A program made the position numbers and the translations under genes. From NCBI GenBank assembly GCA_002104905.1, contig MCFE01000412.1, positions 15,659 through 79,658 of the forward strand: 64,000 bases of DNA. Reading direction: 5' to 3'. This document shows positions 1 through 64,000 of the stretch, piece after piece. This DNA is from Basidiobolus meristosporus CBS 931.73. Its lineage: Eukaryota > Fungi > Basidiobolomycota. How positions within the stretch are numbered: position 1 is the first letter of the stretch; each line of letters starts with the position of its first letter. The notes under the pieces were generated by a model. That model ran no database searches. It saw only the letters and a program-made list of their open reading frames with translations, and was not told the origin of the DNA.

Positions 1-1262
1 GTGAGCCTATTCTATGTGTTTGTAATGCCAAGACCATGTAAATGCATAAACACTACTTTTTCATTCAATAGATTGTTCAGTGAAAACCACACAATCTACT
101 TGTTCTCCCAATAACTTCCAATATCTCCAAGACTCTTACAACAGGTTGTGAGCCCCAAGCTGTCACTCTCTGCAATGTCCACTGCTGCTATCATTGGAAA
201 TATTCCCTCTGCTGAAAAGTTGGATGGATCTAATTACCAATGGTGGAAGGTGAAGATGAAGATGCTGCTACAAGTGAGAGTCCATTGGGATATTGTCATG
301 GGAGAATAATGCCCTCCTAAAGACATGGGAGAGGAAGCCTTAAAATACCAGAAGAAAGAACAAAGTGCCTTAAACTGCATTTGCCTTAATGTTAAAGACC
401 AATTGCTAATTCAATGCTCAAGAGCAAAAATGGCTAAGAATGCCGGGAAGGCATTAGAAGACAAGTATCAGTCATGTTCAGCTGCTAAGGAAGTGTATCT
501 TAGACAAAAATCCTTTGCTACAAAGATGTTGCCAGGAGAATAAATGAGAAACTTAATTAACAGAATTACCCTGCTGGTGGATGATATGGAATATGTGAGT
601 GTACCAACTACTGATGAGGATGGGATAGTAACCATCCTGAATAGCCTGAGAGACAAGTATCAGGGCCTTGTATCACCCCTTGAGTCAAGAGCTGAAGAGC
701 AGACCTTAAATTATGTACATGGAAGGCTCTGGGTTGAAGAATTAAAAAATCAATCACTAATAAGGAAGAATAAAATGCTATAATAAGCAATGATCACCAA
801 CAAAGGAGACACTCAAGACCTTTCAAAGGCAAAAGCAACCTGCTTTGTAACTACTGCAAAAGGAAAGGACACATCAGACCGGTACTTCAAAAAAAGAGAT
901 AGTCAGCAGAAAAAGCCTGAATATGGAAATGCTGCAACAACTGAAAACAGACTATTCATATCTGCAATGAATATGACCATAAACAAGGATTCTCAGATGT
1001 GGTATATTGACTCTGGAGCATCTTAACACTTTACACACTAAAAAGAACTTTTTACCCAATATGAAGAAATTCCCATTAAGAAGGTTTTCATGGGTGACAA
1101 TAGAACACTTGATGCAGTGGGAGAAGGAACTATCCAAGTAAATTTTAAAGATCATTTAAAAGTATAAATACCACTTTTATATTCAATGAATCAATTAGGG
1201 AAAACCACATAGTCTACTTGTTCTCCCAAATCACTTCCAATATCTCCAGGACTCTTATAATA
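1..1262 (+). mobile_element. Internally deleted, decayed Ty1/copia LTR retrotransposon (5' LTR end, PBS, gag, protease, partial 3' LTR)
   Basis: LTR end ...TTACAACA at 143, then PBS GGTTGTGAGCCCC (144-156). Broken gag reads KLDGSNYQWWKVKMKMLL, a UBN2-like segment, and knuckle CNYCKRKGH (about 845-870). Protease WYIDSGAS lies at about 1000. Bases 1156-1262 repeat the 3' part of the LTR. Homologous to 53575-54612. Confidence 0.8.
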
Positions 1263-2713
1263 GGAAAAAGTGTAGTACTACTCAAGAAGCACTCAGTCAA
1301 AGTAGCAGTGAAGTACCTGACAGTGATAACAATCAGTGGCTTTCTCAGGAGCCTGTCACAACTACAGCTGAGAGCCTGAAACAAGCAGTATAGAAATGTC
1401 AAGTTGCCAGGAGAGTGCCAGCAAGAGACAAGCAGGCCATAACAGATGCATCAGAGCAGAATTCATTAAGGAGAAAATGTAGTTCATTACAAGAGGCACT
1501 CAGACAAAGTAGCAGTGAAAGACCTGGCAGTGATAAAGGGAAAGGGAAAAATGTCTACCCAAGCCTGAGACAGGGAAGCATACAAAAAAAAAGGTAGATG
1601 AGTTTGCAGAGAAAGGCAACTTGTCTACCACAGCTCCACATCCTCCATTGTTGACAGAGTGGAGATCCCACTGACAGACAAGGCTACAACATCAAGAACT
1701 CAAAAGACTATTACAATGCCTTCAGTGGAATTTTGGAGCATTAATAGGCACACCAAGAGGTTGCAGCACTTCTTTGAGAGCAGTGCTCAGGAAAAAGCAC
1801 ATGAATATTGCAAGGACTTATTACAAAGACTGGCAGATGAGGAGCTAGACCTTACAGTGCCAGCTGAAGACCAAGATGTGTGGGAACCAGTGAATGAACA
1901 GTGGCATAAAGCTGTTGGGTTCCCATTGGAGTCATGGGAACAGAGTGTTAGAGCAGAAATACTTATTGAGTGGTGGATTTTAATGGAGTTACTTGTTGAG
2001 TGTGGGGTTGGGCTTAGTGTTAGTCTTTGGTATAGGGACTTGTATTGGTTTATACAATTGGCAATTGAGGTACAACTGAAGTTTCAACAGAAATCAATCA
2101 ATTTGTACACAAAAAAAAGTAAGAGAAATGGTTGAGTCAGGAAGTAAGGAGCATGAAAAAGAGGCAATAGCCAATCAATGTACACATGCATAGGAGGTGC
2201 TCAAATGTCTGGGATCCAAAAGTGGGCAAATTGGCAAGGAATCAATCAAAAGCCACTTATGTGTTGTTGTGATGAAAAATTTTGACCAAGTTTTTTGTGA
2301 AATCTGGGGTGCAATTTTGCTTAGTGGTCTCTGAATGATGACCAAATGGCATCAATACCTCTTAGTTATGGAATTTAGGTTTTGTCACAGCCTTTTAATG
2401 CATGCATTGTAGTCAGTTATCATTTGTGTGCATTATCAACTTGGCTCTTCTCTCAACTTTAACCAACCTGACTTCAGCACAACCCCAGCTCCTGGTGCAA
2501 AAATGACAGAGGAAATGATTTTGGTAGGTACTTTGTGGATCCAAGTGGGCTTGTTAGTTCATCTACCAGTCAATAATGTGCTATTTTGGCCAGGAAAGCA
2601 TCATGTTTCTGTCAATATTAGAAATGGGGGTTTAAGGACCTGCAGTTCTTTCATGTTAGATCATTAACTAATGCAACTCATCAGAAATATGGCACAAAGA
2701 GAATATTGTAGTA

Positions 2714-3048
2714 TGTTGTAAGAGTCTTAGAGATATCAAAGTGATTGGTAGATTAAGTAGATTTTGCTGTTTCACTTGGTAATTTATTCAGCATAAAAGT
2801 AGTCTATTTACTTCTGCATGGTTTTGGCAAAGCAAATTTGTAGAATATATCTAGGAAGGTCTCAAGAGTATATGTGCAATGTTTGGAAATTCTTGAGAAT
2901 GTTTTTGTTCTGCATACATGATATTTTGGTGGAAATATTTTAATTAAATGCCAATAAGGAATTTGGCTAGAATTCTCCAAGATTTGTGTACATTGATTGA
3001 AGTGACCCAGTTAGGTGAATATTTAGGTGTAAATACAAATTTACAACA
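2714..3048 (-). mobile_element. Solo LTR of the same copia family, inverted
   Basis: Begins TGTTGTAAGAGTC (2714) and ends TTACAACA (3048). It aligns by eye along its whole length with the reverse complement of LTR 53575-53924. No adjacent PBS; TSD not recognisable. Confidence 0.75.
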
Positions 3049-3822
3049 TAATGTGGCTAACAACATCTAACCCTGATACCACCATGATACCATCATGTGT
3101 TAAACAACACTTTGACAATTAAGAATGTCTGAGTGGAAACCATATAATTGGTATGCTCTACCAGCCACTTCCAATATCTTCCATTCTCCTATAACATATT
3201 GAAAATGCATATATATGCAGGACACTGATTAGTAAGGGCTTTTGTCTAAGGTGTGAAGCTGACTTGCAATGAAATATATTGATACAGAAATATATCCCTT
3301 GGCTGGAATACTGCAGTTTGGCTTTGGTGGCCATGTGGAATCTTCATACTGTGGTCAGTCCATTCCATATGCAAAGCTTGAAGTGTGGCCACATGGTATC
3401 TCACAGGTTCAAAGCAATTGTAGTATTCTAGTTGCCAGAGGATACCTCAAGAGATATTGGGGATACCAGCAAAACTACGGAGAAACATCCAAGCTTGATA
3501 TATTCAAACAGAAATGGACCCCAATCAAGGTAGCCTAGTCCGCATGCGGTTAAAGAATCGATACAAATGTGTGGATGGTTGGCACATGACAGTGGTGCTT
3601 CTCCCAGACATATTACTACTACATCCATCCATTGGGCCGGATTCATGGGTAGGGGGTTTGTTCGGCAGGCTCCGTGATCCAAACCGAATTTTGATCACCA
3701 CCTGCGGTGGGAAAGGTGTGACACCTGTGTCCACGTGACCCGAGGGAGGATTCATGACCAGGAAATAAACAAACGGTTTGAAGAAGGAAACCACGTAGCC
3801 AACCCGAAAGAATCGACCAACC

Positions 3823-6256
3823 ATGTCCAAAGAGTTAACGATGTACATATTGGACGTCGGCCCAGGCATGTGGAAAGACGGGGACCTTGGGAAGTCCTCG
3901 TACCTGAGCAAGGCGTCGGAGATCTTGGAGCTCATGCTGCACCCCAAGGTACCCACACCAAGAGAAGTTTGAGGAGTGAGCGACGGGGCTCACCCCGGTC
4001 CTAACCCAGACCTAGCTAACCTGGTTTCTTATGGAACTACCATAGCTGTGCCACCCGAAGAAGAGCGAGGAGGTGGCGTTCGTGGTGTTCGGAAGCGATG
4101 GTAATTTTTCTGCCGAGGGGGCTGGCAGTGCATGTTGGGTGGTGTTGACTGAGCACGAAGGTGATCCTTACACTTTCTTGGATTTTTTTACGTGTAGAGA
4201 CGGACAATATTCTGGCGTTTAACGACGAGTACCAGCACGTTTCCGTCCTAAGGGAACCGAAGAACGTCGACCTGGAGCTTCTACTTATGATGACCTCCCA
4301 GCTGGCCAAGGGGAACGCCGAGGCGGATGGTAGGTCCACCGGTCACCACCTTTCGGGAAACCACTTCACCAAGCTAACTTGAGCCTGTCGGTACGTCGGA
4401 CGGTAGCACTGGATGCGATAATCGTAGGGATCGACATGATGCAACAGCACTGTAACCAAAGACGATACACCAAGCGCATGGTACTCCTGACGAGCGCCGA
4501 ATCACCCATCAACTTTGCCGACGCTGAGGATGTATCGAACCAATTGATCCAAGACGGGATTGACCTCTACGTCGTGTAAGTGCACTCCTACTCATCCCGC
4601 CAAGCCGTCCGCTAACCTCTCCCTTGGAACAGCGGGGCCGGGTTCGATCTGGAACAGAAGTCGAAAACCAAGGTACGCGCTGAGAGTGGAATCCTCCCCC
4701 ACGGAACATCCCATTGACTCGTCGTTTCTCAGTCACTCAACGAACGCTTCCTGAGGACCCTGGTGAGCCGGGTGAGCGGGAAGCTATTCACCATGCCCGA
4801 GGCGCTGGAGATACTCTCCGAATTCCAGACGAAAACGGTCCGCCCCACCGCTAGCTTCCGGGGGCACCTATACTTGGGGGATCCAAGCGTGTATCCTGAC
4901 ACGGCGATGGAGATCCCGGTGGTTGGGTACACCCGCACCACCCCCTTGGCCATCCCCAGCGCCAAGAAATGGTCCACGTTGGCCGAGGTGGCAGCGAACG
5001 ACCAAGGCAAAACCCACGAGGTCAGCGTTGGTCGCACTCATCAGATGGTGGATCAAGGCTCAGAAGTGGCTTACCAGGATCTGGAAAAAGCCTATTTCTA
5101 CGGGCGAACCCTGGTCCCCTTGAAGAAGGCAGACGAGGAGATGTTGGCATTGCCCGCGCAGAAAGGGCTATTTATCCTGGGGTTCTTCGAGGCAAGGGAG
5201 TTCCGTCGCGAATGGGAAGCATCCAATGTGATGACCTTCGCTGCGGCCCCAAAGAACCCCCATGCGAGCGTGGGATTATCGGCATTGATTCACGCGATGT
5301 ACGAAAAAGATGCCTACGCCCTGGTCAGGTATTGCCGTACCGAGAACGGGATAGTGAAGCTAGGCGTACTGAAGCCCCACATCAAGGCCGAATACGAGTG
5401 CCTGTACTATGTCAAGGTAAGCAGCGACACGGCCCCTCGGGTGCCTCACCGACCCGACTGACATCATCCCTCCAGGTCCCTTTTGCGGAAGATATCAAGC
5501 GGGTCACTTTTCCTTCGCTGGAGTCTCTTGGCAAGAAATCCTACCCGTCACAGGAGATGTTGTCTCGCACTCAAGCGTTTATCGAGTCTATGAGTCTCAT
5601 GGATGCTGGCATCAACGACGAAGGGTAACCCTGAGCGCTTCTTTTGCCGCCCGATTCCCCTCTAACCCCCATCTCTAGTAAACCTAAGGAAGCCTTCAGA
5701 CCGAAGGAGATGTACAACCCCGTCTACCAACGATTGTTCCAGTGTGTACGCTCACGGGCGGTGAACCAGGAGGCCCCTCTACCCGAGTTGAATCCGGCGG
5801 TGCTAAAACAATTCGAAATCCCCGATTTGCTGCGGGAACGAAGCCAAGAGGCTGCCGAAGGGCTTAGGAAGGTCTTCAAAGTACAAAAAGGTAGACCTTA
5901 CGGGGCTGATTTTTCGTCGTCACCTGATACTAATCTTCAGGTTTACAGTGGAGCCGACCAAGCGGTGGAAGCCCGAGGAAGCCCCGCCAGCACCAACCAC
6001 CACAGTGGACGAGATTCTTGAGAAAGATGATTTCCCGGACGAGGTGCTTGAGAAAGATGATTTCCCGGACGAGGTGCTTGAGAAAGATGATTTCCCGGAC
6101 GAGGTGCTTGAGAAAGATGATTTCCCGGACGAGGTGCTCGAGAACGAGGATTTCCCGGACGAGGAGCCTGAGAAAGATGATTTCCCAGACGAGGTGCTTG
6201 AGAAAGAGGATTTTCCGGACGAGATGGTTGAGAAAGATGATTTCCTGTTTGTATAG
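3823..6256 (+). CDS. KU80: Ku80 (ATP-dependent DNA helicase II subunit 2), multi-exon, with an atypical acidic repeat C-terminus
   Basis: Exons assembled by eye: MSKELTMYILDVGPGM (3823-3948), KSEEVAFVVFGSD (4046-4100), ALDAIIVGIDMM..KRMVLLT, RPTASFRGHLYLGD, YFYGRTLVP, LSALIHAMYEKDAYALVRY, VPFAEDIK, YNPVYQRLFQ. These match the Ku80 vWA and core motifs. Confidence 0.9.
6008..6247 (+). repeat. Coding tandem repeat, 8 x 30 bp, encoding (DEVLEKDDFP)n
   Basis: Units such as GACGAGGTGCTTGAGAAAGATGATTTCCCG start at 6008, 6038, 6068, 6098, 6128, 6158, 6188 and 6218. Confidence 0.95.
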
Positions 6257-6523
6257 TAGCCGACGGTTGTAGCAGACGATTCCTGGACGGCCATTGTTAT
6301 GTTTGTACCATCTAAATAAACGCAACCATTCTCAGAGGGATTGGATCACAGGGGGGATTTCCCAATAAGGTTACTCGCCGATGGCTCACCTCTGATCGGA
6401 CTCCCCTAAAATCACGCATGTGATGGCGAGTAGGAAGGAAAATCTGGCCTATATCATGAGATCCATGAGATACCCAGATTTGTGTGAGTTTACTTTCAAC
6501 CTGGCCGTTCCAACGAGTAAAGA

Positions 6524-8266
6524 ATGGAAAGTGATTCGGAATTTACGGATGCCCCAGAGTTCATTCCAGCCTCCCCTTCCAACAAGGTGACCTCGGTCCC
6601 ATCTGAGTCCTCATCCATGGAGAGTGCTCCTGCAACCAAAACCACCCACCCCGCCTCCCCCAGACTCGAACACGTCGACTTTGCCGACGACCCACCGCAG
6701 AATGGGCACCAGACAGAGACGCCACAGGTGGTCAATGGGGAGGTCGAACCCAGCGTCAACCTCATTGATTTTGACTTTGGTTCGTCCGAGAAGGTGGCCT
6801 TCCCTGAAGGGAGTCTCTGTGAAAATCGCTCACCCCCGAAGGCGTATGAAAGTTTCGATCCCTTCTCAGGGGCCGGCTTGACACGGACCGACTCGAGCTC
6901 TACCAAATTCAGTCAGAAGGATATCCTTTCCGAGTTCGATGACCTTCACCTAGGCCAGGAATTGGACACGAAGGAACTTGCTGGAGAGTTCGGGGGCTTT
7001 GGCAGCCAAGGAGACCTCCTGGGGTTGTCTTCCGAGGTTTCCGGTTTCAAACCAGCCACGTCGGAGTGGCCTACTGAGCCCCAAACCTCAGACGATTTCG
7101 GGTTGTCGCCTCAAGATTCATCAGAAACGTCTCTAGAAGAAGACCAGCCTGTTGGCGGCGAACCTCCCAAACAAGAACCCTTATACGACGATGTAGAACC
7201 TGAAATTGTGGCTGAGGAGCCGGGCCCTCCCCAAGAGGACGAATTCAACGGCTTTGCGGATGACATGGACCACGCCCCTGACGCATTCGACGACTTCGAT
7301 GACGATTTCGCACCCATGAGTCAGGCGAATGGGGACGCGGACTTCGGGGACGACTTCGACGACGACTTCGCTCCGATGAACCAGGCGCCGGATGGGGACC
7401 AGGATTTCGGGGATGACTTTGACGACTTTGCAGAGGCGGAGCCTGTGAAGGACAACCTCTTGGTATGAACCGTTTGCACTTTGGAATCCGCCATCGCGGG
7501 CTAGTTTCTAACCGTCTATATGTAGTCTGGACTGGTATTCAACGACCCGGAGATGGCCAAGGAGGGGGTGGCCAAGATACTGGCCGATGTTTACCCCGTG
7601 TCGAGCGAGCGGGACCATGCCTCGGCGAATACTGGCACAAGGCCATGGTACGTGCGAGAAAGTTGTAGTTGTCAGCCGGAGGGAATATTAACTTGCGTGT
7701 AGCTACAGGCCATGGGACGCTCTCCTTGGGCCGAGCCCTCAGGGGTCGTTCAAATGGGTTCGCTCTCAGATACGTCGGGATTTTCTGATATCACTCAACA
7801 TCCCCATCAATCTGGACGAGGTACAGTTTGCCACAGGCAGCCTTCCCTCCACTCCCCCTATATACTGACCCCATCTAGATTTACACACGACGGGCCTCCG
7901 TCCTGAAGATCGATTCCCCAGCGGTACTCCCCGGAAGCGGGCCTATCGACGAGTTCGACATCGCCATGGCCAGATCGCTGTGCAATCTGTCGGAAGGTTG
8001 GCTTTCCGCTCGCCCCCAACTTTGCCATTTGATCCTAATCTGTTGCTCTAGAAACCATACGGAACTACCCGGCCAACGACCTCACCTCCCTATTGGATCA
8101 GCTGACCTCACTCTCCAAGCAAACCAACGCGTACTTCGAGTTCTGGGTCAAGCAGCATGAGAAGGTCAAAGCGGAAGCGGAGGCGATCCACAAGACGATC
8201 GAGTGCATGGTGAGCCACGCACAGAAGAACCGCGAGAAGCAGTCGGGCGAATCGAAATGTAGATAG
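6524..8266 (+). CDS. Laa2/YBL010C-like (DUF5102) AP-1 accessory protein, multi-exon
   Basis: Acidic N-terminus with repeated DFGDDF/FDDF adaptin-ear-type motifs. Downstream exons read QIRRDFLISLNIPINLDE (about 7770-7820) and NAYFEFWVKQHEKVKAEAEAIHKTIECMVSHAQK, with stop at 8264-8266. Family assigned from recalled motifs. Confidence 0.65.
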
Positions 8267-8811
8267 CGTTGCGAGTGGACTTGTTTTGTAGAACCTCGAC
8301 TCACGCGGATCGTTGGTATTTTTAGGGTTCAAGAAACGCATCTCCGGTATTTCCAAGGCCACGTCGCCCAGAAACTCGGCCTCGATCGATGTTGCCCGGA
8401 GAAGGCTCTCCATGTGAACAGCACCCATCTTGCTCTTGCTCTTGCACCTGCACCTGCACCTGCACCCACACCCGTTCCATCCTCCACCCTTTCGCCACCT
8501 CCTGTAGATTGCCTTTCTTCGCTCGCCACCCATTCTATTTAAATAGTCTACCTACATATACTACAAAGGAACTTTCTCTTTTCATCTAATAAACATAGAT
8601 AGCTCAGTATCCTAGATCCAGGTACGGATGATTCCGGAATCAGCCAGGGGATGGGGTTCCTATGACTAAGCAGGTAGATCCGCATTAATAATCCAAGGGC
8701 GCCGCAATCCGAACGAAAAATTCTAAATCATCACATGGGCTGGTTTGGAGCGCAGACATTGCGCTTATTTGAAGGTTAGGGAGCCCACCACCCACCCAGC
8801 GTACTTTCACC

Positions 8812-10221
8812 ATGACGTCCCGCGTACTACTACCCAAGGCGCTTAAGCCACTCATCCCGTTCGCCCCAACCCTCAAGGCCACCAGGACCCTACCCATTCT
8901 TCACCAGCGGTTCGGGACGGTCACCGAGGCGCCCAGAACCCGCATCTCCAAGTTGGCCAACGGGTTCACGGTGGCCACCGAGTCCATCCCCACCGCCAAA
9001 ACGGCTACGGTCGGGGTCTGGATCGACGCGGGAAGTCGAGCGGAGAACTCCAAGAACAACGGTACCGCCCACTTCCTTGAACACATGGCGTTCAAGGGGA
9101 CCAAGAGACGCACCCAGCGGGAGCTGGAGGTGATGATCGAAAACATGGGAGGCCATCTGAATGCGTACACCTCGCGCGAGCAGACGGTGTACTACGCCAA
9201 AACCTTCAAGTCGGATCTTCCAGCTGCGGTGGACATCCTGTCGGACATCCTTTTGAACTCCACCTTGAACCCTGGTGCGGTGGAGAGGGAACGGGACGTG
9301 ATCGTTAGAGAGCAGGAGGAGGTCGACAAGATCATGGAGGAAGTGGTGTTCGACCACCTGCACGCCACCGCCTTCCAGGAGCACTCACTTGGTAGAACCA
9401 TCCTTGGGCCGAAGGAGAACATATTGTCTATCAAGAGGGATGACCTGGTGAACTACATCACCACCAACTACAAGGCGGACCGTATGGTGTTGGTGGGAGC
9501 GGGTGGGGTGGACCACGAGGAGCTTGTCTCCCTCGCCGAAAAGCATTTCTCCCTGCTTCCTAGCTCGGATGGGCCTCGACCCGAGTCGAAGAGACCCAAG
9601 TTCGTCGGCTCCGAGATCAAGCTCACCGACAACACCGCCTCACAAGCTCATATCGCACTTGCAGTGGAGGGGGTCGGTTGGTCCTCCCCAGACTACTACC
9701 CCATGTTGATCTTGCAGTCGATCATCGGCAACTGGGATAGGGCATTCAGCACACCCTCTGGATCCTCCTTCCGCCTTTCCTCGGTGGTTGCCGCCAAGCA
9801 GCTAGCGAACTCATTCATGTCCTTCAACACCTCCTACTCGGACACCGGCCTGTTCGGCATCTACATGATCTCGGAGAACAAGGATAAACTCGACGAGTTG
9901 GTGTTCACCGCCCAGAAGGAGTGGGCCCGTCTTAGCGTCACCGTTACCGACGCCGAGGTGGAGCGTGCCAAGCAACAACTCAAAGCGGCCCTTCTGCTCA
10001 ACCTCGACGGCAGTACGGCCATTGCCGAGGATATCGGCAGACAGATGATCACCATGAGCAAGAGAGTGGAGCCGAAGGAGGTGGAGGCCACCATCAACAG
10101 CATCACAGGGGACGACGTTCGTCGCATCGCTCAGCAGTATCTCTACGATCGTGACATAGCCGTTGTCGGCCTGGGACCGGTTGACAAGCTGCCGGAGTAT
10201 AGTCAGATCCGTATCAATTAA
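8812..10221 (+). CDS. MAS1: Mitochondrial processing peptidase beta subunit (M16 family), intronless
   Basis: Presequence-like N-terminus; TATVGVWIDAGSRAE; intact HFLEH zinc motif; LNAYTSREQTVYY; EVVFDHLHATAF. Confidence 0.95.
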   Translation: MTSRVLLPKALKPLIPFAPTLKATRTLPILHQRFGTVTEAPRTRISKLANGFTVATESIPTAKTATVGVWIDAGSRAENSKNNGTAHFLEHMAFKGTKRRTQRELEVMIENMGGHLNAYTSREQTVYYAKTFKSDLPAAVDILSDILLNSTLNPGAVERERDVIVREQEEVDKIMEEVVFDHLHATAFQEHSLGRTILGPKENILSIKRDDLVNYITTNYKADRMVLVGAGGVDHEELVSLAEKHFSLLPSSDGPRPESKRPKFVGSEIKLTDNTASQAHIALAVEGVGWSSPDYYPMLILQSIIGNWDRAFSTPSGSSFRLSSVVAAKQLANSFMSFNTSYSDTGLFGIYMISENKDKLDELVFTAQKEWARLSVTVTDAEVERAKQQLKAALLLNLDGSTAIAEDIGRQMITMSKRVEPKEVEATINSITGDDVRRIAQQYLYDRDIAVVGLGPVDKLPEYSQIRIN

Positions 10222-10674
10222 CCAGTGTACAGAACACACTCGCACTTGCACCCACACCCACACCCACATTCATGCACCCACACACATACACCCTTAACAT
10301 CTGCTCCAAACTCTATTACCAATAAACAAAGGAAACAACGAATTTGGATGAAGGATTTATTCAGTCAGGGTAGTCTAAAGGTACACAGGTCATAGTAATC
10401 ATCCGGATTCGGTGGTTAAGAGATAAAAGATGGCGTTCGAGGCGAACGGACGGACGCACCGACCAAGCTATGGGACAAAATTATATAGCGTAAAATAAAG
10501 CGTAAGATAAAGCGTGAGTATAGGTATATGTTGGCCAATGAGAAGAAACAAAAACTCGGGTAGGACGTCGCTTAGGTGGCAGGCGGTGAGGTGGTGAGTT
10601 GAGGCGTGGGTTAGGTTGGGTTGGGTTGGGTTAAGGATGCAATACCAAATGCTCTGTGTTCTATATTGGCGAGA

Positions 10675-13600
10675 TTAGCCAAAGCCGAACCCTGTGTTAC
10701 ACTCTTGAATGGCGGTTAGCGTGTTCGAACGGAGTTGCTCGTAGCTCTCGTACTGCGGCAAGTCCAGCTGGTTGAAACAGGTGTGGGCGGAGGGAAGTCG
10801 GTGGGTGGACGACGGGTCCTTGTGGATCTGGAATTTCTGCACCCCGTTCACCCCTTGCAACGAGCTGAAGCCCTCGAGGGGGACCTTGGATGTCCCGGTG
10901 ACGAATTGGATGAGCTTGGCCCTTTCCTCTTGGTCGAAGCTGCGTACCGCTCGCCAGAACCATTGGATCTGGGGGGAGGAGGTGGTGTACCCTTGGTACT
11001 CGGTGTTGTTCTTCCAGTCGTCCACGTCGATGTCGGGCATGCCGGAGATGAGCAGCTCGAGCTCCTGCTCGTTGAAGATGCTGATCAATTGGGGGGAGAT
11101 GATCTCGTGGAAACCGACCAGGAAATTGTCGATCTGATCCTTGATGGCCAGGGTAAGCTTCTGCTCGGTGACCAGCTTCACGTATTCATACTTGTTCTCC
11201 TCCGTCACCGGGATGTCCCGGCCATTGGGCTTCAGGTCGATCACCTTCATCTTGCCGAAGTCGTCAGCCTCTATGCTGAATGTCAAATCGATGATGTCGG
11301 TGATGTCATTCTCGAGCATCCACACCAGACTCTTGAAGTACTCGGGGTCAAGGGCTTCAACATCCTTGTAGTCGACCGATTTGCCGAGGATGTGCTTGTA
11401 GAAAGAGCGGGTGAAATAGCAATCCAGAAGTCTACCATCGTAGATGGCCTTTCCGATAATTCTTCCTACGAATTTGAAGTAGAGAAGGTGATCAGGGTTT
11501 ACCCAGGAGGCTCTGTTCGGCTGATAGGTGACTTTGTCGACCGCAGAGGTCTTGAACAGGGCGTAGTCAGGGTTAAACATCTGTCGGGAGAGAACTTGGA
11601 ACCATTCCCTGGTAACACCACCGGCATCAACGCCCTCTTCGTCATAGAACCGTACACTGAGTTTGCCATTCTTCACCTCATCTCCACCTCTGCCTTGAAG
11701 CTGGTGGAACGAGTCCTCGAAGACGTACTGACGACGGACATTCAGTTGGAGTGTACCGTAGTGCTCGCGGGTGCTGCTTCGTTTGTGCAGCTGCTGGTTG
11801 AAGTAGTTTCGTTTGTTGTCGAAATCCAGGATCTTCGGGTTGTGAACGAGTAGAGAGAAGGAGCCACTCATCAAGGACGGATTGTTACGAACCATGATGT
11901 TCAGGATCTTGCGATGGTCTTCGGTGAAAGTAAAGAACAACTCCTCGCTGTTTTCGTGAACAGCTTGGGGTTGCGCCTGGGCGAACACCACATGCTTGCT
12001 GACAACCATGAAGGACTCGATCAACGGAAGGAGGACCGTGGCCACATGGATCATATCGGTCTTCTCGTGGACGTAGGTCAAACACTCTCCAAGATTTTCC
12101 CAGAGCTTCGTGAACGAGAGATCACCATAGATGCGGACCAGTTGCTCATCGCTTTGCAAGTCGGAGACATCCTTCGGATCCCGCTCCTGAGCTTCCACGG
12201 GAGGCGTGGCCTCATTTACGGAAGCATTCGGGTCTGGACTGATGGGTGGGATGGAGTCGATCTGAGTGCTGGCCGTGCCTGATTGCTTCTTCGAGTATAT
12301 GTAATCGATGGTCTTCAACACCCGCAGAAGCTTCGCCTGTTGGGACGAGGATGGCGAGAACTTCGCCAATGTAACTCCTTGAACGTCGCTTCCGGTCATC
12401 GCATTCTTCAGGATCCCTGACAGGTCCGATAGATCGGCCAGTATATTGTTCCCTAACGCCTGGGCACTAGCAACCAACTCTGAGGTGATTACATCCTTGG
12501 TTCCCTGGAGTGACGACAGGTACTGAATCACAGATAAGGTGTATTGGAACGTTTTACTGCTACATTCACCCGCGGTGAGAACGTTGACGATGGATCGGAG
12601 ACAATTCTCTGGGATCACCGGCGGCTTGAATGGCTTGTCGCCTTCTTCTTGCGCGGTGTTCTTACTGTCTTCCTTCTCCTCAGTGGTCGTCGTGGATTGT
12701 GGCTCGTTGGTCTGAGCTGACTCGTTGTTGGCGGTATTCTCTGATGTGTTATTTGCCGCCTCATCCGTGGTGTTCTTGGATGACTCAGTGGCGGATTTGC
12801 GAGCTAGTGAGGACAATGGCTTACATATAGTGGCAAGTAGATGCATTAGTTGATCCATTAGAGCGGAGCTCTTCAAGAAGCTAGGCTTATCTAGCAAGCC
12901 TAATAAAACAACTATGGGATATCCGCAACCATACTTATCCTTTCCCTTTCCTTTCTTACCGCTCTTTCGGATATTGATGTATTCGGACTCTTTAAGGAAG
13001 AAATGAATGGCCTGCTCATTGTATCCCACAAGATATGCCAACGCTTCCAGACAACGCTGTGCTACCAGGTTAGGGATGTTCTCCGTGTAGACTTGCCCCG
13101 GGTGTGCAGGTGATGTCTGGGGTACCACTCCCTTACCCTTGGGGGTCGATTTTGAGGCAGAGCGAGGAGTGGTTTTGGTGCGAAGAGTCATTTGGGCGAA
13201 GCTTTTGTCAACGGCAGCCAGATCACTACCTCCATCCTGCAGAATGGATATCAAGAGTAAAAGCACATCACCTCTGGTTTTGGTATTCTCGCAGAGATTA
13301 AGTAGAATACGGTGAAGGGTGTTCTTGACCGGCGGCTGTGGCAAGAACAACAGGCGAATCAGGCTGGCGAGTGCCGGTTTGTCGACAAGCTGAATGGCAT
13401 CTCGCACTGCTAGCTGCTTTTTGGAAGACGTGGTTGCGGTCTGGTCACCGCTTGGTCTAACTCGAGCAGCAGCTTGAGTGTATCTGCGACTATAACGATC
13501 CCGGAGTGCGTTAGCCTCGGCCACGATAGAAGGTGGGAGGGTCGAAAGGAGCATTTCGTCTTGCTCCATCAGAACAGTCTCTCTAAGTTGCGGGTCGAGT

Positions 13601-16600
13601 GATGCAAGGAAACTAGCGGGGTCCATGTCATTGGCAGATGGAGGTTGTGCGTCCAGCTGTCTTTGTCTTTCCCGTCGCTCTTGTTCTAATCTCTCCTGTT
13701 CAAGGACCTCCTCTCTAATGTCCGGTGGAAGAGCGTCCAAAAATTCAGCACTGATCTGGGACTCCCCGGCAAGTTGGAGGTTCGATTGCTGACTATCGTC
13801 GGCATCACTTTCCTCCAGCGCCTGACTCTCTAACTGTTGCTGCTGTCTTTCGCGGAAATGTTGATTTAATACTTCTGCTCTTAAATCTTCCGGCAACGCT
13901 TCCAAGAAGGTCGGGTCAATGCCGGAGTCCGTGATATCTACGGTGTCACCGTTGATTGTCACAGTAGTCCGTGATGGAGCTTCAGAGGATGAAGCATCTA
14001 CGCTCATTGGTTCCTGGTCTTCAGTAGTCTGAGGTGGTTCTTGGGTTACTGGAGGATTTTCTTCAGTATTTTCGATAACAGTCTCAACCTCTTCGACCGC
14101 AGGGGGAGCTGCTTCTGCCGCTATATCGGATGGCTCGGCATTCTCGTGAACCGGCTCCGGAAGGGTTTCAGGCACCTCGGTGGTAGGAGCGGTGGCTTCA
14201 GTTTGCTCCATTGGCTCATCCGATCTCTCCACTGTGGCATCATCCACGATGATCTCTTCCTCTTGGACGGCTTCCTCTTCAGCCTTCTTTTGATCCTCGA
14301 TGGCAATGGGAACAAGTACGTTGAGGACACAGTTAGTTAACCGAGCGGTTTTGTCGGATATGAGGTTTCCGTAGAGAATGCGGCACTCCTGATACCAACG
14401 CTCACTGGTGCCTTGCGGGGCAAAATCATTCACCACGTTCAATGGGTCATAGGCAGCTGGCTCGCCACCTGCGCTGCTATTGTTGGCAGATGATAACACG
14501 CGATCCAATCCACCCATTGATCCGCCAAATCCGGCCGAGTTGTTACTGACATCCACGCGATATACGTTGGAGCCAGATCCTCTGGAGCTACGGTTGAGCA
14601 GTTGCTCCAATAGCTGAACAGCGCTACCTCCTATCATATCCTCAAACGACTGCCAGTCTGACACATGAGATGCACGTCCTCGAGTCACGTCAAGAGTCGG
14701 GTTGGAAGCTGGCAAGCTGTTGATGAGAAGTGGATGAGCGGATCCATCAAATCCTCTTGATGGTAACCGATTGGACATGCGACCAAACAACTGGAAATCG
14801 GAGTCGTCCGCATAAGCAAGTCGGTTCTGCTCGCTGTCACCCAAATGTAGATCGAATGTGTCGGAGTGCATTCCAACTTCAAGCAAGGTTCTTCTAACCG
14901 GGAAGTGTCTACCGTGGCGACGGTTTCCAAGATTGACGATGGCACGATTCTGTCTGGTAGGAATATCGTCACCAAACAGCTCTTCATCGTGAATGAATGG
15001 TCGATGCTGATCAAGAGCGAATCCAAACCCATCCTCAAGTTGGTCCTCAAGCGTAATCTCTGGGTCCAAATCCTGGCTATCATCAAGATCATCCTCGATA
15101 TCGTCATCTTCCTCACCTCCGAAGATCAGGTCGCGTTCAGCATCATCCAGATGCAACTCTACGTCCAGTGGATCATCGTTGTCATCCACGATCTCTGCAA
15201 TGTCCTCGTCGGAAAGAACATGATTGACCTCGTCAACTTCCCATGACATCTCACGAGCATCTCTATCGTCATCCAAATCATCATCGTCGTCGTCGAGTTC
15301 ATCTTCTGCACCTTCTTCACTGCCGTATGATGGATGGATCACAATTTCCATGTCAACATTGTCGCCATCTGCCATATCGTCCTCATCTTCGTCGCTGACA
15401 TCGCTTGCATCGCTAGACATCTCGTCGAAGTCCCCTTCATCGAAGTCTTCCTCATCTTCCGTATCAATGTCATCATCCTCATCTTCGTCAAGCGAAGTGG
15501 CTCCTTCGAACATACCCAAAGAAGAATTTCGATAAAGATCTGGCGCTTCCTCTGGCTCACTCTCTCCAGTGTCAAGATCATCGTAGGAGTAGTAGCTCTC
15601 TTCATCGCTAGCAGTCTGCTTGTTTGACGATTCCGCCTGCTTGCCCATCTTGATTGCGACCTTGGACAAGAACTCCAACGGCCTCAAGAAAGCACTTGTG
15701 AGAGTTTTCGAGGAAGGGTAATTGAGGTCAACCTCTGACAACCCATTGGTTAGCAGAGTAACGAAGTTCTTTTCAACCATCATCTTGGCAACGCTAGTCG
15801 ACTGGATATCATTAGCCTTGCTTCCAAGGCCTGGGGACGAGGATCTATGAGATAGGATCTTCAAGCACAAGTCAGCCAAGGCCAAGAACCTCCCGTACTT
15901 GACGTCAGTCGGGCTGTTGGAAGCAATGGCATCTTTGAACGAGCGAACTATGGCATCAAGTACGAACTTCTTAACCTGCAGTAGGTTGTTGTGCGCTGCC
16001 TTATCTTCACCAGTATCTTCCTTGGTACAAAGTGTGGTGATTACTGAGGCTGCCCATGTAGTCTGCTTGTGCTGTTTTCTAATCTCGGTATCCAGAACTT
16101 CCGGCGAATCATGTACCCCGTTGTAGGGTAATAAATCGTTCAAAAGGTGACTCAAGAAGTTCGAACGATGCTTTTGTGGAGTCTGACTCTCTTTCTGTGG
16201 AGTATGAGGCTCCTTCGAATGCTTTTTGACTCTATTGTAGGTCATAACATCCGAATGACAATGAGGATATGACGAGAGAAGTTCCGTCAAGCACTGAAGT
16301 AAGAAACAACGGTATACAAATATCTTGTCCTCTTCTGTGGGCTGTTTGGCGACCTCCTTTGGTTTGGTGGTTTCTTCGTTCGACGCTTCCTTCTCGTCCA
16401 CGCTCATTCCAACCGGAACATCAAAGCCAGAAGGTTGCTTAGAAGATTTGTATCGCAACGACATCAATTCTTCAATCAAGAAATGGATCAAAGTTTCCGA
16501 GATTGTGGACAAGGATGTCAAGGTTTCTTTAGCGTCCACCATCATCTCGATGTCCTCGTTGTGGGCACGATTATCCTCTTGCTTGCCGGTGGCACCGGCT

Positions 16601-19600
16601 TCGTGCTTTTCCTCCTCTTTTTTGTGCAAAGTAATCTGGGGGCTTCTGCCATTAGGATCGTATTTCGAGAGTCGGCAAACTGATTTGGTGGCTTCGACGA
16701 ATTGCTCAGGGTTTCTCAGTGCTACTGGACCCAGGTTTCTGATAAATGTGCTAACATCAACAAGTCGAGGTCTAGGATGAGTGAACCACGAAGTGATCTT
16801 TTGCTCCATCATCTTTTTCAGAACTTGCGCACTTTCGATTACGTGCCGTAAAATGATGATGGTATATGCCGATTGCCCTTGGAAACCAGAAGTCCCCTCT
16901 TTGTAGGAGGTGAAGAGCAGCGGCATCTTGCCCGAATTGGCGAAGTTCACAGCAAACGTATGATCTCTAGTAAGACGAACCAGGATTCTAAGTACTGCGT
17001 GATGAATATCTTGAGGAATGCTCAGCTCCAACATATTTAGGCACCCTTCCATCAATAATTCACGATCCGAACTCGACACCTCGATAGCAAGCGAGTCAGT
17101 CTCCACTGGTGTAGATTTACTCTCGTCTGACTCATACTCAAGCTTGACGGATTTGGGCTCATCGGCAAGAGATATGCAGGCCTCGATTACCAATAATGAG
17201 GGAGTGACCCACAAAGGAATTGCTTCAGTCTGGAAAGGCGTTTCTGGGGAGACCATCTTAATCAACATGGGGATGTACTTGTCGGAATGGAATATGGCTT
17301 TAGATTGAGCCGATGCATCATTGAGCAGCAATGCAAGCAAACGAAGATAGACACCCATGGTACGCTCATCCAATCCACCTGAACCGAGTGGATTAAATCC
17401 AATGATTTGATCAATCAAATTACCAAAGATATCGCCTTCCTCGTCTTTGAGCGAGAGAACAAGTAGATCGCGAACATCGAAAACGATCTCTTCAGAATTA
17501 TTCAGAAGCTCGATACTACGAGAGACGATTTCCGCCTTCAAACTTTGGCGTGCCTCATGATATTGCTGGTACATAGAGAACTCCTTCTCCTTCCCTTTGG
17601 CCTCCTCCTCATTGCTCGAGGCTCCTGCTGCTTCATTTGTTGTTGCATTTTCGCACGGTTCCGACTCTACTGCAGCTTTCTCTTCCATAACCTCATCAGT
17701 CGACATCGCTGTCTCGCGGTTCTCGGGATTAGTAGCAGCATCACCTTGGCCACCCTCAGTGACGTCCATACTTGCTTCATCCGGGCGGGCTGTGTTCCCT
17801 TCTGTTCTGCTGGTTGAAGCTTCTTCTGAAGAATACATGGCCACGGCCTCTGGGTGGGTTAGAAGGTATTCCGCGGCACGGCCTACATGATTCATGCAGC
17901 GAGTAAGCGCCATTTCTGCGGCTCCTCTAGGGAAACCCATATCAATCAACTGCTGAATCTTGTTTTCATCCGGGACAAATGGTCGCGGACTGAAAACAGA
18001 GCTTGCTACGGTGGCTTTTGCAAGCCCAGTAGGGCGGGAGTCTTGCTCTCCCTCACCCTTCAATATCTGAATGATATTTTGTAAGGTAGATTTCACAATT
18101 GTTGAAGGGCAGTCTTTGATGTAGTCGTCACGTAGCAAATCAACCACATTTGGAAGTATTTTGCTTCGGATCTCCACCAGAAATTCGTGCGGATCAAAAG
18201 AGCTAGCAGCACGGTCTTTGTCCTTGGACACCATGTTTAGCAGATGTGGAGACTCATGCAGCAACTTCGCAGAAGACAAAAATTGGAAAAAGTTCAGGGC
18301 AACCTCAATCGCCCCGTTGGCATGCGCCAACTTCTGCTTGATTTCTTGATCCTCGCTTCCTACAGTCTTACCATGGACCTCTTTTGCAGCGGCCCAAAGT
18401 TGATTCACAATACTGAACACGCATTCCAAGCCATCAGATTTCACAAACTCCAGCACAAGCATGACTTGCAGATACATCTGGTTACGTTCATCCAAGAAGA
18501 GCACTGATAACAAGCCAAGCATAGCAGTGAAATAGCTGAATTGCTCCGTATCAAAGATGTGACCATCCTTCAAAACCCTGGACCACGTAAGGTGCTCCTT
18601 GGCGACTGTCGAAATGTCCTTGGCCAACATGAAGGCCAACTTTTTCTGAGCAGGCTCCATTACTCGACGAGTGGCAAGGATCTTGGATAGCCCTTGGAAC
18701 AGCGGAGTTAGGCAGGTAGGTATTTGAGAGGCCAAGAATTTGAAGTATTTAGTATTCTGGACTTGAGGATATTCGGAGGCATCAAAGTCGCCTTCTGATT
18801 TCTCATTTCCGGGGGCAGGTGTCTCGCCACTGGGTTCGTCAATAGCTCTCGGTGTATCGCCCAGTGTAGATTCGTTTTCCTTGGCGGCTTCCCCAGTAGA
18901 TTCCGGTCCATCTTTCTTGGATTTTTTCTTGATTGTATACCACTCCTTTGGCACGGTATTCTTCAGAATAATATTCTCCCAAACACAGGTGCGGTGCAAC
19001 TCTCCCAGCATGCTCACCACTTGACTGCCAACCTCCCCGGTGAACGCCCCAATGACAGTGGTGATATTCTTGCTGTGCGAAAAGACGGGGGTACAGTAGA
19101 TATCTGACAGTAGTCCAACAAATCCATGGAGGGAAACAAGCGAACGAAACACTCTATTGCCTTCATCCACTTTCTTAGGATCGGCTGGGTTGAGATCTAG
19201 GTAGTTAATGATGATCCCATCACTGCTTTCAGCTTTCAAAAACGAGCCTGATCCTTGCAATGCCTGATGAAGTTCGTTCAGAATGGCGGTCACAACCGAG
19301 TTGGCATCGACCTCGCTCATTACTCGGAACAAATGAGACAAGGAGTATGATGCCGAGGAGGTTGAGAAATCGTAGGGTACCGTGGGTAACGCGTAGAACT
19401 TCAATATGATACTTAAACCATCCAACTTGAGAAACTCTTTACAGTGGGATGCATTTTGAAACAGTCCCTCTAGGAACCTAGCAAATATCTCGATGAAGTT
19501 CACAACTGTATTCTCCTTCTTATCACTGGATTTTTTGACCTCCGTATCAGTCATAGTAGCATCTTGACTTGGTGATGAGCTACTATCCGCGACAGAATTC

Positions 19601-21854
19601 TCAGTGGCTTTGGCGAGCTGTAGGCGATAATCGCCATCCGCCTCCCTACCAGTGACTACATCCTCTCCCATCTGAACAATCTTATTTGCCATTGTGATGA
19701 TAGAGCTCATGACAGCATCCTGCAGACTGGGGTGATGGCGAATCAGCTCGTCTATAGAAGTGCCGAGAACAGCAGGAACATCACCATCTTGTAGAGCGTC
19801 CAAATGCGGAAGAGAAGTGAAGATTTTGAAGAACTGTTCGATTTGATGGGATTCCTTGAAAGCTTCTAGGCCCGGCCCATTGAGACAGATGGCTCCAAAG
19901 GCATTGGGGATCGACGAAATAACATCGGCCGAGGTGGGGATATCCTTCTGAATGGTCTCCAAAAAGGTTTGCGGCAGCTTGGCCTCCTGAAGTATGGGCA
20001 AGGAGGTGGGCTCGTTGTGAATAAAGGTGGCCATGATGTTGACCACAAGGCCAAATATACTGCTTCCAAAGATCTTCGGGTGCTCAAGGACAGTTCTAAG
20101 AGAATGAGGGAAGGTGGAATCCACCAAGTTTCTCAAACCATCAGCGGTGCCAGAAGTCTGCATCATGTGTAAGATAAACTTGAGCATCGACTTCACAAAC
20201 GAGGTTCTTTCGTTTGGAATGAATGTCTTCTCTGGGGAAAGCTCGAACTCTTTGTTGATCTCCATGCAGTGGGCAACCTCGCCACGGATACGGTCGACCA
20301 GGATCTGAATTCCGTTGGCTTCGCAGAAAGTAGTGAAGGAGTTCGGGAAGCCATAGACAATTCCGTCAAGAAGACTGACTACACGGGTAACACTCTTGAT
20401 ATGCCGGGCTTCTCTGCTGTCAAGAATCGAGAGCAGAACAGGAATAATCCCAGCGGCAATCACCATATTGCCGCCGCTCTGTGTTGTGATGATGTAGCCG
20501 ATGAGTGAGAACAAAGCATCGATGAAGTCCTGGGGATAGTTTGTTTCTCCAGCTGCTACACTAGCTGCTACCTTTCGCAACAGATACATCAAGATACCAT
20601 GATTGGCCGAGGCATTAATCGCTGTCAAGATATCAGTCAACTTCGACCTGTAACGGCCAATCCCGTCGATGGCGTACAATGCAACGGTTTGAATGTCGAA
20701 GGGGACGTCGTTGTCCGGGTGAAGTAGTTCTGCCAAGTGGGAGCTACAATCGGGTTCGTATAGAAACAGCTTTGCTTGTGCAATCGGCTCGGTCACCACA
20801 TGCGCCATGATGGAGATAGCGAGGATTCGAATGATCAGGAGTTTCTTGCGTTCCTCGGGGTCATTCAACCCCCTTGCTAGCCGAATCCGATGGAAGAGTG
20901 AGAATGCTTTGTTCGATGGCACCTGGTATTGTTCAACCAGCTCATCCAACACTTCCTGGTCACTTTTGTGGTCGACAGTTGAATTCGGGATCGTGATGAC
21001 AACCAAACCTTCCGATATTTTGGATGCACTAGGCTCTCTCTGTCTATGGGATGGAGTAGGGGTTATTGGTGGCTCTGTGTTGTCGCTTTGTTTCAGAGTA
21101 CGATAGAACTGGTAGGATAACGAGGTCAAATCTTCAGGAATCTTGGTCTCACTCGAGCCCAATTGAAGAAACTCTAACCCATAGTCCTTGGTTCCCCAGC
21201 TCTGAGCCAGAGTCAATATTCGATCCTGTGTGACTGAGAAACTAGCTCTGAGAGAGCGCTGGCTGCTTAACCGCTGGGCAGGGCGAAGCATCAAACGCAG
21301 CGTCGTTTCTAGGATGACCAAATCATTCGTATGCAACAAATCGTTTAAATGCTGTAGTAGAAGCATGAGTGTGAGTGGTTAATAACAACATAGCAGCAAA
21401 GATCGACCTAGAGCAAACTTACCTCGTATGAATTGTAGATGTTTCTGTTCGTGCAGTTTTCTAAAAGGAGTCTTGAAAAGTGCAAGATTCCTTTTAGCAG
21501 GGTGAAAGTAAGCTGTGAAAAGCTTTTCTGTTGGATGTTTTTGAGCTCGTATTCTTTGCATATATCCTCAAGAATGCGATCAAATCTATCTAATACAATT
21601 ATCCAGTTGTACAAATCACCTCGAGAATAGGGCCATTCCTTTATGGAATCGAGCTTTGCAGCTAGATCAGAGTCAGTGATAGTGGATAACTCTTCAATCA
21701 ATTCCTTCATCTTAGGTGGCTGCAAGAAGAAAAGTTAATGAATGCACACGGAAAAGGCCCTCAAGAGCGCACAAGTTGGCCAAACGATCTACGCAAACAG
21801 ATGGATATTTACCATGGGTGCCAGTTTTTTTGGAGGGCTCTTTTTGATCTTCAT
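10675..21854 (-). CDS. TOM1: HECT E3 ubiquitin ligase Tom1/HUWE1, 3 exons (21854-21813, 21719-21423, 21351-10675)
   Basis: Start MKIKKSPPKKLAPM, UBA-like IQQLIDMGFPRGAAE, UBM-like IDPTFLEALPEDLRAEVL, and C-terminal HECT ending RLPSAHTCFNQLDLP...GFGFG. Confidence 0.97.
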
Positions 21855-22452
21855 TTTGAGCAGTAGAAATTGCTGTGCTATTAAGGAGTACTTGTGTTGT
21901 CAGCTTCTAGCTCAAAATCGATTCTCCACACGACTTGTGACACAAATCCTGATTTATATGACGTTGCAAAAATATACTTGAACGGTGTGGAAAGTCGGCG
22001 GTTAACTCAGAAAGAAATAGGTTTAACTGAAAATGCGGACCAGCTTTTTCAAGGAGTATGATTTATGTTGTGTTGATGTTCAGGGTAATAAGATCTTGAA
22101 AAGGGTCAGAAAATAGGATGATTTGAAAAATACTAGCTTACGCATCCAATGTCCTATTCCATAGCCATAGCCTAATTGAACGTTGGATTTACTACTCCCA
22201 TTTAGAGTTGCGTCATCAAAATCCCCGTAAAATTTTTCATGGATGATGTCGGTATTTCCTGGGAAATCATGGGAAACGGCGTATTAATAATCAGCAATTG
22301 GACTTGGAAAATCAGCCTAATCGAGAGCCGACCTAGCGTTAATTTATTTCTTGATTTGTAAAAATGACGGATTATTTAACAAGCAGAGACTGCGACGAGG
22401 TGTATGAAACATTATCAATCTGGTATTTTACCCGGTAGACGAGGCGCTGATG

Positions 22453-23904
22453 TCAATCCACGTATTTCCAAAGGCCGCAATCCACGCAGTCTTGATCGGG
22501 TTCGCAGGCGGTAACGTTGTCCCAGGGCTTTAGAACCTTCTCAATGACATCCTCAATACGGTGTAGCCGCACATCGGATTTCCATCCGTACTTGGAAATG
22601 ACATCGTAGCTGCAGGACTTCCCGGTGTGGCACTTGCTTTCCATCGCATAGCCAGCATAATAGCATGAGCTGGCCGCTCCCTATTTAGCATGGATTAGTA
22701 TGGGAATAGACATGATTAGCGCGTTTGTTGGTGTTTACATACCGTACACGATCCCGTGTAGATGGGATCGGCGTTGTGCCCAAAATGCCACACTGGAATG
22801 TCTTGCATATCAATTCCAGGTGGCATTGGGAGATGAAGTCGCTTTGCGGCCATTAATTCTCCAGGCGCCTCAAATGTGACTGTTGGGATACCAAAAGTAA
22901 GGCCGACGAGACCTGCTACCGCACCGCCTAGCGAATGTCCAGTGAACCATATACTTGATTGAGGATACATGTCTGCTACGTTGAAAAAGATTTTCTATCA
23001 TAGGGAGTTGTTACTGGAGGTGGAACAGGTATTGGCTTCAGTCAATTGCTACTTACGAACGCGGCATTATAGTAAACACTATCTCCTGTTAGACTCTGCT
23101 CTACACAAGTTTGATTACACATGTTGCTTCCCATGTAGCAATCGCAAACAGGCGACCAGGTGGCATCTACCCGAGCACAGCAGCAGGAAAACAGCAGATT
23201 GTCATTCACTTTATCGTTGGCAGACGTTTCTCCGTCCCCCATCCATAAAAAGGCGGCACTAGTCCCCTTAATGGCCAACACTAGGGTGGTGTTCGCTTCG
23301 TTTCCAAAGACGTATCCTCTCAACCCATCTTTCTCCCATCCAAAAGAGGAATTCTAATATAAATCAGGTCAGCACTTGAATAGCAAACATTCCTCTTAAC
23401 GGTACCGCTAACCTTTTGCCACTTGTCGCCCATATCATACCACTTGTTCTTTTTCGGGGATAAATATGCGTTGTGAGTCATCTTTGCCATGCTCAAGACC
23501 GTCTCTTTGTCTGTAATGTCTGGAATTTTAATCTCCTCTCGTCTCCAGGTGTTGTATCTTGGGTGTCTCCCAAAAGCGTTGTAATACTGAACGTTGTCAT
23601 TATCAGGTAGAAGTACATTTTGGTGTTTTGTTTTTATCTGAACAGCGGTAGAAGCGGCTGATAGAATCCCATAATCCGGAATTTCAAGATCCTCGTCAGC
23701 GTAATCCGCCATGAATACATCGCTCGCTTGGAAATCCTGTCTTCTAAGGAGTTTGTCGTTGATAACCCCTTGGTGAAACATGTGCTTTAGCCGTAGGGTA
23801 TCTTCATTGCTCGATGGGTTGAATACAGTTTGGCGCAGTTGTGCCTTAGATTGAGGGAATCTTGTGAGAGAAAGCACTGCTATCAGCAATCCTTTGAATA
23901 ACAT
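22453..23904 (-). CDS. ATG15: Autophagy lipase Atg15, multi-exon
   Basis: N-terminal hydrophobic anchor; [11 protein letters not shown]; LVLAIKGTS; [11 protein letters not shown]; lipase motif [10 protein letters not shown]; C-terminal DCVDCGLW. Confidence 0.9.
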
Positions 23905-24312
23905 GTTTAGTAGACACTGAATTGAGGCAGAGTCGTTGTAGTATAAATAACGGTCACACATCCCTTACGGCACGTGACATCGGGGGTTTACTCGATCATA
24001 TCAATCGCCATTAGACTCATCACATGCCCACCTATCAATCAATGAATACCGATCTCCACGATTGCTCTAGTCATGGGAAAGGGCGGATGAATAACAAGGT
24101 GTCATGTGAGATGGTTAGGAAACTGCCATTGTGAGCGGTAATCTTTTTTTTTATCCAGTGCATCAAGGTTTATGCCAAAATCCTTTGATTTAAGCTAGAT
24201 ACAAAACCAGCCACGGAAAATAGGCAGCAAAGTGATTTTTACTCAAAAAATTGGAAGTATATATATCAAACAAATCACCACGAGGATTGTCCCTTTACTT
24301 GAACCTAGAGCG

Positions 24313-27300
24313 ATGTATCAAGCTACCAAAGATTTCTTGGGGAAACCTGCACCACCCAACTATGTTGCCGGTTTGGGTAGAGGGTAAGCTGAACTCCTGC
24401 TCAAAGTCGGTGCTCCTGACCTTTTCAAGCTGATCCTCGGTTTTATTTTCTAGTGCGACAGGTTTCACCACGCGTTCCGATATCGGTCCGGCTAGAGAAG
24501 GGCCAGTCCTCGATGCAAGGTATAAATCTTCACAGATCTTTTCAAAGTTTCTTTAATTCGCTTCATTTTTCACGCCTTTGTATCCATTACGAGTATACAC
24601 CAATAATGATTCCTTGCCTACTTTTCAGGGTTTAAATGTTTTTAAACCCAAGTAGTCATAGGGAGGCGAAGTTTGGCACTTAGGTGTGTTGATTTCGCGT
24701 GACCTGCACTCATCCAATATATTTGTCCTCTAATATCATTGTGTTATTGAAATAGTGTTGAGGCAGCAAAGCAACAACAACAAAAGGAGGAGGAAGACGA
24801 CGAAAGATTTCAAGATCCGGACAATGAAACCGGTCTATTCGCATCCATTCCTTACGATGAGGACGATGAGGAAGCGGATAAAATCTACGAAGCTATAGAC
24901 GCCAAGATGGATGAGCGCCGAAGAGTGCGAAGGTTTGTTCGGAATAATGGCGTCGATATTTTCTAGAAATACCATTCATTTTCGTCAACCTCTATCTAGA
25001 GAGGCTCGAGAAAAGGAGGAGCTTAAAAAATACCGCGCAGAGAGACCCAAGATTCAGCAGCAGTTTGCTGACATCAAACGCTCTTTAGCTACGTTGTCTT
25101 CTGACGAATGGTCCAACATTCCTGAGGTTGGCGATTTAGTCGGCAAGAACAGAAGGAAGCAGAATCTACAAGAAAGGTAGAGTTACGCTATATGCCACCC
25201 GGCACTGCATATCATAGCTGCTAACTTTAAACTGGTTGCGCGAACAGATATACCCCTGTGCCAGACTCTCTTCTCGAGAAAGCTAGGGAAGAGCATCAGC
25301 TTGTCACCCACTTGGATCCCCAGCAGCAAGTAAGTTTTCACGATTTCCGCCAAGAAAACTCGTTAGTCTAACTTGAATGTTTGGTAGCAACATGGAGGAT
25401 TTGCAACACCAGCTGGAACCGACTCCGGCATGATGACAAACTTTGTGGAGATTGGCCAGGCTAGAGATAAAGTTTTAAGTTTAAAACTGGATCAGGTTAG
25501 TATCACCGACCACTTGATGTATACATATTGCTGATCTAATCCTCGTTAGATTTCGGACTCTGTTAGTGGCTCAACCAACATCGATCCTAAAGGATACCTG
25601 ACGGACCTCAACAGTATTGTCGTGAAAAGTGACGCTGAGATTGGGTTTGTCAGCTTTACAAGAATCTCCGCCTAGCATAGCCATCTTATAACTATTTCTT
25701 TATTTGATATCTAGTGATATTAAGAAGGCTAGACTACTTCTGAAATCTGTCATTACCACAAATCCTAAACACGCGCCTGGATGGATTGCCGCTGCTAGAC
25801 TGGAGGAGGTGGCTGGTAAGCAAGCGCAAGCTCTTAGCATCATTGCTAAGGGTTGTGAGGAGTGTGCCAAGAGTGAGGATGTATGGCTGGAGGCAGCTAG
25901 GTTGAATACCGTCGAGAATGCAAAGGTGATTTTGGCCAGTGCAGTTCGCCATTTGCCTCAATCGGTCAAGATTTGGCTTCAAGCCGTCAAGTTGGAGACC
26001 GAAGTCAAGGGGCAGAAGCGTGTCCTTCGAAGAGCACTGGAATTCATCCCAAACTCGGTAAAGCTGTGGAAAGCAGCTATTTCGTTGGAGGAAAATCCGG
26101 AAGATGCGCGAATCTTGCTCTCAAGAGCTGTGGAGCTTGTTCCATTGTCGGTGGAGCTGTGGCTTGCCTTGGCTAGGTTGGAGACGTATGAGAATGCGCG
26201 TAAAGTTCTCAATGCTGCTAGAGCGGCGGTCCCTACCAGCCACGAGATCTGGATTGCTGGTGCACGCCTTGAGGAACAACAAGGAAACGACAGTAGGGTG
26301 GATATGATCATTTCGCGTGCAGTAACCACCTTGTCCCAAAAGGGAACCATTCTCACTCGCGAGCAATGGCTTCAGGAAGCAGAAGGTTGTGAAAAACAAA
26401 AAAGCGTAAGCACCTGCCAAGCCATTGTTCGCGCTACCATTGGGCTTGGCATCGAGGAGGACGATAGAAAATCCACCTGGATGGAAGACGCCGAAGGCTG
26501 CATCTCGCGTAACTCCATTGAGACGGCCAGAGCGATTTACGCGCATGCACTTACCGTTTTCCGCGGGAAGAAGTCCGTTTGGAGAAGAGCAGCCTTTCTG
26601 GAAAAGAACCATGGCACTCGAGAATCTCTGGAGGAGCTTCTTCAAAAGGCAGTCAAATACTGTCCTCAAGCCGAAGTCCTCTGGCTCATGGGAGCCAAAG
26701 AGAAATGGCTTGCTGGTGATGTGAATGGCGCACGAGCTATCTTGCGCGAAGCCTTCAAAGCAAACCCGAATAGTGAGCAGATTTGGTTGGCAGCTGTTAA
26801 GCTTGAAAGTGAAAATGACGAATACGAAAGAGCATCGATTCTTCTTCAGAAAGCCAGAGAGCAAGCCGACACCGAGAGAGTCTGGATGAAATCCATTATC
26901 CTTGAGCGCCAACGCAAGCGAATTCCCGAAGCACTTGAGTTGCTGAGTGAAGGCTTGGAGAAATTCCCTACCTTCGACAAGCTGTGGATGATCCGAGGCC
27001 AGATCGAGGATAACCAAGGCCAGCTTCAAACCGCCAGGGAAACTTACAACAAGGGTTTGAAGAGATGTCCAAAATCGATACCTTTGTGGCTACTTTCATC
27101 TAGATTGGAAGAGAAAGCGGGACTGTTAATCAAGTCAAGAGCCATCCTTGAGCGTGGCAGACTCCTGAACCCTAAAAACGCTGAGCTATGGACCGAAGCT
27201 GTTCGAGTGGAACTTCGCGGCAACAACATGAACATGGCCAAGGCACTTATGGCGAAGGCGCTTCAAGAGTGTCCAAACTCTGGACTGTTGTGGTCCGAAG

Positions 27301-27733
27301 CCATATTTATGGAGAATCGTCCTCAGCGTAAGAGCAAGTCTGTGGATGCATTGAAGCGATGTGACAACGACCCGCTAGTCATTACCACCGTGGCTCGTCT
27401 GTTCTGGTCCGAGCGGAAGGTGGACAAAGCAAGAACCTGGTTTGGACGAGCAGTCAAGGTTGACCAGGATATTGGTGATTGCTGGGCCTGGTGGTACAAA
27501 TTTGAAGTTCAACATGGCACTGAAGTAAGCTCGAGTTGCAACTCTGTCATTGATCGCTCAAACTAACCTTCCTTTATCCTCTACAACAGGAACAGCAGCA
27601 GGAGGTAATAAATCGGTGCGTATCCTCTGAGCCTCATCACGGTGAGCGGTGGCAGGCAACTGCCAAGAACCTGGACAACTTTGGCAAGAACACTGAAGAA
27701 ATCCTCAAACTGGTTGCTGTGGAGCTTGAGTAA
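24313..27733 (+). CDS. PRP6: Pre-mRNA splicing factor Prp6 (U5-102K), multi-exon
   Basis: Start [24 protein letters not shown]; [31 protein letters not shown]; long HAT/TPR array; last exon ends at TAA 27731-27733. Confidence 0.95.
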
Positions 27734-27870
27734 ACCATTCAATGCATGGTGGTTATTTATCTTGAGAGTGTAGTAATAAAAATATTCGGTATTGTAACTG
27801 GTCGTTTCGTGGAGGGTTTATTTATTGATGTTTCGATGTGTGTCGGTTCTGCTTAATAGTAATTTCGAGA

Positions 27871-28830
27871 TTAGAGTTTGGAGAAAGAGGCGTTTTGTTT
27901 GCTTATGCTAGCAACAATGGCCTTTTCCAAGTCCTCTGACTGTAGCATTGAAGCGTTCCACAATGCGGAATAAGTCAACCCCTCCTCAACTGTATGATCC
28001 CGGGAGTAGTTGAGCAAGTGCTTTGTTCCAGACACTGCGACTGGGGACTTGGAAGCAATCACTTTTCCGATTTCCTTGGCCTTTGCCAGAACATCCTCTA
28101 GTTTAGGGAAAACGTCGCTAACCAACCCATGTCTCAAAGCTTCTTTGGAGTCAAAGATCCGTGCTGTGAAGCAAATTTCTCTGGTCCAGCTATCGTTACT
28201 CACCACCTTCTGAAGTCGCTGGAGGGTCCCAACATCAGCCGCCATACCAATATCAACTTCCTTTATGGATGCGGAATGTCAATCTCAGAAGGAACAAACA
28301 TAAAGATAATGATGTAAACGCACCTTAACGGAGAAGAAGGCATCCTCTGAGCAATATCTTATGTCACAAGAGGTGATCATGTCAATGCCACCGCCAATGC
28401 AGCCACCATGGACAGCTGCGATCACTGGCTTGTCACAATCTTGAATAGCGCTAAAGCTTGCTTGGAAATCCTGTATGGTATGTGGGTCAGAAGAGGGTCC
28501 AAAGGATTACTGCCGAAACTAACACACCATAATCTTTTTGCGCAAACGGTAGGCCCGTCTACCAACATCACTCTCGTCCGAGTTCGTAAGGCCAGTAGCG
28601 GCCTCCTTCAAATCAAGCCCAGCACAGAACAATCTACCAGAACCTGACAGAATAACCACCCTAACATTGGGATCGAATTTGATCTGCTTGAAGCATTCTT
28701 GGAATTCCCTCCACATGGCATCGTTCAGGGAATTCAAGTTTTTCGGGCGGTTGAGTTGAACGTGAAGTACATTATTGGAAGTGAAACTGCACTGAAGAGT
28801 CTCGTAGGAGTAATCTTTCGCGGCGGACAT
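27871..28830 (-). CDS. ECH1: Delta3,5-delta2,4-dienoyl-CoA isomerase (crotonase family), multi-exon
   Basis: VLHVQLNRPKNLNSLN, FCAGLDL, AADVGTLQRL, KSPVAVSGTK..LNYSRDH; ends in PTS1 SKL. Confidence 0.9.
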
Positions 28831-30031
28831 TTGAGGCACAACTAGGGAACCTCCAGCAGTTATATTATGGCCATCATGCGATGGTTCCCACGCAATACTA
28901 ATCATCACGCATTTTTCAGTTGTTCAGTGGCTCGTTTTAAGTGACTGCTTGAGATAGGGGAGGAATATATTATATACATTAAACTTCAATTTGCTCGTAG
29001 GCATTCGTGATTACAAATTGAAATACACAAAGCATATTTTATACAAATTGATTATACAGCTATCACATGGTTCTAGAGGTACGCAACCAAGTTAAACATG
29101 GCAAATGGCTGTGGATGGTTGGTAGTGAGTGGAAACGAAAACATGACCCAAGCTCTGTGACAGCGTATCGGTTCGCACTGAGAGCTAAAATTCAGAGTAG
29201 TAGATCAATGCGTGCAACTATGAAACAATCGAAAGGTTAATGATGTATGAATCTGTGAGTATTTCATGCACGAATCTGAACATTCCATGTATGATTCTGT
29301 GAACAATTTCATTGTCACTTGCAACCATAAAATCCCCATCAAAGTTTTAATTTCAGCCTTCAGCCCTCAAAAGATTGCCGTGCCTAACATTAATTTAATC
29401 CACGATTAAGGGGGGCTACTCACAAGATCTCGCTTATTTTTAACTTGCCCCGCTAGCTGGGATTACTATTCCTTTTCCCTTGTCCCATCATTCCTTACAT
29501 ATCTTCCTATTGGCCGCTTATTCTCCTATTCTTTAATATCGCCATTGTTATATATGTTTACTCATTCTGTGAAAACATTTAACAGTGAATGAAAAAAATC
29601 TATATTTGTCCATTGTTGCAGTGATTCCTTGGCGTTTGATTCGTCAGAAATACAAACACTCTGCGCCGCTTATGATTCGTCAAGGTCATGTGAAGTGACT
29701 CATCATTTCTGGTATATAAAGACCATCAAATCTCCCGCTGGCTACCAACATCTCCTTCCACTACGCCGCCGCAACTAGTTTTTTTCTCTTCTCCACACAC
29801 AAGCGTGTCATAATAGGGTGTATCAATCAAATAGGACCAAAGATTATAAATATTATAATTGAAGCCATAGGGAATTGAACACCACACTGTCCATACCTTG
29901 CCATTAAAGAACATATGAGATATTACTTGACAGAGCCTATACTTTTTGGACATTTTTATCCGGAATAAGTCATTAGGTGTCTGACATTACACACATTATC
30001 AAGAACTTCCAAATTAATCGGTCCCCGGCAT

Positions 30032-30739
30032 ATGTACACTCCAAGTACAGAATCATCCCCGTACAACGCTGTTCCAGATAGCGAGCGTGACCTTGGGTTT
30101 GACTCGATTGAGTATCCTGATTCTGATTGCCTAGCCCAATCACCTCCGTACGTTCCTCCATCTCCGGGCCCTCTACCGCCACTCTTCTCTATTCCCTCTC
30201 CCTGTTGCTATGAGGACATCTCCGCTGAATATTCTCCGCCCTATGTTCCGGATCCGATATATCCAGTGGATCAAAGCGAATCCGCCTTACGCGCTGCCTC
30301 CCCATATTCAGATTCATCCATTGAATGGGTTGGTGATGTGCCCAAGTCGCCACTGGGGCCATACAGCTATCATGAAGTTGAACCTATCTACGTCAAGGAG
30401 TGCGTATTCTTTCTTGACGAGGATATTTATGATGGTTGGTCGATTGATCCTAGTCAGTGTACCTTCGATTATTCGGAGTCGTTGTACAAGAAATTAGTTG
30501 ATCAATACGAGGAACCTCGCAAACGGTTCAAGCATTCTCCGGAATCCACTCCAACCCTAGACGGCATTGATCCTAAATCGCAGTCGGGAACTGTTGGGCA
30601 GGAGGCAACCACCAAAAAGAACCCTGTTGGTCATCAGTTACTTCGCAAAAGCGAGCGACGTTTCATTGAAGAAAACGGGTTGTTTGATACACATTCTCCA
30701 TCGGATTATCTTAAACACAAGAAGAATACTGTGTACTAG
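30032..30739 (+). CDS. Hypothetical Pro/Ser/Tyr-rich protein, 235 aa
   Basis: Uninterrupted ATG-started ORF filling an intergenic gap, with an internal repeat SPPYVP x2. No recognisable domain. Confidence 0.45.
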   Translation: MYTPSTESSPYNAVPDSERDLGFDSIEYPDSDCLAQSPPYVPPSPGPLPPLFSIPSPCCYEDISAEYSPPYVPDPIYPVDQSESALRAASPYSDSSIEWVGDVPKSPLGPYSYHEVEPIYVKECVFFLDEDIYDGWSIDPSQCTFDYSESLYKKLVDQYEEPRKRFKHSPESTPTLDGIDPKSQSGTVGQEATTKKNPVGHQLLRKSERRFIEENGLFDTHSPSDYLKHKKNTVY

Positions 30740-31592
30740 AAACCCGTATCTTAGATACTCCACCTGTAACATTTTTCAAGCAACTGTAAATACAATTGAT
30801 GTATAAACCTTGAATAAATACAAATCTAATGCTACTCCACCAAGTGTAGTCGCACGTCACTACAATACATCATGGCAGAAGATTTCTTTACCGTAAGTAG
30901 ATTGGTCAAGAGCCCTGTAGAAGCATTCATGCCAGTTGAAATACAGCTGGGTCTACCAGCAGCACCTTTGAACAGTGAAAACAACACATCACCTTGCACT
31001 ACATTAAGTTCAGGTTTGAAACATGCAACTGAAATGAGGTCAGTATGTGGTTTGCATTAACTAACCAAGTATGTCATGCGACAGTGTCTCAGAGAATGCG
31101 TACCATCCCAAATTAACCTAGCAACCATGGGACATTTCATTTGTGCGATTGTTTGGATCGTTCTCCACCAATCGTCTGGAATGGGCCATTGGCGAATGGG
31201 GCGGTGATGAATGCAACGGCAGGCTCAATCACGATAGAGTGATTTCATTGGCGACAGGGAAGTGGATTTTGGGGCCGTCAGGATCACCTGATATGGGTGG
31301 AAGTTGCTGGTGCAATTTACAATTCGTCATAGAACCGTGGCCAACTCCGTCGAGTCGCCAAGTATAAACAATCCCCTTCAGGCCTGACTTGTTTATGTTT
31401 ATTGTTTGGATAGCTTGGGCTTGGAGACGAACATGGAGTTAATATAGACATGGGTAGCTGGAAGACGATATAGATACGGGTAGCTCTATACCACATCTCA
31501 AACGTCAGTGGGGACGGTAGGATGCTTGTTAGCGACCTACTGTCTGGGTGGATGTTGTACTGGTGCACAACATGGGCAGCGAGTGAGACAGC

Positions 31593-32133
31593 CTATGGGC
31601 TGATGGAGGTATCCTCGAGAACGTTTTCAGGGATTTCCCCAAATAATTTATGCTCAGGATTGGCAAGATATTTGCGTCGATGTTGACATTTTCGGCAACG
31701 AACCAGTACTGTGGTCTCGGGGCTATCTAGTTACGAGGTGAGGCTTAGTAGGTGTGGGTGAGTGGTGGCGGTCAGGGAAGCGCTTACTTTGGATGGTTGT
31801 GTTCGAGGTGATAGCAGGGATTAAAGGGATTTCACAGTGGCGACATATGGTTCTTTTCACCTTGGGATCTCTATGGAGAACAAGGTCAATGTCCAAACAA
31901 CTGGGCAAAAACGAACGTGATCGTAGAACCTACATCCGTAAAACAACCCGCTTCCCAATCTCCCTCATGTGGGAGGCATAGAAACGACCCAGATTTCCAA
32001 GATCTGAACTCGACGCGGACCCCGCCGTCGCGGCCATCATCATCGACGCCTGGTAAAGAAAATTCATCCGGTGGTAGATCTCGCGGTGCTGAACCTGGGA
32101 GTTCGCATTCTTTTTCTCTTTTTTCTTGGCCAT
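31593..32133 (-). CDS. RPR2: RNase P/MRP subunit Rpr2/Rpp21/Snm1, 3 exons
   Basis: IYHRMNFLYQAS, LGRFYASHMREIGKRVVLR, DPKVKRTICRHC and LVRCRKC form the four-Cys zinc motif; stop at 31593-31595. Confidence 0.85.
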
Positions 32134-32416
32134 CACGGCGAAGACCAGTGTAGCTTCTGTCACTACTTGGTCCGCTGGAGTTTTTTGTACGCGTTCGAGG
32201 GGATTTTTATTTTTGCTCGTCGTATCGGTAAATTGGCACAGCAGCAAATCATGATTGGCTTGGTGGGAACCCTCATAACGCACCCCCAGATGGTTTAAAT
32301 CATGTACTATGATAAGAATAACAAAAAATCGACGTTTTGAAAGTAGGATGAATTAGAACGCGTGTTTTAGCAAACCTCTTCGTTTCTTTTTCAACACACT
32401 TCTATAGACATCTGAT

Positions 32417-35400
32417 ATGACTCAAAGCCAACAGACTGGCAGTGAAGAGCTTGATTTCTACGACAGGCCTGCCATCATAGCTCACTTCGAGTCGATTCAG
32501 CCTTCCCTGTTACAGGAGCTACGTGAGACCCACCCGAACGTCGAGGTTGATTTCACCCCTCAAGATTTGTCCCGACTGACCGGACAGCTTCAAAAACTTC
32601 AGAACGACCTACTTGGTAAAACCAGTGTACGAACCGAGCTCCATTGCCCCAAAATCCCCGCCCGTTTTTTCCAACCTACCCAACCTCTGCAACCAGATTC
32701 CGCCCTGCACCACATCCTCAAAGGAGCATTTCAATTTCGCTTTGCAAACAACTGGTCCGACTGGGGCTTCGACCGAGCTGAGAAGCGGGAGACTTTGCTG
32801 GGTTTGATCCTTTACATCAGGGATGTGCTTGTACGATCGGAGCTCTTGCACACACCCAGAATCTACCTGGGTGAAGCCATCGAGCTACAGCTCAAGGAAG
32901 AGCTGTCATCCCTGGTTACACTCATGAAAGGTTAGTGTTGGAGGAGGAGGAGGGTGCTCCTCCCCAGTCTTGTCGCTCGATTTGGTTTATTTATTCATGG
33001 CACCTCTGACACCAACTTGGTATCCAGGTGATGTAGTGGAGGATATGAGCAAAGCAACGCACACTCTCGACCCGGCCACAGTTATCAACAGGACGCTGAC
33101 TGGCGCGGAGGAATTTCGCGTGCTTCGTAGAGAGGGTGGAAAAGTGTTGGTCCATAAGGTCTATACACCTGAGTCGTACGACAGCTGGGAGTTGGACACC
33201 AACGAATTCGCCGACATATCAGTTACAGAATCCAAAGCACCCGAAAGATGGATTCTTTCCCCGGAGTGGCTCAGAGACAGCGCCGAGTACAATGAGTGGA
33301 TGTGTGAAACGGATTATGAGGGTAAAGTTCAAAGCACCCCCGGCTCTCCTGTGGAGGAGGTGAGCAACAAAAGAAACGTATCGGAGGCTTTCGAGTCAGA
33401 CGACTCTGAGGGGAATGAGGAGAAACGGGCTAAGCCAGAGAGCGCTGACTCGGAGGTTGAGGAGACGTTGGAGGTTTCCAACCTAGAAGCCCCACCTACG
33501 ACTACTGCAGATACCAAAGTGGAGGTGGAGACCGCCCCACAGCCCGATGTAACTAACGGAACTCCCCAACCGGCACAGGAGACTCCCCAGGAACAAGAGT
33601 CTACCCCGATGGAGACAGACATCCTTCCCGAGTCAAATGACAAAGCTGTCGAGGTCGAGTCTCAAGAGCAGCCCGAACAGCCGGAACAACCCGAACAACC
33701 CGAACAACCTGAACAACCTGAGCCAACTGTAGAGAAACCCGCGGAGGAGGCAGTCGACGTTGAAGATGAGGCAAAGAAATATCTTTCCGAACAAACACAA
33801 GAGGTGATCATTCCTAGCTACGCCGCATGGTTTAGCATGTCGAAAGTTCACGAGGTAGAGAGGAAGGGGCTTCCGGAATTCTTCAACAACAAAAACAAAT
33901 CCAAGACACCCTCCGTGTACAAAGAATATCGCGACTTCATGATTAATACATATAGACTGAATCCCTCAGAATACCTCACCGTTACCGCATGTAGGAGAAA
34001 TCTTGCCGGGGATGTTTGTGCTATCATCCGAGTTCACAGTTTCCTTGAGCAATGGGGTCTCATTAATTACCAGGCAAGGCAGCTTGTTTACCATCGTTTC
34101 TTTCGCCGTGTTCTGCTTGCTAACCCCGTGTTCGTTCTAGGTTGACCCTGAGACTCGCCCATCCACAGTTGGCCCACCGTTCACTGGCCACTTTAGAGTA
34201 ACCGCGGATACCCCTAGAGGCCTTCAGCCATTCCAGCCTTCTGCCCCGCAGTTCCAGCCCAATGTTGGCCCCCAGCCCATTGGTGTCGGGAGAGTGCCCG
34301 AGCATGGCCAACGGGCTGACTTGAATCTGGATTTACGCAAATCGATTTACGGCCGCGATGGATATTCAGCTGCTAGTGACGAGCCAGGGAAATCGGTGAA
34401 GGAGCTAGGCTTGGGCTCAGCTGCCGAGGACCAGCCCAAATATCACTGCTTTACTTGCGGGGTGAGCTGCAACGAGGTTCGCTACCACAGCGTCAAGACG
34501 AAAAATTTCGACCTCTGTTCGAACTGCTATCTCGAGGGGAGATTCCCATCCACCATGCTTAGCAGCGATTTTCTCAAGATGGAGAACTACGAGTTCAAGC
34601 ACAGCCAACAGGATGAATGGACCAACCAGGAAACGCTGCTGCTTCTGGAGGGGTTGGAGATGTACAACGAGGACTGGGAGAAGATCTCCTCGCATGTTGG
34701 GACTCGCTCGAGGGAGCAGTGCATCTTGCATTTCCTAAAGCTTCCAATCGAGGAGCCGTATCTTGAAGTGGAAAAGAGCCCTTATGGCCCAGTGAATTCC
34801 CAGCGTTTACCCTTTAGCCAGGCAGATAATCCGATCATGTCGGTGGTTGCATTCCTGGCTTCCGTGGTGGATCCGAAAGTTGCCGAGGCAGCTGCGAAAT
34901 CGGCCATCGGGCAGCTTCAAACAGAGGGGACCAAAGATGGCTCCTCGCCACCGACTGTGAAATCGGAAGATTCTGTAGCCAAAGCCACCACCCCATCCAA
35001 GGCTGGTATGGATAAGGCGGCTTCGGTGGCCCTCGGTGCAGCCGCCGCCAAGGCTCATGTGCTTGGAACCAATGAGGAGAGGGAGATCCAACGATTGGTG
35101 AACTCGATCGTCGAGGCACAGGCGAAGAAGTTGGAGATTAAGATGCAGCATTTCGAGGAGATTGAAGGGATCCTGGAGTATGAGAAGCGTGAGCTGGAGA
35201 AGCAGAGGCGCCAGCTCTACCAAGACCAATTGAACTTGCGCAAGTCCGTCTTCAATGCACCATCCACAGTGACAAATCCCATTGAGGCTGCGGTCCCTGT
35301 GCTGGGCCAAATGCCAATGCAAGATCTGAACGCAGCGCCGATGGTCCAGCCGCAGAACTTGCCTCAATTCCAACAGCAGTTCCCTCAAATGCAACTTCCT

Positions 35401-35514
35401 CAACATCAATTCTATCAGCAACCATACCTGGGCCAGCAACCTGGCCAAGGTGGTATGGATCAAGGTTACATGGGGATGGGTAATCCCGGCTATGGTAACC
35501 TCAACGGAATGTAA
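32417..35514 (+). CDS. RSC8: SWI/SNF-RSC core subunit (Rsc8/Swi3/SMARCC family) with N-terminal MarR-like/BRCT/chromo module, 3 exons
   Basis: SWIRM ([25 protein letters not shown]), [17 protein letters not shown] finger (CFTC..C..C), SANT ([13 protein letters not shown]) and C-terminal coiled coil. Confidence 0.92.
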
Positions 35515-35545
35515 TCCGGCTATGGTAACCTCAACGGAATGTAAT
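35486..35545 (+). repeat. Perfect 30-bp tandem duplication spanning the RSC8 stop codon
   Basis: CCGGCTATGGTAACCTCAACGGAATGTAAT occurs twice back to back. Confidence 0.9.
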
Positions 35546-35861
35546 CCGACCTCATCACCAACTCACCAACCGCATCGGAATTCACCCTAACCCCGCCCCA
35601 ACGTGTATTTTCTGGTCTTTTTCCTTTCTTCTATATAGTTACATAATTAAAGCAATTGTTCAAACGTCATGCATATTGTTTGTCGTCAGCTAATTGCTTG
35701 TCGTCAGCTTAACCAAATTAATCGATATCGACGTCAATACATCACGACGTTGTTCACCATCCACTTTCACACTACGACGTCATAAGGGTTGTTGCATCAG
35801 TCGCATCAGTCGCATGCTATATAAACATCAAGGATGCCCACAGTGTAGATACAACAGTAAA

Positions 35862-36455
35862 ATGGCTTTGTATCACAGTATCGTGTTCGGGTTTATGATC
35901 ACCCAAATGTCCTTGTTCCTGCTGATGGTAGGGCCCTTTCCTCATCGCTTCAAGCAGTCCATCCTTATGAAAATCGACTCTTCCAAATGGATGCACCGGC
36001 TCTATTTCTACATCAACATTGGCCTCGTTTTCGTTTTCATCTTGTTTGTGGACTCGATCATCCGGATGGTTAACGCCAACAAGGAGGCCAGTGCTGCCCA
36101 TCAAGCAGATCCTCGGACCGATTCCCAACTTCAACTCCGCAAGTTCTACAGCCAAAGAAACTTCTACCTGACTGGGTTCACTTTATTCCTATCCCTCATC
36201 CTGAATCGTACGTTCTACATTTTAATGGACCTATTTCATGCTGAGGTGCAGGTTGAGAAGCTCCGTAATGGCCGTTCCAACGGAAAACCAAAGTATGTCC
36301 AATCCTCCGAAACAGACCATGAGGAGAATGCCAGAAGAATCGATGAATTACGCAAAGAGGTGGAGGAGTTAAGACAGAAAGATCACAACCTAGACCAGTT
36401 GAAAGAGCGAGCTAGCATAGAGGCTTCAGAATATCATAAACTTTCCCAGGCTTAA
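35862..36455 (+). CDS. BAP31: BAP31/Yet-family ER membrane protein, intronless
   Basis: Starts MALYHSIVF; three TM segments; FVFILFVDSI; KFYSQRNFYLTGFTLFLSLIL; C-terminal coiled coil. Confidence 0.85.
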   Translation: MALYHSIVFGFMITQMSLFLLMVGPFPHRFKQSILMKIDSSKWMHRLYFYINIGLVFVFILFVDSIIRMVNANKEASAAHQADPRTDSQLQLRKFYSQRNFYLTGFTLFLSLILNRTFYILMDLFHAEVQVEKLRNGRSNGKPKYVQSSETDHEENARRIDELRKEVEELRQKDHNLDQLKERASIEASEYHKLSQA

Positions 36456-36523
36456 ATTCAGCAATCTTACATATATATATATATATAAAGATAATGTATA
36501 CTCCATAGCTTCGTATGTTGACT

Positions 36524-38467
36524 TCAATCGACAGGCCCTAATCCTATCATGGTCCAAAAAGTATGCTTCTTAAGCCCTTCTTCCTCTGGAGCTTCACCCT
36601 CGGGGGCTCGCTTAACGTAGGAGTAGGTCACGAGCAACGGAAACTAGATTAGATATTAGCTCGATTCAGGTTGAAGGAGTACTACAGCAGAGATACCGTC
36701 AATTCTGGGGTTTCTACTTTTGGTATGACCTCAAGTGATACGGTGACGGTATTGGCTTTTGACTCTTCAACTCCTACCAGATTAGTGGTCTCTGACGAGG
36801 TGGGTGTTTTCAAGATCTTGGATCCCCTTTTGTTCTCATCCTCCTCAATCTCCCACACATCTCTGTAGGCATCGACCGAGAATTGCGGGGCCAGCACGCT
36901 TATCTAATCGATATCATGAGTTGGGTAGTTAACCTTGAGTGTAGATGAGGCTGCCCCGACTTTGACTTACTTGCGCTTCATTGTCGTGCGTATTGACTGC
37001 GGTCGCGAGAGTAATGTCAATCTTGGTATATAGCGGATTCGTAAACTTCAAATGGATCTGTGTTGCAATATTGACGTGCAGGGCTGGTTGCTTGCTGAGG
37101 GTGATGATTGGGATATAATGGCTACAGGTGTGAGAATGAAATTAATCCTGACGTATAGAGTGCTTGTTCATATATATATATATTTGTGTGTACGTACATT
37201 GCTGTAAACCGGATTTTGAATCTGGTAGAGTTCGCCTTTTGGTCTGGTTTAATGAGGATTTGACGACAAGTCTTGCATCTTTTGGATCTTTTAGTGCGCA
37301 AATGGATCCTTTGGGGGCGAAGCTTGCTATCGAGAAATATGAGCGATTACCAATGTGAGGAGTGCCTGGGTGTATTTACCAAACATCATACGGCTGGCTA
37401 TTTAGTTGCTTGAGTCTCTGTTTCAAAGTGGAAACTACAATGTGACGGTTGAGTATCCCGATATGATGAAAACAAAGAACGAAATGAGCATTACTAGAGT
37501 TTGCCTCCGTAAGGTTTAGGAGCTCTTCGACTTGGCTCTTTTCAATCGGCAACTTCACCTCAGATTCATACGGCTCTGCCTGTATGACTGGCTGCGATAA
37601 TTGACTCATATGAGATTTGTTGTAACCAGGTACTCCGGGTATTGATAGTAATGATGATGGGAGTGAGGCATAAGTTGGCTGATTGATTCGGATAGTTTTC
37701 TCGAAATATTCCTTGAGATTTTCAAATTCCTGAACATCCGGATTCTCATCCTCAGATTTTTGCATGACAACTAAAGGCTGGTTATGCATGACAGTTAGAG
37801 TTGTTGAATGTTGTGAGTAATTACCTGCTAGACCTGTCGGCTTTTCAAATGTTAGTTGGATTTCACGCGAGTCCCAGCGACAAACACCACAGCTTAGATA
37901 ATAATTATTCTGACTCGGTGTGGTATCGGGACTAGTCGCTGCTCCACTTTCGTTGGCAACTACCGATAACGTATTCTCACATATTGGGCATTCGAAACAG
38001 TTTCTAGCACAGCTACAAACCAAAGCCGTTCCCGTTAGACAAGAGTTATTTTACCAAAGGAAGAGTAGTCTCGCTTACCGATTTTTCTCGTATTTTACAG
38101 AGGCCGTGGGAACCTCGAATAAACAATTGGGACAATAGTAGGAGACAATCTCTTCTTGCAGACAGCGAGTGCACTTCACCGACTCACACTGTTCACAATA
38201 ATACAACTTGGATACTGGTAAGGTGATCAAATCAGCATTGTGCTCCTCGAATGTGAACTCCAGAGGGTCACTCGGAGTTTCGGTTTCTATATGGGCTTGA
38301 GCCGAGAGCTTTGGAGGTTCGGCTCGCTCATACCGTGCAGAGCCTCTACTAGGCGTATAGGGGCTGTCACGGGCTTGTAAAGTAATAGGCGTCCGTTTAT
38401 ATAGATCAGCGCATCCGCAGTGATAATGAACAAATGGTTGCGCACCGTTTGAGCGTGTACGGTACAT
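36524..38467 (-). CDS. DCTN4: Dynactin p62 subunit, multi-exon
   Basis: PFVHYHCGC, LYYCEQCESVKC..C, YYCPNCLFEVP..VKYEKNR, CARNCFECPIC, YYLSCGVCRWDS. Confidence 0.88.
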
Positions 38468-38627
38468 CGATGCTCCTTTACTGTAGTTGCTGGCAGGCCT
38501 TGATTTCCAAGTGGCTTGGTTTTGTGACAGTGATGCAGTCTATAGAATCCAATAATCTGAATATCTCTGGGAGCTTGCCATTAGCCCCTGGATTCCCCTA
38601 TCTTCAATTTGTCGTTGGCCATGCACC

Positions 38628-38644
38628 AACCCTAACCCTAACCC
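38628..38644. promoter_or_regulatory. Telomere-type CCCTAA motif (about 2.8 units) in a divergent promoter; possible Tbf1/TRF-type site
   Basis: AACCCTAACCCTAACCC lies about 160 bp upstream of the DCTN4 start. Function inferred only. Confidence 0.35.
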
Positions 38645-38827
38645 CGAAGCGGGCTATTCTACGGGCGAGTTTAGCGATCTTCCGACGCAGTAAGAGATTA
38701 ATGCGATCGCTACCCTGTAACCCCATATCAAACAGCTGCATATCGAGACAAAAATGACCAATGTTGGCAATGCCGTGACATTGTATCGTAATGATGATAA
38801 AAGTACGGGAACGGAGCTCAAATCATT

Positions 38828-39025
38828 ATGTATCTCCCGTTACTTGTACTCCTACCGGCAGTTTTAGCCTTTCCAGCAACACAGATGTTAGTGGAGGATG
38901 GTCGAGATGATATATTCGACCGGTTAGATATTGGAGAAAACCCAACCATACACATACCTTCACCAAAGGAGTTCATTCAACGTCTCGTCTTTTTCGGGAC
39001 CTTTTTGGGGCCAGTAACGATGTAA
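38828..39025 (+). CDS. Possible small secreted protein, 65 aa
   Basis: ATG start and signal-peptide-like MYLPLLVLLPAVLA; no homolog recognised. Confidence 0.35.
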   Translation: MYLPLLVLLPAVLAFPATQMLVEDGRDDIFDRLDIGENPTIHIPSPKEFIQRLVFFGTFLGPVTM

Positions 39026-39256
39026 GCTAGCTATAATGAACTAGACGACTGTATAAGATGGAATAAATTATTGTGTGAGCTGTGGATCACTAATGGTGAG
39101 TAAACCAATGTTTGAGAAGTATTCAGCTTTTGAAACGCATAAAGCGTGGCTTGGCTGATTCTATGTAATTATGAACAGTCAGATTGGTCCCCTGCTTGAA
39201 TATATATTGGTTGAATCCGCATACATGGCATTTAATAGCATTCAACCATACCCAGT

Positions 39257-40276
39257 ATGAAATTGAACGAAGCGAAGTCTAAAAATCGACTCACTTCAGA
39301 TATTGAACTTCGATGTGACCAGCCATTACCGGCTTTACCCTGTAGTACTCCCATCCTCACTCCTGGGAGTTACTCACTGGAGCCAGGCTTCCGAGTAGAC
39401 TTTTCCTGCTATTTTCAGACCACCTTGTTTGCGGACGCATTCATATTGCATCCCAATACTTCTGAATTAATCCCAGTGCATCGCATACTACTTGCTACAC
39501 AGTCAGGATACTTCGAGCGCGCGTTTCGGGATATGGAAAATAACGGTCTTGGATACTCTGAAGATGGTAAACTCATGGTCGGGGTACCCATTGTGGACGA
39601 TCATAAAGATTGCTTACGAACGGTTGTGGGGTTTATGTACAGCCAACGTATTACAGTGTCGGCGCAATCTATCGTGCCCTGCTTAGCGGTCGGGGAAATC
39701 CTCGAAATACCGACACTGATCCAAATCCTGATGCAACATCTGAATACTTCCTTGCTGCCAGGACGAGTATTTCGAGTTTTACGGGAAGCGACTGAATATC
39801 ATTTACCTCAGAGTTATATTGACCATTGCTTTGCTGTGATCATCCGATACTATACCATCGATGAAATCCTACAAAATTTGGATGACATCTACGTTTTACC
39901 AGAGACTACTTTCATGGGCTTCATTGAGATTCTCAAGAAGGCTTCACCCCTTGATCGTATACAGTTTATATCTGGTTATGTCAGGCACCAAACTGAAGAT
40001 TGGGACGAGATGATATCCTTAGGGGAAAGATTATTCCGCTCGGTCGATTTCTCTGAATGTGATACTGAAACTTTGGAAAAAATATTTCAGCTACCTGGCA
40101 TCCCCAGAGAGAGGGTTGTTGAAACAATGCTGAAGAAGCTGAAAGTTGACCGACCACTCGCCGAAAGTCCCAAGAAACAACATCCAGTGACAAACTCTAG
40201 CTGGAAAAAAATCAAAGCAATGAAAATCTGGAAAGGTAAAGTAAAGCCTACCTCTTTATACTTGAACTCGTTTTAA
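39257..40276 (+). CDS. BTB/POZ-domain protein
   Basis: FADAFIL..LIPVHRILLATQSGYFERAF..VVGFMYSQRI matches the BTB consensus, followed by a helical BACK-like region. Confidence 0.75.
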   Translation: MKLNEAKSKNRLTSDIELRCDQPLPALPCSTPILTPGSYSLEPGFRVDFSCYFQTTLFADAFILHPNTSELIPVHRILLATQSGYFERAFRDMENNGLGYSEDGKLMVGVPIVDDHKDCLRTVVGFMYSQRITVSAQSIVPCLAVGEILEIPTLIQILMQHLNTSLLPGRVFRVLREATEYHLPQSYIDHCFAVIIRYYTIDEILQNLDDIYVLPETTFMGFIEILKKASPLDRIQFISGYVRHQTEDWDEMISLGERLFRSVDFSECDTETLEKIFQLPGIPRERVVETMLKKLKVDRPLAESPKKQHPVTNSSWKKIKAMKIWKGKVKPTSLYLNSF

Positions 40277-40458
40277 TAGTCTGCTCTAGCCATTCCTAAT
40301 CATACCCAGCATGCACCAACACTGCAATCAAATCCAAACTCCACTAGACATTTTGCACAATGATCTTATAGATTGAAAAGTAGTGTGGTTTATTTGTTCA
40401 TTTCTTTCCTTTCTTACTGAGTCTATTGTAAATAAATATTCTTACATTAAATAGAGGG

Positions 40459-41472
40459 CTATCTGATTAGAATTAGCGCAAAGATTCCTACGGCGCTGTA
40501 CAATGAAGGGTTCAAAATACTGGCAGATGAGGGCTTCACTAGAGCCGAGTTGCTGCAGAGGTTCTCATTGCTTTCCTGTCCGGTGATCTCCGTGTTATAA
40601 GCGCTGAGTTTCACCGGAGCTGTCAGATTCATGTTCCCGCTCTTCAGCACCCCCATGAAGTCTGACACTCTGTCCGCAGAGGCGGGCCACACATTGTCCG
40701 GGAAGCAACACAACATCTTCCTGCGGATAGTGAGGAACCGCTCCAGGTACAATGCCTCATTCTGGTCAGCTAGTGGACCGGTCATGGCGATGATCGTTTT
40801 CAGACTGAGCCCGTCATCCGCCTCCCAGCCATGCTGCACGGCGGTATCATAGAAGATCGAGCGGCCGAGCACACTCCGCACCCCAACCTGTGCTGCCAGC
40901 TCCATGGCCGGGAGGAAGTAGATGAAGTCACTCACGTCGTCTTGGGCCTTCCGGAATGCCACCTGACACGACTCCTTCTTCCATACATCAGGGAACCCGC
41001 CCAGCTGACTCACGTCCCCTTTTGGCACCGAGCAGCTGGTGGAGCTGGCGAGTCTGTTCAACTCAGGAAGGTACTTGCCGAAGCCGGTCTCACCCACGCG
41101 TTTCTGGTACTCCGTGACCAAGGTGTAGAGATCTCCAGTGCCGGTGGTGAATCCCACACTCCCGCACGTGAACCCACGGCCATCCCCAATATTCTCGCAG
41201 AAGTTGTAGTTGATTGTCTTTGTGGCATGTTCGAACACATTCGTGACGATCAGAGCGATTTTCTTTGACTCGGGGGCCATCTGGTACGCTGCCGAGACCT
41301 CTTGTGGGTTGGTCGGGAGCTTTGGAGCGCAAGATGACTGCGCAGTTACTGGGAACTTGAAGATCCCGCAGTTAGCCGGGATGATGGAGAAATCACCTTG
41401 ACAATAAGGGAAAGCATCTTGTGCCATAACATATGAGAGACTGAAAAGTAAAGAAACAGTAATGTGTAGCAT
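40459..41472 (-). CDS. csn: GH46 chitosanase, signal peptide, probable GPI tail (copy 1)
   Basis: NVFEH..ENIGDGRGFTCGSVGFTTGTGD carries both GH46 catalytic acids; YDTAVQHG; hydrophobic N- and C-termini. Confidence 0.88.
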   Translation of the reverse strand: MLHITVSLLFSLSYVMAQDAFPYCQGDFSIIPANCGIFKFPVTAQSSCAPKLPTNPQEVSAAYQMAPESKKIALIVTNVFEHATKTINYNFCENIGDGRGFTCGSVGFTTGTGDLYTLVTEYQKRVGETGFGKYLPELNRLASSTSCSVPKGDVSQLGGFPDVWKKESCQVAFRKAQDDVSDFIYFLPAMELAAQVGVRSVLGRSIFYDTAVQHGWEADDGLSLKTIIAMTGPLADQNEALYLERFLTIRRKMLCCFPDNVWPASADRVSDFMGVLKSGNMNLTAPVKLSAYNTEITGQESNENLCSNSALVKPSSASILNPSLYSAVGIFALILIR

Positions 41473-42889
41473 AATAGTAAAACAAGTGACTTGTGCTTTG
41501 AAAGATGGGCTTGGCAGGACTTTATAACACCTTCAAACGACTCTATGCCAATGCTTCGATCCATAAATTACCGAGGCTTCTCATTAAAATCTCCACCGTT
41601 AATCATTTCATGATTACCCGGCTTTAAGGGGTGCTTCCAGGCTGCTTTTATTCCGAAATTCAAATTTTATGGACTGATCGCAGTAATATCATTTTAAGAT
41701 GATGTATGATGGCGATATTTAGAATTTCTGGTCTTATTCTCCTAGAACTTCAATTATGCATAAACGGATGGAGAATATAGCTCCACAGTAAGATGTCACC
41801 TGGAGGTATGCCGCCAATCGAACATAAAAATCAGCGCGAACCGTCAGAATAAGCTACATAGGAGTGCTTGGCATAGCATCGAGCCCTAGAAAGTGTCCGT
41901 AACTTTCCAATGTTATAAATAACACATACTCGCTATTAGTGTGAGTTATCATTGAAAATGTTATATTTCGTAATTGGCCTTTATGTCTTGAGCTCATTTT
42001 CAAACGCACAGGATGCGTTCCCTTATTGCCAGGGTGATTTCTCCATCATCCCGGCTAACTGCGGGATCTTCAAGTTCCCAGTAACTGCGCAGTCATCTTG
42101 CGCTCCAAAGCTCCCGACCAACCCACAAGAGGTCTCGGCAGCGTACCAGATGGCCCCCGAGTCAAAGAAAATCGCTCTGATCGTCACGAATGTGTTCGAA
42201 CATGCCACAAAGACAATCAACTACAACTTCTGCGAGAATATTGGGGATGGCCGTGGGTTCACGTGCGGGAGTGTGGGATTCACCACCGGCACTGGAGATC
42301 TCTACACCTTGGTCACGGAGTACCAGAAACGCGTGGGTGAGACCGGCTTCGGCAAGTACCTTCCTGAGTTGAACAGACTCGCCAGCTCCACCAGCTGCTC
42401 GGTGCCAAAAGGGGACGTGAGTCAGCTGGGCGGGTTCCCTGATGTATGGAAGAAGGAGTCGTGTCAGGTGGCATTCCGGAAGGCCCAAGACGACGTGAGT
42501 GACTTCATCTACTTCCTCCCGGCCATGGAGCTGGCAGCACAGGTTGGGGTGCGGAGTGTGCTCGGCCGCTCGATCTTCTATGATACTGCCGTGCAACATG
42601 GCTGGGAGGCGGATGACGGGCTCAGTCTGAAAACGATCATCGCCATGACCGGTCCACTTGCTGACCAGAATGAGGCATTGTACCTGGAGCGGTTCCTCAC
42701 TATCCGCAGGAAGATGTTGTGTTGCTTCCCGGACAATGTGTGGCCCGCCTCTGCGGACAGAGTGTCAGACTTCATGGGGGTGCTGAAGAGCGGGAACATG
42801 AATCTGACAGCTCCGGTGAAACTCAGCGCTTATAACACGGAGATCACCGGACAGGAAAGCAATGAGAACCTCTGCAGCAACTCGGCTCT
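40541..42889. repeat. Long inverted repeat, 857-bp arms (40541-41397 and 42033-42889) with a 635-bp spacer
   Basis: The arms are reverse complements; only three synonymous differences were found by eye. Confidence 0.9.
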
Positions 42890-42986
42890 ATCTAAGCCAT
42901 CCTCAGCAAATGTAAATATGCCCAGCTTATCGATTGGAATTGCTGTAATTCTAGTTTTGCACAAGGGCAAACTGATCCACTACTGA
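41958..42986 (+). CDS. csn: GH46 chitosanase, signal peptide, hydrophobic tail (copy 2)
   Basis: Mature domain identical in protein sequence to copy 1; different signal peptide and tail. ATG at 41958 (the track start at 41952 is TTG). Confidence 0.88.
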   Translation: MLYFVIGLYVLSSFSNAQDAFPYCQGDFSIIPANCGIFKFPVTAQSSCAPKLPTNPQEVSAAYQMAPESKKIALIVTNVFEHATKTINYNFCENIGDGRGFTCGSVGFTTGTGDLYTLVTEYQKRVGETGFGKYLPELNRLASSTSCSVPKGDVSQLGGFPDVWKKESCQVAFRKAQDDVSDFIYFLPAMELAAQVGVRSVLGRSIFYDTAVQHGWEADDGLSLKTIIAMTGPLADQNEALYLERFLTIRRKMLCCFPDNVWPASADRVSDFMGVLKSGNMNLTAPVKLSAYNTEITGQESNENLCSNSALSKPSSANVNMPSLSIGIAVILVLHKGKLIHY

Positions 42987-43212
42987 GCAAACAGCTGGCC
43001 ATTTATTTATTCAAGTATCACTTCTCGAAAACTAGACCATAGTATGATTGCATCATGTACATTATAGGTATGTGAATTGCACTTTACAGACTATAGTATA
43101 GGCACTCACTTTGATATGTAAAATTGCCAAGATTAATTGAAATAAATTGAAATGATTGTTTTATATGATGGAATGTATACAAAATTCAGCAAATGAAAGC
43201 AGGAAATACAAT

Positions 43213-44199
43213 TTACATTTTGGAGTCAGTATTGACAAAGTCGATTCCTTTCTTGATGCTACCCTTCAATTCAACAACGCATGCCTCGAGCAATTTCTTT
43301 TCATAATCGGAAAGTTGCCCAACGGGGTGGACTTTTTGAACTCCATCTGGGCCAAGCTCTACATTGGTAGCAAAGTAATCACATCCTGTTAGAGCCTTGA
43401 TATCATTGCTAGGGTCAGATAAGAGATCAACGTAAGTTGGCTCGATAATGCCTGACTTTCCTCCAACACTGGCCTCAAGGATATGGATGGCGAAACGCGC
43501 TCCAGCATAGGCCATACTCAAAGTGGCTGATCCAGCCCCATCCTTAGCCTTGACCACTTCATCGCCACCAAACTGAATGCGATGTGTCAAGGCATCAATT
43601 TGCTCTTGGGTAAACTTCTCTTTCATGGAGAGTTGAGAGAGGAGAGGAATAATAGTTGCACCAGAGTGACCACCAATGACAGTCACCCGAGTGTCGACAG
43701 GGTTGAGCTCAGCACTCACCTCGGAGACAAAGCGGGAAGCACGGACAACATCCAATGTCGAGACACCGAACAGGCGCTTGGGGTCATACACACCAGCCTT
43801 CTTGAACACCTCGGCAACAATGGGAACAGTCGAGTTGACGGGGTTGGAGATGATCAACATGAATGCCTTGGGGCAGTACTTGGAAGCAGCAGTGGCCAGG
43901 TCACGAACAATACCAGCATTGATCTTGAAGAGGTCATCACGAGTCATGCCAGGCTTTCTGGGAACTCCGGCAGGGATAACAACCACATGGGCGTCGATGA
44001 GAGCATCCTTCAGGTTGTCGGAGCCAAGGTGAGCGGTGACCTTGGAAGGGGTGTTGATATGAGAGAGGTCAGCAGCGACTCCGGGAACGTTGACGAGGTC
44101 GTATAGAGCAAGGTGAGAGATGAGAGTGTTCTGCTTGAGAAGGAGGGAGAGTGGTTGACCAATACCACCAGCAGCACCGAGAACAGCAACCTTGACCAT
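43213..44199 (-). CDS. MDH: NAD-malate dehydrogenase, probable peroxisomal isoform (PTS1-like SKM)
   Basis: [43 protein letters not shown]; ends DSKM*. ATG at 44199. Confidence 0.95.
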
Positions 44200-44900
44200 G
44201 TTAAGAAAGTAAAGTGGAGTTGAGAATAAGCAAAAGCTGACACTTAATACTGAATTCGACTCGGTGATTCGAATATTTATAGGCCACAAGTTGTCAAGGT
44301 TGGGGAGCCTTCGAAAACGTAATCACAAATGGCCAGTCCCAAAATTCGTTATGTGTGACCGCCAGCAAATCCGCCCTACCCTAACCCAGTGGCAATCTCC
44401 ACCAAACACTATTTATTAGCCCGAATTTAGCTATTGATTCAGAATTCAGCGGTTCAATTCATTTCGATATTGTCAGAATATGGTAACTATTTAAACAGTT
44501 GATTGAGTAAGGCCTAGAAACTGTCTCCAACATTCAATTCCTTTTGCAGTTCAAAGGCCTGGAGGTACTGCGCCTAAGCCTCAAATGATAACCAAGAGTC
44601 TCCAGGTCTGTAGTCTTTCATGTGATATGTCAGTTAACGATTGACAGTTCAGCTAGCAATGACCATAGAACCTGGTTCTTTCTCGTTGCTACTTGAAGCC
44701 CCATTCAACGATGAAATCACGTGCATCGGCTCAGTAACAAATGGATTTCAGGTACCCACAACGTGGGGCTAGAATCAACGGACTTCTTAATCATGCAATT
44801 CTTCCAATGGGCCAGAATATGATGAATATTTGGATGCAATTTATTGTTGATGACGTAATGAAAATGATGAAATGCAGTATTTAGGTGAAGAAATAATCAG

Positions 44901-45884
44901 TTACGCGTGAATAAAATCAACTCCGCTCTTCACGTTCGCTTTGAGTTGAGGGATGGCCTGTGCAAGTATACCCTTTTCAAACTCAGAGAGCTGTCCAATA
45001 GGGTGGATCTTGTGAACGCCATCTACACCAAGCTCTACATTGGTAGCAAAGTACTCGCATCCTTGGGTTTCATCCTTTACGATCTGGCCACCTTCCGACT
45101 CGGAAGAAAGATCGACATAAGTAGGTTCAACAATGCCAGTTTTTCCTCCAACGCTGGCCTCAAGGATATGGATGGCGAAGCGCGCTCCGGCATAGGCCAT
45201 ACTCAAAGTGGCTGATCCAGCCCCATCCTTAGCCTTGACCACTTCATCGCCACCAAACTGAATACGGTGCGTCAGAGTCTCGATCTGCTCTTGGGTCAAT
45301 TTCTCTTTCATGGAGAGTTGAGAGAGGAGAGGAATAATAGTAGTACCAGAGTGACCACCAATGACAGTCACCCGAGTGTCGACAGGGTTGAGCTCAGCGC
45401 TCACCTCGGAGACAAAGCGGGAAGCACGGACAACATCCAATGTCGAGACACCGAACAGGCGCTTGGGGTCATACACACCAGCCTTCTTGAACACCTCGGC
45501 AACAATGGGAACAGTCGAGTTGACAGGGTTGGAGATGATCAACATGAATGCCTTGGGGCAGTACTTGGAAGCAGCAGTGGCCAGGTCACGAACAATACCA
45601 GCATTGATCTTGAAGAGGTCATCACGAGTCATGCCAGGCTTTCTGGGAACTCCGGCAGGGATAACAACCACATGGGCGTCGACGAGAGCATCCTTCAGGT
45701 TGTCGGAGCCAAGGTGAGCGGTGACCTTGGAAGGGGTGTTGATATGGGAGAGGTCAGCAGCGACTCCGGGAACGTTGACGAGGTCGTATAGAGCAAGGTG
45801 AGAGATGAGAGTGTTCTGCTTGAGAAGGAGGGAGAGTGGTTGACCAATACCACCAGCAGCACCGAGAACAGCAACCTTGACCAT
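44901..45884 (-). CDS. MDH: NAD-malate dehydrogenase, probable cytosolic isoform
   Basis: Same motifs as the neighbouring copy; no presequence and no PTS1 (ends DFIHA*). Confidence 0.95.
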
Positions 45885-46515
45885 GTTAAGAAAGTAAAGT
45901 GGAGTTGAGAATAAGCAAATGTTGAGTAATACAAAGTTCGGGCCGCCGGCTTATATATTGTAATTGGGCACCATTTCCGGTAAAGCTACAAAATAAAGCC
46001 TAATTAGGAATCACTTGGATGTCTCGGATAGAATCAGCCATAGTTTATTTCGAAAGAAACCTGCACACTTGTCCATCCAATGATGTGCTTATTTACCCTT
46101 TTATGGAGCCCCACTATAACACATAAATGTGCAAACCATCGGTAATTTACCCACTTGCTTCCCACGCTCAATATAGAAGTGGCTTAGATGGCAAAACAAT
46201 CGAAGGACCAAGACACTAAATATCGCCCGCCATTGTAAACCAGCTTCCAGACCCAGGAAACTCCACTTCGCGTTCTAACGAAACATGTGCTCGAGGGTTT
46301 GTGAATCAGGTTGGAATGATGATTGGGATTTCCGTCCAAATGTACTTGCATCTTTCTGACTAAATAGATCACGCACAACTGATCTATCCACTAGTCTGGT
46401 GAGTTAATGACGTGACATAATGTGTGAATTATTGTGAAACTAAGATTGCCTTTAAAATACCGCCTGCCATCCCAATTCTCACTACCGATTCCCACTCTAT
46501 ACGTTTGTTCCTCAC

Positions 46516-47520
46516 ATGGTCAAAGTCGCTATTCTTGGTGCTGCTGGTGGTATTGGCCAGCCGCTCTCCCTACTTCTCAAGCAAAACACTTTGGTCTCCC
46601 ATCTCGCTCTGTACGATATCGTCAGTGTATCAGGAATTGCCGCTGATCTTTCGCATATCAATACCGCATCAACCGTTACAGCCCATGTCGGCCCGGATTC
46701 CCTTCGAGATGCCGTTACTAACGCTCATATTGTGCTTATAGCAGCTGGGGTTCCAAGAAAACCTGGGATGTTTCGAAATGATCTATTCAAACTCAATGCT
46801 GGTATTATTGAGAATATGGCCACTGTTGCCGCCAAGTATTGCCCTAAGGCATACATGTTAATAGTGACCAACCCTGTTAACTCTACGGTTCCAATCGTAG
46901 CGAAAGTCTTCAAAAAAGCGGGGGTATACGATGCCAAACGCCTATTTGGTGTTTCCACCCTTGATTCTGTTCGTGCCTCGCGCTTTGTCACCGAAATCAT
47001 CCCCGAGTTGAATCCGATAAGCACTAGTATTCCGGTGATAGGCGGCCACTCTGGTAATACCATCGTACCACTTCTCTCGCAACTATCCTCGACTACAAAC
47101 CTCAGCAAGGAGCAAATTGAAGCATTAACTCATCATATACAATATGCTGGAGATGAGATTATAGTCGCCAAGGGTGGTATCACATCTGCCACGTTAAGTA
47201 TGGCCCACGCGGGTAGCCGCTTTGTGGGAAGTATTTTGGAGGCGACTGTGAACGGGACGCTAGGAATAATCGAACCTGCCTACGTTCATCTCGAAGCAGA
47301 TGCGCAGGGTGGAGATCAGATAAAGAAAGAAACCGATTGCGATTTCTTCGCTACTAATGTGGAGCTTGGTGTGGATGGAATCGCACGCGTTGTACCATTT
47401 GGTTCCATTTCTCCATATGAGAAGAATATCCTGGAGAATGCTATAGCAGAGCTAAAGGAGAACATCAAGTTAGGACTCAGTTATATTCGTGATTACGAGG
47501 TTGACCCGATAACCGCTTAA
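46516..47520 (+). CDS. MDH: Divergent malate dehydrogenase paralog
   Basis: [43 protein letters not shown]; substrate loop KGGITSATLSM. Confidence 0.92.
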   Translation: MVKVAILGAAGGIGQPLSLLLKQNTLVSHLALYDIVSVSGIAADLSHINTASTVTAHVGPDSLRDAVTNAHIVLIAAGVPRKPGMFRNDLFKLNAGIIENMATVAAKYCPKAYMLIVTNPVNSTVPIVAKVFKKAGVYDAKRLFGVSTLDSVRASRFVTEIIPELNPISTSIPVIGGHSGNTIVPLLSQLSSTTNLSKEQIEALTHHIQYAGDEIIVAKGGITSATLSMAHAGSRFVGSILEATVNGTLGIIEPAYVHLEADAQGGDQIKKETDCDFFATNVELGVDGIARVVPFGSISPYEKNILENAIAELKENIKLGLSYIRDYEVDPITA

Positions 47521-47926
47521 CATCTGCAAAGCTTAGTTGTTCATCTTTGTGCCTGCTTTTCCCAAAGAATAAAGATATTGGGATGGTTCATGCTACAAAC
47601 TACCCATATTGCGTGATTTTATAATACACGCAACTACGTGAATGAAGTTCAGCAGCCCATCTGGTAACTTCGTTGCATCTGCAAAGGATAACATATGATG
47701 GGGAGATAAGAATGACGGCAACGAGGATTAGTAGCAGCATGATCTCATTACACTCCAGGGAGGCAGTCCCCATACTCATATGCTACAATGAAGCCAAACA
47801 TCACACGAGGACGGAAATCGAGCTGGGTAAGAGTATCATGCTTAGGGTTAGGCCTTTGACATCACAAGTACCGCCACTTTCAAGATATTACACCTTTGTT
47901 GGGAGTAATAAAAAATAATTTGAAGA

Positions 47927-47980
47927 AATACACCGATCAATACAGCGATCAATACAGCGATCAATACACCGATCAATACA
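47927..47980. repeat. 12-bp tandem repeat x4.5 (AATACAC/GCGATC)
   Basis: Units start at 47927, 47939, 47951, 47963, with a partial unit at 47975. Confidence 0.9.
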
Positions 47981-48076
47981 CATATGCTTTTGATATTCCA
48001 GCTGTAGTATGGTGATTGACGAACCAATGTTGATGATGTTTCGTATTAATATAAGGTGGCTGAACGAAATATTTAT

Positions 48077-49650
48077 TTATCCGATGTATCTGTTTCCACT
48101 GGAATATCTGATCCTGAGGTACCTCTTCTGGCGCCCACCATGACTACGGGCGGCTGGTTGAGTGATGATGTTCAGGGGCTGTTGCTGCTTAGGCTGATAA
48201 AAGGTTTGGCCGATAACCTGTGCTTGATCGAACTGGTTGGATTTCGATAGGGCATTAGCATCAATGGATGAATTAGCGTTCACACTGTCCAACAAGGCCT
48301 GTCTTGGTTGTATATCGACTATGTTCAAGTTAGTCACGTTGTAGGATGACTCTGACTGAGTTGTAGTGTCATCCATTGAGTCCGTGCCTTCGCCTTCATC
48401 TTCACTCTCATTCTCATCCATATAGTTAGTGTTAGTAGAGTAATCAAAGATTGCATATTGCTACACCAATGTCCCTTCCATTATGTTACATTAATCAATC
48501 AAATTAGCCGGGTACGATTTTTGAAGCAGGCAATGTTGTAGCTTATCATGCCAGACCACAAATCCTCTCGCAGATTGGAGATGTGGTGGAATAAGACTGC
48601 AGATTTCTTTGATGCTGATGTCATCAAAAGTTTGGTATATGTGTAAATTAAAGCCAAGTATGTAAAAATACTGTGATTACTGTTGCCGTGTAGCATACAG
48701 TAATGTAAGGTCATGTCAGATTCAATAGGTTCTTTGGATGTTTGAGTATGAGATTTTCTGGAAAATGCAGGACCGCTTAATGCATAAGTGCTTATGTACT
48801 TTACCTCAATACCTACAGGATGGGCTGGATTTTTACTATTTGTATAGATCAACTAGACTGATAGCCAAGGCGGTAAAGACCTACAGTAGCCCAAGGGATA
48901 AAATGACTTAAACAGTGTAAGTGATGTATAGCATTGTTGCATACATCAGTAGTAAAAAGATGAATGAATATAAGGAGCTCTCAAGAATTCTTGCAGTACA
49001 GCTCAGTACAATATCTTTACATAGTTTTGACTTTAAGGATCAGAAAACTGTCATAGTAATCAAACAAATATGCCATTTTACAATCAAAATTTTAAGCATT
49101 TTTCTTTTCATTGCCTGCTGACTTTCAATGTGACTTTGTAGCAATATAGATTGATATTTTGATTTTGAGTGATAGTTGGGTAACAACAAGCTGTCAGAAT
49201 GTGCCAACTGTCCTTTGGTGTCTTTGTTGGGAAACAAAGACTGGGAATGTATTATATACATAATCCTCTAAAGTACAGATGTAACGATACCAAACTACAG
49301 ATGCTCCATAGGGAAAACCGATAAAAATTTTCACTTATTTTTGGCCAAATCCCACAATATTAGAAGAGAAGAAAATAGCAGTATTATATATACTGCTCTG
49401 CACTGTAAACATCGACTATGAAATAACCAACTACGTAAAAGCAGTGCCATTCCTGTGTGCACGCTACAAGACCTTGCTTGAGAAATCGTAGTATGAGTCG
49501 TTTTGCGTCTCACGAATAACACAGTCATAGGTTGACTCAAACCAAAATCACATTTGTGGCAATTTAACTCCCAGTATCGATGTAGTAAGTGCATGAACAT
49601 TGAACATGGTGCTCACAAGAGCTCACTGACACCTCAAAGTATCTTCGAAT
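48077..49650 (-). mobile_element. Decayed KDZ (Kyakuja-Dileera-Zisupton)-like transposase relic with Cys cluster
   Basis: Co-oriented broken ORFs: a Cys-rich piece (49331-49600), YCMLHG...SYNIAC (48499-48852) resembling KDZ CxHG...YDIxC, and an acidic tail. The region is CpG-poor. Motif recall only. Confidence 0.4.
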
Positions 49651-49782
49651 GCGGTAGTTGATACACAACGCTGTTTGAACTTTTCTATCTGACTATGTTG
49701 CCACCAACCAACTAATTATATTGAACACTTTGTTCTGTCTCTGCTACAGGGGTTGGATATTGAACATCTTGCGTGGGCTGCA

Positions 49783-50181
49783 TCAGAACGTAGGGATATG
49801 AAAATCCAAGTGTTCCACTCCCGTTTGCTTGGCATATTCTGATGTGTTGCCCCCACCCTCCAGTTCGAGACTGGGCCCTGCTTGATACTTGATGCTGAAG
49901 CCTTTATTGCTGTTGGCATTAGCAATGTTCAGGTTATCGTGCTTTCTGGTCACGGTGGTGAAAACCTGGCGCAATAACGGGGATTGGGCATTTGACGTCT
50001 TAACGACAGGCAAAACTCAAGCGTTTTGGTAGCAATGGCTTACATACTGTACGCATGGTAAACTGCGATAATGAACCCTTCTATACTCAGGAGTGCATGG
50101 AGAAGAACAGCCGATTGGGGCAGCAACTGCAACTTAATTGGCGGCAAGGCCTAGAATTACTGCTACAGTAATAAAGCGCAT
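49783..50181 (-). pseudogene. Possible small secreted-protein pseudogene
   Basis: ATG at 50181 gives MRFITVAVILGLAAN*VAVAAPIG, with in-frame TAA at 50134-50136. A GTAAGC...TTAAG intron would join it in frame to ORF 49783-50013. Confidence 0.3.
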
Positions 50182-50812
50182 GTGGAGTGAATAACGCAAG
50201 GTTGGGATGACTAGATTTAAAAAATCTTCAACTACCACAATAGGTGCTAAGATATGTGGGCTTGCCGTTAATATTGATCACGTTTGGGAAGAACCCGGGA
50301 ATTCGGTGGGCCACATTTCCAAAAATGAGTTAGATCACATTCGAAAACTGAAAACGCTCAAGTTTATCTGGTATAAAGTAGCACTTTTCGCGGGTTGAAT
50401 TCATTAGTATGTAATCATAACCAACAGCAGTAGATTGGACTGGCTAGTATGAGAATATCTTTTAAGGATGGTGACCTGTAGAAATATATTGAGGATAATA
50501 ATTGTTTCTACCGCTCTTCTCAATTCTAACTCCTTTATTTGATTATTTGCTTCGCATTTTTACCTTATTGCGAGTGTATGTGATTTGTCTTTTTTCTGGG
50601 CTACTGAGTTGTCTTTGTACGCGTTGATGTCACTTAGCATCGAGTGACTCCTTACTTTGTAGCAAGATGTTATGATTTGAATCCTAACTAGTTACTACCG
50701 ATCACTTGAACACTACTGATCAAACACCTTGAAATTACAAGCTGACGATCAATCACACTCAATGATACACATATTATTTAATACATCTTGGTCCCTCCTT
50801 TTGGAAGCCTTA

Positions 50813-53574
50813 GGGGGAGACAGTCACCAACAGGTGAAATCTTTATTTCAGTTGAAACAAAGAAGCCAGCACTACTGTTGTAGCTTTGATACAAGAGTGT
50901 GTAGCTGAGGGGATTTGTAGGTAAGTTAATAAGAAGTGATGATAGTTCTTCAGTGCTCAAGACACTGTTCAGTGGGAGGGGGGGGTAGCAAGAGAGGTAA
51001 GAATGACTTGTGAACAACATTAATTGGGGGAATGTGATAAGGATTGATACTCATCACAAAGGGAGTGTGCTGCTGCAGATATTGCTGCCAAAGGTCTGTC
51101 AAGTACTTCAGGTAGGCCAGCTTGGATTTTTCTGACTGCAGAATAAATTGAGCAAACTTCTTGACTTCAGGATCTCCAAGTATAGTTCTCCAGCAGAAGC
51201 CAGGTGTAGTGTGGTGTGTTCTCTTCCATGCCTTAATCAGTGGGTTATTGCAGTGGTGAAGTCTGAGGTATAATCTGGTTCTAAGGTAGAGAAGTCTGAT
51301 CTTATAGGGCATAAACCCAAAAGCACCAAGAATAGCATGTCTGTAGGGGCATTCAGGCAAATGAGGCACCAAGGAGGTAATGCACCATACTGCAAACTTG
51401 TCAGGCTTAGTGCAGTCTGTAGAAGTAAGAGAGAGAAGTGGTAAGCCAAATTCCAGGGCAGGGAAGACAAACCGCTTGAGTAGAAGGAGGCAGCTGGAGG
51501 CTGAAGTTGTAGGAGGAGTAACAGCCAGTAGCTTGTGGAGTGCTGGTCTTGCCAGGATAATTCTCTTCTTCAGGTGTGCTCCAGAGTCTAGTCCAGCAGG
51601 AAGGAAAGGAAAGCCAAGGTATGTAGCAGAAACCCAAGCAGGTAGAGTGGAGTTCTCCAAGTTGATGGGAGAGCCCAAAGGTACTGTCTTTGCAATAGAA
51701 AGCTGGAGATTATTCTTCTGCAGATACTTGTGGATGGTCTGGGAGTCATGTTGCACATTGGAGGAGGATATTCTGATGTCATCAGCAAAGAGAGTAACCA
51801 GGCAGTCAGCCGAGAGTCTTAGGAAATCATTCAGGAAGATGGCAAACAGTATAGGACCAAGCACAGAGCCTTGAACCACTCCATTAGGAACTGAGAACAC
51901 AGCTGATTGCTCACTTGGGTGCAGAATTCTTGCTTGTGGATCCAGAAACAGAGACCTGACAAGGAGGGTGAGAGAGGTACTGGAGAAGCATTGCAACTTG
52001 GACCAAAGCAGATTTCTGTCAACTGAATCAAAGGCCTTGGTAATATCAAACAGAACAGAGGGATACTTGCACTGGAGAGAGTGATCTTGGCTAAGTATGA
52101 CTACATATTCCAAGGAGAGGCCAGGAACAAAGCCAAACTGTGCAAGATGAAACTTGAGGGAGTCAGAGTAGAGCTGCTGAGCAACCAGAAGCTCAAACAC
52201 CTTTCTGCAGGTGGGCAGCAGAGATATTGGCCTGTAGGAGTTAGGATCCAGGTGCTTTCCTTTACCCTTGTATAGTGGCAGAACATTGGCAAAGAACCAT
52301 TCCTCAGGAGTAGAAAGCTGGGCTGAGCATTGCTGAAACGGTGGAAGCAGAAGTGCAGACATGGCCTTGGTACTAGTCTTCAGAAGCTCATAGGAGATTG
52401 TGTCCACACCTAGGGCAGTAGAGTTTGGAAGCCTCTTGAGCACATTATTGATCCTCTCTTGATCAAGTGCAAGTGGGATGGGCAGACTCTTGAAGTCAGG
52501 ATGAAAGCTAGGACTTGAGTACTGCTTTGTAGAGAAGAAGATGTTAGCCAGCTGTTCTGTTGAAGGCAACTTCCTGAAAGAGGGCCTCATTGCCCGGTAG
52601 AGTCTTGACACTGTTCTTGCTATAGAGTTGGAAGATTGCAGAGGCAAAGAACTCATAATATGGTCCCAGAGCTGAGTATGCAGAGTGTGGTGAATTGCCT
52701 TGGAGTGGTGTATGGCTGTCAGGAGGAGCTTCTCTGTTTTTGGGTTAGGGAAGCTTGGGTAGCTTTGTTGCAGGGCTGAAACAATGGATTCCCATTTTCT
52801 TGAGGTAACAGCTGTAGTCTTGCATGGCAGTGAGAGAGAGGCAGAGACCAGAATCAGATGCTTCACAAAGAGACAGGCATAGCTGAGATCATCAGGCAGA
52901 GAAAGTAGCAAACTGGCAAGCTTCAAGTAGTTTCCAAAGTCTTTCTTCTGATTCTTGGTAGCTTTGTGGGTGAGCACAGTAAGTTTTGGCAGCTTCTTCT
53001 TCACAACTGGTTGCATAGAAAGGGACCAGGCTGGGTGGTCAGAGACTCTCAAGGATCCTAGCTCAGCTGCAGAGAATTGCTTGACTTCATTCACAAAGTA
53101 GAGGGCAGCAGCAGAAGGGCAGATCCAGTCAACACAACTTTTCTCAGTTTGAGCACCTAGTGCTAGCAGATGGCTTTCTCTCAGGAAGTTCAGTAGGAAT
53201 ATAGAACTTGGCTTCATTCTTGCAGTCAGAGTAGTCTTGTTCTCAGGATGGGGAATGTTGAGATCTCCAAGCAAGATAACAGGTGCTAATATAGATTGCT
53301 GGTATTGCTGAACATTCCGGCATACAACTTGCACTTTGTGAAGGAGGAGACTTGGAGGCAGATAGCAGAGCACCAGACTGACAGTTGGCAACTGGAGAGC
53401 AACACAGTAAGGGGGGTAAAGAGGAGCACAGAGCTGAGGAGTATTGATGGTAGAAGAGATGAAGCTGATAGAGGAGGTATTCTTTGTTCTAGGAGTGGAA
53501 AAGCAATATAGATTAGTCAAAAGTTTAGAGGGTAGCTGGACATTAATCAAACACAGGAGGGAAAATCCTGAAAG
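50813..53574 (-). mobile_element. Telomere-associated non-LTR retrotransposon, copy A (ORF2 almost complete, 5' part lost)
   Basis: ORF 50950-53574 carries APE motifs (CYLP, GDLN, VDWI, SDH) and RT motifs (YRPISLL, QFGF, DITKAFDSV, GVVQGSVLGP, LFADDI). 3' junction is TTAGGG-GG-AGACAGTCACC. The track's MELQIFTT start is LTR-derived. Confidence 0.93.
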
Positions 53575-54612
53575 TGTTGTAAAAATTTGTAATTCCACCT
53601 AAATATTCACCTAACTTAGTCACTTAGATCATTACCCTCAAATCCTAGAGAATACTGACCAAAATTCCTTGTCGGGATTTACTTAGAATATTATCACCAA
53701 AATACCAGGTACCCAGAACATGAAAATTCTCAAAGTTGTCCAAACAGCCCCAGACTTTGCACACATGTTCTTGGGACCTTCCTTAACCTATTCTACATGA
53801 TTGTTATGCCAAGACCATGTAAAAGTATAAATACTACTTTTACATTCAATATATCATTAAGTGAAAACCACATAATCTACTTGTTCTCCAAATCACTTCC
53901 AATATCTTCAAGACTCTTACAACAGGCTATGTGCCCCAAGCTGTCACTCTCTGCAATATCCACTACTGCTATTACTGGAATTTTTCCCTCTGCTGAAATG
54001 TTGGATGGATCTAGCTACCAAGTGTGGAAGGTGAAAATGAAGATGCTGCTACAAGAAAGAGGCCTTTGGGATATTTTCATGGGAGAAGAATGCTCTCCTA
54101 AAAACTTGGGAGAGGGAGCCTTGAAGTACCAGAAGAAAGAAAAAAGTGCCTTTAACTGCGTTTGCCTTAATGTTAAAGACAAATTGCTAATTCAATGCTC
54201 ATGAGCAGAAATGGCAAAGAATGCCTGGAAGGCATTAGAAGACACCTACCAGTCATGTTCAGCTGCTAAGAAAATGTATCTGAGACAAAAACTCTTTACT
54301 ACAAAGATGCTGCCAGGAGAAGAAATGAAAAATCTAATTAACAGAAATACCCTGCTGGTAGATGAGATGGAATCTGTGGGTGTACCAACTACTGATGAGG
54401 ATGTGATAGTTACCATCCTGAAGAGCCTGACAGACAAGTTTCAGGGCCTTGTATCAACCCTAGAGTCCAGAACTGAAGACTTGACCTTCAATTACGTATA
54501 TGGAAGGCTTCTGGATAAAGAATTAAGAAAAACAAGCGCCAATAAGAAGGAAGAAGAAAATGCTTTAATAAGCAACAATGACCAACAAAGGAGGTACCCA
54601 AGACCCTACAAG
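53575..54612 (+). mobile_element. Ty1/copia element (complete 350-bp 5' LTR 53575-53924, PBS, partial gag) inserted into LINE copy A and truncated
   Basis: LTR runs TGTTGTAA...TTACAACA; PBS GGCTATGTGCCCC; gag LDGSSYQVWKVKMKMLLQERGLWD with in-frame TGA at 54202-54204; homology to the copy at 1-1262 ends at about 54612. Confidence 0.88.
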
Positions 54613-54616
54613 GGTA

Positions 54617-57600
54617 GGGGGAGAGAGTCACCAACAGGTGAAATCTTTATTTCAGTTGAAACAAAGAAGCCAGCGCTACTGTTGTAGCTTTGATACAAGA
54701 GTGTGTAGCTGAGGGGAATTTGTAGGTAAGTTAATAAGAAGTGATGATAGTTCTTCAGTGCTCAAGACACTGTTCAGTGGGAAGGGGGGTAGCAAGAGAG
54801 GTAAGAATGACTTGTGAACAACATTCATGAGGGGAATGTGATAAGGATTGATATTCATCATAAAGGGAGTGTGCTGCTGCAGATATTGCTGCCAAAGGTC
54901 TGTCAAGTACTTCAGGTAGGCCAGCTTGGGTTTTTCTGACTGCAGAATATAGTGAGCAAACTTCTTGACTTCAGGATCTCCAAGTATAGTTCTCCAGCAG
55001 GAGCCAGGTGTTGTGTGGTGTGTTCTCTTCCAGGCCTTAATCAGTGGGTTGTTGCAGTTGTGAAGTCTGAGGTATAATCTGGCTCTAAGGTAGAGAAGTC
55101 TGATCTTATAGGGCATAAACCCAAAAGCACCAAGAATAGCATGTCTGTAGGGGCATTCAGGCAAATGAGGCACCAAGGAGGTAATGCACCATACTGCAAA
55201 CTTGTCAAGCTTAGTGCAGTCTCTAGAAGTAAGAGAGAGAAGTGGTAAGCCAAATTCCAGGACAGGGAAGACAAACTGCTTGAGTAGAAGGAGGCAGCTG
55301 GGAGCTGAAGTTGTAGGAGGAGTAACAGCCAGTAGCTTGTGGAGTGCCTGTCTTGCCAGGATAATTCTCTTCTTCAGGTGTGCTCCAGAGTCTAGTCCAG
55401 TAGGAAGGAAAGGAAAGCCAAGATATGTAGCAGAAACCTGAGCAGGTAGTGTGGAGTTCTCCAAGTTGATGGGAGAGCCCAAAGGTACTGTCTTTGCAAT
55501 GGAAAGCTGGAGATTATTCTTCTGCAGATACTGGTGGATGGTCTGGGAGTCATGTTGCACATTGGAGGAGGATATTCTGATGTCATTGTTGTATCCAAGA
55601 GAAAGTGTAATAAAACTCTTGAATGGTTTAACTGAACCAAAGGGACAATTAAGTGCAGAATCTTAGAATTGTCAGAGAGTGGCGGAAATATTAGCAGAAA
55701 GATTCTGATCTAATATTGGTCTTGGATATAGCTGGATTGGCTATAAATGATATTTGTTTGCTAGGCAGGCTAGGCTTGGTGTTCTTTGGAGTGCTAGATA
55801 TACTAGGCTGGGATAGAACCTATAACGGAATTGTTGGATTCTTTATTTTTGCTGAGACAGAATCTTAATTTCGTTGAGACACACACTAAACCAAAGGTTC
55901 AGTAAACTTTATTTATACTTTTCTGATCAAGTTGAATTAGTAAGCGCCAAGGGACTGGATTGATTGAAATCAAATTGGGTGTTCATAGGTGCATAAGATA
56001 AATGAAAATTACATCATCAATCAACTGATGTCTTGGCAACTGCACCGTGGTTGGATAGATCTCAGATGACTAATCACCTGGGAAGGCTTGGCAGATATGT
56101 TGATAACGTAATGACCATTTGAAAATAGATCAGGTGTGATAGCTAAAAGTAGATTCTGAGGTGGGATAAAATAAACTGTAACTGGGATTTGTTATGTTTG
56201 GGTTAGGGTAAATCAGTTAGGGTACTAGATTTTCAAACGGAGTAAAATTGGCTAAGTTTTAAATGTTGATGCACAACAGTCATCAGCAAAGAGAGTAACC
56301 AGGCAGTCAGCTGAGAGTCTTGGGAAATCATTCAGGAAGATGGCAAACAGTATAGGACCAAGCACAGAGCCTTGAACCACTCCATTAGGAACTGAGAACA
56401 CAGCTGATTGCTCACTTGGGTGCAGAATTCTTGCTTGTGGATCCAGAAACAGAGACCTGACAAGGAGGGTGAGAGAGGTACTGGAGAAGCATTGCAACTT
56501 GGACCAAAGCAGATTTCTGTCAACTGAATCAAAGGCCTTAGTAATATCAAACAGAACAGAGGGATACTTGCACTGGAGAGAGTGATCTTGGCTAAGTATG
56601 ACTGCATATTCCAAGGAGAGGCCAGGAACAAAGCCAAACTGTGCAGGATGAAACTTGAGAGAGTCAGAGTAGAGCTCCTGAGCAAGCAGAAGCTCAAACA
56701 CCTTTCTGCAGGTGGGCAGCAGAGATATTGGCCTGTAGGAGCTAGGATCCAGGTGCTTTCCTTTACCCTTGTACAGTGGCAGAACATTTGCAAAGGACCA
56801 TTCCTCAGGAGTAGAAAGCTGGGCTGAGCATTGCTGAAACAGTGGAAGCAGAAGTGCAGACATGGCCTTGGTACTAGTCTTCAGAAGCTCATAGGAGATT
56901 GTATCCACACCTGGAGCAGTAGAGTTGGGAAGCCTCTTGAGCACATTATGGATTCTCCTTTGATCAAGTGCAAGTGGGATGGGCAGAGTCTTGAAGTCAG
57001 GATGAAAGCCAGGAGTTGAGTACTGCTTTGTAGAGAAGAAGATGTTAGCCAGCTGTTCTGTTGAAGGTAACTTCCTGGAAGAGGGCCTCATTGCCCTGTA
57101 GAGTCTTGATACTGTTCTTGTTATAGAGTTGGAAGATTGCAGAGGCAAGGAACTCATAATATGATCCCAGAGCTGAGTATGCAGAGTGTGGTGAATTGCC
57201 TTGGAGTGGTGTATTGCTGTCAGGAGGAGTTTCTCTGTTTTTGGGTTAGGGAAGCTCAGGTAGCTTTGTTGCAGGGCTGAAACAATGGATTCCCATTTTC
57301 TTGAGGTAACAACAGTAGTCTTGCATGGCAGTTAGAGGGAGGCAGACACCAGAATCAGATGCTTCACAAAGAGCCAGGCAAAGTTGAGATCATCTGGCAG
57401 AGTAAGTAGCAAACTGGCAAGCTTCAAGTAGTTCCCAAAGTCTTTCTTCTGATTCTTGGTAGCTTTGTGGGTGAGCACAGTAAGTTTTGGCAGCTTCTTC
57501 TTCACAACTGGTTGCATAGAAAGGGACCAGGCTGGGTGGTCAGAGGCTCTCAAGGATCCTAGCTCAGCTCCAGAGAATTGCTTAACTTCATTCACAATGT

Positions 57601-58024
57601 AGAGGGCAGCAGCAGAAGGGCAGATCCAGTCAACACATCTTTTCTCAGATTGAGCACCTAGTGCTAGCAGGTGGCTTTCTCTCAGGAAGTTCAGTAGGAA
57701 TGTAGACCTTGGCTTCATTCTTGCAGTCAGAGTAGTCTTGTTCTCAGGATGGGGAATGTTGAGATCTCCAAGCAAGATAATAGGTGTTAATATAGATTGT
57801 TGGTATTGCTGAACCTTCTGGCATATAACTTGCACTTCCTGAAGGGCTAGACTTGGAGGCAGATAGCAGAGCACCAGACTGATAGTTGGCAACTGGAGAG
57901 CAGCACAGTAAGGGGAGTAAAGAGGAACACAGAGCTGAGGAGTATTGATGGTAGAAGAGATGAAGCAGATAGAGGAGGTATTCTTTGTTCTAGGAGTAGA
58001 AAAGCAATATAGATTAGTCAAAAG
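54617..58024 (-). mobile_element. Telomere-associated LINE, copy B (5'-truncated, nonsense codon, interrupted by a solo LTR)
   Basis: Same ORF2 sequence as copy A; TCA>TAA at 57332-57334; 5' break at ...AGATTAGTCAAAAG followed by GGTTAGGG. Confidence 0.92.
55587..56278. mobile_element. Solo LTR of a second family, 692 bp, with a 5-bp TSD
   Basis: Termini TGTTGT...ACAACA; GTCAT is duplicated at 55582-55586 and 56279-56283; the LINE sequence resumes seamlessly on both sides. Confidence 0.9.
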
Positions 58025-58032
58025 GGTTAGGG
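58024..58032 (+). repeat. Interstitial telomeric repeat GGGTTAGGG at a LINE junction
   Basis: Lies exactly at the 5' truncation point of copy B; absent at the equivalent position in copies A and C. Confidence 0.8.
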
Positions 58033-58107
58033 GAGGGAAAGTCACCAAGGTAGGTGAAATCTTTATTTGATTGCAGACAAGTCTAACTACAAATAAAGAA
58101 GCCAGCT
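58033..58107 (-). mobile_element. 75-bp 3'-end stub of a divergent LINE subfamily
   Basis: GAGGGAAAGTCACCAAGGTAGGTGAAATCTTTATTT...AAAGAAGCCAGC aligns with the canonical 3' end but carries indels. Confidence 0.75.
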
Positions 58108-58167
58108 GGGGGGAGACAGTCACCAACAGGTGAAATCTTTATTTCAGTTGAAACAAAGAAGCCAGCG

Positions 58168-60937
58168 CTACTGTTGTAGCTTTGATACAAGAGTGTGTAG
58201 CTGAGGGGAATTAGTAGGTAAGTTAATAAGAAGTGATGATAGTTCTTCAGTGCTCAAGACACTGTTCAGTGGGAAGGGGGGTAGCAAGAGAGGTAAGAAT
58301 GACTTGTGAACAACATTAATGAGGGGAATGTGATAAGGATTGATATTCATCATAAAGGGAGTGTGCTGCTGCAGATATTGCTGCCAAAGGTCTGTCAAGT
58401 ACTTCAGGTAGGCCAGCTTGGGTCTTTCTGACTGCAGAATAAATTCAGCAAACATCTTGACTTCAGGATCTCCAAGTATAGTTCTCCAGCAGGAGCCAGG
58501 TGTTGTGTGGTGTGTTCTCTTCCAGGCCTTAATCAGTGGGTTGTTGCAGTTGTGAAGTCTGAGGTATAATCTGGTTCTTAGGTAGAGAAGTCTGATCTTA
58601 TAGGGCATAAACCCAAAAGCACCAAGAATAGCATGTCTGTAGGGGCATTCAGGCAAATGAGGCACCAAGGAGGTAATGCACCATACTGCAAACTTGTCAA
58701 GCTTAGTGCAGTCTCTAGAAGTAAGAGAGAGAAGTGGTAAGCCAAATTCCAGGACAGGAAAGACAAACTGCTTGAGTAGAAGGAGGCAGCTGGGAGCTGA
58801 AGTTGTAGGAGGAGTAACAGCCAGTAGCTTGTGGAGTGCCTGTCTTGCCAGGATAATTCTCTTCTTCAGGTGTGCTCCAGAGTCTAGTCCAGTAGGAAGG
58901 AAAGGAAAGCCAAGATATGTAGCAGAAACCTGAGCAGGTAGAGTGGAGTTCTCCAAGTTGATGGGAGTGCCCAAAGGTACTGTCTTTGCAATGGAAAGCT
59001 GGAGATTATTCTTCTGCAGATACTGGTGGATGGTCTGGGAGTCTTGTTGCACATTGGAGGATGATATTCTGATGTCATCAGCAAAGAGAGTAACCAGGCA
59101 GTCAGCTGAGAGTCTTGGGAAATCATTCAGGAAGATGGCAAACAGTAAAGGACCAAGCACAGAGCCTTGAACCACTCCATTAGGAACTGAGAACACAGCT
59201 GATTGCTCACTTGGGTGCAGAATTCTTGCTTGTGGATCCAGAAACAGAGATCTGACAAGGAGGGTGAGAGAGGTACTGGAGAAGCATTGCAACTTGGACC
59301 AAAGCAGATTTCTGTCAACTGAATCAAAGGCCTTAGTAATATCAAACAGAACAGAGGGATACTTGCTCTGGAGAGAGTGATCTTGGCTAAGTATGACTGC
59401 ATATTCCAAGGAGAGGCCAGGAACAAAGCCAAACTGCGCAGGATGAAACATTGAGGGAGTCAGAGTAGAGCTCCTGAGCAAGCAGAAGCTCAAACACCTT
59501 TCTGCAGGTGGGCAGCAGAGATATTGGTCCTGTAGGAGCTAGGATCCAGGTGCTTTCCTTTACCCTTGTACAGTGGCAGAACATTTGCAAAGGACCATTC
59601 CTCAGGAGTAGAAAGCTGGGCTGAGCATTGCTGAAACAGTGGAAGCAGAAGTGCAGACATGGCCTTGGTACTAGTCTTCAGAAGCTCATAGGAGATTGTG
59701 TCCACACCTGGAGCAGTAGAGTTGGGAAGCCTCTTGAGCACATTATGGATTCTCCTTTGATCAAGTGCAAGTGGGATGGGCAGAGTCTTGAAGTCAGGAT
59801 GAAAGCCAGGAGTTGAGTACTGCTTTGTAGAGAAGAAGATGTTAGCCAGCTGTTCTGTTGAAGGTAACTTCCTGGAAGAGGGCCTCATTGCCCTGTAGAG
59901 TCTTGATACTGTTCTTGTTATAGAGTTGGAAGATTGCAAGGCAAGGAACTCATAATATGATCCCAGAGCTGAGTATGCAGAGTGTGGTGAATTGCCTTGG
60001 AGTGGTGTATTGCTGTCAGGAGGAGTTTCTCTGTTTTTGGGTTAGGGAAACTCAGGTAGCTTTGTTGCAGGGCTGAAACAATGGATTCCCATTTTCTTGA
60101 GGTAACAGCAGTAGTCTTGCATGGCAGTGAGAGGGAGGCAGACACCAGAATCAGATGCTTCACAAAGAGCCAGGCATAGTTGAGATCATCTGGCAGAGAA
60201 AGTAGCAAACTGGCAAGCTTCAAGTAGTTCCCAAAGTCTTTCTTCTGATTCTTGGTAGCTTTGTGGGTGAGCACAGTAAGTTTTGGCAGCTTCTTCTTCA
60301 CAACTGGTTGCATAGAAAGGGACCAGGCTGGGTGGTCAGAGGCTCTCAAGGATCCTAGCTCAGCTCCAGAGAATTGCTTAACTTCATTCACAAAGTAGAG
60401 GGCAGCAGCAGAAGGGCAGATCCAGTCAACACATCTTTTCTCAGATTGAGCACCTAGTGCTAGCAGATGGCTTTCTCTCAGGAAGTTCAGTAGGAATGTA
60501 GACCTTGGCTTCATTCTTGCAGTCAGAGTAGTCTTGTTCTCAGGATGGGGAATGTTGAGATCTCCAAGCAAGATAATAGGTGTTGATATAGATTGCTGGT
60601 ATTGCTGAACTTTCTGGCATATAACTTGCACTTCCTGAAGGGCAAGACTTGGAGGCAGATAGCAGAGCACCAGACTGATAGTTGGCAACTGGAGAGCAGC
60701 ACAGTAAGGGGAGTAAAGAGGAACACAGAGCTGAGGAGTATTGATGGTAGAAGAGATGAAGCAGATAGAGGAGGTATTCTTTGTTCTAGGAGTAGAAAAG
60801 CAATATAGATTAGTCAAAAGTATAGAGGGTAGCTGGACATCAATCAAACACAGGAGGGAAAATCTTGAAAGAAGTCTCTCTAGAGTTGGTCTTGATGGCT
60901 GTATGCTGTTGCAGTTAAGCAACAGAACTTCAGGTAG
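58168..60937 (-). CDS. LINE ORF2: APE-like endonuclease plus reverse transcriptase (frameshifted in this copy)
   Basis: Stitched from ORFs 59918-60922, 59490-59939, 59387-59590 and 58168-59493; begins LPEVLLLNCNSI with no ATG; ends VSKLQQ*. Confidence 0.88.
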
Positions 60938-62447
60938 TCAGGCAGAGGTTGTAGCTTCTTCAGAGGCAGCATTGACAATGTGACCTGCAGAGTCCCAGAG
61001 CTCTTCAAATGGTGCATCACTTAAGTCAGCAAGGAGGGAAATGGCATGATTCTTGAGGAAGTATGCCACATCATAGGAGGGGGCTTGTCTCTTGATGGCA
61101 GCAAAGAAAGACAGAATGGCAACATGGGCTGGAGGCTTGTTGAACAGTAGAGAGTCAGAGGATTCAGATTCTTCAGGCACTATCTTGAAGTCAGTTTTCA
61201 GCCAGTTAAGGTTCTTCTGCCACAAAGGCAACAAATGGGTCAGCAATGTTTTGGTCTAGGATAACCTCCAGAATCTTCCCTTTTCTCCAGGCCAGGTTGA
61301 CAATTCTTGAGAGCTGAATATTGCATGCCTTGAGTGCTTTCCTGATGTTGGAAATGGGAGTCCAGGGAACTTGCTTCAAGTACACCACAGTCCAGGTAGA
61401 AGCTGGTGGTAGGTTTGCTGGGGGCTTGTAAGTCCTTCTGTGTGGCAATGGAGCTGCAGTAGTCAGATTGGAGTCCACATTCTCAGTAGAGGGTTTTCTT
61501 GATGTGTCTTGCTGAATGGTACTGGAGCTGGATGTGCTGATAATTCTTGCTAGAACCTTGCCTGCATAAGTCTGAGGTATAGCTGAGGTGACTGTAGAGG
61601 TGGTGGCAGCTGGTGCAGGTGGAGAGGCAGAAACTGAAGCAGGAACTGAGGTCACCTGGGAGAAGGCAGTAGAAGCAGGTTTTCTGGGAGGAACAGAGTT
61701 CACTATCCAGTTGTTCTGTAAAACACTGGAGTAGCTTTTCTGTGGAACAGGATCTTGCTCTTGAACAGGAACAGAAGCAGGAGGCTGGGGCTGAGCAGTA
61801 GTGGTAAGGCAGTGGCACTCCAAGGAAGCTTTTTGCAAGGCATCTCTGGCAGTTTTCAGGGCAGTATTGGCTTCATTCTTGAGCTTCTTGCATTGGGCAT
61901 CCAGTCTCTTGTTTTCAATAGCCAGGGCAGTATTGGCAGCCTCTAAATCAGCAATTCTCTTCTCAATTGCAAGGAATCTCTGAAGAAATGCATCAGTAGA
62001 AGTGCTGGCATCTGGGAGAGCAGTGGCAGGAATAGAGTCCATTGACAGTGGGCTTCTTGGAGGCAAGGAAAGTGGACTGGCAGATTCAGGCACAAAAGGA
62101 GATATCCTGGCAGGAGGAGAAGGAGTATCCAAGGCAGTAACAGAGGCAATTCTTGTTGGTGAAGCAGCAGCAGGGGAGGCAAGCCTGTTCAGAAACTGGG
62201 CAGGAGAGAGTGCTTGAGGAGAGGGAGTCTTCAGCTTGCCAAGCATGTCTTCCATCAGAGTGATACCAATATTCCTGGTGCATTTGCAGAGAAAAGTAAG
62301 CTTCCTGAGTCTGCCAGCTCTTCCATTCCTTCTGATAGTTCCTTTGTTTCCACAGTTGGGGCAAGAAATCTTCTTGACAGACTTGTCAAAGCAATCAAGA
62401 ACCTTCCTTTCAGGTGTAGTGGGCTCCTGTTGAGGTTTTGGTGGCAT
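60938..62447 (-). CDS. LINE ORF1 (zinc-finger-like N-terminus, coiled coil, Pro/Ser linker, RRM-like region); one frameshift near 61250
   Basis: ATG at 62447 (MPPKPQQEP); CPNC...CKC; FLAIEKRIADLEAANTALAIENKRL; WTVVYLKQVPW..IRKALK; continues in ORF 60938-61246 to TGA. Confidence 0.8.
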
Positions 62448-62516
62448 ATCCAGAGTTTCAGCTTCAAATTTCAATTTTTGAGATTTTTGGGTGATTTTTG
62501 ATGGGCGGGATCAAAA

Positions 62517-62530
62517 TTAGGGTTAGGGTT
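62517..62530 (+). repeat. Internal telomeric repeat TTAGGGTTAGGGTT
   Basis: Lies 70 bp upstream of the ORF1 ATG. Confidence 0.9.
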
Positions 62531-62572
62531 GCGCGCTGTGACTGCTTTTTACGATCGCAAGGTCAGAACCTA

Positions 62573-62870
62573 GGAAAAAATAAAAATAGTTAGTAAAGGT
62601 GATTTAATGGATGGATGGATGGATTCGGAGTCAGATTCAATCAAAAAATCAAATCGTTGACTAATTTAAAGAGGAAAAAATAAAAATAGTTAGTAAAGGT
62701 GATTTAATGGATGGATGGATGGATTCGGAGTCAGATTCAATCAAAAAATCAAATCGTTGACTAATTTAAAGAGGAAAAATAAAAATAGTTAGTAAAGGTG
62801 ATTTAATGGATGGATGGATGGATTCGGAGTCAGATTCAATCAAAAATCAAATCGTTGACTAATTTAAAGA
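62573..62870. repeat. Tandem repeat, 3 x about 100 bp, containing (ATGG)4
   Basis: Units at 62573, 62673 and 62773 are nearly identical apart from A-run lengths. Confidence 0.95.
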
Positions 62871-62885
62871 GGGTTAGGGTTAGGG
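62871..62885 (+). repeat. Interstitial telomeric repeat GGGTTAGGGTTAGGG
   Basis: Lies between the 100-bp array and the 3' end of LINE copy D. Confidence 0.9.
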
Positions 62886-63790
62886 GGGAGACAGTCACCA
62901 ACAGGTGAAATCTTTATTTCAGTTGAAACAAAGAAGCCAGCGCTACTGTTGTAGCTTTGATACAAGAGTGTGTAGCTGAGGGGAATTTGTAGGTAAGTTA
63001 ATAAGAAGTGATGATAGTTCTTCAGTGCTCAAGACACTGTTCAGTGGGAAGGGGGGTAGCAAGAGAGGTAAGAATGACTTGTGAACAACATTAATGAGGG
63101 GAATGTGATAAGGATTGATATTCATCATAAAGGGAGTGTGCTGCTGCAGATATTGCTGCCAAAGGTCTGTCAAGTACTTCAGGTAGGCCAGCTTGGGTTT
63201 TTCTGACTGCAGAATATAGTGAGCAAACTTCTTGACTTCAGGATCTCCAAGTATAGTTCTCCAGCAGGAGCCAGGTGTTGTGTGGTGTGTTCTCTTCCAG
63301 GCCTTAATCAGTGGGTTGTTGCAGTGGTGAAGTCTGAGATATAATCTGGTTCTAAGGTAGAGAAGTCTGATCTTATAGGGCATAAACCCAAAAGCACCAA
63401 GAATAGCATGTCTGTAGGGGCATTCAGGCAAATGAGGCACCAAGGAGGTAATGCACCATACTGCAAACTTGTCAAGCTTAGTGCAGTCTCTAGAAGTAAG
63501 AGAGAGAAGTGGTAAGCCAAATTCCAGTACAGGGAAGACAAACTGCTTGAGTAGAAGAAGGCAGCTGGGAGCTGAAGTTGTAGGAGGAGTAACAGCCAGT
63601 AGCTTGTGGAGTGCCTGTCTTGCCAGGATAATTCTCTTCTTCAGGTGTGCTCCAGAGTCTAGTCCAGTAGGAAGGAAAGGAAAGCCAAGATATGTAGCAG
63701 AAACCTGAGCAGGTAGAGTGGAGTTCTCTAAGGTGATGGGAGAGCCCAAAGGTACTGTCTTTGCAATGGAAAGCTGGAGATTATTCTTCT
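62886..63790 (-). mobile_element. Telomere-associated LINE, copy D (3'-most 0.9 kb)
   Basis: Canonical 3' end; ORF 62943-63749; cut at ...ATTCTTCT, where other copies continue GCAGATAC. Confidence 0.93.
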
Positions 63791-64000
63791 TTAGGGTTAG
63801 GGTTAGGGTTAGGGTTAGGGTTAGGGTTAGGGTTAGGGTTAGGGTTAGGGTTAGGGTTAGGGTTAGGGTTAGGGTTAGGGTTAGGGTTAGGGTTAGGGTT
63901 AGGGTTAGGGTTAGGGTTAGGGTTAGGGTTAGGGTTAGGGTTAGGGTTAGGGTTAGGGTTAGGGTTAGGGTTAGGGTTAGGGTTAGGGTTAGGGTTAGGG
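63791..64000 (+). repeat. Telomere, (TTAGGG)35 to the end of the window
   Basis: 210 bp of perfect TTAGGG with the G-rich strand running toward the end. Confidence 0.99.

Follow-up and report, generated by a model that had tools for sequence, protein, structure and literature searches.

The terminal 13 kb of the window, by which we mean the whole 64,000-nt stretch analysed, consists of a one-way stack of four copies (A to D, from centromere to tip) of a LINE designated F1, all of them minus-strand, each 3' end facing the centromere (Table 1). This arrangement, with its intact centromere-ward 3' ends, had been proposed in the original prediction and is borne out by comparison with one intact F1 reference copy, against which the identities of A to D were measured: all four 3' ends are complete, B and D are 5'-truncated as foreseen, and the array closes on the anticipated 35 TTAGGG repeats, all of them perfect. 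Copy A, the oldest of the array, is interrupted at 53574/53575 by a copia-type LTR and gag fragment (PF14223), also as predicted, and its 5' part is gone, as is the remainder of the copia element from the array. Copy B as a whole (54617-58024) is 98.5-98.7% identical to the reference. In keeping with the expected absence of the family from internal sequence, comparison with the F1 element gave no match in positions 1-50812 of the window. Copy C had been called full length, and it is (99.7%), but it is not coding-intact, the ORFs being frameshifted. Two earlier assignments have to be corrected. The "stub" that had been counted as a separate copy is the threefold 100-bp repeat of copy C's own 5' UTR, and the (TTAGGG)2 at 62517, one of four cited junctions, is internal to the same UTR; both adjoin every full-length copy at other ends and therefore belong to the 5' UTR of copy C.

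Table 1. Features of the terminal array (positions in the 64,000-nt window).
Feature	Position	Strand	Remarks
Single TTAGGG	50810..50815	+	Joins unique subtelomeric DNA to copy A
F1 copy A	50813..53574	-	3' 2.76 kb of element; 95.9% to intact reference; 882-codon open frame
Copia-type 5' LTR (starts TGTTG) and start of gag	53575..54610	+	Truncated within gag; PF14223
Variant telomere unit (G)TAGGG	54611..54616	+	Between the truncated gag of copia and copy B
F1 copy B, 3' part	54617..55586	-	Reference positions 12-981
Solo LTR, TGTTG...CAACA, 692 bp	55587..56278		Inside copy B; 5-bp target duplication GTCAT
F1 copy B, continuation	56279..58024	-	Reference positions 977-2722; 5'-truncated
Junction GGTTAGGG	58025..58032	+	Between copy B and F3 fragment
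F3 (ORF1-only family) 78-bp 3' fragment, two-hairpin module	58030..58107	-	Ends ...CTGGG; between B and C
F1 copy C	58108..62872	-	Full length; 99.7%; ORFs frameshifted, not coding-intact
Copy C 3' module: SL1, SL2, C-rich tail	58108..58170	-	
Copy C ORF2 region, APE and RT	58171..60936	-	Interrupted in C; 922 codons in intact copies
Copy C ORF1 region	60940..62508	-	CxxC..CxC motif, coiled coil, RRM-like C-terminal domain
(TTAGGG)2	62517..62528	+	Inside element 5' UTR; in every full-length copy
Three 100-bp 5' UTR monomers of copy C	62572..62872	-	End at constant 5' terminus ...TTTAAAGAGG
Junction GTTAGGGTTAGGG	62873..62885	+	Between copies C and D
F1 copy D	62883..63790	-	3' 0.9 kb; 5'-truncated; 98.3%
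Terminal telomere, 35 perfect TTAGGG units	63791..64000	+	Contig end

F1 has no LTRs, is frequently truncated at the 5' end while its 3' ends are complete, and carries two ORFs separated by one in-frame UGA. Its reverse transcriptase (RT) is of the non-LTR type (RVT_1, E 1.4e-25, 90.6 bits), with human L1 ORF2p as closest PDB sequence match (E 1.7e-13) and arthropod and Mucorales LINE RTs as nearest non-family matches (27-36% identity). The endonuclease is N-terminal in ORF2. Its Pfam matches are sub-threshold (PF14529, 21.7 bits against a cut-off of 27.4), its N, Y, GDLN, VDW and SDH motifs line up with those of LINE endonucleases, and the APE fold is confirmed at the level of a predicted model (pLDDT 82), which matches the TRAS1, APE1 and L1 endonucleases at E 1e-9 to 2e-11; among PDB structures 1WDU, the TRAS1 endonuclease, ranks first (E 2.3e-11), by a small margin over APE1. 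The residues N, Y, GDxN, D and SDH are kept in four lineages, in all of which the metal-binding active-site Glu is Asp, and the pN of 0.30 versus a pS of 0.75 shows conservation under purifying selection. With its RT, N-terminal APE domain and truncation pattern, F1 is an APE-type non-LTR retrotransposon (LINE), as originally classified. Across more than 20 contigs, full-length copies share 98.4-100% identity, and in nine of them both frames are open. All have one constant 5' terminus, which falls on a monomer boundary, the monomers themselves numbering three in copy C and 0-8 in other F1 copies.

At its 3' end the element bears two hairpins, SL1 (a 10-bp stem holding AAUAAA) and SL2 (UCACC/GGUGA), followed by a C-rich tail (...CUCCCC) that includes roughly one unit of the telomeric C strand, CCCUAA(CC). 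Poly(A) is absent at all 78 element 3' ends found in the window and 29 other loci, the tail reading ...CTCCCC plus 0-2 units; this tail is also the presumed 3' end of the RNA. The module is kept across at least seven families, folds well (z -2.9 to -4.7) and has a covarying closing pair. F1 is one member of a consortium in which this 3' architecture, two hairpins plus a C-rich tail with one telomere unit at its end, is shared, and which comprises at least three autonomous lineages, two families (F3 and F6) encoding only an ORF1-like protein, and one 523-bp SINE-like element with the LINE 3' module and without an ORF. No tRNA was detected in this SINE-like passenger by ARAGORN or Rfam (E≤0.1), box A/B-like strings being visible by eye only. 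Relatives from other samples, 63% identical, show the identical tail and CCCTAA junction arrangement. In stringent-type LINE/SINE pairs, such as eel UnaL2/UnaSINE1, the RT recognises a conserved 3' stem-loop and a short repeat tail common to the SINE; unlike F1, stringent-type LINEs are scattered through the genome, and the repeat in their tail differs from the telomere unit.

Genome-wide, 1,356 F1 3' ends were found (1,241 forward and 115 reverse; control, 0). Among the matches listed, forward 3' ends lie at the highest contig coordinates and reverse ones below 14 kb. The confinement to contig ends with fixed polarity that had been expected thus holds for the listed copies, and is read from these matches and from 30 loci. 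The 78 element 3' ends of the window and the 29 other loci all have the same polarity, none being reversed. Of the 29 loci, 15 reach the contig end through 9-38 TTAGGG units, tracts in the interior have at most four units, and three loci have a non-LINE block in common on the distal side of the LINEs. TERT, whose presence had been proposed as a check, is encoded in the genome (RBD matches above cut-off and a T motif), and the 35 terminal repeats look telomerase-made. This is the part that stands of a proposed alternation between LINE and telomerase; for the junction tracts of 1-2 units, an origin within the retrotransposed unit is an equally good explanation.

The 78 junctions contain one TTAGGG in 50 cases, two in 14 and four in one, with partial or variant units only in the other 13. 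The most frequent arrangement has GGTTAGGG between a sequence of any kind ending in G and the element; short fillers also occur. Traces of terminal loss accompany these junctions: the copia gag is broken at different points in the window and at another locus (L002), a LINE caps each break, and the remainder of copia is missing from the distal array beyond the gag truncation, while the unique DNA at 50810 is capped via one telomere unit. Along the array, from centromere to tip, identities run 95.9, 98.6, 99.7 and 98.3%, and at ten loci proximal neighbours show 92.8-99.0% versus about 98.4-99.3% for central copies, the proximal copies being older than the distal ones; the gradient is imperfect because copy D is more diverged than C. 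Two internal telomere-like sites of 2-2.5 units (38627-38645 and 47842-47852) hold no insertion.

The consortium to which F1 belongs consists of telomere-specific non-LTR retrotransposons, and its host is a telomerase-positive fungus of zygomycete grade. We consider it probable (roughly 0.6) that reverse transcription is primed by the chromosome's G-strand 3' end where termini are short or eroded, with telomerase capping afterwards. In the presumed order of events, the RT would recognise the hairpin module of the element RNA, which could account for the mobilisation of the ORF1-only and SINE-like passengers that share it, and the RNA tail would pair with a G-ending 3' OH on the G-rich strand of the chromosome. 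cDNA synthesis would extend the chromosome, leaving the element 3' end facing the centromere and its 5' end as the new terminus. Additions would be made mostly onto very short or eroded ends, telomerase would re-cap the new end, aided by G-rich 5' termini and the TTAGGGTTAGGG seed built into the 5' UTR, and the head-to-tail stack would be the outcome of repeated loss and addition. L1 reportedly can prime from uncapped ends of dysfunctional telomeres, independently of its endonuclease, in repair-defective cultured cells and not as a natural lifestyle. Retention of the APE endonuclease counts against end priming, since a purely end-primed element should not need one. If the end-building reading holds, a telomerase-using fungus also builds its chromosome ends with retrotransposons, as fruit flies do.

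The same endonuclease lies at the centre of a rather unlikely alternative of the TRAS/SART type, in which it would nick double-stranded telomeric repeats on their G strand, whether at the terminus or interstitially, for ordinary target-primed insertion; to account for tract length, longer interior tracts would, with no greater probability, be unstable and break, or elements would intercalate into short tracts. Its conservation under purifying selection and its predicted fold, nearest to 1WDU, favour such a role, and the TRAS1 endonuclease cuts the TTAGGG strand, yielding equal polarity (PMC2868851). The single polarity that the original prediction traced to priming by the G-strand 3' end is real, but because such a nick gives the same result, polarity alone is no proof of a natural-end primer. 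MoTeR arrays have like short, stable tracts that are attributed to breakage (PMC7367193), and the interior tracts seen here could be survivors of breakage instead. Against insertion into repeats stand the truncated copia and the unique DNA, capped with at most one unit and with the distal rest of the target gone, the 13 of 78 junctions without a perfect unit, and the two internal sites left unused; the Glu-to-Asp change in all four lineages and the slight lead of 1WDU over APE1 as structural match weaken the case drawn from the enzyme.

Arrays built mainly by recombination among subtelomeres (break-induced replication, unequal exchange or D-loop copying), with the LINEs passive, are quite improbable. 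Recombination is documented for MoTeR arrays (PMC7367193), and it would suit the identical SINE-like tandems at one locus (L007) and the recurrence of the same copia/LTR pieces and a shared distal block at several ends; it fits poorly with many different 5' truncation points, each then followed by a complete 3' end, with a family order that varies between ends, with the near-identity of full-length copies across contigs and the nine open ones among them, and with a constant 5' terminus at the monomer boundary. The chance of a collapsed or chimeric repeat set at the contig end is very slight. The source assembly is repeat-rich (1,366 contigs) and array orientation is oddly biased (1,241:115), but short-read unitigs derived from further runs on this sample join at least 14 distinct truncation points to a telomere unit and a 3' end, and 30 loci, as well as contigs of unrelated samples, have like architecture. 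The array is not an assembly artefact, a concern raised at the outset, as independent short unitigs reproduce many joints of truncated copy, telomere unit and 3' end.

Most closely comparable are the MoTeR/FoTeR elements of fungi, with a different endonuclease. MoTeR1/MoTeR2 (Magnaporthe oryzae), FoTeR (Fusarium oxysporum) and Cnl1 (Cryptococcus) likewise reside in fungal hosts with telomerase and, like F1, always have the 5' end tip-ward, 1-2-unit interstitial TTAGGG tracts between elements, at least a partial repeat at the 3' end of each relic, telomere-like repeats at the 5' end, a non-autonomous partner with a common 3' end, and LTR elements inserted into the arrays (PMC7367193, PMC12857005). 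In Magnaporthe, interstitial tracts of at least three units break (PMC7367193). These are CRE-clade elements with one ORF and a C-terminal restriction-like endonuclease, whereas F1 has an N-terminal APE domain and a separate ORF1. The CRE-clade motif (CCHC ... RHD ... E ... RAD ... E, C-terminal to RT; PMC12857005) was not found in the F1 ORF2 C-terminus; this and the N-terminal APE domain rule out F1 as a MoTeR/FoTeR/CRE-clade element. The Basidiobolus system also differs in its several autonomous lineages, ORF1-only elements and SINE-like element, and in its zygomycete-grade rather than ascomycete or basidiomycete host. A literature search found no paper describing a telomere-confined APE-class LINE system in an early-diverging fungus.

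TRAS1 and SART1 (Bombyx, Tribolium; R1 clade) are, like F1, APE-type telomeric-repeat LINEs whose host keeps telomerase (PMC2868851, PMC10088271), and TRAS1 shares its polarity and supplies the best fold match. They have poly(A) ends, and their insertion point is one fixed nucleotide within long repeat tracts; neither applies to F1, with its telomere-unit tail, 1-2-unit tracts and direct capping of truncated non-telomeric DNA. HeT-A/TART/TAHRE of Drosophila (PMC5537684 and general background) resemble the present system in head-to-tail arrays with 3' ends toward the centromere, in a division of labour between RT-encoding and Gag-only elements (here the ORF1-only F3 and F6), and in the healing of broken ends; Drosophila has lost telomerase and its elements have poly(A), whereas Basidiobolus has TERT and a TTAGGG cap. 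A HeT-A/TART-type telomere, lacking telomerase and short repeats, is ruled out by TERT and the 9-38-unit terminal arrays. Athena/Coprina, Zepp (Chlorella), GilM/GilT (Giardia) and Tx1-1_ACar are likewise telomere-associated retroelements, Athena having short telomeric repeats able to pair with the G overhang (PMC10088271 and general background). They belong to other RT classes than F1 (PLE; CRE; L1-like); Athena/Coprina, unlike F1, are without any endonuclease, and Zepp stacks on poly(A) tails. F1 is ruled out as a Penelope-like Athena/Coprina element by its APE domain and by LINEs being the nearest relatives of its RT.

A tentative extension of end priming, to which we give somewhat less than even odds, is that the consortium forms a working second telomere-maintenance layer, in which uncapped G-ending 3' ends are extended without endonuclease cutting. 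Within it, and no less tentatively, the RNA tails of the LINE, ORF1-only and SINE-like elements would mimic the telomerase template; it is similarly conceivable that every added element supplies a telomere seed for re-capping by telomerase. If true, this layer would stand, as a living intermediate, between telomeres of the telomerase kind and the retrotransposon telomeres of the Drosophila type, and it may relate to a genome with unusually many chromosome ends.

Three features of the array had been missed in the original prediction: the copy B junction at 54611, the 78-bp F3 fragment at 58030, and the solo LTR in copy B, a repeat that recurs at five other loci.

Within the 89.5-Mb assembly (1,366 contigs), where the window spans the final 64 kb, at the right-hand end, of contig C716, copies of the APE- and RT-encoding LINE family that forms the terminal array (F1) were mapped using as reference an intact F1 copy on another contig (L002:1491-6066). 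In agreement with the original prediction, the mapping yields four copies of one LINE on the minus strand (A to D, from the centromere side to the tip), with B and D 5'-truncated and C full length, no F1 match in positions 1-50812 and 35 perfect TTAGGG units at the end. The predicted loss of the 5' part of copy A was placed at 53574/53575, where a copia-type 5' LTR and the beginning of gag (PF14223) interrupt the element. This copia is itself truncated near 54605-54610 and joined to copy B via a variant unit, (G)TAGGG; copy B carries a solo LTR of 692 bp and its 5-bp duplication, and the B-C interval consists of GGTTAGGG plus a 78-bp 3' fragment from another family. What had been read as a fifth copy (62572-62872) and as a junction at 62517 had to be reassigned to the 5' UTR of copy C, since all other full-length copies present the same arrangement after ORF1: (TTAGGG)2, a spacer, zero to eight 100-bp monomers and a constant end, ...TTTAAAGAGG. 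Copy C shows private frameshifts and indels. The G/C skew of the window takes a sharp positive turn exactly across the array. LTR-retrotransposon debris, comprising copia-type LTR/gag pieces and the solo LTR, turns up repeatedly, both in LINE arrays at several chromosome ends and at the window's left edge.

Features of the array, its flanks and related loci (window coordinates unless a locus is named)
Feature	Coordinates	Strand	Remarks
F1 copy A	50813-53574	minus	95.9% to reference; 5' part lost
F1 copy B	54617-55586 + 56279-58024	minus	98.5-98.7% to reference; interrupted, 5'-truncated
F1 copy C	58108-62872	minus	99.7% to reference; full length
F1 copy D	62883-63790	minus	98.3% to reference; 5'-truncated
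Terminal telomere	63791-64000		35 perfect TTAGGG units, window end
LTR-retrotransposon debris	55587-56278; 53575-54610; 6-820; 2714-3048		First is the solo LTR, TSD GTCAT
5'-end telomeric string, F1	62517-62528
5'-end telomeric strings, SINE-like head and F3 5' region	L007 ~6660-6690 and 920-955
In-frame UGA	L002:4330-4332; window ~60937-60939	minus (L002)	Equivalent site in L033, L034, L035
EN Asp site	~60830-60850 (copy C)		ORF2 residues ~30-36 (CLIDVQ)
Internal telomere-like site	38627-38645	minus	2.5 units, no element
Internal telomere-like site	47842-47852	plus	TTAGGGTTAGG, no element
Shared distal block	L013:6061-7405; L020:6624-7351; L030:4917-6044		At least 1.3 kb
HECT/DUF908/DUF913 (HUWE1/Tom1-type) E3 ligase	10675-21366	minus	3,563 codons uninterrupted; 30 kb from telomere
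MDH	46516-47520

The array is not an assembly artefact, its joints being reproduced in unitigs of other runs of the same sample. In these unitigs F1 is truncated at no fewer than 14 distinct points, each followed by a telomere unit and a 3' end. Summed unitig depth across 57900-63790 drops about 4-7 fold from the F1 3' part to the 5' UTR, as would be expected if 5'-truncated copies are in large excess, though contig depth is a poor measure.

The distribution of F1 was assessed genome-wide with a 26-nt motif from its 3' end, which matched 1,241 times in forward and 115 times in reverse orientation, against 0 matches for a reversed-pattern control. Among the 100 places listed, forward matches occupy the highest coordinates seen per contig, no reverse match is farther than 14 kb from coordinate 1, and one contig (C291) carries both; the end location and fixed polarity anticipated for a genome-wide map therefore hold among the listed matches. 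The imbalance between the two counts, an odd bias given that assembly orientation is arbitrary, places most arrays at right-hand contig ends, and the number of F1 ends suggests either that chromosome tips are very numerous or that many contigs consist of array alone. Every one of the 45 scored matches to copy C has the same orientation. Of the 29 other loci, 15 reach a TTAGGG array of 9-38 units at the contig end, and none of the 78 element 3' ends in the window and these 29 loci has the opposite orientation. Distal to the LINEs, three loci share a block in one orientation and at 98.6-98.9% identity; it begins with degenerate telomere-like repeats (..GGGTGTAGGTGTTATAGTAAGGGCTAG..) and contains tandem repeats of ~155 bp.

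At the 3' junctions, one perfect TTAGGG is found in 50 of the 78 cases, two in 14 and four in one, the other 13 presenting partial or variant units alone (CTAGGG, GTAGGG, TGAGGG, ...GCTGGG); poly(A) is absent from all 78. Truncated F1 copies most often continue into GGTTAGGG and then the next element, with G as the upstream end in five of five such cases. Terminal TTAGGG arrays mostly begin after G-ending element ends. Some junctions contain fillers of 1 to ~50 nt. The upstream partner may be an element (full-length or truncated at an arbitrary point), copia gag or unique DNA, and proximal copies tend to be older than distal ones. Two telomere-like sites without an element occur internally in the window.

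Intact F1 copies encode an ORF1 of 523 codons, a single in-frame UGA followed by CUA, and an ORF2 of 922 codons. The ...SA-UGA-CU(A/C)... layout is kept in F1 and three diverged relatives (CUC in one of them), which points to programmed stop-codon readthrough as the likely source of an ORF1-ORF2 fusion. Both frames are open in nine of the ~20 full-length copies retrieved, and copies are 98.4-100% identical, indicating a young family. ORF1 has a CxxC...CxC motif and a coiled coil, and its conserved C-terminal domain was modeled (pLDDT 76) as an RRM-like beta-alpha-beta-beta-alpha-beta fold plus helices; in a fold search nothing in the PDB matched this domain at E<=0.001, nor did L1 ORF1p. ORF2 matches RVT_1 (Pfam, E 1e-25), and neither RNase H nor a C-terminal restriction-like endonuclease was found in it. 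Its N-terminal endonuclease (EN) scores below the Pfam threshold and, searched alone by sequence, has zero PDB matches even at E 10; the motifs N, Y, GDLN, VDW and SDH nevertheless align with LINE endonucleases, and a fold search with the EN model (pLDDT 82) succeeded, retrieving the TRAS1 EN as best match (1WDU, E 2.3e-11), then APE1, ExoIII and L1 EN. The metal-binding Glu is replaced by Asp in all four lineages (F1 and the three relatives), the other catalytic motifs being retained. With pN at 0.30 and pS at 0.75, the latter saturated, sequence comparison indicates that the EN is under purifying selection, as is the remaining ORF2. Searches with the RT (Pfam, PDB, ESM Atlas, word-based, exhaustive HMMER, cluster names) recovered unnamed LINE RTs only; exhaustive HMMER placed about five clusters close by before scores fell to generic LINE RTs, and the next-best matches with named hosts come from Artemia, Tribolium, Cordylochernes and Parasitella.

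F1 is accompanied by further families, inventoried from the flanks of 30 loci. The autonomous lineages F4 and F5 are, respectively, 47-51% identical to F1 in ORF2 and 44-49% identical to every other lineage. F3 (~1.0 kb) and F6 have an ORF1-like sequence adjoining the 3' UTR as their sole ORF, and a non-coding SINE-like unit of 521-525 bp contributes 26 3' ends among the loci; neither ARAGORN nor Rfam supported a tRNA-derived head for it. Common to all these families is a 3' module of two hairpins and a C-rich tail, with folding z-scores of -2.9 to -4.7. Stem 1 (10 bp) contains AAUAAA and has a covarying closing pair (AU 5, GC 3, CG 1, UG 1), hairpin 2 is a 5-bp UCACC/GGUGA stem, and the terminal tail is predicted to be single-stranded. 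Telomeric C-strand strings (CCCTAACCCTAA, CCCTAACCC and CCTAACCC, RNA sense) lie near the 5' ends of three families.

In the reading that we favor, with a probability of roughly 0.6, the G-strand 3' end at a short or eroded terminus primes reverse transcription and telomerase then caps the product. The 3' OH of a very short or eroded terminus would pair with the C-rich tail, which bears about one telomeric unit, and the paired chromosome end would act as primer; the element's new 5' end would become the new terminus, to be re-capped by telomerase. Putative capping seeds are TTAGGGTTAGGG in the F1 5' UTR and, for F3 and the SINE-like element, strings of the CCTAACCC type close to their 5' ends. 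TERT, whose presence was to be checked, is indeed there (Telomerase_RBD above cut-off; T motif FYITE...FYFRQDFW). The copia gag truncation points differ between the window and L002, and the copia remainder is absent distally, as predicted by terminal loss followed by capping and not by simple insertion. TRAS-like nicking by the element's own EN seems to us the less probable alternative; in its favor, the F1 EN is conserved and the TTAGGG strand is the strand cut by the TRAS1 EN (PMC2868851). In Magnaporthe, interstitial tracts of at least three units break (PMC7367193). The short tracts seen here may hence be survivors, and not a signature of the insertion step.

Telomere-specific retrotransposons have several origins, including the R1 clade in insects, Jockey in flies and CRE in ascomycetes and Giardia. 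The F1 system would be a further independent case, and one joining features without precedent in combination: an APE-type lineage, an early-diverging fungus, a telomere-repeat tail in place of poly(A), and a full division of labour among RT-encoding, Gag-only and SINE-like elements. A 2023 survey of telomeric retroelements comprises TRAS/SART, GilM/GilT, Zepp, MoTeR1, Tx1-1_ACar, Athena and HeT-A/TART/TAHRE (PMC10088271), and the fungal MoTeR, FoTeR and Cnl1 all belong to the CRE clade, with a restriction-like endonuclease (PMC12857005). MoTeR arrays are closest to the F1 system in their way of working, but F1 lacks the restriction-like endonuclease of that clade; unlike TRAS/SART, its 3' ends have no poly(A) tail. 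In line with the suspicion that an APE-class case in an early-diverging fungus was unfamiliar, searches of the open full-text literature turned up no fungal APE-type telomeric LINE, no Gag-only partner and no SINE specific to telomeres. With more than 1,300 copies, many of them intact, the system is a natural setting in which to test whether reverse transcription is primed by the chromosome ends themselves, what purpose a conserved endonuclease would then serve, and how end maintenance is shared between telomerase and retroelements. These questions touch on a long-standing idea, the evolutionary and functional interchangeability of telomerase and retrotransposons.

The system is not confined to one assembly. 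In a second sample with the same species label, neither of two runs contains F1 itself; what they share with it is limited to the conserved 3' module and its telomere junction, the module adjoining telomere repeats in contigs. Five unrelated Logan samples contain a 63%-identical LINE ending in ...UUCACCUGUUGGUGAUUGUCACCCCC, followed by TAACCCTAA, after which one Logan contig continues into a further element. The genes of the window are ordinary eukaryotic ones, encoding a HECT E3 ligase, MPP-beta, SWI3, MDH and a GH46 enzyme; the best named relatives of MPP-beta are from Mortierella, Umbelopsis, Glomeromycota and Zoopagomycota (62-69% identity), which marks the host as a zygomycete-grade fungus. 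Housekeeping genes come as close as 3.3 kb to the array, MDH being the nearest.
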